Assembly (NCBI GenBank): GCA_964422835.1
Contig: CAYRCR010000001.1
Location: 22,030 to 86,029 of the forward strand
DNA from: an uncultured Gammaproteobacteria bacterium
GTDB lineage: Bacteria; Patescibacteriota; Microgenomatia; Daviesbacterales; UBA10151
Length of the DNA stretch: 64,000 nucleotides
Direction: 5' to 3'
Below are positions 1-64,000 of the stretch, in pieces. The translations under genes and the position numbers were made by a program. The notes below the pieces were generated by a model that saw nothing but the letters and a program-made list of their open reading frames with translations, was not told the origin of the DNA and made no database searches. Numbering within the stretch: position 1 is the first letter of the stretch; every line of letters begins with the position of its first letter.

Positions 1-609
1 TGACAAAATAGGAGAACCATGTGCGTCCCTTTCTTCAGTCAAACCACCTCTGACTCCTTTCAACTGACCATTATAGAATCCTTCCAACCCAAAATAACCC
101 GTTTGTCTCCCTAAGGAATCGGAACCTACAAAACCCAAAATGTGCGCGGCCATTGAAGCTTCAGGATAATATCTTGTGAAACTTAACTCACTTGAGACTC
201 CATTAATTTTAAGCTCATCAATTTGAAGTTTAGTTTCATAAGTTAGATCGTTATCAAGTCCGACCCAAGCAAGGTTTTTTTCAAGTTTATCAAGTAAATC
301 ATTCTTAACATCAAACCGCTCTCTTGGGTCACTTGTAAGTTTTGTGGCTAATTTTAATGCTGCTTCTGCCTTATTTTTGATGATGTTTGGCATTCCGTAT
401 AAAAGATAGGCGGGTCTGCTGGAGGCCAGTATTGATTCGTCAGAAAATAATATTGAACCCCGCTCGCCTTCCAGAGTCCTGCTTGATAAATGTTGAGCAT
501 CAGCACTGGAAGACAGGTCATCAAACCGGACAATCTGCCAATAAAACAGCCGTAGTAATATTAGGGCAAGAGATAAAAAATACACATATTGCAAAAATTT
601 AAGACGCAT
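1..609 (-). CDS. ftsI: Penicillin-binding protein (peptidoglycan D,D-transpeptidase, FtsI/PBP2-like). N-terminal part only; the gene runs off the left edge of the window.
   Basis: Reverse-strand translation from the ATG at 609 gives 'MRLKFLQYVYFLSLALILLRLFYWQIVRF...GERGSILFSDESILASS...YYPEASMAAHILGFVGSDSLGRQTGYFGLEGFYNGQLKGVRGG'. This is a membrane anchor followed by the PBP dimerisation-domain signature. It lies 8 nt downstream of the ftsL-like gene on the same strand. Confidence 0.75.
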   Translation of the reverse strand, partial: MRLKFLQYVYFLSLALILLRLFYWQIVRFDDLSSSADAQHLSSRTLEGERGSILFSDESILASSRPAYLLYGMPNIIKNKAEAALKLATKLTSDPRERFDVKNDLLDKLEKNLAWVGLDNDLTYETKLQIDELKINGVSSELSFTRYYPEASMAAHILGFVGSDSLGRQTGYFGLEGFYNGQLKGVRGGLTEERDAHGSPILS

Positions 610-617
610 TATATTTT

Positions 618-938
618 TTATTTTATATATTCAGGGGTGTTAATTTTCTCAAAACCAAACCCTTTGGCTTTTTCTGACAATTCCAAAAGGGCTGACTTTG
701 ATGCTATGGCATTCTCTAAAACCTTATTTTCAACTTGAAGTTTAAGTTTTGATGCTTTTATTTCGGCAATTTTACCTCCCATAGTAGTAAGCCGGTTAAC
801 TACCCAAAACTGTAAAAAGAAAATAACAAGTACTGCCGCTATAAAAATTTTTAGAGCCAGCGGTAAAAACTTTTCCCAAAACTCATTATTGTTGGTCGAT
901 AAGTACGGCAAAAATACCTCCACTTTCCGATTTACCAC
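618..938 (-). CDS. FtsL/DivIC-like septum formation initiator: single TM helix followed by a coiled coil.
   Basis: 106 aa with TM segment 'LPLALKIFIAAVLVIFFLQFWVV' followed by heptad-like 'IAEIKASKLKLQVENKVLENAIASKSALLELSEKA'. It sits immediately upstream of the PBP gene, as ftsL does relative to ftsI in dcw clusters. Confidence 0.5.
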   Translation of the reverse strand: MVNRKVEVFLPYLSTNNNEFWEKFLPLALKIFIAAVLVIFFLQFWVVNRLTTMGGKIAEIKASKLKLQVENKVLENAIASKSALLELSEKAKGFGFEKINTPEYIK

Positions 939-1725
939 TTACTTTATCACCGGAAGCGCTGGTCTCAAGCGCTACCCATTCATTTTTGCCATCATCGAAA
1001 CGGAAAAGTTTTCCAGATTCCGATGGGGCTTCCGATAATTCCAAGGTAATCTCCCCCTCGGGCAAATTTTTAGCCAAAGGGACGTTGACAGTATAGACTT
1101 TCCCAAAAACAGCTTTTCCGGGCAAAAGCTTAGGCGCACCAGTTAAGTCATTTATAATGGAGAAGCCTATTTTAGTTAAGGATGAATCCTGGGGATTTAT
1201 ATTATATGCAAAATGGCCATCGCCTGATACAAGCTTACCCAGTACCACATCAGGCTTTTGCAGCCTCCACTGGGTAATCATCCTGAAGGCTTCACTACCT
1301 TTCCTGATATGCAAGATAAGAGTACCGTTTTCCACATCTTTGTCATATTTACAGACATTTTTACTGCAAGTGCCGAATAATATTTCCTGCTCGTACTCCC
1401 CTTTTTTCTCTTCGGCATTTATCTCACCCATTACCCCCCGGTCAATACCTTCTGAATTATAGGCCAGTTCGTAAGAAATTTTGTCATAGGAGGCGGTTCT
1501 TTTTAAATTCAGGATCAGGGCATTACCATCCCGGCGGGGTGTTAAAATAGCAAAAGGACCTTCAGGGTCAAATGACAAGTCTATTTCATCAACTGCTACT
1601 TCTGAAATATCAGAGATCATGAATCTCTGATATACAAAAAAACCACCTAAAGCCAAAAGCAAAACCATACCCGTTAAGATGATCGTAGTTTTTTGCCTGA
1701 CAATACTTCTAAGAGCGATGGGCAT
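886..1725 (-). CDS. Hypothetical membrane-anchored protein: N-terminal TM helix and an approximately 240 aa extracytoplasmic domain.
   Basis: 279 aa ORF with one N-terminal hydrophobic helix 'TIILTGMVLLLALGGFFVY' and no motif I recognise. It overlaps the start of the ftsL-like ORF by 53 nt. Confidence 0.5.
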   Translation of the reverse strand: MPIALRSIVRQKTTIILTGMVLLLALGGFFVYQRFMISDISEVAVDEIDLSFDPEGPFAILTPRRDGNALILNLKRTASYDKISYELAYNSEGIDRGVMGEINAEEKKGEYEQEILFGTCSKNVCKYDKDVENGTLILHIRKGSEAFRMITQWRLQKPDVVLGKLVSGDGHFAYNINPQDSSLTKIGFSIINDLTGAPKLLPGKAVFGKVYTVNVPLAKNLPEGEITLELSEAPSESGKLFRFDDGKNEWVALETSASGDKVSGKSESGGIFAVLIDQQ

Positions 1726-2056
1726 AATCTAAAGGCTGGATAATAATTATATTCTTTTCTAAATCCTCAAGAGTACTGGTTTTTTTTGTACCAAAGGGCA
1801 TAGTCACGATAAATTGAGCATTACTACCAGGAAAAAAACCATCCAACTCTGTGCGACAACAAATCCTACATCTTCCGGGAGCCCATAATTTTTCTTCGTC
1901 CGGTATCCTTCTGCATTCCTGCACATGCATATATGCTTCTTTGGAAGTATTAAATGGGCCACAACAATGAGTATGGTTTATAACAGCAAAAGGAGCATCA
2001 CCGATATTTTTCCCTGTCCTATCATCGAAAATATCAGATTCTTTATTGTTAGCCAT
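1709..2056 (-). CDS. Small Cys-rich hypothetical protein, possibly metal-binding.
   Basis: 115 aa with six Cys in a 'HTHCCGP...QECRR...GRCRICCR' arrangement. No family recognised. Confidence 0.4.
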   Translation of the reverse strand: MANNKESDIFDDRTGKNIGDAPFAVINHTHCCGPFNTSKEAYMHVQECRRIPDEEKLWAPGRCRICCRTELDGFFPGSNAQFIVTMPFGTKKTSTLEDLEKNIIIIQPLDYAHRS

Positions 2057-3431
2057 AAATTCTTTTCCTTAAGTATTGTTTTAGCTCACTAATTTTAACT
2101 CGTTCCTGCTTAGCATTATCCCGATCACGGACTGTGACCATTTCGTCTTCTAAACTTTGGAAATCGATTGTCACACAAAAAGGGGTACCAATTTCATCCT
2201 GCGAGGCATATCTTCCCCCAATATTTCCCCTCATGTCCCACGCTACCATAAAATCCTTTTGAAGGTCAATATAGATTTTTCTAGCTTTCTCAACCAGCTC
2301 CGGTTTATTGGCAAGGAGAGGAAAAACTGCCACCTTAAATGGTACAATCTTTGGGTGCAGCTTCAAAATAACCCGGCCATTTTCCTCGCTGTAAGCATCA
2401 AGCAGGAAAAATAAAAGCGAACGGTCAATTCCCAATGATGATTCAATATCCCAGGGTAAAAACTCTTCCCCTGTTTCCGGGTCTTTGTATTTGAGATTTT
2501 TTCCGCTTGCTTTTTGATGGTTGGTAAGGTCAAAGTCGCCCCGGTGATGCACCCCCATAAATTCCGCCCATCCCCAGGGGGATAAATATTCCAAATCACA
2601 AGCTGCCCGGGCATAATGGGCACGCTCATCTGCTTTATGATCTTCAAACCTCAAGTTTTTCTTTTTAATTCCAAGGCTCGTAAACCACTCCATCCAAAAA
2701 TTCTTCCAATATTCAAACCATTTTACTCCTTCATTATCTTCCGGTTTAATAAAATATTGAACTTCCATTTGCTCAAATTCACGTGAGCGGAAAGTAAAAT
2801 TACCCGGAGTTATTTCATTACGGAAGGCTTTTCCGACTTGAGCCACACCAAAAGGAATTCTTATACGTGTTGAATCCAAAACGTTTTTGAAATTAACATG
2901 CACTCCCTGGGTAATTTCTCCCCGGAGATAAATTTCAGATTGCTCTCCCTCTATTACACCTAAATAAGCCTTAACAAGCAAATTGAAATTTTTTGGTTGG
3001 GTAAAATGATGTTGTCCCTCTGGGCTACGAGCGCAAATTAACATCTCTTTTTCTCTATCTGATAGTGAAATTGAACCTGGTAAGGCTGAAGATTTTTTTC
3101 TGAGTTTTGACTGAACTTCATCTACATGATCAGCTCTGAATCTTTTATTACAAAAGTTACATTCAACCAGAGGATCACTAAATGCTTCTGTGTGCCCCGA
3201 GGCCTCCCAAGCTCGTGGATTCATCATGATGGCCGCATCCACGCCCACTACGTCATCACGCATCTGCACCGTATCTTTCCACCACAAATCCTTGAGGTTT
3301 TTTTTAAGTTCCGCGCCCGCAGGACCGTAGTCCCAAGTGCCGGAAAGTCCCCCGTAAATTTCCGAACCGGGATAAATAAATCCCCGGCGTTTGCATAAGG
3401 CTACTATTTTTTCCAATAGATTATTGTCCAT
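2049..3431 (-). CDS. glyQS: Glycine--tRNA ligase, alpha2 homodimeric type.
   Basis: 460 aa; N-terminus 'LCKRRGFIYPGSEIYGGLSGTWDYGPAGAELKKNL...WEASGHTEAFSDPLVEC', and class II motifs such as 'FRNEITPGNFTFRSREFEQME', are typical of GlyRS. Confidence 0.9.
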   Translation of the reverse strand: MDNNLLEKIVALCKRRGFIYPGSEIYGGLSGTWDYGPAGAELKKNLKDLWWKDTVQMRDDVVGVDAAIMMNPRAWEASGHTEAFSDPLVECNFCNKRFRADHVDEVQSKLRKKSSALPGSISLSDREKEMLICARSPEGQHHFTQPKNFNLLVKAYLGVIEGEQSEIYLRGEITQGVHVNFKNVLDSTRIRIPFGVAQVGKAFRNEITPGNFTFRSREFEQMEVQYFIKPEDNEGVKWFEYWKNFWMEWFTSLGIKKKNLRFEDHKADERAHYARAACDLEYLSPWGWAEFMGVHHRGDFDLTNHQKASGKNLKYKDPETGEEFLPWDIESSLGIDRSLLFFLLDAYSEENGRVILKLHPKIVPFKVAVFPLLANKPELVEKARKIYIDLQKDFMVAWDMRGNIGGRYASQDEIGTPFCVTIDFQSLEDEMVTVRDRDNAKQERVKISELKQYLRKRIYG

Positions 3432-3435
3432 AATA

Positions 3436-4104
3436 TCACTTCACAAGATCCGCAAGCACTTTAAGTGACCTTAATTTGCTTTCAAGGATCTTTTCTATAT
3501 AATATCTTAAAATCTTTTCCAGTGCCAGAGCCTGACTTTTATTCATCTCCATTTGAGCTATTTCTTGCCAGGTTCCTTTTTGCAGTTTTTCCAAAATCAC
3601 CCCAATCTCCTCCGCCGATGGCGGGTCAAGCTCAACTTGATTTAATGACCAAAAGCCCAATAATGATAATAATTTTACTTCAAATGCCCGGATAAAAATT
3701 TGCCTTGGGTTTTTTTCTAAAAGCTCTAAAGTAGCAGATAAAAGTTGATATATGGCCGGATTTGGTTGTCCTTCCGGTAAAAATCTTTCTGAAAGTTCTG
3801 CTAAGTGCGAACCGTAAGTTGACATAATAAGATCATTTTTAATTTTGGGAAAAGTTAAAAGGGCTTCTGCTTCCGTTAAAATCTCCATGCCTTTTCCCTG
3901 AAAAATCTGCAGTTTGACTTTATTTAAAACTTCCACATTCCCTGCCCGCCTTGAGGTAATTCTCCTCACTCCCTTGGCAATAACCCTAATTTTCCCCTTG
4001 TATGGAGTAATTATTGTCAGGATTCTATCAGCTTCCCCAAAATTTGATCTTTTTACAATAATCCCCTCTGTGGTAAAAGTCGGCATAACAAGTTGATTAT
4101 ACAC
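3436..4104 (-). CDS. recO: DNA repair protein RecO.
   Basis: 222 aa; 'TEGIIVKRSNFGEADRILTIITPYKGKIRVIAKG' is the RecO N-terminal OB-fold signature. recO next to glyQS is a common bacterial arrangement. Confidence 0.85.
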   Translation of the reverse strand: MYNQLVMPTFTTEGIIVKRSNFGEADRILTIITPYKGKIRVIAKGVRRITSRRAGNVEVLNKVKLQIFQGKGMEILTEAEALLTFPKIKNDLIMSTYGSHLAELSERFLPEGQPNPAIYQLLSATLELLEKNPRQIFIRAFEVKLLSLLGFWSLNQVELDPPSAEEIGVILEKLQKGTWQEIAQMEMNKSQALALEKILRYYIEKILESKLRSLKVLADLVK

Positions 4105-4135
4105 GCCCTTAAGAAGCTTATGATACTTAAGATGC

Positions 4136-4735
4136 TTATGATTTCCGGATATATGCTAGGACACCCTGAACAAGTTGGCCAAAATTGCCTTTGTTTTCAA
4201 TTTCTAAACTACCTTCTGGGAGACATGCCTTACAAACTGGTTCGTGTTCGTCATACCACCGGGCCAAAGATGCCGGAGAGCCCAGATCTTTGTGTTGATC
4301 ATAAGGAGAATTCCTTTCCGTCATTTGTTTCCATAAAAGATTGGGTGCAGCTGTTAAACGAACGACTCTAAGGATAGCTCCGCGTTTTAAAGCTAAATCC
4401 CGATATAAATTGCACCATCCATTAGATTGAATTGTTTTTTCAAAAGAGGCATCGACTAGGACTGTGCCTGTTTGAATACATTTACTAACCTCCTCAAAAA
4501 GCTTTTGGTAAACTAAATCTCGATATTTTTTAAGATACTCCTGCCCTCTTTCAGCAGTAAATGAATCGGCAATATCATCCTTACAGATAGTGCGGGTATT
4601 AAGAAAATCTACCAAACCTCCTTTCCTAAATCCATTTAGCCCCAATCCCAAAATCAAACTCGATTTACCAACCCCACCCACACCCGTGATAAGAACTAAC
4701 CTGTGTGGATCCAAAGTTTGTTTCTGTATTTCCAT
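4136..4735 (-). CDS. P-loop NTPase / putative kinase (AAA_33-like).
   Basis: Walker A motif 'ITGVGGVGKSS' near the N-terminus; 199 aa. No further specific family recognised. Confidence 0.5.
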   Translation of the reverse strand: MEIQKQTLDPHRLVLITGVGGVGKSSLILGLGLNGFRKGGLVDFLNTRTICKDDIADSFTAERGQEYLKKYRDLVYQKLFEEVSKCIQTGTVLVDASFEKTIQSNGWCNLYRDLALKRGAILRVVRLTAAPNLLWKQMTERNSPYDQHKDLGSPASLARWYDEHEPVCKACLPEGSLEIENKGNFGQLVQGVLAYIRKS

Positions 4736-4738
4736 GGA

Positions 4739-6640
4739 TTAAAGCGGCAAATCGAGGTTTTTGTCAGAACTCAAGTCAAATTGGGCCTTGGTAGAACCGT
4801 TTATTTTAACAGTGTATTTAAAATCCTTAGCTCCGGGTTGTTTTTGGATTAGCAAAGGATAATTTTTACCCGCCACATTATCAGGCAGAGTGTATTCAAC
4901 TTGCAAAGTTCTTGAATTTTGGGGTCTAACCTGCACAAAAGCCTCGAAATATGTTTTATTTAATCCCTCGTCAACTTGTGTTGTTACAGGATCATCCGAA
5001 CCCTTTGAAGACACAAGTTTTGCTCCTCTTGGAACATAAATCCTGACATAATCGCGTAAAATCCCATTAAGCCAGGTATTAAAAGGCTGAGGATTTTTAT
5101 ATTCAATAGTAACTTTGTTCGTGGTAGCCCCATCATTTCCCGCCTTAATATCCAGTGTTACTTTTTCTTCAACATAAAGATTGGACTTGCCTCCGGCAAA
5201 ATTAGAATCATTAATATGCAGATAATCCCCATCAAAAGGTTTAATTTGTCCTGTCCAATTTAGTTTAGAAAGTGCAGCCTGGGAAGATGAGTCATTTAAA
5301 TAAACCATAATATGTTTGTCGTTAGCCAATTTGACCATATTATTTATTACAATAGGAAGTTTATCAGGCCCCGCTGATAACATTTTGGCTAAAATTTGCT
5401 GCATCAGCGTCCCAAGTATAGCTTTTCTATCCTCTTCCCCTTTAGAAGCTACTTCCGCGTAGTGCTCAAGCTCATAAATGACATTCGGGCAATTACAACG
5501 CCCATCGCGCTCCGCGCTGTATTTGGTACCAAAAATATCAACCGGGCCGGTAATTTCAATCAATTCCTCCACCACTTGTGTATCAATATAAATAATCCCG
5601 TCAAACGGTATGCCTTCTCCTAAAAGATCATACATGCTTTCAAATTGCTTAGCCGCAGTTGGAACATCAGGAGAAATATTAGAATCACGCATGGACCAGG
5701 CCGAGCGGGGTTTTCCGGATACCTCGGGCAAATATTTAACAATCGGAGCAGGCGGAGAAAGTGGGCAAATTTTCTTTTCGCAGACTTTAAGAAGCTTTTC
5801 GTCCAATCTGTAAATATCATCTGATGTTGTAGTAGACAGATGACCCTTATCAAGAGTGAGAAATGCAAAAGCTGTAATAAATCCTCCAGTCGGCCTTATC
5901 TCTTTATCGTTTTGGAAGAGAATCAAATAATTTTTCGGGGAATCCTGTCCCAAAGTTTTAGGAGCAATCAATAAGGCATCTTTACCCTCGGATATTGCAA
6001 CATCTGCACCAATAATGAAATTCCGGGCAGTTTCTACTAAATCCTTTACCCTTTTTCCTTTGAATTCTTCAGGGTATTTCCCTGCGTCAATACTTTTTAC
6101 TTCCTCACCGGCTCTTTTCAGGTCATCTTCAATAGAATCAACATGTGGCAGGGTTTTATCAAGAATTTTAACAACTTGGGCAATTTTATCTTGCCCCGGC
6201 GTCGGGCTGCCGGTAAACCCAAGTTCGTCCTTATATGGCTCAAGTATTAAGACAATTTTCTGGCCGGCGCTAAGCTCATACGAGGCTGCAGACACAAAAT
6301 GGGAAACATCTGATATATACCCGCCTATAAAGGGAGCCACCCTTAACCAGGTTAAAAACTTGAGTGATAGGTTCAACTTATCAACTGCGGATTTTGTTTT
6401 ATTTATCCCTGTTTTAACAACATCAAGATTCTCCTGCTTTGCGCCTTCTGAGATTATTTTGGCCCCGGCTATAGTCTCTCTGACAAAATAAGCGCTGGCA
6501 ATACCAGGTAACCCAATCGTTAAGGTCAGGAGCAGAAAAATTACTAACAGACGTCTTTTTGCTTTTCCGTTACCTTTACTTTTAAATTTCCGCAATGTAA
6601 GGTTGTTATTCAATTTTTTATTTAAATTCATCATTGCCAT
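4739..6640 (-). CDS. DUF4012 domain-containing membrane-anchored protein.
   Basis: 633 aa with an N-terminal basic stretch plus TM ('RRLLVIFLLLTLTIGLPGIASA') and the conserved 'EIRPTGGFI' motif that I associate with DUF4012. This family characteristically neighbours polyprenyl-phosphate sugar-phosphate transferases. Confidence 0.6.
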   Translation of the reverse strand: MAMMNLNKKLNNNLTLRKFKSKGNGKAKRRLLVIFLLLTLTIGLPGIASAYFVRETIAGAKIISEGAKQENLDVVKTGINKTKSAVDKLNLSLKFLTWLRVAPFIGGYISDVSHFVSAASYELSAGQKIVLILEPYKDELGFTGSPTPGQDKIAQVVKILDKTLPHVDSIEDDLKRAGEEVKSIDAGKYPEEFKGKRVKDLVETARNFIIGADVAISEGKDALLIAPKTLGQDSPKNYLILFQNDKEIRPTGGFITAFAFLTLDKGHLSTTTSDDIYRLDEKLLKVCEKKICPLSPPAPIVKYLPEVSGKPRSAWSMRDSNISPDVPTAAKQFESMYDLLGEGIPFDGIIYIDTQVVEELIEITGPVDIFGTKYSAERDGRCNCPNVIYELEHYAEVASKGEEDRKAILGTLMQQILAKMLSAGPDKLPIVINNMVKLANDKHIMVYLNDSSSQAALSKLNWTGQIKPFDGDYLHINDSNFAGGKSNLYVEEKVTLDIKAGNDGATTNKVTIEYKNPQPFNTWLNGILRDYVRIYVPRGAKLVSSKGSDDPVTTQVDEGLNKTYFEAFVQVRPQNSRTLQVEYTLPDNVAGKNYPLLIQKQPGAKDFKYTVKINGSTKAQFDLSSDKNLDLPL

Positions 6641-6643
6641 AAT

Positions 6644-7288
6644 TTATACAGCCCCCCTGCCAAATATTACAGCCGGGACAGTCCTTAAAAGAAGCCAAAG
6701 GTCATAAATAATTGATTTTTTTTCAACATACAAAGCATCCATTTCCACCCTTTTATCAAAATTAATTGCCGATCTTCCCGATGTCTGCCAAACACCGGTC
6801 AAGCCTGGTTTTGATGTAAGTATTATTTTAACAAATTTTCCGGTACCGGGGAAGTTAACCTGCTGCTCTTCCAGCTCATACGAGTAATAGGCACGGGGCC
6901 CAACTAAACTCATTTCGCCCTTTAAAATATTAAAAAGTTGCGGAAGCTCATCAATCGAGGTTTTACGGATAAACTTTCCGATACGGGTTATACGCGGATC
7001 TTCGTCAATGGCAAGTTTATAGCTATTTTGCTGATATTTTTTTAAGAGGTTTTTGTATCTTGGGTCACGGTGCAAAAGATCATGAGCCCCTACTACCATA
7101 GAACGGAATTTATACATGCGGAAAAGTTTGCCTCCCTCCCCAACTCTCATTGGGGTATCAGCCAAAATTGATCCTTTTGAAACAATTTTTATTAAAATGG
7201 CAATCAATAAAAATAATGGTGAGAGCAGTGTAATTCCTATGGTTGAACCTATTAAATCCAGAATCCGTTTTAAAAATTTATATATCAC
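6644..7288 (-). CDS. Bacterial sugar transferase (WbaP/CpsE/WcaJ family, short form): the priming polyprenyl-phosphate hexose-1-phosphate transferase.
   Basis: 214 aa with 'KFRSM...[21 protein letters not shown]' and '[12 protein letters not shown]', the hallmark motifs of the polyisoprenyl-phosphate glycosylphosphotransferase C-terminal domain. Confidence 0.85.
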
Positions 7289-8358
7289 AAATTTAAGATT
7301 AAGTTTTGGAATTCATTGTAAAATCTTTCCTTTGAAAATCTTTTGGCATTCTCTTTGCATCTTTTTTGATTATATCCTTTTTTGTAAAGCTTCTCCAAGG
7401 CATCACATAAACTCTCAACAGTTTGTTCATAAAAAAAATAGCCGGTACATCCATCAATCACGGTTTCTAAAGCCCCCCCTTTACCAAATGCAATGACAGG
7501 CTTACCTAAAGCCTGTGCCTCCAAAGACACTATCCCAAAATCCTCTTCTCCTGTAACCAGAACAGCTTTACACCCAAGTAGAAGGTGGGCCAACATCTCA
7601 TCATCAACTGTCCCCAGCAGTTCAACCTTTTGTTTTCCAAGCGTGGCTAACCGCTCCAATTCCGGTCCCTTACCCACCACTTTTACAGGAATATTGAGTT
7701 TCTCTGATGCCAATATTGCCAGGTCTGCCCTTTTATATTTATTCAAACGTGAAATTACCAAAAGGTAATCTCCCTCGTACCCTCCAAAATAACCAAATTT
7801 ATCCATATCAACAAATGGGTAAATAATCATTGACTCTGCATTATAAATTTGTTTAATTCTTTCCTGGGCATTCTTTGATCCCGCAATCCAATAATCTACC
7901 CGGCCGGAAGAAATCCTATCATATTGTTTCAGGAATTTTAAATATGGTTGAAGTAAAAAAGGGGTTTTTTCATCAGAAAAATTCCACAGGAACCTTGGCG
8001 GAGTATGGCAATAACAAATATGTTTTGTTTCAGGTCTGGTGATTATGCTTTTGGCAAAGCGTGTGGTCTGGGAAAGGACAATGTCAAATGCGGAAAAATC
8101 AAACTGCTCAAAAGCTAAAGGATAGAGCGGCAAAAATGCCCTGTAAAGGCTTCTCCAGCCGGGAATTTTTTGCATAAAAGAGGTAATAATTATTTTGGAA
8201 TTAAAGTATTTTTTTATCAAGGGATTTGTAAAATCCATTACAGATGTGTAAATTGGTGCTCTGGGAAATACCTCCGATAGGGAGAGTAAAAGTTTCTCGG
8301 CTCCACCCCATTGAACTAAATCATCATGTACAAGTGCGATCTTTAAATTTTTACTCAT
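7285..8358 (-). CDS. Glycosyltransferase family 4 (GT-B, retaining).
   Basis: 'KIALVHDDLVQWGGAEKLL' N-terminus and C-terminal 'GEEDFGIVSLEAQALGKPVIA' (the EX7E-like GT4 motif). The ORF track gives the start as 8400; I favour the internal Met of 'MSKNLKIALV' at 8358. That leaves a 40-bp divergent gap to rsmH. Confidence 0.8.
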   Translation of the reverse strand: MSKNLKIALVHDDLVQWGGAEKLLLSLSEVFPRAPIYTSVMDFTNPLIKKYFNSKIIITSFMQKIPGWRSLYRAFLPLYPLAFEQFDFSAFDIVLSQTTRFAKSIITRPETKHICYCHTPPRFLWNFSDEKTPFLLQPYLKFLKQYDRISSGRVDYWIAGSKNAQERIKQIYNAESMIIYPFVDMDKFGYFGGYEGDYLLVISRLNKYKRADLAILASEKLNIPVKVVGKGPELERLATLGKQKVELLGTVDDEMLAHLLLGCKAVLVTGEEDFGIVSLEAQALGKPVIAFGKGGALETVIDGCTGYFFYEQTVESLCDALEKLYKKGYNQKRCKENAKRFSKERFYNEFQNLILNL

Positions 8359-8398
8359 AAACTTGTCCATTGTACCAAAAACATGAGAAAATAAGACC

Positions 8399-9310
8399 AT
8401 GCGTGATTATCATACGCCGGTTATGCTGGCAGAAGTTCTGAGATACATACATATTAAAAAGGGGTTTTGGTACATTGATTGCAATTTAGGTGGAGGCGGA
8501 CATACGGAAGGGGTTTTAGAAAAAGGCGGTAAAGTTCTAGGCATTGACCTTGATCCGGAAGCAATTATGGAAGTTGCTCAAAAATACCATCTAAAAACAA
8601 ACATGTTTGAAGGGCGCCTTCAGGCGACATCAGAAAATCTAATCTTATGCCAATCAAATTTTTCCCATTTAAAACTAGTCGTTGAAAAATATAATATTGG
8701 TAGGGTATCAGGAGTATTATTCGATTTGGGTGTCTCTTCACATCAACTAGAGACAACCGAAAGGGGGTTTAGTTTTAATGTTGATGCCCCTTTAGATATG
8801 CGGATGGATCAAAATTACGGGGTAAGCGCGGCCGATCTTATTAATGGCCTGCACGAAAAGGAATTGGCCCAGCTCTTTTGGAAATTCGGCGAAGAACGCT
8901 TTGCCAAAGGAATAGCCAAAAAAATAATCAGAGCCAGGCAGAATAAACCCGTCACAACTACCAACCAGCTAGCCCAAATAATACTCTCCTCAAGACCAAG
9001 GAGCAAAGCCGACAGAACCCACCCAGCCACGCGCGTTTTCCAAGCACTGCGGATTGCGGTCAATGATGAGTTAAATAGTTTAACTGAATCTCTACCCCAA
9101 ACGTTAGACATTTTGGAGCCTGAAGGAAGATTGATTGTAATAAGTTTTCATTCACTGGAAGACAGAATTGTTAAGGACTTTATGAAAAGTGAGGAACAAA
9201 AGTGTTCGATCAAAATAATTACTCAAAAACCAATTGAACCCACAGAAAAAGAGATAGAAGAAAACCCCCGCAGCCGCAGCGGCAAACTGCGCGTAGCAGA
9301 AAAAATCTAG
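8399..9310 (+). CDS. rsmH: 16S rRNA (cytosine1402-N4)-methyltransferase RsmH (MraW).
   Basis: 'DYHTPVMLAEVL...DCNLGGGGHTEGVL' and 'FDLGVSSHQLE...RGFSF' are canonical RsmH motifs; 303 aa. Confidence 0.9.
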   Translation: MRDYHTPVMLAEVLRYIHIKKGFWYIDCNLGGGGHTEGVLEKGGKVLGIDLDPEAIMEVAQKYHLKTNMFEGRLQATSENLILCQSNFSHLKLVVEKYNIGRVSGVLFDLGVSSHQLETTERGFSFNVDAPLDMRMDQNYGVSAADLINGLHEKELAQLFWKFGEERFAKGIAKKIIRARQNKPVTTTNQLAQIILSSRPRSKADRTHPATRVFQALRIAVNDELNSLTESLPQTLDILEPEGRLIVISFHSLEDRIVKDFMKSEEQKCSIKIITQKPIEPTEKEIEENPRSRSGKLRVAEKI

Positions 9311-10401
9311 CTTGATCTGTAAACTCCCAAAGTTTGCTCTGCTAATTTTTGCCAGCTAAATTGCTTATATCTTATTTTACCTTTTTTAATAAGATCATTT
9401 CTTAAATTTTTATCATCCAAGGCTTGGGAGATTTTTTCTGCTATATCATTCTCATTTTTTGGATCAAAGTATAATAGCGCATTGCCTCCAACTTCCGGGA
9501 GCGACCCGGCATTTGATGAGGCTATCGGGCAACCCGCTGCCATGGCCTCCAAAACCGGCAAACCAAAGCCTTCCTCAAGTGACGGCATTACAAAAATCTT
9601 GGCATTTTTATAAAGACCCGCCAATTCATTATCGCTTACGAAACCAGTAAATATCACACCTCCGATGTGTGATACTGCTTTAATATCTTCCCAAAATTTA
9701 TGGGGAGGGCCTGATAAAACTAAGGATAAATCCTGATATTTTTCTTTAAGTTTTTTAAAAACTTTAATTAATATTAAAAGATTTTTATGGGGCTGGGCAT
9801 TGCCAACATAAAAAAGATAGGGTTTTTTGACAGTAATTTTGCCGTTGGCTTTTTGGGCCAGCCTAAGAAAATTATCTTCTACAGCTTCATAAGTTATAGT
9901 AATTTTGCCTTCCGGCACATTCCATTCATTAACCAGTTGTTCTTTCACAAAATTAGAAGGAGTTATAATTTTGGAAGATCCGGATACGGCGTGAGAAAAA
10001 GTTTTTCTATATCCAATTTTTTTTATAGTATGGATAATTGGCCCATGTGTTGAGGCATCTCTTGTTTGGAAATGCTGATGGATTAAATCATGGATTGTCA
10101 CTACAAATTTACCTTTATAAAAAATTGGCACATTAAAATGGGGAAAGTGGATTAAGTCGGGCTTTAAACTATTTATAATTTTCGGGAGTTTTATTTGCTC
10201 ACTGAATGTATACCATCTAAAATCTGCCAAAATTTTATGGAAATTTTCAGCGCGATACACTAGTTTATCGAAGTCATCCTGTAAATGGAGAACATAGTAT
10301 TCGTTTTGGTGGTCTGCCCTTTGTAAACCTTCAATTAAATTTCTAACGTAGCGCCCAATACCTGACTCTGACCATAACCTTGCATCAATTATTATTCTCA
10401 T
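9307..10401 (-). CDS. Glycosyltransferase family 4.
   Basis: 'EEGFGLPVLEAMAAGCPIASSNAGSLPEVGG' GT4 motif; 364 aa. Its stop codon overlaps the rsmH stop on the opposite strand. Confidence 0.85.
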   Translation of the reverse strand: MRIIIDARLWSESGIGRYVRNLIEGLQRADHQNEYYVLHLQDDFDKLVYRAENFHKILADFRWYTFSEQIKLPKIINSLKPDLIHFPHFNVPIFYKGKFVVTIHDLIHQHFQTRDASTHGPIIHTIKKIGYRKTFSHAVSGSSKIITPSNFVKEQLVNEWNVPEGKITITYEAVEDNFLRLAQKANGKITVKKPYLFYVGNAQPHKNLLILIKVFKKLKEKYQDLSLVLSGPPHKFWEDIKAVSHIGGVIFTGFVSDNELAGLYKNAKIFVMPSLEEGFGLPVLEAMAAGCPIASSNAGSLPEVGGNALLYFDPKNENDIAEKISQALDDKNLRNDLIKKGKIRYKQFSWQKLAEQTLGVYRSS

Positions 10402-11626
10402 GGGCCTTTTTCTCCTTACAAACTTCCTGATAAATCCTGTCTAGTTTACCCGCAATTACCGGGTATGAGTATTTTTCCTCAACTAATTTTCTGGCATTGG
10501 TTGTAATTTTCTCATATAATTTCTTGTCACTTAAAATCTGTATTGTCAGATTTGCCAACTCTTCGGGAGTTTTACCGAATAAAACGGATTCCCCGTTTTT
10601 AGCATCAATTCCTTCAATACCAATATGAGTTGTTACTACTGGCAAACAGGCTGCCATCGCTCCCAAAATCTTCAGCCTTGTTCCGCCGGGACCATAGAGA
10701 GGCGCAACCAGTACCCCACTTTGGCGGTAGGCCTTCTTGACCCCTTCAATATCCTCAATGGACAAATTAACCATTTTAACTTTATCAGATTCCAACCCGA
10801 CTACCTTATCAGCATTTTGGCCGGCAATAATTAATCTAGCATCGGGTATTTTTTGTAAAATTTTAGGGAATACTTCCCTTGCTAAAACTTTAGCCGCTTC
10901 CAGATTCTGCATCCAGTCATAATTACCCATGAACAAAATGTCATTCGAATAATGCATTGGGGTTTTTTCCATTAAATCTTCTCCGACGCCATTGGGCACT
11001 ATTGAAACCTGAATCTTTGAAGCCGATGCGGCCATTTTTTGGGCATCCGATTCAGATACCGCAATTGCCCTGGCTGATTTTTTCCAGAAATGCGTTTCCC
11101 AGAATTTGATTTTTAACACATCAATCCAAAGAAGAGGTTTCATAAATAAAAATTTGTAGTTTTCAACATAATGCTGATAAACCTGATACTCAATTGTCTG
11201 ATCAACCAGGACAACAGGCACATGTGTCTCGGGGATATGGGGATATACATAAAATGTTTCCGCATGGATAATGTCAAACTTCTCACGGGATAAAATTTCT
11301 GCCACGCTTTGCTTTTCCAATTTGGAAAAGTTTCTAATTACAACAAAAGGATATGGGCTAAATCCGGTACGCAGGATGTTTGCAATCGTCCATGGTTTTT
11401 CAGCCCTTTTAAAAACTTTCACATTTTCACAATATTTTTCAAGTTCAGAAATATATTGTCTTTCACTGTCGTGTTTTATCAATGAATAGAGAGTAATTTG
11501 ATGTTTTTTGGAAAGCTGTTTGATTAAATTGTATGACCTGATTTGTCCACCGGAGGAAGGGGGATATGGAAGGTAGGGAGTCAACATTAGTATCTTCATA
11601 CCTTTATTTGGGACGTGATACATCAA
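10385..11626 (-). CDS. Glycosyltransferase family 4.
   Basis: 'MKILMLTPYLPYPPSSGGQIRSYNL' N-terminus and 'LYGPGGTRLKILGAMAACLPVVTT'. The true start may be the internal Met at about 11599. Confidence 0.8.
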   Translation of the reverse strand: MMYHVPNKGMKILMLTPYLPYPPSSGGQIRSYNLIKQLSKKHQITLYSLIKHDSERQYISELEKYCENVKVFKRAEKPWTIANILRTGFSPYPFVVIRNFSKLEKQSVAEILSREKFDIIHAETFYVYPHIPETHVPVVLVDQTIEYQVYQHYVENYKFLFMKPLLWIDVLKIKFWETHFWKKSARAIAVSESDAQKMAASASKIQVSIVPNGVGEDLMEKTPMHYSNDILFMGNYDWMQNLEAAKVLAREVFPKILQKIPDARLIIAGQNADKVVGLESDKVKMVNLSIEDIEGVKKAYRQSGVLVAPLYGPGGTRLKILGAMAACLPVVTTHIGIEGIDAKNGESVLFGKTPEELANLTIQILSDKKLYEKITTNARKLVEEKYSYPVIAGKLDRIYQEVCKEKKAHENNN

Positions 11627-13052
11627 TAATTACAAATTTAGGGTTCTCCTCAAGGACGCTATATTTCTCCATGAGGTTTTTAGTATCCGTATCGTAATTT
11701 ACAGAAACGTAAGCCGTAACACCATATTTTTTTTTCATTTCTTCAATCGGTAATACCATAATTGGCCAGCCTGGTCTATTTACCTGATAGAGGAAAGCCG
11801 TATCACCCATATAGGGTGCTAGCACAACTGCGTTCCTTGGCAGTATTTGATCAGCCATTTTACCTGCTTCAACAATTGCACCATTGTTGATTTGATAAAG
11901 TCCCTTAACTTCCAACCATCCAAGATAAATTGTAAGGAAGAGTAAAAGTAATGCCAGAGGGATTGTAAAAAGCCTGGGAATAAAACTGCCGGATCCTTTA
12001 AGAAGGATAGTAAAACCCCGGGCTGTGAATATCACCAGGGCCGGTACGATAAATGTTTGGTAATAGTCATGGGTTACATTGCCGGTTGCAAAAACAATTA
12101 AATAAAGGAGGGATGAGAAAACCAGAAGATGCAGCAATTTCCCCTCTTCAAGTTTGGGCTTTACCAGAACACCAATAGTAAAAAGAATTGATCCTGCAAC
12201 CGTTAAAATTTCCCGCCCAAACCTATCTCCTACGATCCATTTCCAAAAAGCCGGCCGGAACCTGATGCCGTCACCGTTCATAAGCCAAGCTGATGCAGGA
12301 ATTCCTTCAGGGTGCTGCAGCATCCAAAAGCGCCACGCTACAAAAGGCACAAATGAAGTTACAACCCAGGCAATATATCTTTTGGGGATTGGCCACAATT
12401 TTTGTTCCTTCAAATAATATGAATATATAAGAGGTAGCAGGTAAAAGCCTGCCATGGGCTTGATAAGAAAAGCCAAACTGGTAAAAGATACCGCTAAAAT
12501 AAACAACGATAATCTATTTTCCCAAATCCATCTATCGGTAAAATACAGCATCCCCAAAGAAAAAAATACCAATGTCGGCTCCGGCAGGGTTGTCCGGGAA
12601 AAATAAATATTAAAAGGCAGGATCGCAAAAAGGAGGGATGCAATAAGTCCTGTAAAGACCCCTAAATATTTTTTGGTAACAAAATAAATGAAGACAGTTG
12701 AGCCAAGCGACATTAAAATTGACACAAGCCTGGCAAGCTTTTCATCAACTCCTCCGTTTAAAAGATACAGGAAATATACTAATGAATTATAAATCGGGAA
12801 TTCTACAAACCTGTATCTTTCAGGGTTGGCTTGAACTGTACCGGGCGGAGACATATCATCACCGCGGGGCAGTAGCGGATTAAAGCCTTCCTTATAAAAA
12901 TTCCGTGCAACTGCAGCAGTATCTGCCTGCCTCCACGAATGCCAATCGGCAATAGGGTTGTCAATTTTATATAAACGTACAATAAAAGCAACCAGTACGA
13001 TAAGGCATAACCAGAAAAGGGGATTTTTTAATAAATAAAATATTTTACTCAT
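11604..13052 (-). CDS. GT39/PMT_2-family (ArnT-like) polyprenyl-phosphate-dependent membrane glycosyltransferase (GT-C fold).
   Basis: 482 aa, about 12 hydrophobic helices. 'DWHSWRQADTAAVARNF' in the first loop is the characteristic PMT_2 motif. Confidence 0.7.
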   Translation of the reverse strand: MSKIFYLLKNPLFWLCLIVLVAFIVRLYKIDNPIADWHSWRQADTAAVARNFYKEGFNPLLPRGDDMSPPGTVQANPERYRFVEFPIYNSLVYFLYLLNGGVDEKLARLVSILMSLGSTVFIYFVTKKYLGVFTGLIASLLFAILPFNIYFSRTTLPEPTLVFFSLGMLYFTDRWIWENRLSLFILAVSFTSLAFLIKPMAGFYLLPLIYSYYLKEQKLWPIPKRYIAWVVTSFVPFVAWRFWMLQHPEGIPASAWLMNGDGIRFRPAFWKWIVGDRFGREILTVAGSILFTIGVLVKPKLEEGKLLHLLVFSSLLYLIVFATGNVTHDYYQTFIVPALVIFTARGFTILLKGSGSFIPRLFTIPLALLLLFLTIYLGWLEVKGLYQINNGAIVEAGKMADQILPRNAVVLAPYMGDTAFLYQVNRPGWPIMVLPIEEMKKKYGVTAYVSVNYDTDTKNLMEKYSVLEENPKFVIIDVSRPK

Positions 13053-14479
13053 AATTTCCTGTCTTCACTACTGCGAAGGAACATAGCTGCCCAAGCTACA
13101 CCCAGGATAAGCCAAAACATTTCCGCCACTTTTGAAGCCTCCAAAACATCAATAAACAACCCCGATGTAAGTATTACCAATACTGTTCCTAACCCCCCGA
13201 TAATAAAATATTTTTCAAAATTAGTATTTCCACGCAAAAATATAATCATTTTTTTAATTATAATTATAAATATTAAAATTAATGCAAGAGTTCCCAAAAT
13301 CCCAACTTCACCCAAGGACCTCAAGTAATCGGAATCAGTAGCAATAGTTAATGAAGAATAGCCGGTTCCAAGAAAGGGGTTCTTCAAAAACGCAGCCCAA
13401 GCCCTGGGCCATTCTACATCAAACCTGATTCCCCACGATCTATAAACACCAAGTTCAGTTGTATTAATTGGCTCCCCGGGAACAGTATCCACTGCTACGG
13501 CACCACTTTCGGTTGCTTGAGAAGTCGCTACCTGACCTGATCCGTCTATAGACGGTACGGCTTTTTTTGGGGTAAAAATAGTTACTTTATCCGGAGGTGG
13601 AGTGTATTTTGCTCCCCCGCCTCCCATTATATTGACTGTAATTGTGGCTACCAGTCTATGTCTTAAATCCGGAATCGCAACCACTAAAAGCAAGCTCGCT
13701 CCGATAAGGCCCACCAAAAGCCATTTTTTACCTCCCAATAAAAAAGTCGCCGCAATGCCTAAAAAGGTTGCAAAAAAAGAAATTCTGGCGGCAGTCAACC
13801 CCAAAAGCACAAAGCAAACTGCCCCCAAAGCAATGAGCAAAAACTTATGCAGCAAATTTTTATAGTAGAAAAAAAGAGTTGCAATCAACACCAGTATTAT
13901 TGAAAGATAAGCAGCCAAATCATAATGACCGGCAAAGGTTGAGTTAACTCTTGCCCCATTAGTTAAAAACAAAACTAGACCTTTTGAAAACTCTTTATTG
14001 GTAGTGGAAATTACCGGAAAATCAAACAGAATTTGGCCAAAACCATACATTGCAACCAGTATGGCAGTAGTAAAAATTACTGCCAGGGATACTTTTACCT
14101 GCCATGTTTTTGTAATAGTTGTGGCTGCAATAATAAAGAGAGACATATACTCAATTCGCCTCAACCAATGCAGCAAACCCAGATGCGGAGAAATTGAGTA
14201 TGTTATTAAAAGTGCGGAAATCAACGACAACCCGCCAATTATCCAAAAAAGTATAAAAGATTTATAAATCGTCTGGTTTAAATAATTTTTATAATTAAAA
14301 ATATGTGTAAAAAGCCATATTGAGACAACAGTTGCAATAATTAAATCTTCCAGCCTTACAGCCACATAAGTTAATGGTATATTAAACAAAGGGAATTTAG
14401 GATATAGAGGAATAAAAACTGCCAGAAACATCAACACCCAAAAGAAATATTTATCGAGCTGCTGTGTCAGATTTTTCAT
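13049..14479 (-). CDS. O-antigen ligase / Wzy_C family membrane protein (ligase, polymerase or protein O-oligosaccharyltransferase).
   Basis: 476 aa polytopic protein with a large loop carrying 'RAWAAFLKNPFLGTGYSSLTIATDSDYLRSLGEVGILG'. This resembles the Wzy_C signature (R..W..F...P.LGxG...............YL..L.E.GI.G), although the usual HN is replaced by DSD. Confidence 0.55.
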   Translation of the reverse strand: MKNLTQQLDKYFFWVLMFLAVFIPLYPKFPLFNIPLTYVAVRLEDLIIATVVSIWLFTHIFNYKNYLNQTIYKSFILFWIIGGLSLISALLITYSISPHLGLLHWLRRIEYMSLFIIAATTITKTWQVKVSLAVIFTTAILVAMYGFGQILFDFPVISTTNKEFSKGLVLFLTNGARVNSTFAGHYDLAAYLSIILVLIATLFFYYKNLLHKFLLIALGAVCFVLLGLTAARISFFATFLGIAATFLLGGKKWLLVGLIGASLLLVVAIPDLRHRLVATITVNIMGGGGAKYTPPPDKVTIFTPKKAVPSIDGSGQVATSQATESGAVAVDTVPGEPINTTELGVYRSWGIRFDVEWPRAWAAFLKNPFLGTGYSSLTIATDSDYLRSLGEVGILGTLALILIFIIIIKKMIIFLRGNTNFEKYFIIGGLGTVLVILTSGLFIDVLEASKVAEMFWLILGVAWAAMFLRSSEDRKL

Positions 14480-15078
14480 ATTTGCCTTTCAGAGATAAAT
14501 GCTTCTTTGTACAGGCGGAATAAAGAAATTCCCGATAGCCAAATCAAGACATATACTAGCACTCTGGAAAAAAGGCCGGTAGGATAAAATCTAAGCGTAG
14601 TTTTAGAATCGTAATATTTTTCTTCTCCACTCGTCTTATCACGAATAATAATATGGTTGCCCTGGAAATTGGACGGCCTGTTATATGTTTTGTTTTCAAT
14701 GAATGGCTCAAACCCGTTAACATAAAAAGAATAGCGCAGGGGGTAAACATACTCTTCAAGGAAGGTGCTTTCTTGCTGGTCTCTAATATACTGGTAAGCC
14801 CTTTCCGGAGGATGGTTAATTGTTACCGGAGGAAAAATCAGGCTGAATATGTGCATACCTGCAAATTTATTCTTATAAAACCATGTGATAAAATCCCTCC
14901 TGTAATCGGAGTAGTATGCTGCAATGTTGGGGTTTTGGATGGTATCACCTTCAAGGGTTGATTTAACAGAAGGGGTAAGGGCAGGAAAATCATTAATCGA
15001 AGACGGGCCTGGTAGTGCTACATAAAATAGGCCCAAAATAAACAATACCCATGAAATAATTTTCAGCCTTTTAATCAT
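14476..15078 (-). CDS. Hypothetical membrane protein (TM helices at both ends).
   Basis: 200 aa ORF, translationally coupled on both sides (overlapping stop and start codons). No recognisable motif. Confidence 0.45.
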   Translation of the reverse strand: MIKRLKIISWVLFILGLFYVALPGPSSINDFPALTPSVKSTLEGDTIQNPNIAAYYSDYRRDFITWFYKNKFAGMHIFSLIFPPVTINHPPERAYQYIRDQQESTFLEEYVYPLRYSFYVNGFEPFIENKTYNRPSNFQGNHIIIRDKTSGEEKYYDSKTTLRFYPTGLFSRVLVYVLIWLSGISLFRLYKEAFISERQI

Positions 15079-15683
15079 TGGAAAAGTCTGGCTCTGCCAA
15101 GTTTGTAATGAGGATCCTTAATTTTTCTTTCTCCAATTACCTTGGCCGGCACACCTCCTACTATGGTAAAATCTGCTACATCTTTTGTGACCACTGCACC
15201 TGCAGCAATTATTGCACCCTTGCCAGCCTTGACCCCGGGCAAAATTATGGCACGGGGACCAACAAAAACATAATCTCCAATTTCAACCGGTGCTTCTATG
15301 GCATGAAAATCTTCGGCATTGACGTCATGCTCACTGTTTAAAATCATCACGCTTGAGGCAATATCTACATGACTACCAATAGTTAGCTTGTCCCGTCCGT
15401 CTAAAAAAACATTATCCCCAATAATTGTTCCCTCGCCTATTTTAATATTGGGAGGATAATAGAAACGTGCTCCGACATGAATCCTTGAACCCTTGCCAAT
15501 CTTCATTCCCACCAAATTATATATAAATAAACGGAAAAAGTGACAGGGGAAAAGTCCTGCCCAGGTTATAAGCAGGAGTTCGAAATCCAAAATCCAGTTA
15601 AATACCCTGTTTACGGCCTTATTAGAAGCCTCCATGGAGCTCAAGGAATTACCCATTCTGTCGCGAAATATCACCATACACAA
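15075..15683 (-). CDS. Hexapeptide-repeat (left-handed beta-helix) sugar O-acyltransferase (WbbJ/WcaF-like).
   Basis: Repeating [LIV]G-x4 hexapeptides 'IGEGTIIGDNVFLDG...IGSHVDIASSVMI...IGDYVFVGPRAIILPGVKAGKGAIIAAGAVVTKDV'. Confidence 0.8.
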   Translation of the reverse strand: MCMVIFRDRMGNSLSSMEASNKAVNRVFNWILDFELLLITWAGLFPCHFFRLFIYNLVGMKIGKGSRIHVGARFYYPPNIKIGEGTIIGDNVFLDGRDKLTIGSHVDIASSVMILNSEHDVNAEDFHAIEAPVEIGDYVFVGPRAIILPGVKAGKGAIIAAGAVVTKDVADFTIVGGVPAKVIGERKIKDPHYKLGRARLFQ

Positions 15684-15741
15684 GTAATTATATTGGGAAA
15701 TGGGTGCATAAACAAGTTGTCCGCAACTTCCTATACGTAAG

Positions 15742-16860
15742 TTAACGGCTTTCCTTGAATACCTTCAAGACTAATTTGGCCATTTTGGGCCAGGAGAATT
15801 TTTTGGCTTGTTTAAGTCCTTCCTTGGATTTTTTTGCCCGGAGTTTACTGTCAAAAGCTATGGTCCTGATGGCCTGGGTAATTTGTTCAACCGATTCAGG
15901 ATTAATAAGAAGCCCTGCTGAACCTGCTGCTTCAGGAAGCGATGATACATTGGATACGATAACCGGCGTGCCACAAGCCATGGCTTCAACTACAGGAATT
16001 CCAAAACCCTCATACAAGGACACAAGAATAAAGGCCCTGGAACCAGCCAGGAGATACGGTAAATCCTCCGTCGAAGCAAAACCCGTAAATATTACTTTCT
16101 CTTCAATACCATACTTCTTTGGTGCCTTTAATATTTCCTCATACATCCACCCCTGTCTGCCTAATCCAGTCGTTTTTCCAACAATGACTAACTTTAGGTT
16201 ATCAATATTTTTAAAAGCTTCAATAAGCCGGATCAAATTTTTCCGTGGTTGAAGGGTTCCTATGTAAATAATATAATCTCCCTCAATTTTATACCTTCCC
16301 ACAATATCCACAATTTTCATTTGGTCTTTGCATTGATAAAATATCTTATCGTCAAAACCAGGGTAAGCTACAGTAATTTTTTCTTTCTCCACTTTGTAAT
16401 ATCTACTTAAATCAGAAGCTGTGGATTTGGAAATGGTAATAATATGGCTTGCCTTTTGTACCGAAATTTGTGTCCAAAGCTTTAACTGCCAAAGGTCACG
16501 GGGTTTGTAATACCCGGGGAAACGCAGAAATGCCAAATCAAAAATGGTAATAACCCTTTTAACCGGGGAAAAAACCGGGCCATAATGCGCTGGTGAGAAA
16601 AAGAGGTCTGGTTTATCTTTAGCTGTAAAAAGTGCCCAGGGAATTGCAATCCATGTTTTGAATTTGTTTGATTTCAGATATCGGTATTTCCATCCTACCC
16701 GTTCATTTGGCATATCCGGGAGAGGCTTATTTGCCAATAAAACAGTGTAGTCATTTTCTTTGTCAATCTTTTCTAGGGCAGAGAGTAGTCCAAAAGCAAC
16801 CTGTGAGGAACCTAACCTTTGAGGCACATTTGCCTCACATCCATCAATCCAAATTTTCAT
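15742..16860 (-). CDS. Glycosyltransferase family 4.
   Basis: 'LYEGFGIPVVEAMACGTPVIVSNVSSLPEAAG'; 372 aa. Confidence 0.85.
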   Translation of the reverse strand: MKIWIDGCEANVPQRLGSSQVAFGLLSALEKIDKENDYTVLLANKPLPDMPNERVGWKYRYLKSNKFKTWIAIPWALFTAKDKPDLFFSPAHYGPVFSPVKRVITIFDLAFLRFPGYYKPRDLWQLKLWTQISVQKASHIITISKSTASDLSRYYKVEKEKITVAYPGFDDKIFYQCKDQMKIVDIVGRYKIEGDYIIYIGTLQPRKNLIRLIEAFKNIDNLKLVIVGKTTGLGRQGWMYEEILKAPKKYGIEEKVIFTGFASTEDLPYLLAGSRAFILVSLYEGFGIPVVEAMACGTPVIVSNVSSLPEAAGSAGLLINPESVEQITQAIRTIAFDSKLRAKKSKEGLKQAKKFSWPKMAKLVLKVFKESR

Positions 16861-16911
16861 AATTTCTTTTATTATATAGACAATGCATTTTTTTTACTAT
16901 ATTCTTTACGG

Positions 16912-17553
16912 ATGAGAAAAGATAGCAGTAGCCTAATAAAAATCTGGAATCAGGTTCCTCCTGATTACTATGAAAAAGGGGTGCAAAATAATTTCTTACA
17001 GCGCTTGTGGCATAACCAAAAAATCAGTACATTAAAAAAAATTTTAAATGGTAAGGAGTTTAAAACTGTTTGTGATGCCGGTTGCGCGGGAGGGTACATG
17101 ACCGGGCAACTTGCCGGTATTTTGCCTAAAAGTAAAATCTTCGGGTTGGATGTATACCAGACTGCGATTAACCATGCCAGTAAAAAATACAAAAAAATAA
17201 AATTCATTTGCTGTGACCTGCACCAAATCCCGATAAAAAGTAAATTCTTCGATTTGGTAGTATGCTATGAAACAATTGAGCATGTTATTACACCACAAAA
17301 AGTATTGCAGGGGTTAAAACAGATTACCAAAAATGACGGCACAATTATTTTAGCCATGGATTCAGGCCACCCTTTGTTTAGGATAGCCTGGTTTATTTGG
17401 GAAAGGACAAAAGGATCGGTCTGGAGAAACGCCCACCTGCATCCATTCAACCCCAGACAACTGGAAACAATCATCAAAAAAGAAGGACTCAAAGTGGAAA
17501 AAAAATTATTTTCTAACTTCGGAATGGAAGTTGTATTTATCCTGAAAAAATAG
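16912..17553 (+). CDS. Class I SAM-dependent methyltransferase.
   Basis: 'CDAGCAGGYMTGQLA' (motif I, G-x-G-x-G type) and 'FDLVVCYETIEHV' (motif II/III). The ORF track starts at 16819, which overlaps the divergent GT4; I take the internal Met of 'MRKDSSS' at 16912 as the start. Confidence 0.75.
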   Translation: MRKDSSSLIKIWNQVPPDYYEKGVQNNFLQRLWHNQKISTLKKILNGKEFKTVCDAGCAGGYMTGQLAGILPKSKIFGLDVYQTAINHASKKYKKIKFICCDLHQIPIKSKFFDLVVCYETIEHVITPQKVLQGLKQITKNDGTIILAMDSGHPLFRIAWFIWERTKGSVWRNAHLHPFNPRQLETIIKKEGLKVEKKLFSNFGMEVVFILKK

Positions 17554-17573
17554 TTGAATCATCGCCTTTTCAT

Positions 17574-17594
17574 ATCACACATCGGATGTGTGAT
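17574..17594. terminator. Perfect 10-bp inverted repeat (ATCACACATC g GATGTGTGAT) between convergent genes. A bidirectional terminator hairpin or a protein-binding palindrome.
   Basis: Seen directly. It lies 20 nt after the methyltransferase stop and about 90 nt after the convergent GT4 stop, in the only sizeable non-coding gap of the locus (about 130 bp). Confidence 0.35.
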
Positions 17595-17683
17595 TAATTG
17601 CATTAATATACCTTTAATTTAAAGTAAAATTAACCATTTTAACGATTCTAAGCATTAATCTTGCTTAATATTGCCAAATAAAA

Positions 17684-18709
17684 CTACTTCCCGGCTACTT
17701 TTTGGTAAACTTCTGCTGTTTGTTGGGCTGTTTTTTCCCAGGAAAATTTGGAAGCTTGGATTAGGCCATCTTTAACCATTTGTTCCCGTAATTGTACGTC
17801 CACTAAAACCATATTCAATTTTTTCTTAATATCCCCCACCTTTTCAGGATCAACATATTGAGCTGCGTTTCCTCCCACTTCAGGCATGGATGAAACATTT
17901 GATGTAATAACCGGGATACCACAAGCCATGGCTTCAAGAATAGGTAAGCCGAAACCTTCATAAAAAGACGGGTATAGTAAGACTCTGGCCGCGGCATAGA
18001 GAAGCGGTAACTGATCATAGGGCAGGTATGGTATCGTCTCACCGGCAATTACCAAGTTATAGTCCTTACATGCCTCTCTTACCCTATTCAAATTCCGCCT
18101 GTTGCCTATTCCGCCTATTGCCAAAATGAATTCATCCGGCAAATCCATCTTCTTTTTAAATTCTTCAACCATCCTTCCGTTTTGAGGCTTAAATTGTTCC
18201 CCGGCTGCCTCATAAATAACCGTAATTTTATTTTCCGGGATTTTGGAAACTTCCAGTAAATCTTTTTTTGTGGAATCGGATACTGCAATGACCATGTCAA
18301 TTTCCTTTTCCACCAATTTCAGTCTTCTCCTGTGTACCGCAACAATCTTGGGATGTGACCATCGGGGAAATTTTAGAGGCACGACATCATGATAGGTAGT
18401 GACTTTTTTAGCACTGGTTTTAGGCTGTATCCAATCGGAACTATGGAAGACATCAATATTACCAATAAAATTTTCTATGGGAAAAATCCGTAGTCTGTTG
18501 AATAAAAACTCCGAGATGGTAGGAGGAATTGGAACAGATTTAACATTAGGCAGTTTCCCATTGTAAGGTTTTCTGAGTGACGCATAAAAATAAATCATCT
18601 CCAGATCCTGAATTTTCTGCAGGCCACTTGTTAAATTTGCGGTATACGCAGAAACTCCACCGTGATAAGCTGTTTGCGAGATATCAAAACCTATTCTCAT
18701 ACTACCCAT
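17684..18709 (-). CDS. Glycosyltransferase family 4.
   Basis: 'FYEGFGLPILEAMACGIPVITSNVSSMPEVGG'; 341 aa. Confidence 0.85.
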   Translation of the reverse strand: MGSMRIGFDISQTAYHGGVSAYTANLTSGLQKIQDLEMIYFYASLRKPYNGKLPNVKSVPIPPTISEFLFNRLRIFPIENFIGNIDVFHSSDWIQPKTSAKKVTTYHDVVPLKFPRWSHPKIVAVHRRRLKLVEKEIDMVIAVSDSTKKDLLEVSKIPENKITVIYEAAGEQFKPQNGRMVEEFKKKMDLPDEFILAIGGIGNRRNLNRVREACKDYNLVIAGETIPYLPYDQLPLLYAAARVLLYPSFYEGFGLPILEAMACGIPVITSNVSSMPEVGGNAAQYVDPEKVGDIKKKLNMVLVDVQLREQMVKDGLIQASKFSWEKTAQQTAEVYQKVAGK

Positions 18710-18718
18710 TGTAACAAA

Positions 18719-20248
18719 TTATTTACCTCCAAATGTAAAATTATAGTAGCCGAGCTCTGCAATCTTTTTTTCAGATAATGTTGACACCTTCTCCTTAAGT
18801 ACCATCAAGTTAGTTTCCTTCCCATCTTTTTTAACCCGCTCATACCTTCCAAAAAATTTCTCCAGTCCGAAGTAGCCATGCTCACACTTATCACAATAAA
18901 AATAAGTTGGAGGGCTTGCGGCGAAATTTGCCGTCAATGGGTTTCTTATTTCCGGCACTTTGCTCATCCAAGCATAATAATTGACCATTTTAGAATAATG
19001 CCCGATACCCGCTTGCCAGTAAAGCAACCATTCATCAGGTACCACAAATAATCTTTCCCCATCTTTTTTCATAATTTTGATTGCTCTACCAAAATCCTCT
19101 TGCCGGGAATAATTAATAAAAAAATCTTTGTTCGGGTCTTTTATTGTAAACAAATTTTGCTTAAGTTCAGAAAATTCCAAAATTAAAGTTATCAGTAGAA
19201 ATATTGATAAAAATAATTTATGGAATAATCCGGGATAATTTTTAATTAGCAAGAACGCGGTAATTAAACTTAAAAGTACAAGTGAGGAAAACCACGGTAA
19301 AATATGAAAACCGTTATATTCCTGAAGTCCCGGCTTGATAAAGCGCAAATTAACAAGGCCTAAAATAACAAAAATTAATAATGATATTTTCCATTCTTTT
19401 GTTCTAATTAAAATAAATGATGTAAAAATTAGGAATACAGAAAAAAATTGAATTATTTGTAAGGTAGCGCTTCTTCCCGCCCAAATTGTTAATGAAATAA
19501 AAGGAGCAAGAAAAGATTGCAAGGTACCTGAAAATCCATTGCTGAATTTCGGAATATAATATTTAAGGTTTAAATAAAATGCATTATAGAAATAATCCTG
19601 TATAGAAACAAACGGAATTATACTTAATAAAACCCCAAAAAATCCAGCTGAAAATAAAAATATTTCCTGTTTTTTAAAATTCCTGCTTTTAAAAAAAATA
19701 AGCCCAAGAGCTATTGCTGCCGGCCAAAGCGGGCTTAAAAGAAAAAAAATTAAAGAAAAAGACAAACCTAATAAGACAAATTCCAGTCTTAAAAGTGGCG
19801 GCTTTAGAAATATAAATGACAAAATATACACCAAAGGATAAACAACCAGAGATTCAGAGAGGAATAAATGCCCCAATAAAAATATTTTGATAGGCTCAAA
19901 AACCAGGGTAAATAAAAAAAGCGGCCAACCGAATCTGGCAACCAGGAGAATTGTCCAGGTAATTGCCCAGAAAAGCACTGCTTCTCTGTGTCTTTCAATT
20001 AACATAAACAAGTTTGGTGGAGTACTAATTTTTTGAACGCCGGCGCTAAAAATATAAGCCAGGGGTTGATGATGGGAAAATAAATCCTTGTATAATTTCT
20101 CTTTTTGAAGCAAATAATTCCCCAGTACAATATTGTCTTCCTCATCAACAAAATGAAAAGATAAGGCATGGTTTCTATAAAAGCCAAATAGGACAACTAA
20201 AAATAATGAGATCAAAAAAACCGGTATAAGGCGGTTACTGAATTTCAT
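18719..20248 (-). CDS. Polytopic membrane protein, putative GT-C-type glycosyltransferase.
   Basis: 509 aa with more than 10 hydrophobic helices. The acidic motif 'FHFVDEEDNIVLGNY' follows the first helix, matching the position of the catalytic D/E motif in GT-C enzymes. The C-terminal domain is roughly 130 aa and soluble. Confidence 0.45.
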   Translation of the reverse strand: MKFSNRLIPVFLISLFLVVLFGFYRNHALSFHFVDEEDNIVLGNYLLQKEKLYKDLFSHHQPLAYIFSAGVQKISTPPNLFMLIERHREAVLFWAITWTILLVARFGWPLFLFTLVFEPIKIFLLGHLFLSESLVVYPLVYILSFIFLKPPLLRLEFVLLGLSFSLIFFLLSPLWPAAIALGLIFFKSRNFKKQEIFLFSAGFFGVLLSIIPFVSIQDYFYNAFYLNLKYYIPKFSNGFSGTLQSFLAPFISLTIWAGRSATLQIIQFFSVFLIFTSFILIRTKEWKISLLIFVILGLVNLRFIKPGLQEYNGFHILPWFSSLVLLSLITAFLLIKNYPGLFHKLFLSIFLLITLILEFSELKQNLFTIKDPNKDFFINYSRQEDFGRAIKIMKKDGERLFVVPDEWLLYWQAGIGHYSKMVNYYAWMSKVPEIRNPLTANFAASPPTYFYCDKCEHGYFGLEKFFGRYERVKKDGKETNLMVLKEKVSTLSEKKIAELGYYNFTFGGK

Positions 20249-21635
20249 ATAATCTGATAAATCCCACTCCGTTAAAATTGTAGAGATTGGTCTGTTTATA
20301 CCCTAAGCTTTTTAATTTTTGATTAATTAATCTTTTGGGGTCTGTAATCTCCACCAAATAATCAAACAGGTAAACTTTTTTGCCCGTGATATCGGTCACA
20401 TCTTCAATTTCCCGAGCCTGAACTTTTTTTAAGCCCGGATGGGCGTCCTTTAAATCCTTGGCATAGTAAAGATAAGGAAACTTAACATGATTGTCTTCAA
20501 AAAGAACCAGTTTTGGGCCGGAAATATTATCCAAGAATCTTGCAACTGCCCGCCAATCTTCCCGCTGAAATACTGGGTTGGTGTAGTAAATAAAGAGTGA
20601 AATACTACTGATGGCCAATATGATTCCAATAGCAAGTCTCTGCCATAATCCCTTAAGCGACACACAACCTTTGGCCATCAAGAGATACAGGGCAGGCAAA
20701 ATATAAATCATCCGGAAATATGAAAGCATGGGAATATAAAATGAAATTAAAAATGCCAAAATTATTGGTACAAAAATCCATAACAGTAATAATTTTGTCT
20801 TATTGCCACCTTTCCTAAAACCTAAAAATAACAGTAGTCCATACACTACCCCCGCACCACTTGCCAGCAATCCATAAATAATTTTGTTATCAAAAGAAAT
20901 TCTACCTAAAATTGTTTTTATAAAAACCAAGGCCAGATTTTTAAAGTCCGCTCCGCCTGCCACTTTTTTCCAGCCCGGTAAATCAATTGAGGCTTTAATC
21001 CCAACTGCAATTTGCCCCGGCAAGACCAAAACCCATGGCAGAAATAATAGTACGGAGATCAAATGGGCCATCATCCACTTCCCAATCCTGCTCCTTTCGT
21101 AAAGTAGCAGGAAAACAAATTGGGACGGGATAACCAGATATGTCACATAATCCGAGTAGAGAACAAGAGCTGTTGATAGCCCCAATCCCAAAAAAGACCA
21201 TTTCTCCTTATTAAGTACTTTGATGAAATAATAAAAAGATAAAACGGCAGCAAAGGCAGACAAGGAATACATTCTTGCTTCTTGAGAATAATAAACATGC
21301 AGCGGGGCTACAGCTAAAAACAAGGAACCAATCTGTGCCACCTTATTATTAAATAATTTTTTCCCGATCAAATAAGTTAAACAGATTGTGCCAAACCCCA
21401 AAATAACCGACAAAAGACGGACATTTATTTCTCCAAATCCGAAAAGATGTCCCCAAATCCAAAGTAAAATAAAGTACCCAGGCGGATGAAAATCACCAAG
21501 CGGATATTTTGATATAAACGAGATAAAATCCAAACCCCTGGCAGCAACAACATTATCAGCCTCATCAAGCCAAAATGATTGATTAAGGGTAATTAACCTC
21601 AAAACAAATCCTAGTGCCAGTATTAAAAAAATCAT
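20235..21635 (-). CDS. GT39/PMT_2-family membrane glycosyltransferase.
   Basis: 'FWLDEADNVVAARGL' first-loop acidic motif and 'APLHVYYSQEARMYSL', both typical of the PMT_2/ArnT-like family; 466 aa. Confidence 0.65.
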   Translation of the reverse strand: MIFLILALGFVLRLITLNQSFWLDEADNVVAARGLDFISFISKYPLGDFHPPGYFILLWIWGHLFGFGEINVRLLSVILGFGTICLTYLIGKKLFNNKVAQIGSLFLAVAPLHVYYSQEARMYSLSAFAAVLSFYYFIKVLNKEKWSFLGLGLSTALVLYSDYVTYLVIPSQFVFLLLYERSRIGKWMMAHLISVLLFLPWVLVLPGQIAVGIKASIDLPGWKKVAGGADFKNLALVFIKTILGRISFDNKIIYGLLASGAGVVYGLLLFLGFRKGGNKTKLLLLWIFVPIILAFLISFYIPMLSYFRMIYILPALYLLMAKGCVSLKGLWQRLAIGIILAISSISLFIYYTNPVFQREDWRAVARFLDNISGPKLVLFEDNHVKFPYLYYAKDLKDAHPGLKKVQAREIEDVTDITGKKVYLFDYLVEITDPKRLINQKLKSLGYKQTNLYNFNGVGFIRLYEIQ

Positions 21636-22486
21636 TTATATTTTTGCTCTCCCGAAAATGATTTAAGCAGTGATATTTCAATAGCAAAATCGTAAATAAA
21701 TTTGAAAATTATATATTCCGGCAAGGAATGCTGTATTGCCTTTATCAAGCCATTGGCCAGGGAAAAAACAGGATTATACCTGATTAAAGAAATTATCTTC
21801 ATTGCGGTTTCATTTTTAATTTTCCTCCTTTTATATTCGCTTTTGCCAATCCACCGGGCCTGTTTGTATATTTCAGACAAACTCCCGGGGTTTTGATGGT
21901 AAAAAATTGCCCCGGGTGAAGCTGATGCCAAAACTCCCAGTTTTTCTGAAACCGTATAGTCATCAATGTAACCAATTGGTTTAAATCCCCCAGCTTTTTC
22001 AAACTCTTTCTTTATGATTGCCCTAAAAACAGGCTGGGTATCTGGATAGTTTTTAGGGTGCATCCGGTCGATGGGAAGATTTTTATTGATATTCCAGCAA
22101 TTACTCCAAATATTATCTTTATTTAAAACAAATTCTTCTTTGGAAAATGTGCCAATGGTTTTTCCATCAATAATTGGCGTAGTTAATTTCTTAATAAACT
22201 CTTTATCGAAAACCATATCAGCATCGACAAAAACTAAAATTTTACCGGTAGCATTTTTTACCCCCAGATTTCTTGCCATACCAGCTCCTTCATGATTCTG
22301 ATCTAAAATTTTGAACTTTGAACTTTGCATTTTAAATTTAGACAAAACATCAAATGTTTTATCTGTTGACCCATCATCTACTACAATAATTTCCAAGTCT
22401 TTAAAACTTTGATTTTGCAGCGACTGCAGACAAGCGGCAATTGAGGCTTGTTCGTTGTATGCAGGAATTATGACCGATACTTTCAT
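21632..22486 (-). CDS. Glycosyltransferase family 2 (GT-A).
   Basis: 'VSVIIPAYNEQASIAACLQSL...LEIIVVDDGSTDKT...VFVDADM' (DxD); 284 aa. Confidence 0.85.
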   Translation of the reverse strand: MKVSVIIPAYNEQASIAACLQSLQNQSFKDLEIIVVDDGSTDKTFDVLSKFKMQSSKFKILDQNHEGAGMARNLGVKNATGKILVFVDADMVFDKEFIKKLTTPIIDGKTIGTFSKEEFVLNKDNIWSNCWNINKNLPIDRMHPKNYPDTQPVFRAIIKKEFEKAGGFKPIGYIDDYTVSEKLGVLASASPGAIFYHQNPGSLSEIYKQARWIGKSEYKRRKIKNETAMKIISLIRYNPVFSLANGLIKAIQHSLPEYIIFKFIYDFAIEISLLKSFSGEQKYK

Positions 22487-23442
22487 ACAAGCTCCTTAAA
22501 AAGTTTTTCATATAATACTGCTGCATTATCCCAGGAAAAATTCTCGGCTTGTTTTCTCGGAGTATCACCCCATTTCTTAGATAATACCTCACCTATCGCC
22601 GCAGCATATTTTTCCGCATCAGGAGTGTCTACCAATATTCCACCATCACCCACAATTTCACGTCTTGCCAAATCATCAGGGGCCACTACAGGTAGATTAG
22701 ATGCCATTGCCTCAAGGTAAACAATTCCAAAAGCTTCCCTGTCCCAGGAAGGTAGAACAAAAAGATCAGCCGACCGGTAATATTTCGGTATTTTTTCAAA
22801 AGTAATACTTAGAATTTTAAATCTGTCCTTACCGAGCAATGAATTGCCCATTTCCTCCAGTTCTTTTTTCTTTGGACCCGCTCCGATAATAACCAAGGAT
22901 CCGGTTTTAATTTTGGCCATGGCCTTAATAGTTCTCTCATGATGTTTATACCAATCCAGCGCCCCTACGCTTAAAATTATGGGGCCCGGGAGATTAAAGT
23001 TAACTCTTCCTCCCTTAGGATTAAATTTTTCCAAATTAACGCCATTGGGAATTTTTACAATTTTTGTTTTCCATGCCCACTTTCTTGCCCATCTCATCTC
23101 ATAATCCGTTAGGGCCACGTAAATATTAGGGACTGTTATGGCAATGTTCCAAATATCATCACGTCCTACTCCGGATTGGCCGGATATTAAAGTTTTGTAT
23201 TTTCCAGGAACTCTTCCCAAGCTTGCCATCAAAGCCTGTGTCCTGCCGTTTGTGGGGATTACCCAATCATAACCACCACTAACTATTTTTTTAAGAGAAC
23301 CACTGTCTTTACCGGCCAAAATGTCAACTTGAAACTTTTGGGCCAGTCTTTTGGAAAGCTCCAGAACATATGTTTCAGCACCCCGGTCAACTTTTCCGAT
23401 AAACTCACTCAAAAATACTATCTTCAATTTTTTCTGATCCAT
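22483..23442 (-). CDS. Glycosyltransferase family 4 (short form).
   Basis: 'REAFGIVYLEAMASNLPVVAPDD'; 319 aa. Confidence 0.75.
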   Translation of the reverse strand: MDQKKLKIVFLSEFIGKVDRGAETYVLELSKRLAQKFQVDILAGKDSGSLKKIVSGGYDWVIPTNGRTQALMASLGRVPGKYKTLISGQSGVGRDDIWNIAITVPNIYVALTDYEMRWARKWAWKTKIVKIPNGVNLEKFNPKGGRVNFNLPGPIILSVGALDWYKHHERTIKAMAKIKTGSLVIIGAGPKKKELEEMGNSLLGKDRFKILSITFEKIPKYYRSADLFVLPSWDREAFGIVYLEAMASNLPVVAPDDLARREIVGDGGILVDTPDAEKYAAAIGEVLSKKWGDTPRKQAENFSWDNAAVLYEKLFKELV

Positions 23443-24812
23443 ATTTCAACTCCCTCTCCTATCTTACCTTCTTTTTTGTAATTTAGGAAAATATAATCCA
23501 TAATCTTCTTTGGTTGATAAGTGCCTAAGCCATACCAATTACCCTCTGATGGAATCCTCCTGAAAACAAATTTTGGTGGATTTTGTTTTAGCCCCTCCAA
23601 GACCCAATCCTGGACTCCGGGTATTTCCAGGTACCAGCCAAAATTATCACTCCAATTTTTTGGGGGAAGTGTTTTGGTAAAGATATATCCTGATGAATCC
23701 AGTCCAAGAAAAAACACTTTCTCTCCCGGCTTTATAAGATCTGAAATTTGACGGGCCAGCCCTCTTTCATAACTTCCATAAAATCTTATTCCACCGCCAA
23801 TTTGTGAGGGAAAAAGAAATACAGATAATGAAATTACCACAAAAAACATTAAAGTAATATAAAAAACTCTGAATTTTTTATCTAAGCCGTTAAAAATTAT
23901 TGCACTTACAATAATTAAAAATGCTAAAACAGGTTGGAGATGAAAAAATGAAAATCTTGGGTATACAGCAATCAGAGCAGAGATCAAAAACGCCAGACTC
24001 ATCCAGAATAACTTATTAAGAAGTGGTTTTATAAAATTAAGAAGAATTCCTGATATTGGCAAAAAGAGTAAGACCATTACCAAAAAATATTTTTTGGAAA
24101 TTGCAAAATTTACATAGCCCGGAAATTTTGACCACTCAAAAAGCGGATAAATTATTGTCCAATTCCAAAATTCCACAAACGAGCCGGTCAGTAAAAGAAA
24201 TAGTAGAAGAGGCAATAAAATAATTATTATTCCTGATAATATTACGACGACCTCACCGGGAATAATTTTTCTTCTTTGTGTAAGATAGTAGAGAATGAAA
24301 AAGGCAAGGTAGATAATTGCCACTTGTTTAATTACAACCGCAATTGAAATACAAAATACGGTCAAAAATAAATCCCGTTTATAGTTTTTCAAAAGCCATT
24401 TTTGGGCAAAAAGGAAACCACCCAAAACTGGAAGGACTGTTGCAAAATCAAACCACAACATATTCCCATCCAAAAAACTTTGTAAAATTATAAATAAGCC
24501 CGTAAAAAATATAGATACTCCGGCTTTTTTTATTGCCTGCTCAAGGTTTAGGAAAACTAATAAATCAGTTAGAAGTACCAGAACCCAGGTAAATATAACC
24601 AGCGCCTGTGGGTTAAATCCAAGAAGTTTAAAAATACCACTTAATACTAAAACCAGACCTGGCGGGTATGGCATTATAAAATCCCGGTAAAGGGCAAAAC
24701 CGTTTGAAAAAAGATACGGATAGGAAAGCATTTCCGGCCAGGCAGTAAAAGTTAACCTGCTCAAAATAAAAAGGTGCAAGCCAAGTATTGCCAGTAAAAA
24801 TACTTTTTTCAT
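23424..24812 (-). CDS. Polytopic membrane protein, putative GT-C-type glycosyltransferase.
   Basis: 462 aa, mostly hydrophobic helices. 'FTAWPEMLSYPYLFSNGFALYRDFIMPYPPG' lies in the first loop. No family assigned with confidence. Confidence 0.4.
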   Translation of the reverse strand: MKKVFLLAILGLHLFILSRLTFTAWPEMLSYPYLFSNGFALYRDFIMPYPPGLVLVLSGIFKLLGFNPQALVIFTWVLVLLTDLLVFLNLEQAIKKAGVSIFFTGLFIILQSFLDGNMLWFDFATVLPVLGGFLFAQKWLLKNYKRDLFLTVFCISIAVVIKQVAIIYLAFFILYYLTQRRKIIPGEVVVILSGIIIILLPLLLFLLLTGSFVEFWNWTIIYPLFEWSKFPGYVNFAISKKYFLVMVLLFLPISGILLNFIKPLLNKLFWMSLAFLISALIAVYPRFSFFHLQPVLAFLIIVSAIIFNGLDKKFRVFYITLMFFVVISLSVFLFPSQIGGGIRFYGSYERGLARQISDLIKPGEKVFFLGLDSSGYIFTKTLPPKNWSDNFGWYLEIPGVQDWVLEGLKQNPPKFVFRRIPSEGNWYGLGTYQPKKIMDYIFLNYKKEGKIGEGVEIWIRKN

Positions 24813-25627
24813 TTTGTTACCTTTTTAGAAATTACAGTCAATCCGTCCCCACGGTTTAATTTGGAAAAAATGAACGTTGGCAGCAAGGTAAAAAAATTAG
24901 TAAAAAAACGTTTCTTAAATCCGGTGAATGATTGCCACAATTCGCTCAAGGGGCTGCCGTAATCCCAAATTCCGGACACCATTTCAAAATAACAAGGTTT
25001 AAAACCGGTATTTTTTAACAGTATTTCCAGCGATTTTTGGGTAAAATGCCAGAGATGCTCATGTGGCAAAAGAAACGGCCATTTTGGCCCAAAAAGCTTA
25101 GCCGAAAAACCTCCAAAATTCGGGACATCAATAAAAAGATACCCTTCATTTGCCAATAATAAATTTGCCTTTTTTAATACATCCCGCGGAGAAACCATAT
25201 GCTCAAGTGTATGGTTTATGATAATTAAATCAAATGTTCTTTGGGGCAGTTGAGCTATATCAAAAGATGTATTAAGTGTAGGGATACCGGATTTTCTGGC
25301 AAAATCAGCCGACCGTGCAGAAACTTCTATCCCCAGTACATCCCACCCATCTTTCTTCAAAAGTGATAACAAAATGCCTGTTGAAGAACCAATTTCCAGC
25401 ACTTTACCGGGAGGAAGTTTTAACTTATTTATCAAATCAACTCTTCTTTGGAATATATTCTTAAACTGTTCCCTCTCTTTTATGTATACCTCATCACGAT
25501 GATAATCCCGATCAATCTTCAAACCATACGTTATCCCCAATCCGCATTTATTGCATTTTAAGATTTTGACATTTTTTTCTTGGTAAAAAATTTTAGTATT
25601 TTTTTGGCAAACCAGGCACTTTTTCAT
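24809..25627 (-). CDS. SAM-dependent methyltransferase with an N-terminal C4 zinc ribbon.
   Basis: 'CLVCQKNTK...CNKCGL' zinc ribbon, then 'VLEIGSSTGILLSLL' (motif I) and 'FDLIIINHTLEHMVSP'; 272 aa. Confidence 0.75.
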   Translation of the reverse strand: MKKCLVCQKNTKIFYQEKNVKILKCNKCGLGITYGLKIDRDYHRDEVYIKEREQFKNIFQRRVDLINKLKLPPGKVLEIGSSTGILLSLLKKDGWDVLGIEVSARSADFARKSGIPTLNTSFDIAQLPQRTFDLIIINHTLEHMVSPRDVLKKANLLLANEGYLFIDVPNFGGFSAKLFGPKWPFLLPHEHLWHFTQKSLEILLKNTGFKPCYFEMVSGIWDYGSPLSELWQSFTGFKKRFFTNFFTLLPTFIFSKLNRGDGLTVISKKVTK

Positions 25628-28290
25628 GAGCTTTTCCTTTTGTGAAACAATTTTACAAGTATTACAAAAAAGATAATAAAGAAAGAGATAACAGACAACA
25701 GAATTGCCGGGATAATTTGTTTTTGTGGCACAAAAATTAAGTCAAAATTCCTTGGAGTGTTTTTCAGGTAAAAACCATTTATCATTTCATAAAACGGAAA
25801 GTGAGGGCTGCTCTCAAATTCCGAAATTCCCCATTCTTTATTATAACGGTCGGAAAAAACCAGCCATCTGGCTTCAGGGGGCATTTTTAAAATTTTATAT
25901 CGGGTGGGGTCCACTTGCATAAAGTTAACCGGTATAAAGTTTTGATCAAGTCTGCTGCTCAAATCCCCCAAATCTTTTTCCCCCGATATTTGCAGAATCT
26001 GGAAATGACCCATAATCTGGGCCGTTGTTTTAGCAGCCCGGTTAAAATCACTTTCTGAAATTACAGCAATAGTATTTAGCATATTAAAACCACCCTGGTT
26101 TTGAATTAAAACATCTGTTTGTCCCTCTTTAAACAGTTGAGGTCCAATTATTTCCCAGTGAAAATTTCCTTCCTGATTGACTGGGATAACTTTTTCCTGG
26201 CCGGAGAATCTAATTTTTAAACTATCACCTCCGGCATTAAGATGACGGATTGCTAAATAGTAATTGCCATCTTGAGGAATATTCAGATTAAACTCAATTT
26301 TTTCACCGTTTATTGTTGAGAACGCCACTCCTTTGCCAAAATCAAACTCGAAGTTTTTAATATCCTGCTTCAATAAATCATACTTCCACTTTAGATACTC
26401 CCCCTTTCCCCTGATCTGCCACTCATTCAATACCGCACTTGATGGTGGTACAAATAATCCGGCGAGTGTTGACATCATTAAGTCCTGCTGGCTTTTATTA
26501 ATAAAAATCAAGTCGGCATCACCCGAATCGATAGCCAGTAAACCCTCTGAATTAATTTTGCCATCCTCTAAAAAGACAAATGCATTATTCGAAAGATTAA
26601 ACTGCTTACCGGTAAACAGGTAATAATAAATTTCTTCGCCACCCACCACTAAAAATATTTTCTTTTGGGCAAAAATATGGGGCTGGGGATTTACTATTTC
26701 AAAAGCAGGAAAAGAAACCGGTAAGGAAGACTTCTTTAACCCGCTATTACCTTCAATAAACCGAATGCGTTCCTCCTGACTTTTAATGTCTTCAAAAGTC
26801 AAAGTCTTTTTTCTTTCATTACCGGGAAAAAACACATATTTTATTCCCAATAAACTCCACCATTGATCAATCTGTGAATTTCTGACAAACTGGAATAAAT
26901 CATATTGACCGGAAATTAGCGAGGCAAACGGTCTTTCCTGGTACAAAGTATTGGCCGATATAGCAGGTCTTTGCCGATCCGCAAATCCCAAAGGAGGTTT
27001 TTCTTCAAACCAAAGGGTTCTAAAAAAGTTATCATCCTTTTGCAGGAACGAATATAGATTTGAAAAATCATTACTCTGAATATTCTTACCTAAAACTCCC
27101 GTTAAACTGCCTGACAAAGCGGGATTGATGAGCAAAAGTAGATACAGATAAGTAGGAACCATTACCCAAAGCACCCGTTTCTTGAGTAATTTCTTCAATT
27201 CCCCAACAGTTAAAGCAAACATTACCCCGGCAATAAGAAGCAGCGGGATAAAAAATTTGGATGAATCCCGGAAAGCTACTCCGAAAGGAAGTTTATTAAT
27301 AGAAAAAGTGTAGATTTCACCAAAGGGTGGGCTTCCACCTTTACTTAAAAAAGCGAAGATTAAAAAAAGTAAAGCTAGAGTAAGCAAAAGTGTATTCTTA
27401 CTTTTTGAAATAATCAGTCCCCCAAAAATTAGTACCGGTAGCAACGCAAAATAAAAAGGTAAGGAAGCAAGTTTTCCAAATTCATTTAACGGAAAATGTG
27501 GTTGAAAAAGAAAGATACTATTAATTAAATTAATGAAGTTGTTATCCTCTAAAACCCCTTCTACACCTGAAACTGCATCTTTGTAATTTGAAGCAAACGG
27601 GAGGATCCAATAAAAGCTAAGCACCGTGACCGAAAATAACATTATCAGAAAATTGATTATTCTTTTTCTCAAATTAGGCTGCTGTATCTGCCAAAAAATT
27701 ATGAACAATACCGCAATTATAGCCACACGCAAATCCACGTTTACAATTGCAAACAAAGAGATGAGCGCCGGGAAATAGTTTTTGATACTGGTCTTATCCA
27801 AATAATTCATTGACAACGTCACTGCCAGCGGGAACAAGCCGTACGATAAAGCCACTCCAATTTGACCTCCATCAACAAGGGTTAAAAAATAGGTATTAAA
27901 CCCGTATAAGAAAGTGCCAAAAAATCTTCCCGGCAGGCTCCTTGTAAACCTACCAATAAACAACCAGGAGCCAACTATTGCCAGAATAACGGACGGGAAA
28001 TAAAAAATAATTCTCACCAGAATATCATTTCCAAAACTCAAAAAATGATTTAATAAGCCGTATAAAAAGGTAGGCAAATATAACCAAAGAACACTAAACT
28101 GGGGGGCACCTAAATTGTCGTTCCTGAAATTCCATACATAAGGCAAATTAAAGAGCTCTTTAAGGTTTTCCGGATAAAAAAAGGGAGCATCTCCCCATGC
28201 AAGACTTCCCCCCATAAAAAGGGATCTGAAAACGAAAATAGATGGAAGAAAAAAAGCCAGAAAAATTAATAATTTTTTAACCTTTTCCAT
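25624..28290 (-). CDS. Large (888 aa) polytopic membrane protein with a roughly 400 aa C-terminal extracytoplasmic domain. YfhO-like / GT-C candidate.
   Basis: An N-terminal half of hydrophobic helices with 'LAWGDAPFFYPENLKELFNLPYVWNFRNDNLGAPQ' after helix 1. The C-terminal half is soluble with one final TM helix ('IPAILLSVISFFIIFFVILV'). Size and layout resemble YfhO-family proteins. Confidence 0.4.
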   Translation of the reverse strand: MEKVKKLLIFLAFFLPSIFVFRSLFMGGSLAWGDAPFFYPENLKELFNLPYVWNFRNDNLGAPQFSVLWLYLPTFLYGLLNHFLSFGNDILVRIIFYFPSVILAIVGSWLFIGRFTRSLPGRFFGTFLYGFNTYFLTLVDGGQIGVALSYGLFPLAVTLSMNYLDKTSIKNYFPALISLFAIVNVDLRVAIIAVLFIIFWQIQQPNLRKRIINFLIMLFSVTVLSFYWILPFASNYKDAVSGVEGVLEDNNFINLINSIFLFQPHFPLNEFGKLASLPFYFALLPVLIFGGLIISKSKNTLLLTLALLFLIFAFLSKGGSPPFGEIYTFSINKLPFGVAFRDSSKFFIPLLLIAGVMFALTVGELKKLLKKRVLWVMVPTYLYLLLLINPALSGSLTGVLGKNIQSNDFSNLYSFLQKDDNFFRTLWFEEKPPLGFADRQRPAISANTLYQERPFASLISGQYDLFQFVRNSQIDQWWSLLGIKYVFFPGNERKKTLTFEDIKSQEERIRFIEGNSGLKKSSLPVSFPAFEIVNPQPHIFAQKKIFLVVGGEEIYYYLFTGKQFNLSNNAFVFLEDGKINSEGLLAIDSGDADLIFINKSQQDLMMSTLAGLFVPPSSAVLNEWQIRGKGEYLKWKYDLLKQDIKNFEFDFGKGVAFSTINGEKIEFNLNIPQDGNYYLAIRHLNAGGDSLKIRFSGQEKVIPVNQEGNFHWEIIGPQLFKEGQTDVLIQNQGGFNMLNTIAVISESDFNRAAKTTAQIMGHFQILQISGEKDLGDLSSRLDQNFIPVNFMQVDPTRYKILKMPPEARWLVFSDRYNKEWGISEFESSPHFPFYEMINGFYLKNTPRNFDLIFVPQKQIIPAILLSVISFFIIFFVILVKLFHKRKSS

Positions 28291-28492
28291 GAGAAATAAA
28301 TTTATAAATTGTAGCTACTAACATTATCAGATATGAAGCAGTTATAACCTTCAATGCCAAGCCTTCATGTTGTGCGACAAGGAGGAGGGAAGCTATAATA
28401 AACCCTAACAGCGGCAACCCAAATAAAACAAATTCTTTACGTATCACGGCCTCTCCTGCTTTGAACAACCAATTGACCGAACTGCTCCTCAC
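28277..28492 (-). CDS. Small 2-TM membrane ORF. Possibly real, possibly an artefact of the overlap.
   Basis: 71 aa, two hydrophobic helices. It overlaps the 3' end of the upstream gene by 55 nt. Confidence 0.25.
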   Translation of the reverse strand: MRSSSVNWLFKAGEAVIRKEFVLFGLPLLGFIIASLLLVAQHEGLALKVITASYLIMLVATIYKFISHGKG

Positions 28493-29984
28493 TCACAACA
28501 TCGGAAAAGTATGCCTCATTATCCATAAATTTATCAATAAGGGGAGCGCGTATTCCCCTACTCGGTTCAATAATCAAAAATTGCATTTTCGGTAAATTAG
28601 ATCTGGATACCTGAATTTGTAAATTGCCAGGGTATCCCATTGCCGCATCACCTCCCCACACCGGAAGATACCGATATTTTTTACCCCCGTACCATTCAAA
28701 TAAATAGCTCCATGTTGTATTAACATTTAAGGGCATCGACAATGAATTGATGGCAAAGGGAACACCTTTTGCTTCCCGGTATATATAATCGATAGCTTTT
28801 TTCTCATCAGATAAAAGCATGCCCGATTGAACATTGATGGTATTTATCGGACCTCCCGGATTAAATTTGGTAATCAGCATAATATTTGAAATAAATATTA
28901 TGATCAAAAATCCCAAACCCGTCAGTTTTGTTTTTGCCCATATTTTTTGAATTAAAAATGAACTGAAAATCAGGAACGAGGCAGACGCGCCGACATTGTA
29001 ATAATAGAGCGGTGTTAAGGATTTATTGCCCAAATAAGGTATCCAACCGCCAAGAAACCAGACAAATAAGAAGACAAGTTTCGGTCTGATATCATTATTT
29101 CTCAAATACATTAAAAAAAATGCAAGTAGTACGATTAACAAAAATGTAGGGAAAGAACCAAAGGAAATAAAATTATCATAAATTAGCCGGTTACTGATTA
29201 AAAATACATTACCTACAATATTCCCAAAGGTTAAGCCGTTACTGTTTAAATTGGAAATAATTGACAATAAAATGGTAGCAGATCTCATATTAAATTTAAG
29301 TTCAGATATTATAAATGTCGAAACAGTTAACAACAGCCCAAAGAATGAAAAAAGATAAAGTCCGGTTTTTGGCTTTGGTATATAATGCTTTAAAAAAATA
29401 ATTAATGTTACCAAAATAAAAATTAAATAAAGTAGGACAAACTCAAATTGTATAGACAAACCTAAACCCAAAGATGCCAAAATTAATCCTTTATTTTCCT
29501 TTCTGAAAAAGAATAGGGCAAGGCCTAAATAAAATATAAGTACGGATACAACAGCCAATGACGGATGATTAAAATAAAGGGCATATTGCGTTTGCTCAAA
29601 AGAAATAGCAAACAGCAAAGATGAAAATAGACCTACCGTCTTATTAAAAAGGACGGAAGCAATCAAAAATATCAAAAATATGCCTCCGGCGTTAATTATC
29701 CTTAACAGTCCGGCTACTCCTTCCGGATTACCATCAAAGAAAAAATAAACCGGAGCATAAATATAATAATAAAGCGGCCCATGATACCACCCTTCTACCC
29801 CGGTGGGGGGGCCAATTAAACGTAAATTTCCTTTTAAAATTTCCAAAGCGGCAAATGCATCACGGGCCTGATCAAAACCAAAATAGACATTCCCCGGAAA
29901 GTATAGAAAACGCAAAATTAGGGCAAATAAAAATATAACCCCTAAAACTATTAGAGTATTTTTATTCATAATTTCAATAACCAA
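28437..29984 (-). CDS. GT39/ArnT-like membrane glycosyltransferase. Paralog of the 32156..33670 gene.
   Basis: 'LRFLYFPGNVYFGFDQARDAFAALEILKG' and 'AISFEQTQYALYF'. The C-terminal domain 'TTWSYLFEWYGGKKYRYLPVWGGDAAMGYPGNLQIQ' is nearly colinear with the 32156 ORF. Confidence 0.65.
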   Translation of the reverse strand: MVIEIMNKNTLIVLGVIFLFALILRFLYFPGNVYFGFDQARDAFAALEILKGNLRLIGPPTGVEGWYHGPLYYYIYAPVYFFFDGNPEGVAGLLRIINAGGIFLIFLIASVLFNKTVGLFSSLLFAISFEQTQYALYFNHPSLAVVSVLIFYLGLALFFFRKENKGLILASLGLGLSIQFEFVLLYLIFILVTLIIFLKHYIPKPKTGLYLFSFFGLLLTVSTFIISELKFNMRSATILLSIISNLNSNGLTFGNIVGNVFLISNRLIYDNFISFGSFPTFLLIVLLAFFLMYLRNNDIRPKLVFLFVWFLGGWIPYLGNKSLTPLYYYNVGASASFLIFSSFLIQKIWAKTKLTGLGFLIIIFISNIMLITKFNPGGPINTINVQSGMLLSDEKKAIDYIYREAKGVPFAINSLSMPLNVNTTWSYLFEWYGGKKYRYLPVWGGDAAMGYPGNLQIQVSRSNLPKMQFLIIEPSRGIRAPLIDKFMDNEAYFSDVVSEEQFGQLVVQSRRGRDT

Positions 29985-30825
29985 CCTTTTTAAAAGGTAA
30001 AATTCTTCTTTTAGCTTTTTTCAGCGCTGTTTCAGCAATTGCCCTGATTCTATAACTATTTGACATCCTTTCCCAAGGTGATGGTACTATTTCCGGCCGG
30101 GGGAGATAAAAAGCTTCCGGGTATTTAAAATCCTGCGGAAACGGGATACCCAACTCATATTTATATTTCAGCCCTCTTTTAGGTACATTTGAGTCATTTA
30201 ATTTAGTAGAAGATCTGGTCATATTGGTAAAATGAAAATAAGGATAATTTAAAAATTTGCGGAATTTTCTATTTCTGTTTTGGATTAGAACCCCATCATT
30301 ATCATAAAATCCCTGTTGGCCATGTGGCTTTTCCAAATGTAATCCCGGAATTTTTCTATTTAGAGCCCGGATATTTATATGACCAGACTTTTTATCTATA
30401 ACATACCCTCCAGCTACCTCTTCCTGATAATGATAAATATCACCGATAATGTTATAGTAAGGGGAAACTATTGTCTCAAGCTTATCTCCCTCCCGCTGAA
30501 TATTATCCACGAGTTGCGCAATTGATTTATCCCACCATATTTCATCACCATCCAATATTATAATCCAGTCGCTTTTAGTAGCATCCAGCATTTCCTGCCT
30601 TACCATAGTAAATTGATTAATATCCACATCACCTGCTTCCTTAAAATCAATTTTTTCAGGATTTTCTTTTTGTAAAAGTTTAATAATTTCCAGTGTTTTA
30701 TCTGTGCTCCCTGTATCCCAAAGCAGGATTTTATCAACATGCTTTATAACGGACGTGACAGAGTACCAAAGGTATCTTTCCTCGTTTTTGACCAAGGTAT
30801 TTACCCAAATAATTTTATTTTTCAT
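29974..30825 (-). CDS. Glycosyltransferase family 2-like (GT-A).
   Basis: 'LVKNEERYLWYSVTSV...ILLWDTGSTDKT...IIILDGDEIW' (DxD); 283 aa. Confidence 0.65.
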   Translation of the reverse strand: MKNKIIWVNTLVKNEERYLWYSVTSVIKHVDKILLWDTGSTDKTLEIIKLLQKENPEKIDFKEAGDVDINQFTMVRQEMLDATKSDWIIILDGDEIWWDKSIAQLVDNIQREGDKLETIVSPYYNIIGDIYHYQEEVAGGYVIDKKSGHINIRALNRKIPGLHLEKPHGQQGFYDNDGVLIQNRNRKFRKFLNYPYFHFTNMTRSSTKLNDSNVPKRGLKYKYELGIPFPQDFKYPEAFYLPRPEIVPSPWERMSNSYRIRAIAETALKKAKRRILPFKKVGY

Positions 30826-32129
30826 TTTTTACCAGTTTTGAATTGATAAAGTACCCAAATTGAAGATATTAAAAAACTAAATATATTACTTAAAAGAACA
30901 GTGATAGCAGCGCCTAAAACTCCAAAAGAAGAAATAAGGAACCAACCACCCACTCCCATAATTGATAGCTGGCCCAAAGCTATCACATTAAAAAATTTTG
31001 GTTTAGCAAAATAATAAAAGATTGCCTGTTGTGCAGGCAAAGCCAGTAAAAATACAATTTGAGCAATAAAAAGAATTATGAATGGCGGAATGCTTGCTTC
31101 ATAATCCGCTCCATAGATTTGCGGCAGGAGAAAAATTCCGATTGGCAAGAGTAAGAAACCGACCAAAGACATACCCAGTGTTAAAAGCTGCAATTTTTTG
31201 AGATAAGCTATAACTTTATCACGGGTGTCAAAACTTGATAGCTTTGGCGCAACTACTGTGGCTAAGGCAAAAATAAGCTGTGGAGCAACTGTCGTAACTT
31301 GCGCTGCTACCGAGTAGATACCAACCTGGGCGACTGTTAAAAAGCGTGCTGAAAGAAAAGTATCAAGCCGGAAAGCAGTTGCTGTTAAAAGACCAACTAC
31401 AGCCACCCATTTACTATAGTTTAAAAGTTCGGATGCAACTGACCTTTCATTTTTGGCAGTCAAGTAGTTTGGTAGAAATATTAAGCTGATGAAGAAACCC
31501 AAAAAAGGCAAAGTGATATAAATAATTAATACCTGTGGTAAGTTTAATATGGAAAAAAGAGAGAGCGCAATTATAGCCAACAGCCTTAAACCATTTGTTC
31601 CAATATTTAAAAAATTCCAAATCCAAAATTTTTGATACGACTGAATGGCATGCGTTGACAGAGAAAAAAGCATTGCCCCGCCAGCTCCAATTAAACTTAG
31701 GCGGAGAGGAAGAGTGAGATCACTTTTCAAAAAAATTAGCTCCGAAGCGGCCGGCATTAAAAACCAACCTAAAACAAAACATATAAGCCATATAAATAAT
31801 TTTACTTTTAATCCTAGCTTTAAAAATTTTAAAGCTTTATCCTTGTCCACCATATTATATTTCCCCACAAAACGGATTATGCCCGTATCAATTCCTAAAT
31901 CACCAATATCTGCGATAAGTGTTATGGCCGCAATAGCTATAGATAAAATTCCAAAATCAGCGGGCCCTAAGAGTCTTGCAATATAAATGTAAAACAATAA
32001 ACCCAAAGTTCCGTTTACAATTGTTCCACCTGATGTTATAAAAAAATGGTTGATAGTTTTTGTGTGAATTACTGAAATTATTTTATTAAAAAGCATAAAC
32101 ACCCTAGCCTTGAGGATAACATTTTTCAA
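30822..32129 (-). CDS. Oligosaccharide flippase (Wzx / polysaccharide biosynthesis protein, MOP superfamily).
   Basis: 435 aa, about 12 TM helices. The N-terminal 'FFITSGGTIVNGTLGLLFYIYIARLLGPADFGILSIAIAAITL' is typical of Wzx-family flippases. Confidence 0.75.
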   Translation of the reverse strand: MKNVILKARVFMLFNKIISVIHTKTINHFFITSGGTIVNGTLGLLFYIYIARLLGPADFGILSIAIAAITLIADIGDLGIDTGIIRFVGKYNMVDKDKALKFLKLGLKVKLFIWLICFVLGWFLMPAASELIFLKSDLTLPLRLSLIGAGGAMLFSLSTHAIQSYQKFWIWNFLNIGTNGLRLLAIIALSLFSILNLPQVLIIYITLPFLGFFISLIFLPNYLTAKNERSVASELLNYSKWVAVVGLLTATAFRLDTFLSARFLTVAQVGIYSVAAQVTTVAPQLIFALATVVAPKLSSFDTRDKVIAYLKKLQLLTLGMSLVGFLLLPIGIFLLPQIYGADYEASIPPFIILFIAQIVFLLALPAQQAIFYYFAKPKFFNVIALGQLSIMGVGGWFLISSFGVLGAAITVLLSNIFSFLISSIWVLYQFKTGKK

Positions 32130-32155
32130 TCTTTAATGCTACTATATTAGGATCA

Positions 32156-33670
32156 ATGCGGACAATATTATTTAAAAAAACTACCTTAATAATTTCCGCC
32201 TTTCTTCTAATAGGAATTATTTTGAGGTTCCTTTATTTTCCCGACAATGTCTATTTTGCTTACGATCAGGCAAGAGACTCCTTTACTGCATTGGAGATTC
32301 TAAAAGGTGATTTTAAACTGATTGGTCCCCCTTCTTTTTTAAGTAATAAAATTTTTCCGGGTCCTTTAATTTTTTATATATACGCTTTAATCTATCTTAT
32401 TTTCGACAATAACCCCGAAGCTATCTCTGCAATGTTCCGCATATTTAATGTAACAGGAGTTATTCTTACCTTCCTTTTGGGAACAATTATTTTTAACAAA
32501 AAAACAGGTTTAATTGCCGCACTTCTATTTGCAATATCTTATGAACAAACCCAATACTCTCTTTTTATTTCACATCAACCTTTAGCTGTTGTTCCTGTCT
32601 TGTTATTTTATCTCGGACTAAGTTTATATGCTTTTAAAAAAAATACTAAAGGGCTAATTCTGACTGCTCTAGGATGGGGTTTTGCTATCCAATTCCATTA
32701 TGGTTATCTTCTACTATTATTTCCGCTTTTTTTTATATTGTTTCTTTTCAAAAATAATATCAGAGCAGTACAACCAAAAATTTTTTTCCTTACTTTTATG
32801 GCTCTCTTTCTTACATTATCAACCTTTGTCGTTGCAGAAGTTAAATATCACTCTTTTACTTCTTATTTTCTCCAAAATCAAACAACCAGCTTCGCCATCT
32901 ATCCCAAAGAGACACTTCAGATTGCTAATCGCTTCATCTATGATTTTTTTATCTCTGATTACCAGCTTACGCCCATCATTGGTTTGCTGGGGATCGCTAT
33001 TTTTCTCTATTTTATTTTTTTTCAAAAGAAAATACGTATGAAATTACTTTTTTTAGCTTGTTGGTTAATGGGTAGTCTTTTACCATATTTCCTTTCGGGG
33101 GTTCCCAGCTATTATTATGCGGCAGCTGCTTCAGTAAGTATAATTATATTGTTTTCATATCTAATTCCTTTTAATAGAAAAAGAATAATATTGACAATAA
33201 TATTATTGTCAGTTGTTGCAGTAAATAATTTAAATCAAATAATAAAGATAAATAAAACCGGAATAAATCGGGATATTGCAATACAACCGGGGATGTTAAC
33301 TTTTGACCAAAAAAAATCCATAGATTATATGTATATAGAAGCGCAAGGTAAACTTTTTGCCGTTAATATTCTTGGTATTCCCTTAAATGTTGCAACAACA
33401 TGGAGTTATTTATTTGAGTGGTATGGCAACAGTAAATATAAATTTTTGCCTGTTATGGGGGGAAGTATTGCAGATGGATACCCGGGCAACCTAAAAATTA
33501 TCCGGCAGCGTTCCCAACTTCCACCCTTACAATTTCTAATCATTGAACCAACTTTGGGCATAAGGGAGGAGTACGTAAATGGATTCATTAAAAATGAAGA
33601 TTATTTCAGTAAAATTAAAGAAGTAAGAGAATACGGAACCATTGTTGTGCAAAAAAGAAATAAAATTTAA
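32156..33670 (+). CDS. GT39/ArnT-like membrane glycosyltransferase. Paralog of the 28437..29984 gene.
   Basis: 'LRFLYFPDNVYFAYDQARDSFTALEILKG', 'AISYEQTQYSLFI', and C-terminal 'TTWSYLFEWYGNSKYKFLPVMGGSIADGYPGNLKII'. Roughly 50% identity to the 28437 ORF along the whole length, judged by eye. Confidence 0.65.
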   Translation: MRTILFKKTTLIISAFLLIGIILRFLYFPDNVYFAYDQARDSFTALEILKGDFKLIGPPSFLSNKIFPGPLIFYIYALIYLIFDNNPEAISAMFRIFNVTGVILTFLLGTIIFNKKTGLIAALLFAISYEQTQYSLFISHQPLAVVPVLLFYLGLSLYAFKKNTKGLILTALGWGFAIQFHYGYLLLLFPLFFILFLFKNNIRAVQPKIFFLTFMALFLTLSTFVVAEVKYHSFTSYFLQNQTTSFAIYPKETLQIANRFIYDFFISDYQLTPIIGLLGIAIFLYFIFFQKKIRMKLLFLACWLMGSLLPYFLSGVPSYYYAAAASVSIIILFSYLIPFNRKRIILTIILLSVVAVNNLNQIIKINKTGINRDIAIQPGMLTFDQKKSIDYMYIEAQGKLFAVNILGIPLNVATTWSYLFEWYGNSKYKFLPVMGGSIADGYPGNLKIIRQRSQLPPLQFLIIEPTLGIREEYVNGFIKNEDYFSKIKEVREYGTIVVQKRNKI

Positions 33671-33678
33671 AAATATCT

Positions 33679-35109
33679 ATGCTTATATTTATATTTTGGA
33701 TAATTTTTATTATTTCACATTTGGTTTTTTTAACTTCACTCCCAATATTTGAGGATGAGGCTATTTATCTTTACCTTGCAGATAAGATACCGGAGAATCC
33801 TTTACAGTTTCTCTTTGTCTATGCCTCCAGCTATGGTCTACTACCCATGTTCGGGTGGCTAGTTTCGGTTTTCAAGTTATTCTTGCAAGACAGCCTTATA
33901 GCCGGAAGAGTTTTAAATGTATTACTTGCTTCCACCTTAATATTTTGGGTAGTAAAAATTGCCCAGCTCTTTAAGATGAATAAATTTTTCACTTTTTCAG
34001 CAATTATTCTCCTAATAATTTCACCAATAATTCACCTAAACTCCCGTGTAGCGTTGCTTGACACATCAATCCTGGTTTTTACAGCCTGGTATATTTATTT
34101 TACGCTAAAATACTTAAAGGAAAGAAAATTTAAGGATATTTTTTTTCTTTTCTTTTCTGTATTAGCAGCAATATTAACTAAACCAACGGCAGTGTTCGGC
34201 CTTATTCCGGTTATATATTTGCTTTTCCTATGTTATACAAAAAACAAGAAAAGATTATTGTCCGGATTAATTTATATAACACCTGCTTACCTTATTCCAT
34301 TTATCTTCTTGGGATTAATTATTGTAATATTCGGTTCGCAAATACTCGGAGACAGTGGATCAAGTCTGATTTTTCACCAGCCTTTAAGAGACATAATGGC
34401 CAAAATAAAGATTAATATCTTTCTTACTTCGATTTGGTCTAAAACATATTACCTTCCTTTTTTGCTTCTGCCGGTTTTCTTCATTATATTCCATAAATTT
34501 ATTAAAAATAGGAACTTCTATCTCCTAATGGTAATTTGGCTTATCTCGTCAGTGATCTTTATGATCACATTAAACCGTTTCTATTATCCAAGGCATATAC
34601 TTATTTTATCATTACCCTTAATTGCTATTGCATCTGCATTTTTATCGGAAATTCCAAGAAAATCGGCTACTGTTATCTTTTTACTTCTTAGCCTCACCAA
34701 AATTCAACTTGGATGGGATATTATTACATCAATCAGCAATGCAGAAATTGCCCTTGAAGACAAATTTGAATATTTTGAAAATTACACTTCCGGCCAGAAT
34801 ATTAATCTAATATCCGATTATATTAACGAGTTATCTTATAACCAACCCATCACTGTGTGGCTGGATGGGAGCTATGTTATGGAATACGGGCTAAGGAGAG
34901 CGACAAAAAATACCAATGTTATTTTTAAATCCTTTCGGTTAGATGACAATCTATTGCAACACTCCCCAGGGACTGTTTTTAAAGATACCGGCAGGAAAAC
35001 ATATGTCATTGTTAACCGGTGGGAACCTATTAATAGTCAATCACTCAAACTTATTAAGTCTTTCCCTGTCAGTTTTCGGCACAGCCAACACCTCTATTTA
35101 TTGCCTTAA
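33679..35109 (+). CDS. GT39/PMT_2-family membrane glycosyltransferase.
   Basis: 'LTSLPIFEDEAIYLYLADKI' acidic first-loop motif; 476 aa, polytopic. Confidence 0.6.
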   Translation: MLIFIFWIIFIISHLVFLTSLPIFEDEAIYLYLADKIPENPLQFLFVYASSYGLLPMFGWLVSVFKLFLQDSLIAGRVLNVLLASTLIFWVVKIAQLFKMNKFFTFSAIILLIISPIIHLNSRVALLDTSILVFTAWYIYFTLKYLKERKFKDIFFLFFSVLAAILTKPTAVFGLIPVIYLLFLCYTKNKKRLLSGLIYITPAYLIPFIFLGLIIVIFGSQILGDSGSSLIFHQPLRDIMAKIKINIFLTSIWSKTYYLPFLLLPVFFIIFHKFIKNRNFYLLMVIWLISSVIFMITLNRFYYPRHILILSLPLIAIASAFLSEIPRKSATVIFLLLSLTKIQLGWDIITSISNAEIALEDKFEYFENYTSGQNINLISDYINELSYNQPITVWLDGSYVMEYGLRRATKNTNVIFKSFRLDDNLLQHSPGTVFKDTGRKTYVIVNRWEPINSQSLKLIKSFPVSFRHSQHLYLLP

Positions 35110-35862
35110 ACCGGGCTTTTTTGAAATTGACATGATAGATAACCCAAGCGGCAGGTCAATAAACCGCAGGAATAAATTTTCAACCTTAAAAAAGAAGATC
35201 AATAAAACATTTAATAAAAGAGGCGGCATTTTTAAATCCGATTTCGCGTTAGAAGGCCTTATACTTAACCATCTTTCAATTGGGCGTTTAAAAAGGGCTG
35301 GCAGGAAGAGAAAAGATGCTAAATATGTCAATCTGATTTCGTTAAAACCAAATTCAGTCAATATTTTTGATAATGCAGTTTTTGTGTACCTTCTTTTAGT
35401 ATGGGCCACGATATCATGGCTTCCTCTTAAAAGTTGGAATGCCGGCAGTTTCAGTAGCAATTTCCCTCCCGGTTTGAGGACTCTGAAAAACTCCCCAAGA
35501 GCACCTTTTTCATCAACTCTTTTGTGATAAAGTACATCAATTGAAATTATTAAGTCGAAAAAATTGTCTGAAAACGGCAAACTTTCTACGGAAGCTTTCT
35601 GAATCATTACCCCTCTTTGTTTTGCATATTTTAGGGCATTTATATTTATATCAACCCCCCAAATCTTACCAAATTCCTGTAATTTGCCAGTTAAAAATCC
35701 GGTGCCGCAACCAGCATCAAGGATATTATATTTACATTTGCCATTTTCTTCCCTGTATGGTAAATATTTTCTAACCATGGAAATAATTTCCAAATGGGTG
35801 CCAATATAATAAAAATGCTTTTCCTCATTCTTGTAGATATTCCAGTACTCTGATTTATCCAT
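35098..35862 (-). CDS. Class I SAM-dependent methyltransferase.
   Basis: 'ILDAGCGTGFLTGKL' (motif I), 'FDLIISIDVLYH', 'LKPGGKLLL'; 254 aa. Its 3' end overlaps the convergent upstream gene by 12 nt. Confidence 0.8.
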   Translation of the reverse strand: MDKSEYWNIYKNEEKHFYYIGTHLEIISMVRKYLPYREENGKCKYNILDAGCGTGFLTGKLQEFGKIWGVDININALKYAKQRGVMIQKASVESLPFSDNFFDLIISIDVLYHKRVDEKGALGEFFRVLKPGGKLLLKLPAFQLLRGSHDIVAHTKRRYTKTALSKILTEFGFNEIRLTYLASFLFLPALFKRPIERWLSIRPSNAKSDLKMPPLLLNVLLIFFFKVENLFLRFIDLPLGLSIMSISKKPGLRQ

Positions 35863-35893
35863 AAATATTAATTATTAAAGTTATTATTATGTT

Positions 35894-37474
35894 GTGTATT
35901 ATAATAAAATGGTGAGTGGAAAAAAATTGCCGGCGCAAACCATATATAAACACTTTTTATTGTATATAATAATCATACCATTCTATATTCTCGGTATATA
36001 TCAGGATTTACCTTATGCTCCAAAATCTGATGAATTTTCATTTGTTAAGCCTGCCGTTAATATAGTATCCACCAGAGACCTTAATCCACATAAATTTGGG
36101 CAACCCGGCTCAACCCTTATTTATCCCCTGGCATTTATCTACCATATAGAGAATACATTATTCCATGACGGGCAATTGCTACATGCCAATCCGGGTATTC
36201 AAACAAGATTTAACAATAACCCAGAGTTGTTTTATATTCAAGGGAGAATCTTAAATATTTTATATGCTCTTTTGTCTCTCCCATTTATCTTTTTGATAAG
36301 TTCCCGCTTTCTTGGCAGAAAAATATCATACTTATTAGTGTTTCTGGTTTTCATTTCCCCTAATATTATTGACCATGCCCAAACAGTAAGAACTGACAGT
36401 AGCGCTTTATTTTTTGGCGCAATGAGCGTATGGTTAATTTTAAAAACCAAAGAAAATCCATCAATCAGGAACCAACTTCTTACGGGAATTTCAATCGGCT
36501 TAAGTATTGCCAGCCGCTATTTTTTGGTCGTTATTGTCCCTCTTCTATTGCTTACCGATATTTATATCTTACATTCTAAACACCTCTACACCAACTCTTT
36601 GCGCAAATACCTGCTAACTGGTTTTATTATAGGCATAACGGCCATATTTGCCGCTTTCTTTACCACTACTCCCTATATCCTCCTAGATTTTCCTACATCC
36701 CTGACAACCATTCGACATGAAGCGCGAACTTCTCATTTGGGAGCAGATAACCTTTCACAATTAGGAAATTTTTTTTGGTATTTAACAATTGCTATTCCCA
36801 ACAGCATTTCATGGCCCCTTACAATACTGGCCTACCTCGGATTTTTCCAACTAATTATTAGCCGAAGGTTCGACAAGGTAATATTCGCATCATTTACAAT
36901 AATGTTTTTGACAGCCATAAGTTTACTTTCTTTACATTGGGAATATTGGCTTGTTCCGGTTATCCCTTTTATATTTATTGCCGCGTTTGCCGGTTTTTCT
37001 TATGTCAGCAAATTTCTTTTTACGAGGTATAAGATAAAGGCAGTATCCATTGCCAGTGGCATCTTTTTAGTGTTATCTATTTCTCCCTATATTTACCAAT
37101 CCACTATTTATAATTTGGGGAAGGCAGGAACAACAACCAGAATACAAGCCAGAGAGTGGATTACTAAAAATCTCCCGCCCAAAAGTAAAATTATTCAAGA
37201 ACAGTATAGTGCATCTTTAGAGAATACAACTTTTAGTTATGATGAATATTTTTCCTTAGCTGAAAAATTTTCATCGGAAAAAATTAAAAATTTAAATACC
37301 GAATACATTATAACAAGCAGCTATATTTACGAGCGCTACTTCCACGAACCAAACCGTTACATAAACGAAATTAATTTTTATCAAAACATAGATACGAATA
37401 GCTATCTTGTAAAACAAATTAAGCCTGCACTTATACATTCAGGCCCAACAATTAATATCTATAAAATTAGATAA
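35894..37474 (+). CDS. Polytopic membrane protein, GT-C-type (GT39/83-like) glycosyltransferase candidate.
   Basis: 526 aa with hydrophobic helices throughout the N-terminal 400 aa and 'PYAPKSDEFSFVKPAVNIV' after helix 1. The C-terminal domain is about 120 aa and soluble. Confidence 0.45.
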   Translation: MYYNKMVSGKKLPAQTIYKHFLLYIIIIPFYILGIYQDLPYAPKSDEFSFVKPAVNIVSTRDLNPHKFGQPGSTLIYPLAFIYHIENTLFHDGQLLHANPGIQTRFNNNPELFYIQGRILNILYALLSLPFIFLISSRFLGRKISYLLVFLVFISPNIIDHAQTVRTDSSALFFGAMSVWLILKTKENPSIRNQLLTGISIGLSIASRYFLVVIVPLLLLTDIYILHSKHLYTNSLRKYLLTGFIIGITAIFAAFFTTTPYILLDFPTSLTTIRHEARTSHLGADNLSQLGNFFWYLTIAIPNSISWPLTILAYLGFFQLIISRRFDKVIFASFTIMFLTAISLLSLHWEYWLVPVIPFIFIAAFAGFSYVSKFLFTRYKIKAVSIASGIFLVLSISPYIYQSTIYNLGKAGTTTRIQAREWITKNLPPKSKIIQEQYSASLENTTFSYDEYFSLAEKFSSEKIKNLNTEYIITSSYIYERYFHEPNRYINEINFYQNIDTNSYLVKQIKPALIHSGPTINIYKIR

Positions 37475-39467
37475 ATTTTAACACTTGGACCCTTAACTCA
37501 TCATGAAAACATTGATTGGGTTTTTCCAATATTATTTTAATAAATTTCGCAGGGCGGGCAGCAAAGAAAAATTCTTTGTGTTTTTTTTCTTTAAACCGGC
37601 TGTCACTAAGTTGTTGTGCATGGAATAACTCTTCTTCCTTGTACCACTGCCCATCTTCTTTAGCAATCCATACTTCACCCATTACCGGACCGCAACTTTC
37701 TTTGTAATTAAAATCAAATATTAACCTGCTTAAAAGAATTTCTTTTGGTAAATTAATCATCAATAGATGGTCTTCCCCATCAACTGACAGTTCGGCAGGT
37801 GAAATTTCTTCCTGCAATCTCATATTTTTTTTAGTATGTTCCAAATCATTTTTCCAAACTTTAGCAATTGGAATTCCGTCAACAGTTACTTGATAGACCG
37901 GTTCAAGAAACTTATTTATATATTCCCAAATATAAGGATAATGGTGCATTGACCCTTGATGAGTAAGTTCAATAATATACTCACCTTCACGATAAATTCC
38001 GCTTCGATAAAAACCATCATAGTAACTTATATCTTTTCTTAACATCACCGGTGAAATATTAGTGTTTACTTTCTGGAGTAAAGCCAGTTTGGCATTAATT
38101 TCAGCATTTTGATTCAGCCACCAGATGGCTTGTAAATAGGCGTTACCAAAACTATTTCCCCAAAAAGGAATATTTTTTTCTTTGGCCCCGGCAATTCCTC
38201 CAATCAGCGAGTTAAAATAAACATTCTCATTTGGGTGCAATTTAACCAATACAAAAATATGAGGTAAGAATATAAGAATTATAGCTACGGGAATAATTAA
38301 TTTGACTACAGTATTTTTTTTGAATATCTTAAAATTGAGCCATTTGCTTAAATATTGGGCACCTAATCCTGCTAATAAAGCCATCGCCGGAATATATTCC
38401 ATAATTTGTCTTACTCCACCATAAGTTCTGGCGTAAGGTACACTTACCCGTATAATAGGAACGAGCAACCAAATCAGCCAAAGCAAAGCCACCTTATCCT
38501 GCTTTGTTCTTGTGAAAATGGTTTTTATTATTCCAACCATGGTAAGAATCAAAACCCAAGGGGGAGTTGTAATAATAATCCAAATCAAAGGATAAAGATT
38601 AATTTTAACTATCCAAAATATTCCAGCTTCTACATTAGAAGTCACCCCCCTTTCAATATAAAAGGAGATAACCCGAAATAGACCTTTTGGTTGGAACCAT
38701 AAATATGGCCATGTTCCTATAAAAATAGCAGCTACTACAATCGGAGATAATAGTAAAACCAGTCGAAATTTTTTGGGTAAATTTTTCCATACAAAAGATT
38801 TAGAATGTTCTAGCCAAAAATAAGGCCCAATAATTAGTGGCACAAATAAAACATTAAATTTGGTCCCTATGGCAAAAGCGAAACTTAAGACAGACATAAG
38901 CAACCATTTCCAATTTATTGTTTTTAACGCGTACCATAAACTAAAAATAACCGCCGTAAAAAATGTAGTTTCTACCGGGTCTTTTACATTGAAATGGGCT
39001 TCCCCGAAAAATAAAGGGTAAGAAGCCATTACAATTCCGGCAGTTAAACTAGCCAATAAGCCATAGGTCTTGTATGCAAAAATACCAATTAATAAAACTG
39101 AAATTGAGGAAACTAATACTCCAAATAAGTGGTGTGCCTCTATGTCACCTAAAATCCCCCATTTTTGATAGAAGAAATAATTTGTTAAAGCTGCCAGTAT
39201 CCCATTAAGGGGAGGATGTCCTCCATCATTTAAAAAGAAAAGCTTGGCAGTGTAATTATCATCCTGATAATAGCTGCGCCTTTCAGTCGATAAATTTCGG
39301 TAATCATCATTGCCCGTTAAAAAATAGTTCAGATAGGCCTGACCTCTAAAAAAATGGTCAGGCTCATCCCAGATAACTCCGTAATCTGAAAGTGTATTTA
39401 CTGTTATAATTAAAAACAAAATTGCAGGGAAAATTATTATTAATTTCTTAATACATCTAAAATGCAT
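37467..39467 (-). CDS. GT39/ArnT-like membrane glycosyltransferase with a roughly 250 aa C-terminal extracytoplasmic domain, possibly discoidin-like. Paralog of the 60185..62203 gene.
   Basis: 'DYGVIWDEPDHFFRGQAYLNYFLTG...NDGGHPPLNGILAAL...GDIEAHHLF' and C-terminal 'FNSLIGGIAGAKEKNIPFWGNSFGNAYLQ...VYQVTVDGIPIAKVWKNDLEHT'. Each of these is matched nearly residue-for-residue in the 60185 ORF. Confidence 0.65.
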   Translation of the reverse strand: MHFRCIKKLIIIFPAILFLIITVNTLSDYGVIWDEPDHFFRGQAYLNYFLTGNDDYRNLSTERRSYYQDDNYTAKLFFLNDGGHPPLNGILAALTNYFFYQKWGILGDIEAHHLFGVLVSSISVLLIGIFAYKTYGLLASLTAGIVMASYPLFFGEAHFNVKDPVETTFFTAVIFSLWYALKTINWKWLLMSVLSFAFAIGTKFNVLFVPLIIGPYFWLEHSKSFVWKNLPKKFRLVLLLSPIVVAAIFIGTWPYLWFQPKGLFRVISFYIERGVTSNVEAGIFWIVKINLYPLIWIIITTPPWVLILTMVGIIKTIFTRTKQDKVALLWLIWLLVPIIRVSVPYARTYGGVRQIMEYIPAMALLAGLGAQYLSKWLNFKIFKKNTVVKLIIPVAIILIFLPHIFVLVKLHPNENVYFNSLIGGIAGAKEKNIPFWGNSFGNAYLQAIWWLNQNAEINAKLALLQKVNTNISPVMLRKDISYYDGFYRSGIYREGEYIIELTHQGSMHHYPYIWEYINKFLEPVYQVTVDGIPIAKVWKNDLEHTKKNMRLQEEISPAELSVDGEDHLLMINLPKEILLSRLIFDFNYKESCGPVMGEVWIAKEDGQWYKEEELFHAQQLSDSRFKEKKHKEFFFAARPAKFIKIILEKPNQCFHDELRVQVLKFI

Positions 39468-39504
39468 TGTTTTATTTTATTAAGTCTAAAGGTAAAATGA
39501 TACC

Positions 39505-41490
39505 ATGAAAATACCCATATTTGCATTTGTAGTAATTGGGCTTGCAACATTTGTTATTTATCTGCCCATCTTATTTAATCCACAAATTGTTTTAGGCCGG
39601 GGCAACGATTTACAGGAACAGTTTTGGCCAATTTTTAATTTTATTCAACAGCAAACCTGGCAGCATCATAGTTTCCCTTTATGGAATAATTTATTTTCAT
39701 CAGGACTACCTCTCCTCCCTGATCCCCAGTTTGCTTTCTTTTACCCTCCTAATTTACTTTTTCTTTTTTTACCCACCAATATTGCTTTTATTACTTCTTT
39801 TTTCTTACACACCCTTATTGGAGGTATGGGAATTTATCTAGCATCAAAGGTATGCTTTAAATTTTCCGGAACTACAAGTGTATTTACTTCAATAATTTAT
39901 ATTTTTTCTCCAAAGCTAGGAGGATATCTTGAAGCGGGGCATTATGGACTGGTTGCCTCCTGGGCTTGGTTTCCCTATATTATTATTGCCGTTTGGATGC
40001 TTGCCAAAAATCCCAAATTATCCTGGTCTATCTTATTGTCAACCGCATTGGCAGGTATTTTTTTTACTCACTCAATAACTTTCATTCTTGCAGCAATAAC
40101 AGCCGGATTATTTTTCATAACCATTTTGGTTTTAGATTTTTCCTTAAAAAAATGGTTCAAACCTTCAACCTATTTTATCATAAGTATTATTATTACATTT
40201 GGCTTAACCGCTATTACATTTCTACCCCAAATTGAATGGATACCACAAACAACCAGATTACTACTCATCCACGATCGCGATGTATACCCAAAATGGCTTT
40301 CTTTAAAGGAATTTATACAAAACATCTTCTATCCTTGGATAAACGGTCTCAAGGATATGCAAAATATAGATACGGAAAAATGGCTTAGTATGGGTTTTGG
40401 TACTTCATTACTGGCATTAGTTGGTTTTCTAAGATTACAAATAAAATATAAAATTTTTCTACTACTTGGATCCCTGATAATTATATTTATAAGCACAAAT
40501 AACGCGTCTCCTATTTATCATTTACTAATTTCTCAAGATTGGTTTGTTTTAATGAGAGTCTCAACAAGAATATGGTTTTTACAAGTTCTAATCATCGTCT
40601 TGCTTGCCGGATTCGGTTTCGAATCTCTCTCCAAAATAAAATTATCCCGCAAATACCTTGTTATATTTTCAACTCTGGCGATTTTAGAAATGTTATCACT
40701 ATCCTGGTCCCGATTATTTATTCCAATTGCAGCTCAATCCCGCTATGTCAGTAAGGAAATCTATCAGTTTTTAAAATCTGACAGAGACCGTTTTAGAATT
40801 TTTTGTGTTAACAGATGTTTATCACAACAAGACGCTGCCAAGGCAAATTTAGAATTAATCGAAGGATATAACACACTTCAGCAAATGAATTATTATAAAC
40901 ATATATGGCAGCTTAGCGGTGGATATTGGAATTATTATACACTTGCTTTACCGCCAACGGGAATTTATACTTTTCAAAAACCCCAACCTGATGCAATATC
41001 ATTGGGCCTTTACAACACAAAATATGTGGTCTCACCCTATCAACTGACTGACGATAACTTCAACCCGATAAATAAATTTGGCAACTTTTATCTCTATAAA
41101 AATATGGCCTTCAGACAAAGGGCATATTTTAAATCAAATGATGGTGAAGTTGACCCTTCTGCGCCCATCATTATATACTCTCCAAATTATATTAAAGTCG
41201 ATACTTCCGCCCAAAAATCTAAGTCATTAATACTTTCCGAAGTGTACAGCAAAGGATGGCATGCTTATCTTAACGGAAAAGAAGAAGTAGACATCCAAGA
41301 AACTCCCAATGCGCTTCGCCAAGTGGACATCAATAAGGACACCAAATTTGTGGAATTTGAATATTCACCTAACAGTTTTAAAATCGGCAGCTCTATTACA
41401 ATAGTGACAATATTATTTATATTGCTAGTCCTAACCAGAATAAACATTATTAGTACCTTTAAAAGAAACAGAAATTCCCGTAGTCAATAA
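39505..41490 (+). CDS. YfhO-like polytopic membrane protein (GT-C candidate).
   Basis: 'GRGNDLQEQFWPIFNFIQQQTWQHHSFPLWNNLFSSGLPLLPDPQFAFFYPPNL' resembles the conserved N-terminal region of YfhO-family proteins. 661 aa, with a final C-terminal TM helix. Confidence 0.45.
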   Translation: MKIPIFAFVVIGLATFVIYLPILFNPQIVLGRGNDLQEQFWPIFNFIQQQTWQHHSFPLWNNLFSSGLPLLPDPQFAFFYPPNLLFLFLPTNIAFITSFFLHTLIGGMGIYLASKVCFKFSGTTSVFTSIIYIFSPKLGGYLEAGHYGLVASWAWFPYIIIAVWMLAKNPKLSWSILLSTALAGIFFTHSITFILAAITAGLFFITILVLDFSLKKWFKPSTYFIISIIITFGLTAITFLPQIEWIPQTTRLLLIHDRDVYPKWLSLKEFIQNIFYPWINGLKDMQNIDTEKWLSMGFGTSLLALVGFLRLQIKYKIFLLLGSLIIIFISTNNASPIYHLLISQDWFVLMRVSTRIWFLQVLIIVLLAGFGFESLSKIKLSRKYLVIFSTLAILEMLSLSWSRLFIPIAAQSRYVSKEIYQFLKSDRDRFRIFCVNRCLSQQDAAKANLELIEGYNTLQQMNYYKHIWQLSGGYWNYYTLALPPTGIYTFQKPQPDAISLGLYNTKYVVSPYQLTDDNFNPINKFGNFYLYKNMAFRQRAYFKSNDGEVDPSAPIIIYSPNYIKVDTSAQKSKSLILSEVYSKGWHAYLNGKEEVDIQETPNALRQVDINKDTKFVEFEYSPNSFKIGSSITIVTILFILLVLTRINIISTFKRNRNSRSQ

Positions 41491-42971
41491 GGAAATTGCG
41501 CAACATGGAAAATAACTTTCATCTTATCAATATCATCGGGGATGGCAGACACATCCTCAAAATATACCCGCAGTAAATTATCTTTATATAATAATTTTAA
41601 AGCATCCCCTCCTGATAAAATATAGAACGCCTGTTTTGATGAATTACCCCATTCCCTGGCAATTTTTGGGTAATTAGGATCATTTCTTATATAAAAGACT
41701 GCACCTTGTGGCAAGCTTGGGTACTTTTTTTTGATTTCTGAAAGCAAGTACTTTGCAGCAGAGCCTCTTTTAGCCGCCCAGTAAGTCAATTTATTCAGTT
41801 CAGTAGTTTGGTAAGAGATTACGATGAGCGACACAATGATTAAGACAGTCGTAATTTTGCCAATTTTTTTAAGATCCCACAAAGAGGAAAGGGAAAAAGC
41901 TAGAACCATGGAGAACCAAACCATCGAAAAACTCAGATAAAAAGTTGATTTATGTTGTGGAAAAAACAAAAATGGCGAAAGAGCCATTAAATAGGAAGAT
42001 ATAAAAAATAAAAAAATCCTGTTTTTAATAAACTTTCTTTTGAATTTAATTATCAAACCTATTATTGTAAAAAGAACAAGTCCTAAAAGTGGCATAACAA
42101 TTCCAAGGTAGGTACCATACCATTTCAAAAGGTTTGGATTTATTTTTAAACTGGGGCCAATAAAATCAATTAATATTTCAGAAAGCCCAAAACTCCAAAT
42201 GGTATACCAAATTAAAGAGTTAAGTATACTTTTAGGCGATAAAATAGGCTGATAAACCTGTTCAGAAGGGAGATGAATAAACAATGAAGTGGTAAATAAA
42301 TAAAAAAATGCAATTAAAGCAAAAGGGAGGAGCCGCATTATAATGAATTTAAAATTTCTTGTAGAAAATTTACCGTTTATACAAAATAATTCTGCCAAAA
42401 AAATTATACCCGGTAACACAATTGACATTTCATGACTTAATAGCGACAAAATGAAAAAAAATATCGAAAGCAGGTATTTCGTTACTTTTCTTTCCACTAA
42501 AAAAATAACGTACACTGCAACGCTTAATAAAAGAAAAAAAGTTGCCAAGAGTGTTTGAACAGAGGCAAGATAATAAAGCTCTACACTATGAATAGAACTG
42601 GCTGCATAAATTACTGTCGATACATACGTAATAAATTTATTTTTGGACACTGCTCTTGCTAATATAAAAATAAGAATAATATTGCAGCTGATCAAAAAAT
42701 AATTTACTAAATGAAACGGCAGTGGATTTAAACCGAAAGAACGATACATTATTAAGTTAAATGTTTCTCTGGATAACGGCCTGAAGAACGCATATTCTTT
42801 CTGAAGAGAAAAAAAGAAGGATGGGATATCCTGATAAGTTTTATTCATCACTACCCTTAAATGGAAGAAGTCATCCTGTGAAAAAAAAGAATTTAAAACC
42901 GAGGAAAAATGGATTAGAAGTAGAACAATTATCGCAATAAAGGTAAAATTATTTAGAATTTTTTGTTTCAT
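41484..42971 (-). CDS. Polytopic membrane protein, GT-C candidate. Same family as the 49637 / 51340 / 53426 ORFs.
   Basis: 'FFSQDDFFHLRVV' acidic motif after helix 1; 495 aa with more than 10 helices. Confidence 0.45.
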   Translation of the reverse strand: MKQKILNNFTFIAIIVLLLIHFSSVLNSFFSQDDFFHLRVVMNKTYQDIPSFFFSLQKEYAFFRPLSRETFNLIMYRSFGLNPLPFHLVNYFLISCNIILIFILARAVSKNKFITYVSTVIYAASSIHSVELYYLASVQTLLATFFLLLSVAVYVIFLVERKVTKYLLSIFFFILSLLSHEMSIVLPGIIFLAELFCINGKFSTRNFKFIIMRLLPFALIAFFYLFTTSLFIHLPSEQVYQPILSPKSILNSLIWYTIWSFGLSEILIDFIGPSLKINPNLLKWYGTYLGIVMPLLGLVLFTIIGLIIKFKRKFIKNRIFLFFISSYLMALSPFLFFPQHKSTFYLSFSMVWFSMVLAFSLSSLWDLKKIGKITTVLIIVSLIVISYQTTELNKLTYWAAKRGSAAKYLLSEIKKKYPSLPQGAVFYIRNDPNYPKIAREWGNSSKQAFYILSGGDALKLLYKDNLLRVYFEDVSAIPDDIDKMKVIFHVAQFPY

Positions 42972-43371
42972 CTTTTTTTACTGATTTATTAAAAATAACC
43001 TCAACTATCATAGTCCCTACCCCAACTACCAAGGCCTCATAAGCATAAACTGCTGTTCTTTCAGCCCAAATATTTACTCCAGCTACCCGTAAGAAAGCGG
43101 CGAATAACCAAAAAAGCCCGGTTAGTATAAACACTCCATTGCTTTTAAATTTTAAGAGGAATATTAATAAAATAAGGCTCACCATAACTATCAGGTTAAT
43201 ATTAATTTCAAAAAAGGGGGCAAAATAACCCGCAGAACGAAGAAGTAATAAGGAAATTAAAACAAGGTTAAAAATAAATATTCCTAAAATATTTTCATTT
43301 GCCCACCTTTTTAATATGTCGAGGTTATTCAAATATAATTTCTTAGCTGCCTTTTTCATATTTTCTCCCAA
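42949..43371 (-). CDS. Small 4-TM membrane protein (GtrA-like flippase subunit?).
   Basis: 140 aa, four hydrophobic helices, translationally coupled to flanking GT-C genes. The family assignment is speculative. Confidence 0.35.
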   Translation of the reverse strand: MGENMKKAAKKLYLNNLDILKRWANENILGIFIFNLVLISLLLLRSAGYFAPFFEININLIVMVSLILLIFLLKFKSNGVFILTGLFWLFAAFLRVAGVNIWAERTAVYAYEALVVGVGTMIVEVIFNKSVKKDETKNSK

Positions 43372-46300
43372 TTCGATTTTTAATAGTAAATATTAAAAAA
43401 ATTCCCAGAGCGGCAATGAAAACTCCAGAGGATACCAGTATACCGTATAAGAACAAATTCTGGGGTTGATAATAAATTCTAATATTATAATTTTCGGGCA
43501 TATTATCCAGAAACCAGCCGTTAGCATATGAATTAGCGGAAAAATGTAGCGGCTTTATTGGAAGCTCCCCTTTTTCGTCGAATATTGAAAGACGCCATTG
43601 TGGAGAGTAATTCTCTGAAAATATAATTAAATGAGGTTTAGAACCCCCTCTAACAACACCCTCATATAATACAGGAGAACTTTTTTCAAACTCAATAACA
43701 GGAGGCGTAAACCGAGCAACTTGTTCTTCATTCATTAAAAATAACTTGTTAGAAAAAATCCGATTGATTTTAAAGTCATCATAAAAAACTTTTGTCCCCA
43801 GAGGGTCACTAGTACCAGGAGCTTCCAAATCAACCAGAAATTTGGAACCAATCCTATTTGGCTCATAAAAGGTACTAAAAATTCTCCATTCAGGATAGTT
43901 AGGAAGAAGCTCACCCTGAAGTTTGGCCAATAAATCATCTTTAACTTGGGAAATTAACATATTTGCCGGTCTTCCGTACACTTGCTTATATTTAATCTCA
44001 AGGTAAAAATCACTCAAAGGATCAAAATCAGACACTTCAAAACGTGCCCCCATACTTTTACCATCAAAATTTATGATACTTAAATATTTATTCTGTAAAT
44101 TATCTGTGATAATTTCAAATTTTCCTTTGTTTTCCCCCCTTACAACTTCTTCAAAACTTATTCCATCATTAAAACTCCCTCCAAAAATAAGGTTCTTATT
44201 AATAAGCCTTATTAAAATAATATGCTGCCCAGCCGAAAATAATACTGGCTTAAAGTAAAAATACGAATCATTACTTTTATCGAATTCTAAAACTTTAGTT
44301 TTGCCATCTATTTCAACTATTAGTCCGGAAGCTACATCCAGTCCAAAATCAGTAATGCGAAATTTTTCGAGTACTGGGATATAAGTGCCTACCCTTGGCA
44401 ATGTAAATTTATAATCAACTCGAGATAGATCTGAACTTATGTTTTGTGTGGAAATGGATGTATCAGGATTCTTAAAAGAATCTAGTGCCTTTACTTGCGA
44501 ATTTTCTGCGATAAAAATCCTTCCACTACCTTCCTCAATACCAGAAATTTGTTTAATGTTATTATCCTCTGGATTAAGAAGTATGCTTCTTTGTGGAAGC
44601 ACTGCAAATGCTTGTTCCTCTTGAATCATTGGATAAGAAAAAAATACTTTTTCAGCAATGAAAATCTTTGGGGTAAAATTATTTCTAGTCAAATCGTAAA
44701 AATGCCAATCACCGAATTGTTGATTTGCATATTTTATAATTGAAGGTGGCAAATTAAGAGCACTACTATTCTGATCATTTTTATAGAAAATTTGAGACAC
44801 ACCAAGCTTCCCGGCAATATTTTCAGCGGCACTAATCTGACCTTTTTTTAGGTTTGTGTAAAACATCCGAATTATTTTTGCTAAAGGAGAATCCGATGCA
44901 GAAAAAGGAGTAAATATAACTTCATGGTCAGATAGAAGCGCCAAAATTGAGTCAATACCCCGATATCCCCATTTAAAACTTTCAATTTCGTCGTCAGGGT
45001 AACTTATAATACGGCCAGATTTGACATTATCTAAATTATTTCCCGCATCAAAAACATATTTGGGAAAATCAACAAAAAATCCATCAATTCTCCCGGGCCG
45101 GAAAATTTCACCTGAAATTTGCGGATATGTATATTTTAAATTCGCCAAAATTAAAACAAAAGCAGCAAGGCTGACTACCTTTTTCAATAAACTTGGGCCA
45201 ATCCATTCCGTTAATCTTTTTTTCTCCAAAATAGATTGAGTAAGCAAACTCGTTAAACCAGCAAGAGATAGAATTACAAGAGGAGTAAAAATATACCACG
45301 GGCTTCTGAATAGGGTAAAAAAGGGCACATGGTCGGATAAGAAACGGTAAATTCCACCTGTTGGGAAATGCGTACCTGCCCCCAAAAAAGTACCCAATAT
45401 AAACATAGTACCAAAATTTAAATAAAGATTATTTTTAGCTTCAATACGGAAAATTAAGGAAAATATCGCAAGTAAAGGGATGAGGAAGCTAAAACCTAAA
45501 AACGCCGGATTTTCAAAATAAACGGTTGCGTAAGGAATATAAAAGGGTTTATGTGTATCCAGATCTATTGCATACCAATCCCAAGCTCCTTGAATCCTCA
45601 TTACATTCAGTAGACTTGTATTTTCGGAAATACTGTCAACCCAGTTTCTAAATCCCATTTTATCTATGCTTCCGGTAGGTGAAATATTAGAAGCAATAAA
45701 ATGTGCAGCTGGTAAAATCCAAAAAAGGTTAACAGATATTAAAACAATAAATACGAAAATTAAATCTCTTCCACTTCTGAAAAAAAATCGCATATTAAAA
45801 TTAACAAATATTCCTCCCAAGAAATAAATTAAAAGTACAAAAAAGAAAACGGCAAAATAAGCCGGATTTATTCCGGATCCCGAGAGAATAATTCCGGTTA
45901 AAACTATAAGAAAAAAAGCTTGATAATACTTTAGGGTGCCATCTACCATTTTCTGAAGAATTGCAAGGCCTAGCGGTATTGCTGCAACCAACGCAAGATT
46001 GGCAACTTTAACATTTTCCCAACTATTAAAAAGGTAGATATTAAACGAGTAAAGGCTTACAAAAAGAACCTGGATAAGTAATTTTCCGGGGATAATTATT
46101 CTTGCAAAAATAAATGAAGATATTACAATCAATCCAAACCAAAAAATAAAACTAATAAGCTCAACCTGCTGTAAGGGTAAACCCAAAAGATAGGGGATAA
46201 CTTGAACAGAATGAAAAAAAAGCCCTGCTATAGAAGAGGAAAAATCTGATCCAGCATTAATAACTGAATTCCAAACGAACATACGCCTTGCAAACCATAT

Positions 46301-46432
46301 TTCCGGGTTAAGCGGAAAATTAGTATCTACCCCATTGATTAGGACATTGCCCCTTCCCCAAAACCACATTAGCGGAGTCAGTGAAAAGATTATAATAATT
46401 AAGATTGGCCAATATTTAAAAAAATATTTCAT
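43343..46432 (-). CDS. Very large (1029 aa) membrane protein with an approximately 600 aa extracytoplasmic C-terminal region and a terminal TM anchor. GT-C / arabinofuranosyltransferase-like (DUF3367-like?) candidate.
   Basis: N-terminal roughly 400 aa of hydrophobic helices with 'WFWGRGNVLINGVDTNFPLNPEIWFARRMF' after helix 1. A long soluble region follows, and the last approximately 30 aa are hydrophobic ('LYGILVSSGVFIAALGIFLIFTI'). Confidence 0.45.
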   Translation of the reverse strand: MKYFFKYWPILIIIIFSLTPLMWFWGRGNVLINGVDTNFPLNPEIWFARRMFVWNSVINAGSDFSSSIAGLFFHSVQVIPYLLGLPLQQVELISFIFWFGLIVISSFIFARIIIPGKLLIQVLFVSLYSFNIYLFNSWENVKVANLALVAAIPLGLAILQKMVDGTLKYYQAFFLIVLTGIILSGSGINPAYFAVFFFVLLIYFLGGIFVNFNMRFFFRSGRDLIFVFIVLISVNLFWILPAAHFIASNISPTGSIDKMGFRNWVDSISENTSLLNVMRIQGAWDWYAIDLDTHKPFYIPYATVYFENPAFLGFSFLIPLLAIFSLIFRIEAKNNLYLNFGTMFILGTFLGAGTHFPTGGIYRFLSDHVPFFTLFRSPWYIFTPLVILSLAGLTSLLTQSILEKKRLTEWIGPSLLKKVVSLAAFVLILANLKYTYPQISGEIFRPGRIDGFFVDFPKYVFDAGNNLDNVKSGRIISYPDDEIESFKWGYRGIDSILALLSDHEVIFTPFSASDSPLAKIIRMFYTNLKKGQISAAENIAGKLGVSQIFYKNDQNSSALNLPPSIIKYANQQFGDWHFYDLTRNNFTPKIFIAEKVFFSYPMIQEEQAFAVLPQRSILLNPEDNNIKQISGIEEGSGRIFIAENSQVKALDSFKNPDTSISTQNISSDLSRVDYKFTLPRVGTYIPVLEKFRITDFGLDVASGLIVEIDGKTKVLEFDKSNDSYFYFKPVLFSAGQHIILIRLINKNLIFGGSFNDGISFEEVVRGENKGKFEIITDNLQNKYLSIINFDGKSMGARFEVSDFDPLSDFYLEIKYKQVYGRPANMLISQVKDDLLAKLQGELLPNYPEWRIFSTFYEPNRIGSKFLVDLEAPGTSDPLGTKVFYDDFKINRIFSNKLFLMNEEQVARFTPPVIEFEKSSPVLYEGVVRGGSKPHLIIFSENYSPQWRLSIFDEKGELPIKPLHFSANSYANGWFLDNMPENYNIRIYYQPQNLFLYGILVSSGVFIAALGIFLIFTIKNRIGRKYEKGS

Positions 46433-46496
46433 TCTCCACAGCTCGAGCTCAATCCGTACTTTACCATATTTGTGAGGAATTAGCTTAAGGTTATTT

Positions 46497-46988
46497 TTAA
46501 TTTATCTTATCAATGAATATTTTAACGGTGTTTATGTCATTTTCCAGTAGTCTCCACCAACCCGAGCCAAATTCAAAATTCCTTTGCAGTGTATCGAGAA
46601 TCTTCAGGTGTTCCCTGTACATTTGTTTTATTTGTTCTTTATCAGCAACATTCTTTTGGGATGCAATTAAATCCCCAAGCCTTCCTACATATGTAGCATA
46701 GCGGCTTGACTGTTCCTCTACAGCATCTCCTTCCCCACGCCTTATTACTAAATCAAGCTCTCCTAATCTTTTCTCAACCAAATATTTCTGGTAGGAAAGC
46801 TTATCTTTGTCTGAAAATTTAAAAAAAAGTGTTATTTTTTCTTTTAATCTTTCAATAGGATTTACTACCTCCTCGACTTTCAAAAGCGCATCGGAAGCTG
46901 ATCCGGCCCATTCATCGGCTGTAACCAATTGAGGGGCAAGTAAAAATGAAAATAGAAAAAATAATGGAAGCAGAAAAACCTTTGCCAT
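46497..46988 (-). CDS. Secreted hypothetical protein (signal peptide).
   Basis: 'MAKVFLLPLFFLFSFLLAPQLVTADEW' signal peptide; 163 aa, charged/helical remainder. Confidence 0.5.
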   Translation of the reverse strand: MAKVFLLPLFFLFSFLLAPQLVTADEWAGSASDALLKVEEVVNPIERLKEKITLFFKFSDKDKLSYQKYLVEKRLGELDLVIRRGEGDAVEEQSSRYATYVGRLGDLIASQKNVADKEQIKQMYREHLKILDTLQRNFEFGSGWWRLLENDINTVKIFIDKIN

Positions 46989-47008
46989 TGTACATTATAA
47001 TATACGAT

Positions 47009-47692
47009 ATGATCCGCAAACGCAAGACGATTTTTATAATTATTCCTGCTCTTAATGAAGAAAAAAAAATTAAAGTAGTTGTAGATGAAGCGGCAAAATT
47101 TGGAGATACAGTAGTAATAGTAGACGACGGCTCAAAGGATAAAACAATACTCCAGGTTAAAAATCCCAAAGCAGTCATTCTAAAACATTGTGTCAATTTA
47201 GGGCAAGGAGCAGCCCTTCGAACCGGCCTTGAATACGCTCAAAAAATGGGCGCCGATATTGCTGTGACTTTTGATGCTGACGGCCAATTTATTGCTTCAG
47301 AAATACCTAAAATAATAAAGCCGGTTGTTGAGGGAAAAGCTGATATCGTTTTAGGATCAAGATTTTTAGGGCAAACAGTAAATATGCCATTTTCAAGATT
47401 TATCACGTTAAAATTGGGGATCTATTTCACCTATTTTTTTTCCGGAATTAAACTTTCCGATACACATAACGGGTTCCGTGCCCTAAATAGAAAAGCTATA
47501 CAAAATATAAAAATTACTCATAATAAAATGGCTCACTCTTCAGAAATTATCGACCTTACTAAAAAACACAAACTCAAACTAATTGAGATCCCTGTTACTG
47601 TTATATATAATGAGTATAGTAAACAAAGAGGTCAAAGTTCATTTAATGCATTAAGAATCTGTCTTGATTTAATTGCTAAAAAGCTTTACTAA
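47009..47692 (+). CDS. Polyprenyl-phosphate sugar synthase (GtrB/Ppm1/ArnC-like GT2).
   Basis: 'IFIIIPALNEEKKIKVVVDE...VVIVDDGSKDKT...VTFDADGQ' and a short (about 230 aa) length, typical of the dolichyl/undecaprenyl-phosphate glycosyltransferase subgroup. The ORF track starts at 46946; I use the Met at 47009. Confidence 0.7.
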   Translation: MIRKRKTIFIIIPALNEEKKIKVVVDEAAKFGDTVVIVDDGSKDKTILQVKNPKAVILKHCVNLGQGAALRTGLEYAQKMGADIAVTFDADGQFIASEIPKIIKPVVEGKADIVLGSRFLGQTVNMPFSRFITLKLGIYFTYFFSGIKLSDTHNGFRALNRKAIQNIKITHNKMAHSSEIIDLTKKHKLKLIEIPVTVIYNEYSKQRGQSSFNALRICLDLIAKKLY

Positions 47693-47696
47693 ATAT

Positions 47697-48044
47697 ATGA
47701 ATGCATCGCAATTTATATTGTCATCTATTATTATTTTCATAATATTTAAAACGCTAAAAAGTTTCAAAAGAGGTAATTTATCCAAAATCTTCACAATTAT
47801 TTGGTTATTCTTTTGGATAATTATTTTATTCCTTATTTTTCAACAAGGTATTTTGACGGGAATCGCCAACCTAATCGGTATAGGCCGGGGAGTAGATTTA
47901 GCCATTTACTTATCAATCATAATAATTTTTTATTTAATATATAAAATACTTGAACACCAAAACAATATCGACCAAAAAATTACCGAGATTATTAGGGAAA
48001 ATGCGATTTTACACCCTAAAAGTACTACAAAAGCTCGTAAATAA
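47697..48044 (+). CDS. DUF2304 family small membrane protein.
   Basis: 'LTGIANLIGIGRGVDLAIYLSIIIIFYLIY' matches the conserved GVGRGxDLLLY core that I associate with DUF2304. It sits 4 nt downstream of the GtrB-like GT2, the usual pairing for this family. Confidence 0.6.
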   Translation: MNASQFILSSIIIFIIFKTLKSFKRGNLSKIFTIIWLFFWIIILFLIFQQGILTGIANLIGIGRGVDLAIYLSIIIIFYLIYKILEHQNNIDQKITEIIRENAILHPKSTTKARK

Positions 48045-49710
48045 TTATTTTGCTTTTCCCTCTTTCAGAGGAATATATTTTATTAAGTTCTGGAATTATT
48101 GTTTCATTGTCCATTAAAATATTCAGGTTTTCATCATTTGCCAGCTCTAAATCCCAAGCTAGGATATAATCAACATTGTTAATTTTAGCATAATCCAAAA
48201 GTTTCGGTAAAGATACTTGCGGCATATAAATTGTTTCCCCTTCCGTATAAAACTCTACCCCCTCGTGTCTCATCATTATTTTTAGGTTTTTATGGGGAAT
48301 GTTTTCTTTAATCCAATCGCTTACTTCAATAATCTCCTTATTTTCATGAATTGACGTTAACTTATCGGCATATTGATATGGTTCTGTTATATTTTTTAAG
48401 GACATCGAGGGAAGAAGGAGGGTGGTTAAAAATGGCACCAGAGCCGCAATTTTAGCAAATCTCGGAAAATACAAAAAAATATTATAAAACCCCAAATAAA
48501 ATAAATAAAGTAAAAAAGGGAATGACCAAAGAAGATATCGGATGTCAAATGTAGGTGTTGAAAAAATGATTACAGGAATAGAGATGCACATAATAGAAAA
48601 GAGATATATAAGTGGAATAAACATCTTTTTTCTAATTGCCCCAAAAAGGCCTATGACAGTAAGAGGCCAAAACCATAATGGAAATATAGATAAATATATT
48701 TTTTCCCAGTGCAGTAATTTCCGGTTAAATGAATTTAAATAAATATAAAATCTATTTAACATAATGCTCGCACCATTTTTGAAATATGGGGATTTATAGT
48801 TGGGGAATTTAGCAGACGCTACTTCTTGAGCCCATGTTTTACCATTTGAGCGAAGCTCAAAAACCTGGCCTTGCTGCATTTGGGCTGAAAACTTTTGCGA
48901 AAGTGTCCATTCCCCAAGCTGAATTCTTAAAGCTATTGTATAAGGAGAAATAACGGCTAGGAATATAGCCGCGCAGATTAAGATCGTCCGCAATTTCCTG
49001 CTAATTATTTTTTTATTCGAGGAGTATTGAAAAATCCAGTAACCAAGAAGGAATATGACAGTAAGAGAGAAGAACATCAAACCCTCTGATCTCGTCAAAA
49101 AACTTAAGCCAAATATTAGTGAACTAGCCATCAAATTTCTTTCAATATGCTTTTGGGAGAAAAGAGCCAGAAAAATAAGAACAACCGCAGAAGTAATCAA
49201 AAAAATAAATAAGGCATCGGATAAAGCAATAAAAGTTACATCCATCAAAGGCACAAACATAAGAAGACTTAGACAAAAAAGGAAGGCATGAAATTTTGTT
49301 AAGCTCTCTTTCACCAAAAAATAAAATGGGATTAATAAAATGGACGCGGAAATAAACGAAATTGACCGCAGTGATAATTCCCATGTTGGTATTATGAAGT
49401 GAATCAGTGCGGAAACTGCCGGGAACAATGGAGGCCAGGTTGGATGAAAAAAATATGCAAACTGTCCCCTTGATAAAGCTTTCGCTAAACTGGCGTAAAC
49501 GGCATCGTCGGAATAGAAAGTATAACCAGAATTCAAAAGGATAATAAGCCGCGAAGCAATTATTAAAGTAGTAGCCAAGAAAAGAACGATGAATAAAATG
49601 TTTATTTTTATTTTGAACATATGAGTCTTTATTTTTTTATAGTAATTTCCTGGTTTCAGAACTGGTATCATGAAGTCCATCTTCAAAATATACAAATGTA
49701 AAAACATCAT
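48025..49710 (-). CDS. Polytopic membrane GT-C-type glycosyltransferase candidate.
   Basis: 'SGYTFYSDDAVYASLAKAL' acidic motif after helix 1; 561 aa with a roughly 130 aa soluble C-terminal domain. The likely true start is the Met of 'MFKIKINILF' (about 49620). Confidence 0.5.
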   Translation of the reverse strand: MMFLHLYILKMDFMIPVLKPGNYYKKIKTHMFKIKINILFIVLFLATTLIIASRLIILLNSGYTFYSDDAVYASLAKALSRGQFAYFFHPTWPPLFPAVSALIHFIIPTWELSLRSISFISASILLIPFYFLVKESLTKFHAFLFCLSLLMFVPLMDVTFIALSDALFIFLITSAVVLIFLALFSQKHIERNLMASSLIFGLSFLTRSEGLMFFSLTVIFLLGYWIFQYSSNKKIISRKLRTILICAAIFLAVISPYTIALRIQLGEWTLSQKFSAQMQQGQVFELRSNGKTWAQEVASAKFPNYKSPYFKNGASIMLNRFYIYLNSFNRKLLHWEKIYLSIFPLWFWPLTVIGLFGAIRKKMFIPLIYLFSIMCISIPVIIFSTPTFDIRYLLWSFPFLLYLFYLGFYNIFLYFPRFAKIAALVPFLTTLLLPSMSLKNITEPYQYADKLTSIHENKEIIEVSDWIKENIPHKNLKIMMRHEGVEFYTEGETIYMPQVSLPKLLDYAKINNVDYILAWDLELANDENLNILMDNETIIPELNKIYSSERGKSKIIIYELL

Positions 49711-51343
49711 CTGGTGTTAGGCCTGGATTTTGTTTCAGCAAATCCGGGATTTCATCTATCGTCTGGGGTAAAATAATATTATCTTGATTGGTATAATAAT
49801 GAACAGCAAAAGCTACCTCTGACCCGAAATAACCTACTCTTGAGGCATCCCCCACTGCAAAATCCAACTTCTGATTTGCCCCCTTCATGAAGATTACTTT
49901 CTTTGATTTAATTTCAGGTATATAAATTTTCAAGTCCTGAAAAATTTTTTTGGAATGCCTGCTATAATCATTAACAAAAGTCTGCTGGCTCAAAAAGGAA
50001 GCTGTTAGGCGTAATGAAATAATTATTGCTATAAAACCAATAAATAAAAATTTGGCTATTATTCTTTTCGCATAAGTCCCCTGGAAATATTCCTGGGATA
50101 CAAAAATGATTGGCAATAGGGCGGGGACAAAGGAGGGTAAAAGAAGATAGCGATTATAACTTACTAAAACCCTTTCTGGTATCGAAATAAAAAAAATTGA
50201 GTTGATGCCAAAAATTGCTACCAAACTGAAAATTGATAAAAGTTTGTACTTGGACATATTCATAAAGATCCATAATAGCAAAAAAGATAAAAAGATCCCT
50301 CCATTAAAAATTGATGCCAAATCATATTTATAAATATTAATCCGAAAAAGAAGGATCGCCAAAAATACTGATAAAAGCAAAAACATAATTAATATTTTTC
50401 CAAATAACGCAAAATTATAAATTTTTGGTCTCAAAAGCTTTAAAATAAGAAGTGAAACCAAACTGACGATTAAAGCAGGCAAGCCCGAAAGGTAAAACCT
50501 TAATAAATTGAACTCACTTCCCGGTAAACCAAGTTTTCGATAGAATAATTCCTGAAAATCGGACGGGAAAATCATGTTCCAAAATGTTCCTAAAGGGTTT
50601 AATAAATATAAAGGGAAAAAATTTATGAGTAATCCCAAATAATTGCCCCCGGGGGGGATTTTGTAACCTAAAACCCACGATGACGGGTGAATAAAATACT
50701 GGACTAAAAAAATGGATATAAAGGAAAAACATCTAATAATCAACCCCCAATTCCATTTTCTCCATGAAATTACCAAATCCAAACTAATCAAAAAAATTAT
50801 TGACCCAGCAACTCTATGGGGTGCAATCTCCAATGTTAGGAAAAAGAATATTAGAGTAAATAGATAATAAATTTTCCTATGATTGTTGAGATATTTTAAA
50901 AAAAATAATAAAGTAATAAGCAGTACAATTAACGACATTATAGCGCTAAAACAATCCAGAGTCATTTTCATATCATCCTGGCCAATATACCCTACTGCAA
51001 AAATAAGTGTTGAGAAAAGGGCTATTTTTGAATCTTTGAATAAATTAGAGAGAAATTTAAATAGAAGTCCCGCAGCAAAGGCATATAGAATTATCACTGC
51101 CATAAAATAAATTTCAGTTCTCATTCCAAACATCCGCCATGCCAATAAGTCCAACAATTGGGTAATTTGATAAGGATAGGCAAACAATCCCTTTTGTAGT
51201 AAATCCGGGTGTTGCGCAAAATACAAGGCAGCGTAATCATCCCGCCAGAAATACATCTGGAGTAGTTGATGGTAAGACAAAAATACAACACCTGAAAGGA
51301 GTATATATGGAAACAGTTTCTTGCCAAATTGTAATATATTCAT
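49637..51343 (-). CDS. Polytopic membrane GT-C-type glycosyltransferase candidate. First member of the tandem triplet.
   Basis: 'QMYFWRDDYAALYF' motif; 568 aa with more than 12 helices. Confidence 0.5.
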   Translation of the reverse strand: MNILQFGKKLFPYILLSGVVFLSYHQLLQMYFWRDDYAALYFAQHPDLLQKGLFAYPYQITQLLDLLAWRMFGMRTEIYFMAVIILYAFAAGLLFKFLSNLFKDSKIALFSTLIFAVGYIGQDDMKMTLDCFSAIMSLIVLLITLLFFLKYLNNHRKIYYLFTLIFFFLTLEIAPHRVAGSIIFLISLDLVISWRKWNWGLIIRCFSFISIFLVQYFIHPSSWVLGYKIPPGGNYLGLLINFFPLYLLNPLGTFWNMIFPSDFQELFYRKLGLPGSEFNLLRFYLSGLPALIVSLVSLLILKLLRPKIYNFALFGKILIMFLLLSVFLAILLFRINIYKYDLASIFNGGIFLSFLLLWIFMNMSKYKLLSIFSLVAIFGINSIFFISIPERVLVSYNRYLLLPSFVPALLPIIFVSQEYFQGTYAKRIIAKFLFIGFIAIIISLRLTASFLSQQTFVNDYSRHSKKIFQDLKIYIPEIKSKKVIFMKGANQKLDFAVGDASRVGYFGSEVAFAVHYYTNQDNIILPQTIDEIPDLLKQNPGLTPDDVFTFVYFEDGLHDTSSETRKLL

Positions 51344-53439
51344 TTTGTTTTATAGATATTAATTTCATTTATGACCCAAGGTGCATATTCGTGGTCACCA
51401 ATTTGTGTGATATTAACAAAACGGCTCTTGTAAGGGCTAAAATATAAATCTGTGCGGCCGTTTTTTGGGGGAAAAAGCTTCTCATAGAAGACTTCCTCCC
51501 ATATTTTCCCATCCTTGGAGAGTAAAACCTGATAGCCATTCCTATTTTGGTCTTTATTCCCCACGGAATTTATCTCAATTCGTGCAAGTTCGTAGATATT
51601 TCCCATATCTATGGTAAAATCCTGGGGATTTTCAATTGGCAGTTTCGAATCCCAAAAAGTGGTCTGTGAATTATCCAGCATCAGAAAAGAATCGTGATTA
51701 TTGCTTGAAGTTTCGATATTCCAGCCAACTTTTGGCATCACCTCTTTTTCTGCCAGAAAACTAACCAGTCGACCTCGAATTTGCAATGTGGTGTCCGTAA
51801 ACATCCCTTTCTCACCATCATAAGAAAAAGCAATTACAGAATCGGAAGAAATATAATTCTGCCTAATAGTCATACTCATCAAATTAAAATCACGAAAATA
51901 TCCAAATCCACGTCCCGCAAACTCTTTATAACCCTGATCGGTTAGATTCCAAAGAAACTCATTTTTAAAAAAATCCACTGTGAAATATTCAGTTGGATTG
52001 TAAATAATAAGAAGTAGTTGTCCGAACCCTGATTGAAAAGGCATTATTCTTTCATCTTCTGACGAGCCATAAAACGAAGAGTCACTATTAGTATAAAAAA
52101 TTGTTTTTTGTTGTAATTGTGGATATGAATTCACTATTTGACTGATAATTGATTTCCTTATTTGTCCAATTTCAACCAGCTTATCTACTGTTTTCCTCAA
52201 TGAAAATATATGGAAAGATAGCGCGACTGATAAAGCAAGAAGTCCTAAAATTTTAATTACCATTTTTTTAGTAGAGACTATCCATATTACTAATGACCCC
52301 ACGATTAAACTCAAACCCACTGTAGCCGGATAAAGGTATCTCGAATCCACATAGGTCAAATATCTATTGAGTACAAGAAGTGGTAAAATTGTAAATGAAA
52401 TAATTCCTACGCCCCAAAAAAGCAATTGTTTCACCTCAATCTTTCGGCTAACCCGCCATATTAAGGCTACAAACAGAAACCCTAAGGGAATTGTTAAAAG
52501 ATCATACCTAAAACCATTTTCAATTGTCCATGGCCCCCGCGCCAAGTATTGGTATATATTAAAGGGAGAAGTTGTCATATTAGATATATATACCAAGACT
52601 TCATTTGGGAAAAAAATCTGGGGAAAGATTTTAAAGATGGATGTGAGGAAATTATACCCAAGGATTAAAACACGATCATCCCCGGATTGGATGCCCGAAA
52701 CCTGGGCAACTCTTACATTAAATAAAAGATACGCAAACCGAAATAGCGAATAGAGGGTTAGTACTAATACTATTGATACTGCACCAATAATCTTTAATCT
52801 AACTTTCTGGCTAAAAAGTATAATTAATCCCAAAGTTAACAAAAATGTTAATGCAGTCTCTTTAAAGAGTAGACTTATAAGCAATAAACTAAAAGTTAAT
52901 AATAAAAACTTGAATCTTTTTTTTTCAATATATAAAAGATACGAAACAAGCGACATTGAGCCAAATAATACTGAAAATTCTACCCCTTCAAAAGTGCCAA
53001 TCCAAGTAACTGCTTGGTAATGGCTACTATTGACTGCAAAAAAGATCGATCCTAGAAACGCTGGAAATTTTTTCTTTGTTAACATAAAAATTAGCAAATA
53101 AACAGAAACTGATACTAAAAAGTGGATAAAAACACTCACCATAAAATATGAAGCTGCGTTTAATACAAATAGCCGATACAAACTCATTTTAAAAATTAAG
53201 GATAGGGGGGCAAAGTGAAAAGGGAAATCGCTGATGAGCATATTTCCTAAAAACTCCATTCCCTTTAAAGACAAAAGAAAGTTATAATTTCCAAAACTAT
53301 GCCATTCATCCTGCTCAAAGTATGAATTCCAAAGCCCTAAATATGCAAGGATAGCACCTCCCAAAATAGTAAAAAGAATAATTAGAAAAGGTGCATCTTT
53401 TTGAATCCTTTGAAAGTTTTTCCAACTATTTTTGACCAT
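51340..53439 (-). CDS. Polytopic membrane GT-C-type glycosyltransferase candidate with a C-terminal F5/8 type C (discoidin)-like domain. Second member of the triplet.
   Basis: 'NSYFEQDEWHSFGNY' motif. C-terminal 'TTFWDSKLPIENPQDFTIDMGNIYELARIEINSVGNKDQNRNGYQVLLSKDGKIWEEV' has the discoidin pattern (W...Q...DLG....v..i.i.......Y.v..S.DG..W). 699 aa. Confidence 0.5.
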   Translation of the reverse strand: MVKNSWKNFQRIQKDAPFLIILFTILGGAILAYLGLWNSYFEQDEWHSFGNYNFLLSLKGMEFLGNMLISDFPFHFAPLSLIFKMSLYRLFVLNAASYFMVSVFIHFLVSVSVYLLIFMLTKKKFPAFLGSIFFAVNSSHYQAVTWIGTFEGVEFSVLFGSMSLVSYLLYIEKKRFKFLLLTFSLLLISLLFKETALTFLLTLGLIILFSQKVRLKIIGAVSIVLVLTLYSLFRFAYLLFNVRVAQVSGIQSGDDRVLILGYNFLTSIFKIFPQIFFPNEVLVYISNMTTSPFNIYQYLARGPWTIENGFRYDLLTIPLGFLFVALIWRVSRKIEVKQLLFWGVGIISFTILPLLVLNRYLTYVDSRYLYPATVGLSLIVGSLVIWIVSTKKMVIKILGLLALSVALSFHIFSLRKTVDKLVEIGQIRKSIISQIVNSYPQLQQKTIFYTNSDSSFYGSSEDERIMPFQSGFGQLLLIIYNPTEYFTVDFFKNEFLWNLTDQGYKEFAGRGFGYFRDFNLMSMTIRQNYISSDSVIAFSYDGEKGMFTDTTLQIRGRLVSFLAEKEVMPKVGWNIETSSNNHDSFLMLDNSQTTFWDSKLPIENPQDFTIDMGNIYELARIEINSVGNKDQNRNGYQVLLSKDGKIWEEVFYEKLFPPKNGRTDLYFSPYKSRFVNITQIGDHEYAPWVINEINIYKTK

Positions 53440-55081
53440 TATGTGTTGATACCTCCAATTCCTCTCTTGCCTGCTTTGTATTATCTATGAGAGTTTTTGA
53501 TCCAGCCAGATAGATATAACTAATGACTGATGAGGAGGACAAGTTATTTTTTTTTACTGCTTCTTTCAGACGCTCCATGTTCCGGAAATAACCAAACCCC
53601 CTCTCCCCTTTCTCGAGATATCCTTCCTCTGTCAGTCTATACAGGTATTCAGATTCCTCAACTAATGGCTTTAGCGAAAGCTCTGATGGCAAATACCAAA
53701 CCATTAAAGTTCTCCCTAGATTCGTCTCAAATGGAAAAATCTTCTCGGACACTGGAAGCCCATAAAATGGAGTATCGCTAATCATAAAGAAAACTGCTTT
53801 TTGTGGCAAGTTTGGGTAATCTATTTTTATTTTAGATAAAATCTCCTTTCTCTCTGCACCCTGGGCAGTTGAAATACCAAGCTCTGACTTTAACCCAATA
53901 AAGTTTATCACTAAAAAGGGTAGGACAATAAGCGATATTAATAACTTTCTTCCATTTGAAATCAAATGTGCAGCCGAAACTAAAAAAACCGCGCTACCCA
54001 AAGAAGGTAGATAAATATTGCGTGAATCCACAATTGGTATACTTCCAGATCTACCTGGAGATAAAACATATATAAAACTATTTAAGACAACAAATAAAAA
54101 ACCGAAAATTAACGCTTTTACCACCATTCTATCTTTTGATTTCTTAACTAATAAAATTAGAAGAATTATTCCTGCAGCAAAGATAGTCCAGTCAACTACC
54201 TGCAGGGTAACATTTTCTACAAAGACATCAAAGGAGGTAGTGCCATACAAACCAGTTGAAGATAGTGGAAGCAATTTTGTAATTATCTTTGCTATCCTCA
54301 ACAGATCAATAGTGGGAATAAGTGATTGAGAAAATATCTTTGCAGGAAAAGATAATAAATTGTTTATGATATCAGCAAAAGATTGTGTTTCAAGAACAAC
54401 GCGGTCCTCAATGTTTGACTTTCCAAAAAATATCATTAAAAAACGGAAAAGAAAATAAAAGAAGCCCGCGAGGGCTATCTTTACATAGTTTGACCAATTT
54501 TTTTTAAGTTTTTGTTTGTCATATATATAAATCAAAAGGAATAAGAGTAAAATAAAAGCAACTGTTATTTCTTTAAATAAAAGAGAGATGAGAAAACTAG
54601 TAATAGCTAACCAAATTTTATTAAATTTAGAATTTATAAAAAAAATGAGAGCAAGGAGCCCGAAGATTGTTGATCCATGCGTATTTATATCCGCCGCGAT
54701 CCAGGATGTTGCCTGATATCCCGATGCCTCTACAGAAAAAAATAAACCTGCTAATAGACCCAAAAAATAACTTTTAAAGAGTTTTGAAAATAATATACAG
54801 GAAAGAAAGACAACGATAAGATGTGCAAAAATGCTTGATAGCGCATACCAAAAAAAATTAAGTTCATATACGGATAGATAAAGATGAAGGAGTAAATCTG
54901 TAAAAGGTGTGTAGTGGGAAATTGCAGGTTTAAAAACAGAGATTAGACTCTTATCTGAAGTAAGGAAGAACCCAAAAGCCCGCCATTCATCATGCTGGAA
55001 AAATCCTCCCGTAATTGGGAAATAAGCTACAAATGTAAAAATTAAGATTATAAAAAGTAAAGCAACATCAAATTTCTTCAT
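53426..55081 (-). CDS. Polytopic membrane GT-C-type glycosyltransferase candidate. Third member of the triplet.
   Basis: 'GGFFQHDEWRAFGFF' motif. C-terminal 'FYGLPVSEKIFPFETNLG...EEGYLEKGERGFGYFRN' is colinear with 'FYGSSEDERIMPFQSGFG...DQGYKEFAGRGFGYFRD' in the 51340 ORF. Confidence 0.5.
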   Translation of the reverse strand: MKKFDVALLFIILIFTFVAYFPITGGFFQHDEWRAFGFFLTSDKSLISVFKPAISHYTPFTDLLLHLYLSVYELNFFWYALSSIFAHLIVVFLSCILFSKLFKSYFLGLLAGLFFSVEASGYQATSWIAADINTHGSTIFGLLALIFFINSKFNKIWLAITSFLISLLFKEITVAFILLLFLLIYIYDKQKLKKNWSNYVKIALAGFFYFLFRFLMIFFGKSNIEDRVVLETQSFADIINNLLSFPAKIFSQSLIPTIDLLRIAKIITKLLPLSSTGLYGTTSFDVFVENVTLQVVDWTIFAAGIILLILLVKKSKDRMVVKALIFGFLFVVLNSFIYVLSPGRSGSIPIVDSRNIYLPSLGSAVFLVSAAHLISNGRKLLISLIVLPFLVINFIGLKSELGISTAQGAERKEILSKIKIDYPNLPQKAVFFMISDTPFYGLPVSEKIFPFETNLGRTLMVWYLPSELSLKPLVEESEYLYRLTEEGYLEKGERGFGYFRNMERLKEAVKKNNLSSSSVISYIYLAGSKTLIDNTKQAREELEVSTHNGQK

Positions 55082-55101
55082 ATCTTAAATAAGTCAAAAT
55101 G

Positions 55102-56127
55102 TTAAATTTTTGACAGGAGATTTTTTATAAGCTTTACAACAAAACCCCTCCCTTGAGGTCTAGACACAAAACCCCAGACTATTGCATCAGTTGTAGTCAT
55201 TGCAACAATAGGGTGCCATAAAAAGGCAGGGTCTCTATGTTTGATTGTACGTAACACTCCTCTGATTAATTCAGGAATAAACAAGTTTGCATATGCAACC
55301 CAAAAGAAAATCTTTAAGAGATCCTTTCTCTTTTTTGGATCAAACCACAAATAATATTTATGGTTCAAATTTGGAAGATAATCCCTTTCCAAATTTCTTA
55401 GTCTTTTTATAATCAACAATTTTAGATTTTCAGCATGATAATGCCTTATTTTTGCTAGGGGGACATAGGCAAAGAGTTGATGTCCAGCCCTCGCAACTAT
55501 CTCTATACTCTCTAAATCTATAAATGACTTATCTTTCCCAACTACTGTTTTTAAAAGTTCCTTCCGGCGGTATAAAATCCTCCCCATTGCAGGTATTTTC
55601 CCAGGGGTAAAATTGCAAAGGAAATATTTTTCCCTTTTTTCAATGACCGTACTTGCTATTGAAGGCGAAAAAAAAGCGTAGAGAGGATCCTGCATTAAGG
55701 GATGGTGTGCAATAAACCGCAAAAGAGAACTCTTAACTCGAGGTTTTGTCTCTATAGAAAACTCTTTAGTAAAACTTCCTATAATTTTTTTATCTTCCAA
55801 AAGAGGGTTTGCAAGTAATTCAAAAAAATTATTACAGCAGACTTCCATATCAGCATCAAACCAGTAAACTAAATCATTTTTTGCTGCATGCATTCCAATC
55901 CCTTTATTAAGTTCAATATCATGCGTTTTAACATTTAGAATCCGCGCTCCAAATTTTCGGGCTAACTTTTCACTATTATCATTTGATCCATCGTTTACCA
56001 CGATATATTCAATTTTATTTCTAGGATATGTTTGACTTTTTAAAGAATTAAAGAGTCTTTTTAAATTGTCCTCTTCATTAAAAACCGGAATAATTGCGGA
56101 AATACTAGGTAGCACTTTTTTAAGCAT
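55102..56127 (-). CDS. Glycosyltransferase family 2.
   Basis: 'ISAIIPVFNEEDNLKRLFNSL...IEYIVVNDGSNDNS...YWFDADMEV'; 341 aa. Confidence 0.8.
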   Translation of the reverse strand: MLKKVLPSISAIIPVFNEEDNLKRLFNSLKSQTYPRNKIEYIVVNDGSNDNSEKLARKFGARILNVKTHDIELNKGIGMHAAKNDLVYWFDADMEVCCNNFFELLANPLLEDKKIIGSFTKEFSIETKPRVKSSLLRFIAHHPLMQDPLYAFFSPSIASTVIEKREKYFLCNFTPGKIPAMGRILYRRKELLKTVVGKDKSFIDLESIEIVARAGHQLFAYVPLAKIRHYHAENLKLLIIKRLRNLERDYLPNLNHKYYLWFDPKKRKDLLKIFFWVAYANLFIPELIRGVLRTIKHRDPAFLWHPIVAMTTTDAIVWGFVSRPQGRGFVVKLIKNLLSKI

Positions 56128-56160
56128 AATGCTATTATATCTCTAACCTTTAAAGGCAGT

Positions 56161-57612
56161 ATGAAAGTTCATTTTATTATCCCTTCTAACACAGAAAAAG
56201 GCAAGCGAGAAGTTTTAGATAAAATATTTGGATGCCACTATGGTTATTTTCCACAACACAATATTTTTACACTAGGTCTTACCGCAGTAATAAAAAAAAT
56301 GGGTTATGAAGTTGAGATGTCAGATTGTGCAATTGAAAAAATAACTTTAAACGATGCTCTGGAAAGAGGAGGGGATGTTTTTATATTTTATTCAGTTTTC
56401 TTAAGTAGGGAAATTGATCTTTGGGCTGCAGACCAAATCAAAAAAAAGCTTGGTAAAAAATGGATGATCTTTTTAGGTAATGATCCTGTTTTCTTTTCGG
56501 ATAAATATCTGATTTCGCAAAATCATATTTTAATCCGTGGTGAACCTGAAGAAACAATTGTTGATTTATTAAAAGAATTAGAAAAAAATAAACCTGTTTT
56601 TAAAAAAGTAAAGGGAATCAGTTGGGTAAGCAGAGGGAAAGTTATTCACAATACTCCAAGAAAATATATCGAAGATCTTGATAAGTTACCTCTTCCCGAC
56701 CGAATGATTCTTAAAAAACCATTGGAGTACTCAAATGCCCGTTTTTCTAAATTTCCCTCTACAACCATGTATACGTCCAGGGGCTGTGCATACAACTGTC
56801 TATTCTGCTTCCCAAACTCCTTTAGTTTTGCCAGAGAGTTGGAATGGAAAAATGTCCATAAGGTTAAACCTCCAGTAAGAGTTAGATCCTCAAGAAGTGT
56901 CATTAAAGAATTTGAGCAAATACATAAACAGGGTTTCCGCTCTGTTTCAATAGTTGATGATCAGTTTCTTTGGGATAGAAGAAGAACAGAAGAAATCTTT
57001 AAAGGAGTCAAAAAATTAAACATGGAAATTTCGATTCTGGCCCGTTGTGATAGGATAACTGACTATCCTCTAGTTAAAATGATGTTTGACGCAGGAGTAA
57101 GACATATTGCTTTTGGAGTAGAATCTTTTAACCAATCAATACTTAACTACATTAGAAAGGATTTAAAGGTAGAAACTATTGCCAAAGCAATAAAATGGTG
57201 CAAAAAAGCAGGTATAAAACCGGAAATTAATATAATTTTGGGAAGCTGCCCGTTGGAAACAAAAGAAACAATTGCCAATACAATAAACGAAGTTGAAAAA
57301 TTAAATGTTGATATAATTCATCTAAACATTATCGCCCCTTTCCCTGGTACGGATTATGCCAAACTTGCTAAGGAAAAAGGATGGATGACAGTAGATGAAT
57401 ATATACCGATTGACCCTGCTGCCCAAAGTTTAATCTCATATCCACATTTAACTGATAAGGATTTAGTCAAAGCAGTAAAGGGATTTATTTTTAAACATTA
57501 CTTTTCGCCTAAATATATCCTTAGAAATATCTCCAAAGTTAAATCACCAAACGAACTTTGGAACAAGATAAAAGCAGGTGTCTATGAATTTAAACTTCTT
57601 TTAATAAAATGA
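56161..57612 (+). CDS. Cobalamin (B12)-binding domain radical SAM enzyme.
   Basis: N-terminal Rossmann-like B12-binding region ('VFIFYSVFLSREIDLW...MIFLGNDPVF'), followed by the radical-SAM cluster motif 'YTSRGCAYNCLFCF' (CxxxCxxC). 483 aa. Confidence 0.75.
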   Translation: MKVHFIIPSNTEKGKREVLDKIFGCHYGYFPQHNIFTLGLTAVIKKMGYEVEMSDCAIEKITLNDALERGGDVFIFYSVFLSREIDLWAADQIKKKLGKKWMIFLGNDPVFFSDKYLISQNHILIRGEPEETIVDLLKELEKNKPVFKKVKGISWVSRGKVIHNTPRKYIEDLDKLPLPDRMILKKPLEYSNARFSKFPSTTMYTSRGCAYNCLFCFPNSFSFARELEWKNVHKVKPPVRVRSSRSVIKEFEQIHKQGFRSVSIVDDQFLWDRRRTEEIFKGVKKLNMEISILARCDRITDYPLVKMMFDAGVRHIAFGVESFNQSILNYIRKDLKVETIAKAIKWCKKAGIKPEINIILGSCPLETKETIANTINEVEKLNVDIIHLNIIAPFPGTDYAKLAKEKGWMTVDEYIPIDPAAQSLISYPHLTDKDLVKAVKGFIFKHYFSPKYILRNISKVKSPNELWNKIKAGVYEFKLLLIK

Positions 57613-58622
57613 GTATATTCCCTTCAGCTACTATCATAATTCCTACCTTAAACCGCAAATATGTTTTAGAAGAAGCTCTTTTGTCATTAAATAAAGTTGA
57701 TTACCCAAGAGATCTACTTAAAGTAGTAGTAGTTAACGACGGTTCATCGGATGGAACAAAAGAACTTCTTAAGAGAATTAAAAACAGATTAAACTATGAA
57801 TTCAGGTCTTACAATGAAAAGAGAAAAGGGATTTCTCACGCTAAAAATACAGCAATCAAAAAGTCCAAGGGAGAAGTAATTATTTCAACAGATGATGATT
57901 GTTTATTTGAAAAAACATGGCTTAAAAAATTAATTAAGCCATTAGAGAATGATTCTGTAGGCTCTGTTGGAGGACCTGATCGAGCTATTAAAGATGAACA
58001 TGTGCTGGCTAAAAGTGTTGATTTCGCTTTTTCTAGTTTTATTGGTTCAGGAGGAATTCATGGGAGATTTTTAAAAGTAAAACTTGGTAAGTTCTACCCT
58101 CCTGGATGTAATATGGCATTTAAGCGTAAACTTGTTAAGCAAATAGGTTTTTTTGATGAAACCTTGGCACCTGGAGAAGACACGGATTATAATCATAGAA
58201 TAGAAAAAGCTGGATATAAATTAATTTATGTCCCCACAGCCTTTGTCTGGCATAGACCGAGAAACAGCATCAGAAGGTTTATCCCTTATATCTTTAAAAG
58301 AGGAAAGGCAAGGGTGGAAATTATCCGACGCTATCCAGAATATAAAGAATACATATATTATCTTCCAGCAATTATTGTGGTAGTTGGTTTTCTACTTCTT
58401 TTATTATCATTTGTTTCACCAATTTTCCTTATAACCTTTGCAATCCTAATATTATTCTACACTACACTACTTGTTAGCGCTGGGCTTTCTGCCTACAGAA
58501 CCTACCACAATCTGGCATACTTTTTTATAGTTCCACTACTAATCTTCCTTCAGCATACATTTCATGGAGTAGGATTTATAAAAGGGGTCTGGGACTTTTA
58601 CTTCAAGTCCAAACTAGACTGA
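57609..58622 (+). CDS. Glycosyltransferase family 2 with C-terminal TM helices.
   Basis: 'ATIIIPTLNRKYVLEEALLSL...LKVVVVNDGSSDGT...ISTDDDCLFE'. Two C-terminal hydrophobic helices. Its start overlaps the upstream radical SAM stop (ATGA). Confidence 0.8.
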   Translation: MSIFPSATIIIPTLNRKYVLEEALLSLNKVDYPRDLLKVVVVNDGSSDGTKELLKRIKNRLNYEFRSYNEKRKGISHAKNTAIKKSKGEVIISTDDDCLFEKTWLKKLIKPLENDSVGSVGGPDRAIKDEHVLAKSVDFAFSSFIGSGGIHGRFLKVKLGKFYPPGCNMAFKRKLVKQIGFFDETLAPGEDTDYNHRIEKAGYKLIYVPTAFVWHRPRNSIRRFIPYIFKRGKARVEIIRRYPEYKEYIYYLPAIIVVVGFLLLLLSFVSPIFLITFAILILFYTTLLVSAGLSAYRTYHNLAYFFIVPLLIFLQHTFHGVGFIKGVWDFYFKSKLD

Positions 58623-58641
58623 GGCTGATATTCTAAAAACA

Positions 58642-60183
58642 TTATGTCCCTAATAAACCATCTGATAGCCCTAATTGTTTAAGAAAATACGAGAGACTCA
58701 ACTTAAAAAATCTTTTTGGTGAATGGAATAAAATAGAAACAGCGAGTTTAACTTTTGCAAAGGGGATAGTCTGGTTTACTCTTATCGCTTTTTTGAAAAG
58801 TTTTTTTACCTCTGTTCTTGAGAGGAAAGGCGTTTCAATTATTGGTTCACCAGTACTTAAGCCTTTTACAAAATTACCGGTTTCTTTATTTGTCAACCAA
58901 CCATTGTTAACCGCAATTTGATAAGCTTCAGTCCCGCGATGTGGAACCAAAACACCGAAACCACAATCATTTACTCCAAGTTTTTTTAACTCACGGGCAT
59001 ATTTTATTGTTTTCTCCACCTGATTTTTCTTTTCCCCAGGCATACCAATCAAAAAAAAGGCATCTACCGGGAGCCTATACTTCCGGCACCAATTGACAAC
59101 TTGTTTTACTTTTTTTAAATTCAGCTTCTTATGCATCAAGTTATCTACCACCCATTGGCTACCGGATTCAGGAGCAACAATTGTTCTTGTGCACCCTGAT
59201 TGCTTCATCTTCCTAACCAACTCCTCATCAACTGTATCAGCCCGTATTCCATTGGGAGTACTCCATTCAATTTCCCATCCTTTCTCGATTATTTTATCGC
59301 ATATCTTTTTTGCCCTTTCTTTATTTAGGGTAAAATTATCATCTTCAATATCGAAATGTTGAATTTTATATTTTTTGATCAAATAATCCATTTCAGCAAT
59401 AACATTATCCACACTTCTTGGCCTAAAAATCCTTCCCATAACTAAATGGCCTGCACAAAAAGCACAGGTAAATGGACAGCCTCTGCTGGTAAAAATAGTC
59501 GCCCATCTTCTGCCAAATGTAGAAATACTGCGGGAAGACCTTACATTTCTGGCAGCTTCAAAATATTTATCCATGGGAAACAGCTCCCACGCAACACGAT
59601 ATCTATCCAAATCAGTTAAAGGTAATCTTGTTGTATTTACAATTGTTTTTCCTTTTTTTTTAAAAATTAGCCCATGAATTTTACTGTATTTATTACTCTT
59701 TCTCTTAATAGCTTTAGTCAACTCCAACATAGTTAATTCTCCTTCCCCTAAAACTGCAAAATCGATATTGTTATCATCCAATATTGTTTCTGCGTACGCA
59801 GTGGGATAAGCTCCGCCAACAACTACTTTTATATCTGGGTTAACTTCTTTAACAACCATTGCTATTTCATGACCAGCTTTAGATTGTGCAGTAAAAGGCA
59901 TCGTTATACCTACAATGTCTGGAGTAATTCTTTTAATTCTTTTTTTTATTTCAGTTTTATTCAATCCTACATAGCGATTTGATCCCTCGTCCACAAATTC
60001 CTCATGGTCATTTCCTTCTGCCAAAATATCAAAAATTTTGACATTTATATTGTTATCCAATAGATGTCCTGCAATATACCCTAAACCTAAAGGTTGGAAG
60101 GCGTTCAACGGGTAATTTATATTAGCTGGAGTAAATTGACCGGGATTAATTAAAAGAACTTTCATTGGTATATTATATATCAC
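58642..60183 (-). CDS. Cobalamin (B12)-binding domain radical SAM enzyme. Second copy, distinct sequence.
   Basis: 'VLLINPGQF...LGLGYIAGHL...DIVGITMPFTAQ' B12-binding/Rossmann region and 'FTSRGCPFTCAFCAGH' CxxxCxxC motif; 513 aa. Confidence 0.75.
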   Translation of the reverse strand: MIYNIPMKVLLINPGQFTPANINYPLNAFQPLGLGYIAGHLLDNNINVKIFDILAEGNDHEEFVDEGSNRYVGLNKTEIKKRIKRITPDIVGITMPFTAQSKAGHEIAMVVKEVNPDIKVVVGGAYPTAYAETILDDNNIDFAVLGEGELTMLELTKAIKRKSNKYSKIHGLIFKKKGKTIVNTTRLPLTDLDRYRVAWELFPMDKYFEAARNVRSSRSISTFGRRWATIFTSRGCPFTCAFCAGHLVMGRIFRPRSVDNVIAEMDYLIKKYKIQHFDIEDDNFTLNKERAKKICDKIIEKGWEIEWSTPNGIRADTVDEELVRKMKQSGCTRTIVAPESGSQWVVDNLMHKKLNLKKVKQVVNWCRKYRLPVDAFFLIGMPGEKKNQVEKTIKYARELKKLGVNDCGFGVLVPHRGTEAYQIAVNNGWLTNKETGNFVKGLSTGEPIIETPFLSRTEVKKLFKKAIRVNQTIPFAKVKLAVSILFHSPKRFFKLSLSYFLKQLGLSDGLLGT

Positions 60184-60184
60184 T

Positions 60185-62203
60185 TCACTTAAAAATTAAT
60201 GCCTTGGCAGAAGTATAGTTTAGAGGACAAGCATTTGTATTTTCAAACACAAAGCTTGCATACCTTGCCTCTTTTCCGGCAATAAAATACTCTATTTCAT
60301 TCGCACTTATATTTTCTTTTTGTTTGATTTGTCGAAATGGAATTGGATCTTTTTCTCGAGTCCAGCTTGATCCATCTTGTGAGATTTTAACAAAAGCTGC
60401 CTTTGGTGTTAAACATCCCGACAAAGGATTAAAAAATAAATATAGCCTGCTGATCGGAACAATTTTACCAAAATCCAGCATAATTTGGTTATCCGATGTC
60501 TTATCTATCAAAGGATTTGGTAATTCCACTTCGTTTTTTTTCGACATTTCTCTGGTGTGCTCAATGTCATTTTTCCAAACTTTTAGTATTGGGACACCGT
60601 CAACTTTTAGTTCATAAACCGGATATAAAAAGTTCTCCACATACTCCCAAGCATAGTTAAAGTCGCGAGTTGAGTCATTAAAAGTTAAATCCATAAGATA
60701 CTCTCCTTCACGCACTATCCCGCTCAAATTCCCAGATTTGAAGTCAATATCTTTCCTTAAAAAAATCACCGGCGCGTTAGCGGCCGTACCCTGAATTAAG
60801 GATAATCTACTATTATTTTCTACATTCTCGTTTACCCATTTTATCCCCTGAAAGTAAGCATTGCCAAAACTATTTCCCCAAGAAGGGAAATTTTTTTCAT
60901 AAGCACCAGGTAAACCTCCTATTAATGAATTAAAATAAACATTTTCATAAGGATGAAGTTTTATCAAAATCCATAAAGGCCAAATAAAAATGATCATTAA
61001 TACAATTTTAACAACTAATCCCTTATTAATTTGTGTAATTTGCCATGCACCAAGACCCGAAAGCAAGGCCATTGCCGGCAAAAATTCCATTATTTGTCTG
61101 ACACCACCATAAATAACGGTCCCGGGTAGCGTAACCCTTAAAAGGGGCACCACAAGCCACAAAAGCCATAATAATGTCAGTTGTTTTTTCTCCCCTTTTA
61201 AGGCAAAAAGGGACAATAAGCCGAAAAAGAATAAAATAAGTATTAAGGGTGGGGTAGTAAATATAATCCAAAGAACCGGAAACATATTAAAATTATGAAA
61301 ATAAAAATTATCGGGCTGGTAATGGAAATTTGTACCAATTTCCCGGTAATATCCAAAAATACTTTGTAAATTCCAAACATTCTGCCAAAGATAAGGCCAT
61401 GAACCTAAAAATATTAATCCTACAATAACCATCCCCCCCAAAAACCCCAATATCATTTTTTTCGGAAAAATTTTATGTAAGTTTAGGGGTAATAAAAGCT
61501 TCTTCCTGTATCTCAACAAAAGATAGGGAATAATTATCGCCGGTAGGAATAATATATTAAATTTGGTTCCTAAAGCTAAGGAAAAAAATACCGATGAAAT
61601 CAAAAGCCAGCGGATACTCCCTTTTTGCAAAGCCTTCCAGAAAGCCCAGATGCATCCTGTAAAAAAAGCTGCTTCCGGAGGATCCTTAATATTAAAGTGA
61701 GATTCGGACCAAAAAAGAGGATAGGTTACAAGTGCCAAAAATGATACGAAGCTTGCAAAAACACCCATTGTCTCCAAGGCAAAAGAAACCACAACAAAAA
61801 CAAAGAGTGATGAAGCCAGAATATTAAACAGATGGTGCGCCTCAATATCTCCTAAAACCCCTAATTTTTGAAAGAAAATAAAATTTGACAGGGCTGCCAA
61901 TTCATCATTTAAAGGGGGATGCCCGCTATCATTCTTTAACATATATTCGCCGTTATATAGATCACTCTGATAAAAACTTCGCCTTGGAATGGCAATTTTG
62001 TTTGGATCACCATTAGTACCCTGTAGATCCACTTTAGGCAAATCATCATATGTTGTTTCTCCAGTTAAAAAATAGCGCAGGTAGGCCTGTCCTCTATAAA
62101 AATGCAAAGTTTCGTCCCAGGAAATTCCATAATGAGGAAGGGTAAAAAGTGCGGAGAAAAAAAAGACAGTTGCAAGTAATATTGGAATAAATTTCTTCAT
62201 CAA
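60185..62203 (-). CDS. GT39/ArnT-like membrane glycosyltransferase with an extracytoplasmic C-terminal domain. Paralog of the 37467..39467 gene.
   Basis: 'HYGISWDETLHFYRGQAYLRYFLTG...NDSGHPPLNDELAAL...GDIEAHHLF' and 'FNSLIGGLPGAYEKNFPSWGNSFGNAYFQ...VYELKVDGVPILKVWKNDIEHT'; 672 aa. Confidence 0.65.
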   Translation of the reverse strand: MMKKFIPILLATVFFFSALFTLPHYGISWDETLHFYRGQAYLRYFLTGETTYDDLPKVDLQGTNGDPNKIAIPRRSFYQSDLYNGEYMLKNDSGHPPLNDELAALSNFIFFQKLGVLGDIEAHHLFNILASSLFVFVVVSFALETMGVFASFVSFLALVTYPLFWSESHFNIKDPPEAAFFTGCIWAFWKALQKGSIRWLLISSVFFSLALGTKFNILFLPAIIIPYLLLRYRKKLLLPLNLHKIFPKKMILGFLGGMVIVGLIFLGSWPYLWQNVWNLQSIFGYYREIGTNFHYQPDNFYFHNFNMFPVLWIIFTTPPLILILFFFGLLSLFALKGEKKQLTLLWLLWLVVPLLRVTLPGTVIYGGVRQIMEFLPAMALLSGLGAWQITQINKGLVVKIVLMIIFIWPLWILIKLHPYENVYFNSLIGGLPGAYEKNFPSWGNSFGNAYFQGIKWVNENVENNSRLSLIQGTAANAPVIFLRKDIDFKSGNLSGIVREGEYLMDLTFNDSTRDFNYAWEYVENFLYPVYELKVDGVPILKVWKNDIEHTREMSKKNEVELPNPLIDKTSDNQIMLDFGKIVPISRLYLFFNPLSGCLTPKAAFVKISQDGSSWTREKDPIPFRQIKQKENISANEIEYFIAGKEARYASFVFENTNACPLNYTSAKALIFK

Positions 62204-63996
62204 TTCTCTACAAATTTCTTAATTAGCCCCCTATCGCTGATTTCATTAAAATCCAAATTCCGAAGACTTATGGATTGGATTTCTATCTTAACTGGCGCTC
62301 CTGGCACACTTATTTTAAGGTCTTGAACAACCGTTCCACCAGTGTCCAACGGTAATTCATATATATTTTCACGATCAAGATTACCTACGGTAATCTTTTT
62401 TAAATTCTTACCTTTATTAGTATTCCAGTTGATCTCAATATTTAAAAGAGGTGCAATATTTTTCAAGATTAAATTTAACTCCTCTTCATTGGCAATAAAA
62501 TCAAATGGTGAATCCAGAAAAGAAAAGGCATCTGCAAGATCAATATCATTGTAAGCAGACTCTACCACCTCTAATTCAGTTAGTGCAGGCGCATCATTTA
62601 CTAAGGTTTCAGTAATATCCATCCTGACATACCGTCCCTCAATCTCATCAAATGCATCTGTTACTATTTCTCCACTTTTCCTTTCTGGACCATGAACAAC
62701 TTTTTTTACATCCTCCCATTTATTTTTATCTTTAGAAACACTTATTACATATGATGTGGGTGTTAAGGTATTATTCCAGTTAGTCCAGATAAGTTTCCCT
62801 ACTCTTTTAATCCTGCCTAAATCAAGAGTAATTTGCTCTTTCTGGTGTTCATGCCAAAAAATTCTATGACCACGCCAACTGGTATTAATATTATTATCCA
62901 CTGCGTTTTCCGTTTCCTGATACTTCCACTGTGATAGACTGGATACTTTAACATTGCTGTAATATTCCTTTCTAGATAAAAGATAGGCAATAATTTCCTC
63001 TTTTTCTCCTACGGTTTTTGTGCTGAACTTCTTGCCACTTGGAGAATAGGGATATGTGATATTTGATATATCAGGCATAATTTTAGCTTTTAAATTTAGT
63101 AATAATGGAGATACCGAGGAGATTTTAATGTTATCCCTTAAAATAGATATAAGAGATGGCGATTCATGTTTTAATGATAACGCTTGAGATTCTGAACCCC
63201 TTGTAAGCGAGTTCCTAACTTCATTAGTTGTGTCTTCCAAACCATTTTCACCAAAATAAAAACTGTGGATATTATTAATGCCAATTTGTTTAGTTGAAAT
63301 TTTATAAAGCAATTCATTAAAATTTTCAGTCAAGGCAATATCATAACGGTCAACTCCATAGTAGATTGCAAGAGCTGTGGATTCAGGCATAGACCCAACA
63401 GAAAAGAAATCTATAAATTGTTGTTGATAATATCTTTTATCAATTACATCAAAAAAGAAAATGTCACCCTTTTGAACATTGGGCACATAATTTTTCAAAT
63501 TCTTATAAAAGGCCTCAGTTGGGCGGCTTATATTTTTTATAATTTTATTTTGATATATAACTCCCAAAAATAAATTAACTCCGATAAATAAAAATAACGG
63601 TGTAACCGCTAATAAATAGGTAAACTTCCCAAAATTATTACTTTTAACTACTTTTTCAAATATCGCAAATGTTATTCCACCTATAATAATACAATAACCA
63701 ATAAAACTATAAGATAAATACCTATGAGTTGTGGCAAAAATAGCATCTTGGTACTGAATAAAATAGCCTAAGAACTGTGATATAACTACGATAATACCTA
63801 AAATTAAGGCTATTGATAATTCTTTCATTTTTTTCCATAAAACTAAGGCTAAAAATCCAGCCAGCACAGGAATATACATCCCCAATGCTCCAGCGCTAAT
63901 ATCCAAACCTATTCTATACCAAAAAAAATTTTTCGTTATAAAATAACAATTTAAAAAGAAGATGCTAGTAAATACCGAAATACTTGTTATTTTCAA
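62200..63996 (-). CDS. Polytopic membrane protein with a C-terminal F5/8 type C (discoidin)-like domain. The ORF reaches the right edge of the window, so the real N-terminus may lie beyond it.
   Basis: The N-terminal approximately 150 aa are hydrophobic helices. 'NNINTSWRGHRIFWHEHQKEQITLDLGRIKRVGKLIWTNWNNTLTPTSYVISVSKDKNKWEDV' is a good discoidin-domain pattern. The first Met lies 4 nt from the window end. Confidence 0.5.
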   Translation of the reverse strand: MKITSISVFTSIFFLNCYFITKNFFWYRIGLDISAGALGMYIPVLAGFLALVLWKKMKELSIALILGIIVVISQFLGYFIQYQDAIFATTHRYLSYSFIGYCIIIGGITFAIFEKVVKSNNFGKFTYLLAVTPLFLFIGVNLFLGVIYQNKIIKNISRPTEAFYKNLKNYVPNVQKGDIFFFDVIDKRYYQQQFIDFFSVGSMPESTALAIYYGVDRYDIALTENFNELLYKISTKQIGINNIHSFYFGENGLEDTTNEVRNSLTRGSESQALSLKHESPSLISILRDNIKISSVSPLLLNLKAKIMPDISNITYPYSPSGKKFSTKTVGEKEEIIAYLLSRKEYYSNVKVSSLSQWKYQETENAVDNNINTSWRGHRIFWHEHQKEQITLDLGRIKRVGKLIWTNWNNTLTPTSYVISVSKDKNKWEDVKKVVHGPERKSGEIVTDAFDEIEGRYVRMDITETLVNDAPALTELEVVESAYNDIDLADAFSFLDSPFDFIANEEELNLILKNIAPLLNIEINWNTNKGKNLKKITVGNLDRENIYELPLDTGGTVVQDLKISVPGAPVKIEIQSISLRNLDFNEISDRGLIKKFVEN

Positions 63997-64000
63997 CCTT

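Follow-up and report, generated by a model that had tools for sequence, protein, structure and literature searches.

AftD is a mycobacterial arabinofuranosyltransferase of the GT-C type whose cryo-EM structure contains three carbohydrate-binding modules (CBMs), one of which has the CBM32 domain 4A45 as a structural homologue, and its authors attribute these modules to the complex glycan acceptor (bioRxiv 10.1101/2019.12.22.885152). [quoted passage not shown] CBM32 modules are found on the C. perfringens proteins NagH, NagJ, NanJ and CpGH89, are used by other bacteria to adhere to glycans of the host and, in the galactose-specific group, have the canonical motif H, Y/W, R, N and F (PMC3313936). 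The logic of three-component extracytoplasmic glycosylation systems has been described for GtrB/GtrA/Gtr*, GacI/J/L and PpgS/Rv3779 (PMC11127046). Classical members of PMT_2 (GT39-GT83; PMT, ArnT) are not known to carry a discoidin domain. Eukaryotic PMTs have a MIR beta-trefoil in a loop.

The window analyzed here is a 64,000-nucleotide stretch of DNA from a groundwater member of the Microgenomates, a monoderm bacterium of the candidate phyla radiation (CPR). Four genes encoding putative membrane sugar transferases with discoidin tails sit within a glycan island of ~59 kb, which comprises at least 14 GT-C-like genes and also holds a Wzx flippase, Bac_transf and many GT4 and GT2 genes (Table 1). 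We refer to ORF 51340 as family 1, to ORF 62200 (P0053) as family 2 and to ORFs 60185 and 37467 as family 3. ORF 62200 is 100% identical to P0053 across all of its 598 aa, and the N-terminal 319 aa of P0053 are encoded outside the window.

The ATG of ORF 60185 shares one nucleotide with the family 2 stop codon (TGATG), and ORFs 53426 and 51340 overlap by 14 nt. The order family 2 to family 3 (to family 1) is conserved and recurs in loci L001, L002, L003 and L005. The scan of genome contigs for related loci relied on exact peptide patterns and thus returned only 5 loci; three of these five are labeled “uncultured Gammaproteobacteria”, which we take as placeholder MAG names. Rfam and tRNA scans were both empty. 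As in the three-component systems, the island has a polyprenyl-phosphate-sugar synthase gene, a DUF2304 partner and a flippase gene. The GT2 protein matches the NCBIfam PpgS model over its full profile (E 8.8e-55), yet under the equivalog cut-off, and is likely the maker of a lipid-linked donor; the pair of GT2 and DUF2304 was found again in the related loci L002 and L008.

Table 1. Features of the locus, with positions in the window; ORFs are named by their first coordinate.
Feature	Position	Strand	Basis
Family 1 protein (ORF 51340), 699 aa: GT-C-like membrane domain, soluble alpha/beta domain, C-terminal discoidin	51340..53439	-	AF2 model
ORF 51340 membrane domain, aa 1-413, 11 TM helices	52201..53439	-	DSSP on AF2 model, positive-inside count
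ORF 51340 D44-E45 codons, first outside loop	53305..53310	-	invariant in family 1
ORF 51340 extracytoplasmic alpha/beta domain, aa 414-565	51745..52200	-	model secondary structure; HMM 1.1e-41
ORF 51340 discoidin/CBM32 domain, aa 574-698	51346..51720	-	PF00754, PDB profiles, Foldseek
Family 2 protein (ORF 62200), final 598 aa of 917-aa P0053	62200..63996	-	100% identity to P0053
ORF 62200 discoidin/CBM32 domain, fragment aa 351-466 = P0053 aa 670-785	62599..62946	-	PF00754, PDB profiles
ORF 62200 additional C-terminal domain, 132 aa	62203..62598	-	conserved across family 2
Family 3 protein (ORF 60185), 672 aa: putative PMT_2 GT-C, soluble domain, shortened discoidin-like tail	60185..62203	-	PMT_2 E 7.5e-11
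ORF 60185 shortened discoidin-like beta-sandwich, aa 558-672	60188..60532	-	profile and fold comparison
Family 3 paralogue (ORF 37467), 666 aa: putative PMT_2 GT-C, same tail type	37467..39467	-	PMT_2 E 4.9e-6; 43% identity to ORF 60185
ORF 37467 divergent discoidin-like tail, aa 553-666	37470..37811	-	homology to ORF 60185 tail
Family 1 paralogue without discoidin (ORF 53426), 551 aa	53426..55081	-	30% identity over 553 columns to ORF 51340
Q-D-(D/E) GT-C lineage paralogue without discoidin	49637..51343	-	family 2 membrane-domain HMM, E 3e-36
Q-D-(D/E) GT-C lineage paralogue without discoidin	41484..42971	-	family 1 membrane-domain HMM, E 9.1e-26
GT2, PpgS/GacI-like putative polyprenyl-phosphate-sugar synthase	46946..47692	+	Glycos_transf_2; NCBIfam PpgS E 8.8e-55
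DUF2304 small membrane protein, putative GacJ-type partner of GT2	47673..48044	+	PF10066 E 2e-18

The tails of ORFs 51340 and 62200 are discoidin/CBM32-type beta-sandwiches. A first-pass annotation, made from the letters of the DNA, had noticed discoidin patterns in both; all four peptide strings that it quoted are present in the ORFs it named, and PF00754 (F5_F8_type_C, gathering cut-off 28.2 bits) is matched by aa 577-689 of ORF 51340 (43.3 bits, E 4.9e-11), by aa 351-463 of ORF 62200 (57.2 bits, E 2.5e-15) and by all 49 of 49 family 2 members. In PDB profile searches, the ORF 51340 domain matched the CBM32 modules of NagH, NagJ and AlyQ, and the family 2 domain matched CBM32 at E 1.3e-11. 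The predicted structures bear out the proposed beta-sandwich: within the AF2 model of ORF 51340 (pLDDT 89.8, pTM 0.87), the discoidin superimposes on 4a41, 4a42 and 2v72 at TMt 0.79-0.82 and rmsd 2.6-2.8 (Foldseek), and CBM32 also ranks top for the tail of ORF 60185. In both sequence and fold, the closest matches are the C. perfringens modules of NagH, NagJ, NanJ and CpGH89, which have the same beta-sandwich with binding loops along one edge but are attached to secreted hydrolases rather than membrane transferases. In ORF 62200 the discoidin is followed by an unrelated domain of 132 aa without a Pfam match; a second discoidin was considered for this segment and rejected (hhalign <1%).

ORFs 60185 and 37467 carry a shortened and divergent discoidin, which is visible only by profile and fold comparison. 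The weaker discoidin claimed earlier for this pair holds up at that level and falls below the Pfam threshold: ORF 60185 remained under the PF00754 gathering score, both as a whole protein (E 0.083) and as a tail alone (E 0.0037, 17.8 bits), and ORF 37467 has no PF00754 match and no discoidin signal of its own. Among family 3 tails, 31 of 36 match PF00754 at E<=1 (best 8.7e-7), and hhalign relates the family 3 tail to the discoidins of families 1 and 2 with 91-96.5% probability. The AF2 model of the ORF 60185 tail (pLDDT 87) returned CBM32 and factor V/VIII C2 domains as top Foldseek matches (E 3e-5), and since the TM scores are only 0.43-0.54, it is read as a reduced version of the fold. Because only Pfam profile positions 34-114 are covered, the family 3 domain lacks the N-terminal third, the part that bears one binding loop. 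C597 and C659 of the ORF 60185 tail are near-invariant, and both cysteines are aligned in ORF 37467, whose 43% identity to ORF 60185 extends across 669 columns and takes in the tail.

One possible explanation is that the module has no ligand and stabilizes the outside domain as a structural cap or as a remnant in decay, mostly in ORFs 60185 and 37467. The reduction to profile positions 34-114, a TM score of ~0.5 to real CBM32s, the absence of a signal in ORF 37467 and the repeated loss of the module would all fit. However, the discoidin is conserved like the catalytic parts (0.57-0.60 versus 0.45-0.63 for the remaining protein) and is kept in 68 of 68 family 2 and 111 of 120 family 3 relatives, and its invariant residues are aromatic and polar ones of the exposed type, not just core hydrophobics, arguing that a ligand-free module is improbable.

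The discoidin tails lie outside the membrane. All four proteins have 11-13 TM helices with the N-terminus inside and the tail outside. A fixed-threshold hydropathy scan, in which 8-10 helices were called and the side of the tail was ambiguous, was replaced by helices taken from the AF2 model (ORF 51340) and by hand-checked hydropathy (two other proteins), yielding counts of 11 (ORF 51340), 13 and 11. The odd counts are accompanied by a positive-inside bias (K+R density per residue of 0.31-0.44 in inside loops versus 0.05-0.07 in outside loops) and, in family 3, by the near-invariant cysteine pair. The tail is on the same side as the acidic D-E/D-D motif following TM1, in agreement with the first-pass annotation, which had further placed it after the last TM helix. 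The latter requires revision: in all four proteins the last TM helix and the discoidin are separated by a soluble domain of ~110-150 aa, and the discoidin of ORF 62200 is not terminal. The alignment of ORF 51340 with ORF 53426 spans the alpha/beta domain and stops where the discoidin would start.

All four ORFs probably encode GT-C-type membrane proteins, as had been proposed, judging from PMT_2 matches in the proteins or their relatives, the fold match to STT3 and the acidic motif. PF13231 (PMT_2, gathering cut-off 26.1 bits) matches ORF 60185 (42.9 bits, E 7.5e-11) and ORF 37467 (27.3 bits, E 4.9e-6), and with these two the proposed PMT/ArnT membership stands. It does not extend to ORFs 51340 and 62200: a Pfam search found no PMT_2 match in ORF 51340 or P0053 themselves, and an NCBIfam search of the four proteins returned nothing. 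The PMT_2 threshold is exceeded by the family members P0048 (43.3 bits) and P0075 (31.5 bits), the latter holding PMT_2 and F5_F8_type_C on one chain, and PMT_2 appears at E<=1 in 11 of 41 family 1 members. The whole chain of ORF 51340 matched yeast STT3 (8agc_A) in Foldseek with E 8.7e-6 over 637 columns, at a modest TM score of 0.36. Families 1 and 2 are homologous over 622 columns (hhalign 99.9%, E 3.9e-32). The membrane domains of families 1 and 3 showed no similarity in hhalign (3%), so families 1 and 2 are not close PMT_2 relatives; nor do the soluble domains in the middle of the family 1 and family 3 proteins resemble each other. ORFs 51340 and 62200 belong to a divergent, unannotated sister lineage, linked to PMT_2 only through some homologues and the fold match to STT3.

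The first outside loop has an acidic motif in every family, a likeness to PMT_2 enzymes: family 1 has an invariant D44-E45, family 2 shows D40-D41 with 97% conservation, and in family 3 D30 is invariant and E31 at least 90% conserved. H106, E194, R367 and Y370 are further invariants of the family 1 membrane domain. It could still be argued that the membrane domains of families 1 and 2 belong to a GT-C-shaped enzyme of another kind (a glycan polymerase, ligase or non-sugar transferase, for example), which the discoidin would serve; the missing Pfam and NCBIfam matches of ORF 51340 and P0053, the 3% hhalign value against family 3 and the modest STT3 score point that way and weigh against the GT-C assignment. 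We give this idea a low probability, since relatives pass the PMT_2 threshold over equivalent helices, the D-E motif follows TM1 as in PMTs, and 11-13 TM helices with an outside domain occur near a polyprenyl-phosphate-sugar synthase.

The galactose motif was mapped by alignment to 2j1a. The canonical CBM32 motif is not conserved in family 1 or family 2. Family 2 has R694, R697 and W726 at the H, W and R positions and no counterpart of N, and family 1 has D597, the following Leu (~aa 600), Val (~aa 626) and D630. This motif marks only the galactose subgroup, not the CBM32 fold family. Invariant aromatic and polar residues occupy the same loops that bind sugar in CBM32. The invariant positions of the domain are W596, Q631, G635, Q679, G681, H683 and W688 in the family 1 discoidin (ORF 51340) and R697, W700, W723 and Y735 in that of family 2 (P0053).

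The discoidin folds of factor V/VIII C2, DDR and APC10 have non-sugar ligands. Recognition of a protein acceptor (an S-layer protein or pilin), of a partner GT-C in a complex or of a membrane lipid is accordingly an alternative to which we give some, though minor, weight. It would account for the absent galactose motif, for the presence of lipid binders (lactadherin, factor VIII C2), a collagen binder (DDR2) and neuropilin among the fold matches, and for the adjacency of three discoidin-bearing GT-C genes with overlapping stop and start codons; PMT-type GT-Cs, moreover, mostly act on proteins. Nevertheless, bacterial CBM32 sugar binders account for all of the top matches in sequence and fold, residues like those conserved in the loops (W, H, R, D, Q and N) are typical for sugar sites, and the solved GT-C precedents, AftD and EmbC, use such modules for glycans.

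The first-pass annotation had called the fusion uncommon, a view that our survey contradicts: besides the family 2 and family 3 relatives counted above, about half of the best 150 family 1 representatives carry a discoidin, and GT-C enzymes with lectin-like CBMs have already been solved (AftD, EmbC). In a rough NJ tree, the family 1 discoidin was gained or lost at least ~10 times, and one 66%-identical orthologue has none. The module is thus dispensable, and since close orthologues do without it, it would tune the reaction rather than create it.

Together, our results suggest that these proteins are probably GT-C enzymes with an optional, outward-facing discoidin CBM that docks the acceptor glycan. 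We infer sugar binding, donor, acceptor and an effect on catalysis as follows. The PpgS/GacI-like GT2 and its DUF2304 partner would make polyprenyl-phosphate-linked sugars, which the GT-C enzymes would take as donors to extend a glycan or glycoconjugate outside the membrane. The discoidin/CBM32-type tail may act as an accessory carbohydrate-binding module that tethers the acceptor polymer or a neighboring epitope near the active site, raising the local concentration and setting the choice of site, like the CBMs of AftD and EmbC. Weighing against docking are the absent galactose motif, the family 3 domain with one binding loop fewer, the dispensability of the module and the lipid and protein binders (factor V/VIII C2, DDR2) among the fold matches of the ORF 60185 tail model.

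AftD is likewise a GT-C membrane enzyme bearing outside beta-sandwich CBMs, but it has ~1400 aa, three CBMs between TM11 and TM12 and an acyl carrier protein partner, whereas the window proteins have one module at or near the C-terminus and belong to another GT-C lineage and phylum. The Pfam model CBM_AftD matched four family 2 members weakly, and PDB sequence searches with the window-family profiles returned no AftD chains at E<=1. EmbC and EmbB share the C-terminal extracytoplasmic domain on a GT-C enzyme; acceptor binding was demonstrated for EmbC and would be expected here, but the EmbC module has not been reported as discoidin/CBM32 and its donor is decaprenyl-phosphate-arabinose. No reports were found in literature searches on GT-C combined with CBM32, on PMT_2 combined with F5_F8_type_C or on GT-C in Patescibacteria.

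CPR bacteria are frequently episymbionts. Lectin modules that bind host-surface glycans could aid the attachment of such a likely episymbiotic cell, and CBM32 adhesion is known elsewhere. We consider this very improbable: the genes sit within a glycan-synthesis island, no adhesin features were found, and the ORF 51340 discoidin would lie beneath the wall or S-layer, because it joins the membrane enzyme with almost no linker.

A bolder and rather unlikely extension of acceptor docking is that the envelope glycan is built mostly outside the cell from polyprenyl-phosphate monosaccharides, with the discoidin variants on the adjacent, translationally coupled family 2, 3 and 1 GT-Cs each reading the product of an earlier step. 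The order of addition would then be set by lectin modules rather than by a template, and the Q-D-(D/E) proteins would constitute a new family of GT-Cs.

The fusion of discoidin and GT-C carries the AftD/EmbC principle into another phylum without being a new principle in itself. The putative GT-C lineage of families 1 and 2 is missed by present Pfam and NCBIfam models. Orthologue pairs with and without the module provide a natural test of what a CBM contributes to a GT-C enzyme, and isolated discoidin modules could be probes to find or purify the glycan of uncultured Microgenomates. The genomes of CPR bacteria are tiny, yet in this one envelope glycan synthesis takes up ~59 kb, with at least 14 GT-C-like membrane enzymes encoded there.

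The four membrane-protein ORFs reported in the first-pass annotation are present in the window, and the peptides quoted there were recovered in their translations. Two of them carry a discoidin domain (F5/8 type C, PF00754) in the extramembrane C-terminal region, or tail, as the Pfam family F5_F8_type_C was matched above the gathering score at aa 577-689 of ORF 51340 (E 4.9e-11) and aa 351-463 of ORF 62200 (E 2.5e-15). ORF 62200 is cut off at the window end, and the identical database protein P0053 gives a full length of 917 aa. Profiles of family 1 (relatives of ORF 51340) and family 2 (ORF 62200/P0053) were compared with PDB sequences, where every match was to a CBM32 module or to galactose oxidase domain 1, with best E-values of 1.1e-7 and 1.3e-11, respectively. 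From 41 input sequences AlphaFold gave a confident model of ORF 51340 (pLDDT 89.8, pTM 0.87), in which the tail superposes with the CBM32s 4a41, 4a42 and 2v72 (TM ~0.8, rmsd 2.6-2.8 Å). With these Pfam, profile and fold matches, the condition under which the first-pass annotation would have dropped the lectin reading does not apply to ORFs 51340 and 62200.

The second pair, ORFs 60185 and 37467 (family 3), had been credited with weaker discoidin-like segments. The two proteins are 43% identical over their whole length, including the tail. By itself, the ORF 60185 tail reaches PF00754 with an E-value of only 0.0037, and ORF 37467 gave no match in the same search. At the family level, 31 of 36 tails matched PF00754 (best 8.7e-7), in every case at positions 34-114 of the profile, and profile-profile comparison with the family 1 and family 2 discoidins gave 91-96.5% probability. 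For the AF2 model of the ORF 60185 tail (pLDDT 87), Foldseek ranks CBM32, lactadherin and factor VIII C2 domains highest, with a TM of only ~0.5. The segment is a genuine discoidin-like sandwich, though a shortened and divergent one from which the N-terminal third is missing, the region that bears one sugar-binding loop in CBM32. C597 and C659 are near-invariant in family 3 (97% each), which suggests a disulfide, and such a predicted bond fits an extracytoplasmic location of this tail.

Transmembrane helices were taken from the model for ORF 51340 and from hydropathy for the other two proteins. The counts of 11, 13 and 11 helices (ORF 51340, family 2 and family 3), combined with a basic N-terminus and a K+R content of 0.31-0.44 per residue in the short inside-assigned loops vs 0.05-0.07 outside, put the tail outside the cell, where the acidic loop also lies, as had been expected. 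The last helix is followed by a soluble alpha/beta domain of ~110-150 aa and then by the discoidin, which in family 2 is preceded by a poorly conserved stretch of ~95 aa. After the discoidin, family 2 has a further 132-aa domain that matches no Pfam family and does not resemble discoidin. In two homologous loci, L001 and L002, a weak copy of this domain (E 1.9e-5) occurs on a paralogue that lacks the discoidin.

The assignment to the PMT/ArnT family holds directly for ORFs 60185 and 37467, which match PMT_2, whereas neither Pfam nor NCBIfam matches the membrane parts of ORF 51340 and P0053. These two proteins are homologous over 622 columns spanning the membrane, soluble and discoidin parts (hhalign 99.9%, E 3.9e-32), and the window holds three discoidin-less paralogues of their lineage (53426, 49637 and 41484). 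Direct comparison of this lineage with family 3 by hhalign gave 3% and no alignment. However, 11 of 41 family 1 members match PMT_2; two relatives, P0048 and P0075, score above the threshold for PMT_2 across equivalent helices, and P0075 also has F5_F8_type_C; the whole-chain model of ORF 51340 matches yeast STT3 (E 8.7e-6, 637 columns, TM 0.36); and a D-E or D-D pair right behind TM1 is invariant or nearly so. The lineage therefore very probably consists of divergent GT-C enzymes. The first-pass observation of discoidin domains on these membrane proteins is confirmed.

The claim that this fusion is uncommon has to be dropped, since the domain is frequent in all three families and structures of GT-C enzymes with outside-facing CBMs have already been solved for AftD (bioRxiv 10.1101/2019.12.22.885152) and EmbC (PMC3044687). 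It is kept in 68 of 68 family 2 and 111 of 120 family 3 relatives, and is absent from about half of family 1 among the best 150 representatives. In a rough NJ tree of family 1, its presence or absence switches at least 10 times. The relative P0005, 66% identical to ORF 51340, stops just before the discoidin, 45 bp from the next gene; some of the short forms may be miscalled genes.

The window belongs to a bacterium of the candidate phyla radiation (CPR), within the Microgenomates group. In database comparison, ORF 51340 shows 100% identity with an incomplete protein recorded for 'Microgenomates group bacterium GW2011_GWC1', and the relatives found all come from groundwater genomes such as those of Daviesbacteria and Woesebacteria; some already bear the NCBI name 'discoidin domain-containing protein'. 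Family 2 genes also lie on three MAG contigs (L005, L006 and L007) titled 'uncultured Gammaproteobacteria', titles that, given the contigs' gene content, seem to be placeholders or taxonomic errors.

Nearly all genes between about 4.7 kb and the window end serve glycan synthesis. For a CPR bacterium with its small genome, an island that takes up almost the entire window is striking. It encodes a Bac_transf initiating transferase, seven GT4 and several GT2 enzymes, a Wzx-type flippase, methyltransferases, one acetyltransferase and two B12-type radical SAM enzymes. Its GT-C-like membrane proteins number at least 14, with nine PMT_2 ORFs and five ORFs from the Q-D-(D/E) lineage, to which families 1 and 2 and the discoidin-less paralogues belong. 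One GT2 aligns at full length with the polyprenyl-phospho-GalNAc synthase PpgS (E 8.8e-55, below the equivalog cut-off) and is directly followed by a DUF2304 protein, the pairing seen in GacI/GacJ and PpgS/Rv3632, which supply a GT-C enzyme with its lipid-linked donor. The pair is seen again in related loci. Literature on this pairing points to the GacI/GacJ work, and the general three-component logic of extracytoplasmic glycosylation has been described (PMC11127046). In four other loci family 3 directly follows family 2, with a discoidin-bearing family 1 gene third in one; in the window itself, the stop codon of the family 2 gene runs into the start codon of the family 3 gene in the overlap TGATG.

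Possible roles of the two B12-type radical SAM enzymes are synthesis of an unusual sugar and modification of the lipid carrier. In NCBIfam they score best against HpnJ (1.2e-62) and against the Sden_1168 P-methyltransferase family (9.2e-65), neither reaching the cut-off, and the homologous loci L001 and L008 have similar genes at their flanks. Neither Pfam nor NCBIfam matches two large multi-TM proteins that have long outside regions and end with a C-terminal TM helix; by eye they resemble YfhO-type GT-C proteins. The 888-aa ORF, which has only a weak NCBIfam match, may take part in the export of a glycolipid or glycan.

Features of the window, with coordinates and strand
Feature	Coordinates	Strand	Remark
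Glycan-synthesis island	4739..63996		
888-aa ORF	25624..28290	-	NCBIfam MmpA trehalose-lipid delivery, E 1.7e-8, far below cut-off
ORF 37467	37467..39467		family 3
Multi-TM protein, 661 aa	39505..41490	+	
Multi-TM protein, 1029 aa	43343..46432	-	
DUF5667 protein	46497..46988	-	conserved in same neighbourhood in L001 and L008
GT2 and DUF2304 pair	46946..48044	+	
PpgS-like GT2	46946..47692		
ORF 51340	51340..53439		family 1
B12-type radical SAM enzyme	56161..57612	+	between GT-C genes
B12-type radical SAM enzyme	58642..60183	-	between GT-C genes
ORF 60185	60185..62203		family 3
ORF 60185 tail	60188..60532	-	C597, C659
ORF 62200	62200..63996		family 2
Family 2 domain after discoidin	62203..62598	-	132 aa, conserved

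The canonical galactose motif of CBM32 comprises H, Y/W, R, N and F (PMC3313936), and in our alignment it is not kept in family 1 or family 2. The motif-bearing loops nevertheless contain residues that are invariant within each family, namely W596, D630-Q631-N632, Q679, G681, H683 and W688 in family 1 and W693, H696, R697, W700, W723, N725 and Y735 in family 2, and conservation of the discoidin equals that of the catalytic parts. This pattern of conservation fits a working, putative binding site. AftD has three CBMs, one with the CBM32 4A45 as structural homologue, and its authors tied the CBMs to its complex glycan acceptor (bioRxiv 10.1101/2019.12.22.885152). In EmbC, the C-terminal domain is a lectin-like CBM, and mutating tryptophans in it abolishes acceptor binding and activity (PMC3044687). 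The window proteins share this overall plan, with putative sugar binding, but they belong to other GT-C lineages in another phylum and have a single CBM32-type module. The best reading, which we infer, is that the module would dock the glycan as a lectin, and the practical value of these modules lies in their use as a probe for the CPR envelope glycan.

Follow-up and report, generated by a model that had tools for sequence, protein, structure and literature searches.

The window analysed here is a stretch of 64,000 nt from a Microgenomates (CPR) bacterium, in which a surface-glycan locus of about 57 kb houses two radical SAM genes, designated rSAM-A and rSAM-B, and the glycosyltransferase gene GT2 lying between them (Table 1). 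All three open reading frames were found where the initial annotation had placed them, and the glycan setting proposed there was borne out, since the window encodes a Wzx-like flippase and numerous GT-C proteins of the PMT_2 type. The arrangement is convergent, as had been described, with the stop codons of GT2 and rSAM-B 19 nt apart, and the two radical SAM proteins are indeed non-identical (26 % identity over 356 aa). The ATG of GT2 overlaps the stop of rSAM-A, a feature already remarked upon and predicted to couple the translation of the two genes; the 4-nt overlap recurs in the Pacearchaeota locus L004, in L086, L097 and other loci.

Table 1. Coordinates of the genes and sequence features in the window
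Feature	Position	Strand	Remarks
Second GT2	55102..56127	-	341 aa; PF00535 at 8.4e-20
rSAM-A	56161..57612	+	ORF, 483 aa
rSAM-A N-terminal Rossmann-like (B12-binding-type) domain, predicted	56161..56640	+	model and hhalign to the PF02310 domain of rSAM-B
rSAM-A [4Fe-4S] motif CAYNCLFC	56785..56808	+	C209, C213, C216; invariant in 20/20 family members
rSAM-A insertion (PNSFSFARELEWK...)	56812..56880	+	directly after the Cys motif; family-specific
ATGA overlap, rSAM-A stop/GT2 start	57609..57612	+	sequence aaaATGAgt
GT2 partner	57609..58622	+	ORF, 337 aa
rSAM-B	58642..60165	-	507 aa; ORF runs on to GTG at 60183
rSAM-B [4Fe-4S] motif CPFTCAFC	59455..59478	-	C230, C234, C237; invariant in the family
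rSAM-B cobalamin-pocket motifs	59737..59910	-	G86-x-T88 (β3 loop), G117-G118 (β4), G142-E143 (start of α5)
PMT_2-type GT-C	60185..62203	-	672 aa; PF13231 at 7.5e-11

The GT-C gene shares the strand of rSAM-B and immediately precedes it, its product has at least eight hydrophobic segments, and it completes a conserved four-gene block. Contigs of Blackburnbacteria preserve the synteny of this block, with amino-acid identities of 60-76 % (60 % for the GT-C, in L086 and L087), which takes the arrangement beyond chance. The arrangement had been put forward as possibly undescribed, and a literature search found no paper on it. The second GT2 gene, divergent from rSAM-A across a gap of 33 nt, stands outside the block, and other genes occupy its place in L086. 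Its product gave weak structural-database matches to GtrB, ArnC and DPMS, and no hydrophobic segments were detected in it.

rSAM-B is predicted to be a class-B radical SAM enzyme of a family distinct from that of rSAM-A. It matched PF02310 at 3.5e-16, its 59.6 bits exceeding the cutoff of 32.1, and PF04055 at 9.5e-20, whereas the NCBIfam models Sden_1168 (219 bits), BchE (171 bits) and HpnJ (169 bits) stayed below their cutoffs. Its start is likely the ATG at 60165 (MKVLLINPG), since both the family alignment and P0121, a 507-aa database homolog 100 % identical to rSAM-B, begin there. Judged by the pocket motifs defined in PMC9204698, rSAM-B looks genuinely cobalamin-type: G86, G117, G118, G142 and E143 are invariant in 22/22 family members, position 88 is T or S in 17/22, and the motifs align with G182-x-S184 of OxsB, A-x-S of TokK and the GG and GEGE motifs. 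TokK, OxsB, TsrM and MgmA (QCMT) have in common with rSAM-B the overall fold and the motifs G/A-x-S/T, GG(PH) and GEGE; however, identity to these enzymes is 17-24 %, their C-terminal domains are absent from rSAM-B, and their substrates differ (carbapenem, oxetanocin, tryptophan and MCR glutamine).

rSAM-A is best described, from its sequence, as a class-B-type, HpnJ-like radical SAM enzyme of an uncharacterised family. PF04055 was matched at 8.1e-21, so that this Pfam domain is present in both proteins, as is the CxxxCxxC motif annotated in each. Of the B12-binding region proposed at both N-termini, the Rossmann fold, together with a radical SAM barrel, was modelled confidently in both proteins, but PF02310 exceeded the threshold of the Pfam search in rSAM-B only. 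The N-terminus of rSAM-A is nevertheless homologous to the PF02310 domain, because alignment of the rSAM-A and rSAM-B families by hhalign matched columns 3-446 (probability 100 %, E 1.6e-60); a precomputed PF02310 match is also present in many rSAM-A homologs. In the AlphaFold model (pLDDT 90) a five-strand Rossmann domain is formed by residues 2-7, 50-55, 73-77, 101-105 and 122-125, with low pLDDT in the loop 19-29; a conserved FGC(N/H)YG loop occupies residues 22-27. The pocket columns of the family alignment read V/I75-F76-Y77-S78-V79, G/A/S106 and P129-E130, thus departing at two of the three cobalamin motifs (V/I-F-Y-S-V for G-x-S-x-X and P-E for G-E). The cobalamin binding that had been assumed for both enzymes, and that is suggested by the fold, is accordingly better matched by rSAM-B, which keeps all three motifs, than by rSAM-A.

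The closest NCBIfam model to rSAM-A was HpnJ, which covered residues 54-474 and scored 212 bits where its cutoff is 577.6, and all other models scored at most 96 bits. The protein P0001 and many homologs are named 'Mg-protoporphyrin monomethylester cyclase' at source, and RiPP methylase models match weakly, so it was considered whether rSAM-A could be BchE, the anaerobic cyclase of that name, or the genes peptide maturases. These identities are effectively refuted by model scores and gene context: the BchE model reached 96 bits on rSAM-A and 171 on rSAM-B against a cutoff of 481, and tetrapyrrole genes were not found in the window. Both proteins have the class-B architecture and no SPASM domain was found, which also disposes of the SPASM maturase alternative raised at the outset; among the neighbours, neither small ORFs nor genes for peptide processing are conserved.

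rSAM-A is only modestly close to HpnJ. An annotated HpnJ aligns with it over 440 aa at 27 % identity (E 7e-38). On average rSAM-A shares 25.9 % identity with HpnJ and 25.7 % with rSAM-B, and in a neighbour-joining tree with poorly supported deep nodes HpnJ was not the immediate sister of rSAM-A; the HpnJ model also scores on rSAM-B, as given above. A C-terminal (S/G)YPHL motif is common to rSAM-A and HpnJ and is missing from rSAM-B, BchE and other relatives. Both are class-B-type proteins, of about 475 aa, encoded beside a GT2 of Glyco_transf_21/2_3 character, and in Burkholderia hpnJ precedes hpnI in the same order as rSAM-A and GT2; Mycetohabitans has hpnI-hpnJ-hpnK. On the other hand, rSAM-A falls below the equivalog cutoff, has ESF and LGSCPLET motifs where HpnJ has ESG and LG-LPGET, and carries its own insertion after the Cys motif, in which P218, N219, R225 and E226 are invariant and which is missing from HpnJ, BchE and rSAM-B (mean column identity in the family alignment A1 was 56 %). 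The context also differs, being a Wzx/GT-C surface-glycan locus; neither HpnK nor any other hopanoid gene turned up among the window ORFs.

The best structural match of both rSAM-A and rSAM-B was AprD4 (PDB 6FD2), the radical SAM 1,2-diol dehydratase of apramycin biosynthesis, at 20-22 % identity. The sequence matches begin near residue 166 in rSAM-A and 220 in rSAM-B, leaving the N-terminal domain unaligned, and the AprD4 NCBIfam model gave 85 and 101 bits against a cutoff of 500. AprD4 binds no cobalamin although it belongs to the B12-rSAM network (PMC12931638, a 2026 review), whereas the cobalamin motifs of rSAM-B are intact, and an AprD3-like reductase partner was not among the conserved neighbours of rSAM-A.

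What is conserved across taxa is the unit of rSAM-A and GT2 and not the pair of radical SAM genes. Among 66 loci, 56 have a GT2 gene on the same strand no more than 500 nt from the gene of the rSAM-A family, downstream of it in 48, and with stricter gene calls an adjacent same-strand GT2 accompanied rSAM-A in 46/62 loci versus 37/588 other genes of the same loci (odds ratio 43, p 6e-34). GT2 was the sole widely common neighbour (49 of 63 non-redundant loci, the next cluster reaching 9), start/stop overlaps between the two genes were frequent, and the distance matrices of rSAM-A and the partner GT2 were correlated (Pearson 0.93, Mantel p ~0.001). The loci, which reach from Bacteroidales of the gut to DPANN archaea, also take in CPR, Omnitrophota, Brocadia and Methanosarcinales. 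Carbamoyltransferase genes also recur close to rSAM-A. In moenomycin the sugar unit methylated by MoeK5 is carbamoylated as well.

A true rSAM-B ortholog was present in only two of the 66 rSAM-A loci, L086 and L087, so the A/B pair of the initial annotation is confined to closely related Microgenomates: the triad recurs in Blackburnbacteria and is missing outside close relatives. This weighs against the reading in which both enzymes are cobalamin-dependent C-methyltransferases that, paired with GT2, C-methylate a sugar or the carrier. The majority of class-B enzymes characterised so far are methylases, and GenK, GenD1 and MoeK5 among them methylate sugars (PMC9204698, PMC12931638); the canonical motifs of rSAM-B and the local synteny of the triad also fit this reading. 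MoeK5, GenK, GenD1 and Fom3, compared by description, are likewise of class-B architecture, with sugars or glycosylated intermediates as their substrates, and MoeK5, Fom3 and HpnJ co-cluster in sequence networks (PMC9204698); they belong, however, to secondary-metabolite clusters, and rSAM-A is without two of the pocket motifs. Its nearest curated family, HpnJ, is a proposed ring-contracting non-methylase (PMC9204698), and its nearest structure, the cobalamin-free AprD4, is a non-methylase too. The paired cobalamin methylase module is thus unlikely as a whole and only partly right, with C-methylation staying as one option.

The GT2 partner, a GT-A glycosyltransferase, matched PF00535 (2e-27), PF13641 (7.9e-20) and PF13506 (9.2e-8), and its DDD motif occupies residues 95-97 (nt 57891-57899). 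Its description as membrane-anchored is reasonable because of three C-terminal hydrophobic segments in residues 246-324 (nt 58344-58580). It was rejected as an HpnI ortholog at 23 % identity and 19.5 bits against a model cutoff of 310. Among solved structures its nearest relative is 6YV7 (E 5.8e-18), a membrane GT2 whose substrates for mannosylation are dolichyl-diphosphate-linked intermediates (PMC12715860). A fusion of an rSAM-A family member to a polyprenyl-phosphate phosphoglycosyl transferase (Bac_transf) was met in one sequence, from one contig. Together with the flanking GT-C, this fusion and the kinship to 6YV7 argue for action at a lipid-linked stage.

Gene adjacency is compatible with the radical SAM enzyme acting before or after the glycosyltransferase. 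The substrate of Fom3, cytidylyl-2-hydroxyethylphosphonate, is nucleotide-activated. If the enzymes of the window likewise acted earlier, on soluble nucleotide-activated sugars, the co-travelling GT would be specialised for the resulting donor, and such co-specificity accounts equally well for the tight co-inheritance; the clustering of Fom3 with HpnJ (PMC9204698) is in keeping with this order, as is the result that hydrophobic segments, sought in both radical SAM proteins, were detected in neither. Moreover, the Bacteroidales partner GT2s are only about 250 aa long and so appear to be without the C-terminal part in which the window GT2 carries its membrane segments. Nevertheless, we consider this order improbable, since no nucleotidyltransferase was a conserved neighbour in the 63 non-redundant loci, the fusion and 6YV7 favour a membrane stage, and in the HpnI/HpnJ precedent the rSAM follows the GT.

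Action on a lipid in place of a sugar, be it the polyprenyl carrier or some lipid of the membrane, as with ladderane, GDGT and hopanoid A-ring methylases, would agree with the many recently assigned enzymes of the same architecture that act on lipids (PMC13459092), with 132 bits for rSAM-B on the lipid-biosynthesis B12/rSAM model TIGR04072 and with weak HpnR matches of both proteins. These scores lie far under the cutoffs (132 vs 360; 65 vs 650), the conserved neighbours are glycosyltransferases and no lipid-synthesis genes, and the family occurs in bacteria and archaea with very different lipids, making this explanation highly improbable.

The preferred reading, to which we give a probability of roughly 0.55, is that the radical SAM enzymes are coupled to GTs and tailor lipid-linked sugars of the surface glycan. 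The membrane GT2 would attach a hexose to an intermediate anchored on a lipid, namely a sugar or glycan linked to polyprenyl-(di)phosphate, after which the 5'-deoxyadenosyl radical of rSAM-A would abstract a hydrogen from that sugar and the enzyme would remodel the sugar's carbon skeleton or its functional groups. This order would parallel the proposed roles of HpnI, HpnJ and HpnK in hopanoid head-group synthesis, where the GT2 HpnI loads a hexosamine on a lipid and HpnJ then rearranges it (PMC13459092, PMC9204698). Calditol synthase (Cds) of Sulfolobus, known here by description, is a radical SAM enzyme proposed to contract lipid-linked glucose to a cyclopentyl head group (PMC13459092). For rSAM-A a non-methylating rearrangement or elimination, such as ring contraction, deoxygenation or epimerisation, is somewhat favoured, C-methylation being the less probable chemistry.

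In the Arn pathway the polyprenyl-phosphate sugar made by a GT2 is edited by a tailoring enzyme while still lipid-bound, and a GT-C then carries out the transfer. The GT-C, rSAM-A and GT2 trio of CPR and DPANN resembles this ArnC/ArnD/ArnT sequence of events, and there the neighbouring PMT_2-type GT-C would probably move the modified lipid-linked sugar to its final acceptor outside the membrane; ArnD, however, is a deformylase, and the likeness to Arn and Cds is one of logic alone, implying no family membership. In L004, L097 and L098 the GT-C gene immediately flanks the rSAM-A/GT2 pair, and in L086 and the window rSAM-B lies between them; a GT-C is adjacent in only 5 of 65 loci, so this hand-off is at best lineage-specific. 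rSAM-B, whose orthologs immediately follow a gene for a GT-C, GT2 or GT4 in five of seven distinct loci and also in the window, would be a separate enzyme, co-transcribed with the GT-C and most likely methylating an unactivated carbon of another sugar of the same glycan. The rSAM-A/GT2 unit, for its part, probably makes an unusual modified sugar.

The three genes were found as the initial annotation had described them: a radical SAM gene (rSAM-A), a membrane glycosyltransferase gene (GT2) whose start overlaps the stop of rSAM-A, and a second, convergent radical SAM gene (rSAM-B), both radical SAM products carrying the Cys motif. The two enzymes are indeed non-identical (26 % identity over 356 aa). 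The probable start of rSAM-B is the ATG at 60165, where P0121, a 100 % identical protein of 507 aa, and the family alignment also begin. The convergent stops of GT2 and rSAM-B are separated by 19 nt, in which the terminator scan detected no terminator; scanning of positions 55900-60400 for promoters and terminators gave no more sites than were present in shuffled sequence. The GT2 product comprises a GT-A domain (PF00535, 96.6 bits) with a DDD motif of the DxD type at residues 95-97, which places it among the GT2 glycosyltransferases, and three C-terminal hydrophobic segments, in agreement with the proposed membrane anchoring.

Coordinates of the radical SAM and glycosyltransferase genes, their motifs and two further genes of the glycan locus
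Feature	Position	Strand	Remarks
rSAM-A	56161..57612	+	ORF, 483 aa
GT2	57609..58622	+	ORF, 337 aa
rSAM-B	58642..60183	-	ORF extent; GTG start
ATGA overlap, rSAM-A stop/GT2 start	57609-57612	+	
CAYNCLFC Cys motif of rSAM-A	56785-56808	+	
CPFTCAFC Cys motif of rSAM-B	59455-59478	-	
Bac_transf phosphoglycosyl transferase	6644-7288		in glycan locus
Wzx-like flippase	30822-32129		in glycan locus

The genes lie in a glycan locus of unusual size, approximately 57 kb (6644-64000), which takes up nearly the whole window. The flippase, the phosphoglycosyl transferase and at least ten genes for PMT_2-type GT-C enzymes (membrane glycosyltransferases) bear out the glycan setting claimed earlier, and genes for GT4 and GT2 enzymes, class I methyltransferases and F5/8-type-C domain proteins are present as well. 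The F5/8-type-C (discoidin) domain was found in three large proteins, two encoded in the window (51340-53439 and 62200-63996) and one homolog in locus L086. Several ORFs of 500-1000 aa gave no Pfam match (43343-46432, 25624-28290, 39505-41490, 41484-42971, 49637-51343 and 53426-55081). The rsmH/mraW gene for a 16S rRNA methyltransferase (PF01795, E 4.7e-100) is situated in mid-cluster at 8399-9310 (+), on the strand opposite to the surrounding glycosyltransferase genes. The G+C content of the window is 0.32-0.40. Since the 383-aa partial protein P0001 from a 'Microgenomates group bacterium GW2011' record is 100 % identical to rSAM-A, the window organism was assigned to the CPR bacteria.

Comparison of homologous loci demonstrated that the conserved unit is rSAM-A together with GT2. 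A same-strand GT2 gene was located within 500 nt of the rSAM-A family gene in 56 of 66 loci, and in 48 it was downstream, as in the window. With stricter gene calls GT2 was adjacent in 46/62 cases versus 37/588 for other genes of the same loci (odds ratio 43, p 6e-34), and clustering of the neighbours placed GT2 in 49 of 63 non-redundant loci, with no other cluster in more than 9. The distances among rSAM-A proteins correlated with those among the partner GT2 proteins (r 0.93, Mantel p ~0.001), and the 4-nt overlap is shared by a locus from the archaeal group Pacearchaeota and by several further loci of CPR or metagenomic origin. The family is compact, with about 25 representatives (50 %-identity level) scoring above 400 bits within a superfamily of approximately 9,500 representatives at E <= 1e-30, and it is found in CPR bacteria, DPANN archaea, Omnitrophota, Brocadiales, Planctomycetota, Bacteroidales, Methanosarcinales and others. 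Literature searches for B12-dependent radical SAM genes in CPR or polysaccharide loci returned no paper. The rSAM-A/GT2 cassette is thus a module of wide distribution for which the literature searched gave no description, and its nearest analogue is the HpnJ/HpnI pair of hopanoid head-group synthesis.

The initial annotation had treated the two radical SAM enzymes as a paired module. A true rSAM-B ortholog was found beside rSAM-A only in Blackburnbacteria contigs, where the block GT-C > rSAM-B > < GT2 < rSAM-A is syntenic at 60-76 % identity with differing flanks; the suggested triad therefore recurs in these relatives but the rSAM-B pairing is not conserved elsewhere, and rSAM-B was rejected as the conserved partner of rSAM-A. 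In 5 of 7 distinct loci elsewhere rSAM-B orthologs directly follow a GT-C, GT2 or GT4 gene, so that rSAM-B is also coupled to glycosyltransferases, with no fixed partner family. A PMT_2 GT-C gene directly flanks the rSAM-A/GT2 pair in CPR/DPANN loci. This is a lineage-specific feature, and GT-C as a universal third partner was rejected, a GT-C homolog being adjacent in only 5/65 loci.

Other class-B radical SAM subfamilies are translationally coupled to short GT2 genes in glycan loci of CPR and Omnitrophota (L097:1133-3348, L099:6198-8527, L001:14433-16340, L088:1-4358), some loci having three radical SAM genes. These subfamilies are distinct from rSAM-A, and the pairing of radical SAM enzymes with glycosyltransferases looks like a general theme in CPR/Omnitrophota genomes. 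A class-B-type radical SAM gene (27 % identical) is also carried by the 27-kb plasmid 1 of the pig pathogen Lawsonia intracellularis (L093, NC_008012.1), where it is surrounded by GT2 genes, galE, DUF2304 genes, a second radical SAM gene and five class I methyltransferase genes, making up a small glycan-tailoring plasmid. NodU/CmcH-type carbamoyltransferase genes were noticed next to or near rSAM-A in six loci (L100, L062, L063, L097, L023, L001) and none in the window; they recall the first sugar of moenomycin, which is methylated and carbamoylated.

Both enzymes belong to the radical SAM superfamily, with the CxxxCxxC motif within the partial TIM barrel of PF04055 (8.1e-21 for rSAM-A, 9.5e-20 for rSAM-B). 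Each of the two family alignments shows an invariant Cys triad, and the barrel was modelled by AlphaFold with high confidence (pLDDT 90.0 and 88.6, respectively). PF02310, proposed in the initial annotation as a search for both, passed the threshold in rSAM-B and gave no match in rSAM-A. The B12-type fold is nevertheless present in the two proteins: the family profiles align by hhalign from the N-terminus on (columns 3-446, probability 100 %, E 1.6e-60) and the cobalamin domain of OxsB aligns with the rSAM-A profile from residue 149, which gives rSAM-A an N-terminal Rossmann domain of the B12-binding type, in line with the confident models. The SPASM domain (PF13186) was absent from both in the Pfam search, as anticipated for enzymes other than SPASM maturases. 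Six rSAM-B relatives of approximately 860 aa (P0215, P0216, P0223, P0228, P0233, P0240; 40-42 % identity) are fusions to a second, SPASM-bearing radical SAM domain; rSAM-B of the window has no such fusion. The rSAM-A homolog P0258 (842 aa) contains an intein (Intein_splicing and LAGLIDADG homing-endonuclease domains) directly after the third cysteine of CxxxCxxC. The clade that is sister to the rSAM-A family in the NJ tree (L066-L081, 27-33 % identity to rSAM-A) has a conserved YGCWCxGxR in place of FGC(N/H)YG, which suggests an additional Cys pair; the rSAM-A loop holding FGC(N/H)YG (residues 19-29) was modelled with low confidence. An amphipathic C-terminal helix as a membrane anchor of rSAM-A was unconvincing, the hydrophobic moment being only 0.34.

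Neither protein reached the cutoff of any NCBIfam model. For rSAM-A the nearest was HpnJ (TIGR03471; 212.3 bits over residues 54-474, cutoff 577.6), followed by BchE (96), and for rSAM-B it was Sden_1168 (219 bits), followed by BchE (171) and HpnJ (168.9). Assignment to BchE (TIGR02026), as in public annotation, was rejected, both scores lying far from the cutoff of 481 and the gene context being entirely glycan; the public names of the rSAM-A family, 'Mg-protoporphyrin monomethylester cyclase' and 'YgiQ family', are misannotations. Membership of the AprD4 diol dehydratase family of apramycin synthesis (NF033070) was rejected: the structural similarity of both enzymes to AprD4 is high, but the scores were 85 and 101 bits versus a cutoff of 500, and neighbour clustering found no conserved reductase beside rSAM-A; the similarity is one of fold, not of family membership. 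P-methylation by rSAM-B, hinted at by the Sden_1168 match, is unlikely: the score falls far short of the cutoff, and a phosphonate gene was not found among the window ORFs.

HpnJ is genetically required for the cyclitol ether of bacteriohopanetetrol and was proposed to contract the ring of a glucosamine attached by the GT2 enzyme HpnI and deacetylated by HpnK (PMC13459092, PMC9204698). The order hpnJ-hpnI in Burkholderia sp. PAMC 26561 is that of rSAM-A and GT2 in the window, whereas Mycetohabitans has hpnI-hpnJ-hpnK. Over 440 aa, rSAM-A and the Burkholderia HpnJ are 27 % identical (E 7e-38), and a (S/G)YPHL motif absent from other relatives is common to both, but rSAM-A has a signature of its own, comprising an insertion after the Cys motif, ESF and LGSCPLET. 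Membership of the HpnJ equivalog was rejected for both enzymes on their sub-cutoff TIGR03471 scores, and so was a hopanoid context, since the adjacent GT2 reached only 19.5 bits on the HpnI model (cutoff 310) and is not HpnI; neither HpnK nor squalene-hopene cyclase was found among the window ORFs. rSAM-A has the same mean identity to HpnJ and to rSAM-B. The rSAM-A family formed a clade in the NJ tree (18/50 bootstraps), HpnJ was not its immediate sister and a clade of the two appeared in 0/50, so no specific sister relationship is claimed. The relationship is not orthology.

The initial annotation regarded both enzymes as cobalamin-binding. AprD4 and ArsL fall within the B12-dependent radical SAM sequence network yet do not bind cobalamin (PMC12931638), so the fold alone is insufficient as proof of binding. 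From the structures of OxsB, TsrM and TokK, the pocket is characterized by three motifs, namely G/A-x-S/T-x-X in the β3-α3 loop, a Gly-Gly pair on β4 and Gly-Glu where α5 begins (PMC9204698). In rSAM-B all three are intact (G86-x-T88, G117-G118 and G142-E143) and align with those of OxsB/TokK; the Gly and Glu positions do not vary among the 22 members, and position 88 is T/S in 17/22. Having both the PF02310 domain and these canonical motifs, rSAM-B is a probable cobalamin enzyme of class B. In rSAM-A two of the motifs diverge: the β3 loop (V/I75-F76-Y77-S78-V79) lacks Gly/Ala and has Tyr at the Ser/Thr position, and at α5 P129-E130 is aligned to the G-E of OxsB, with G127-E128 two residues upstream; at β4 there is one small residue, as in OxsB (position 106; G13/A5/S2). 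Of the two, rSAM-B alone resembles a canonical cobalamin enzyme; rSAM-A may or may not be one that uses the cofactor. No genes for cobalamin transport or salvage were found in the 64-kb window, and the organism probably must scavenge the cofactor. The tRNA and Rfam scans of the window gave no match, hence no cobalamin riboswitch was recognized.

Several observations taken together point to a stage of action for rSAM-A. The best solved relative of GT2 is 6YV7, a membrane GT2 enzyme that mannosylates dolichyl-diphosphate-linked intermediates. In the rSAM-A family member P0253 (675 aa; L100:5991-8018) the C-terminus continues into a polyprenyl-phosphate phosphoglycosyl transferase of the Bac_transf type (PF02397), which keeps its hydrophobic, likely re-entrant N-terminal helix; this fusion is one sequence on one contig. 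A carbamoyltransferase gene precedes P0253 with a 4-nt overlap. Placed together, the HpnJ precedent, the 6YV7 relative, the P0253 fusion and the GT-C neighbours make the lipid-linked stage of glycan assembly the probable point of rSAM-A action. The rSAM-A/GT2 pair might constitute a portable two-enzyme route by which a sugar with a rearranged ring (carbocyclic or cyclitol-type) or an otherwise edited skeleton is made on a polyprenyl carrier and passed into surface glycans, with rSAM-A working without cobalamin in spite of its B12-like domain. This reading is speculative, with a probability of roughly 0.13. C-methylation, the chemistry originally suggested, is possible as one of several candidates.

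The observation of the initial annotation is confirmed and its interpretation upheld in part. Both enzymes are of the class-B radical SAM type and are encoded in a glycan locus, and the rSAM-A/GT2 cassette is a more interesting object than their pairing. rSAM-A and rSAM-B allow a direct comparison to test if cobalamin binding persists in a B12-like domain, and the analysis corrects the widespread misannotation of rSAM-A family genes as 'BchE / Mg-protoporphyrin cyclase'. Tailoring of sugars by radical SAM enzymes has been described chiefly in antibiotic biosynthesis and for two head groups of lipids, the hopanoid cyclitol ether and calditol. To our knowledge, HpnJ and the calditol synthase Cds have never been reconstituted, and a compact, strongly conserved cassette provides a tractable route to learn the nature of such chemistry. 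Were the proposed route correct, head-group chemistry of the HpnJ/Cds type would have moved from specialised membrane lipids into general surface glycans, carried by CPR bacteria, DPANN archaea, anammox bacteria and gut Bacteroidales. The cassette occurs in surface-glycan loci of uncultured CPR/DPANN organisms, and gut and rumen samples have yielded Bacteroidales genomes (Bacteroides, Prevotella, Muribaculaceae) that carry it as well; it may lead to sugars that have gone unnoticed in host-associated and environmental glycans.
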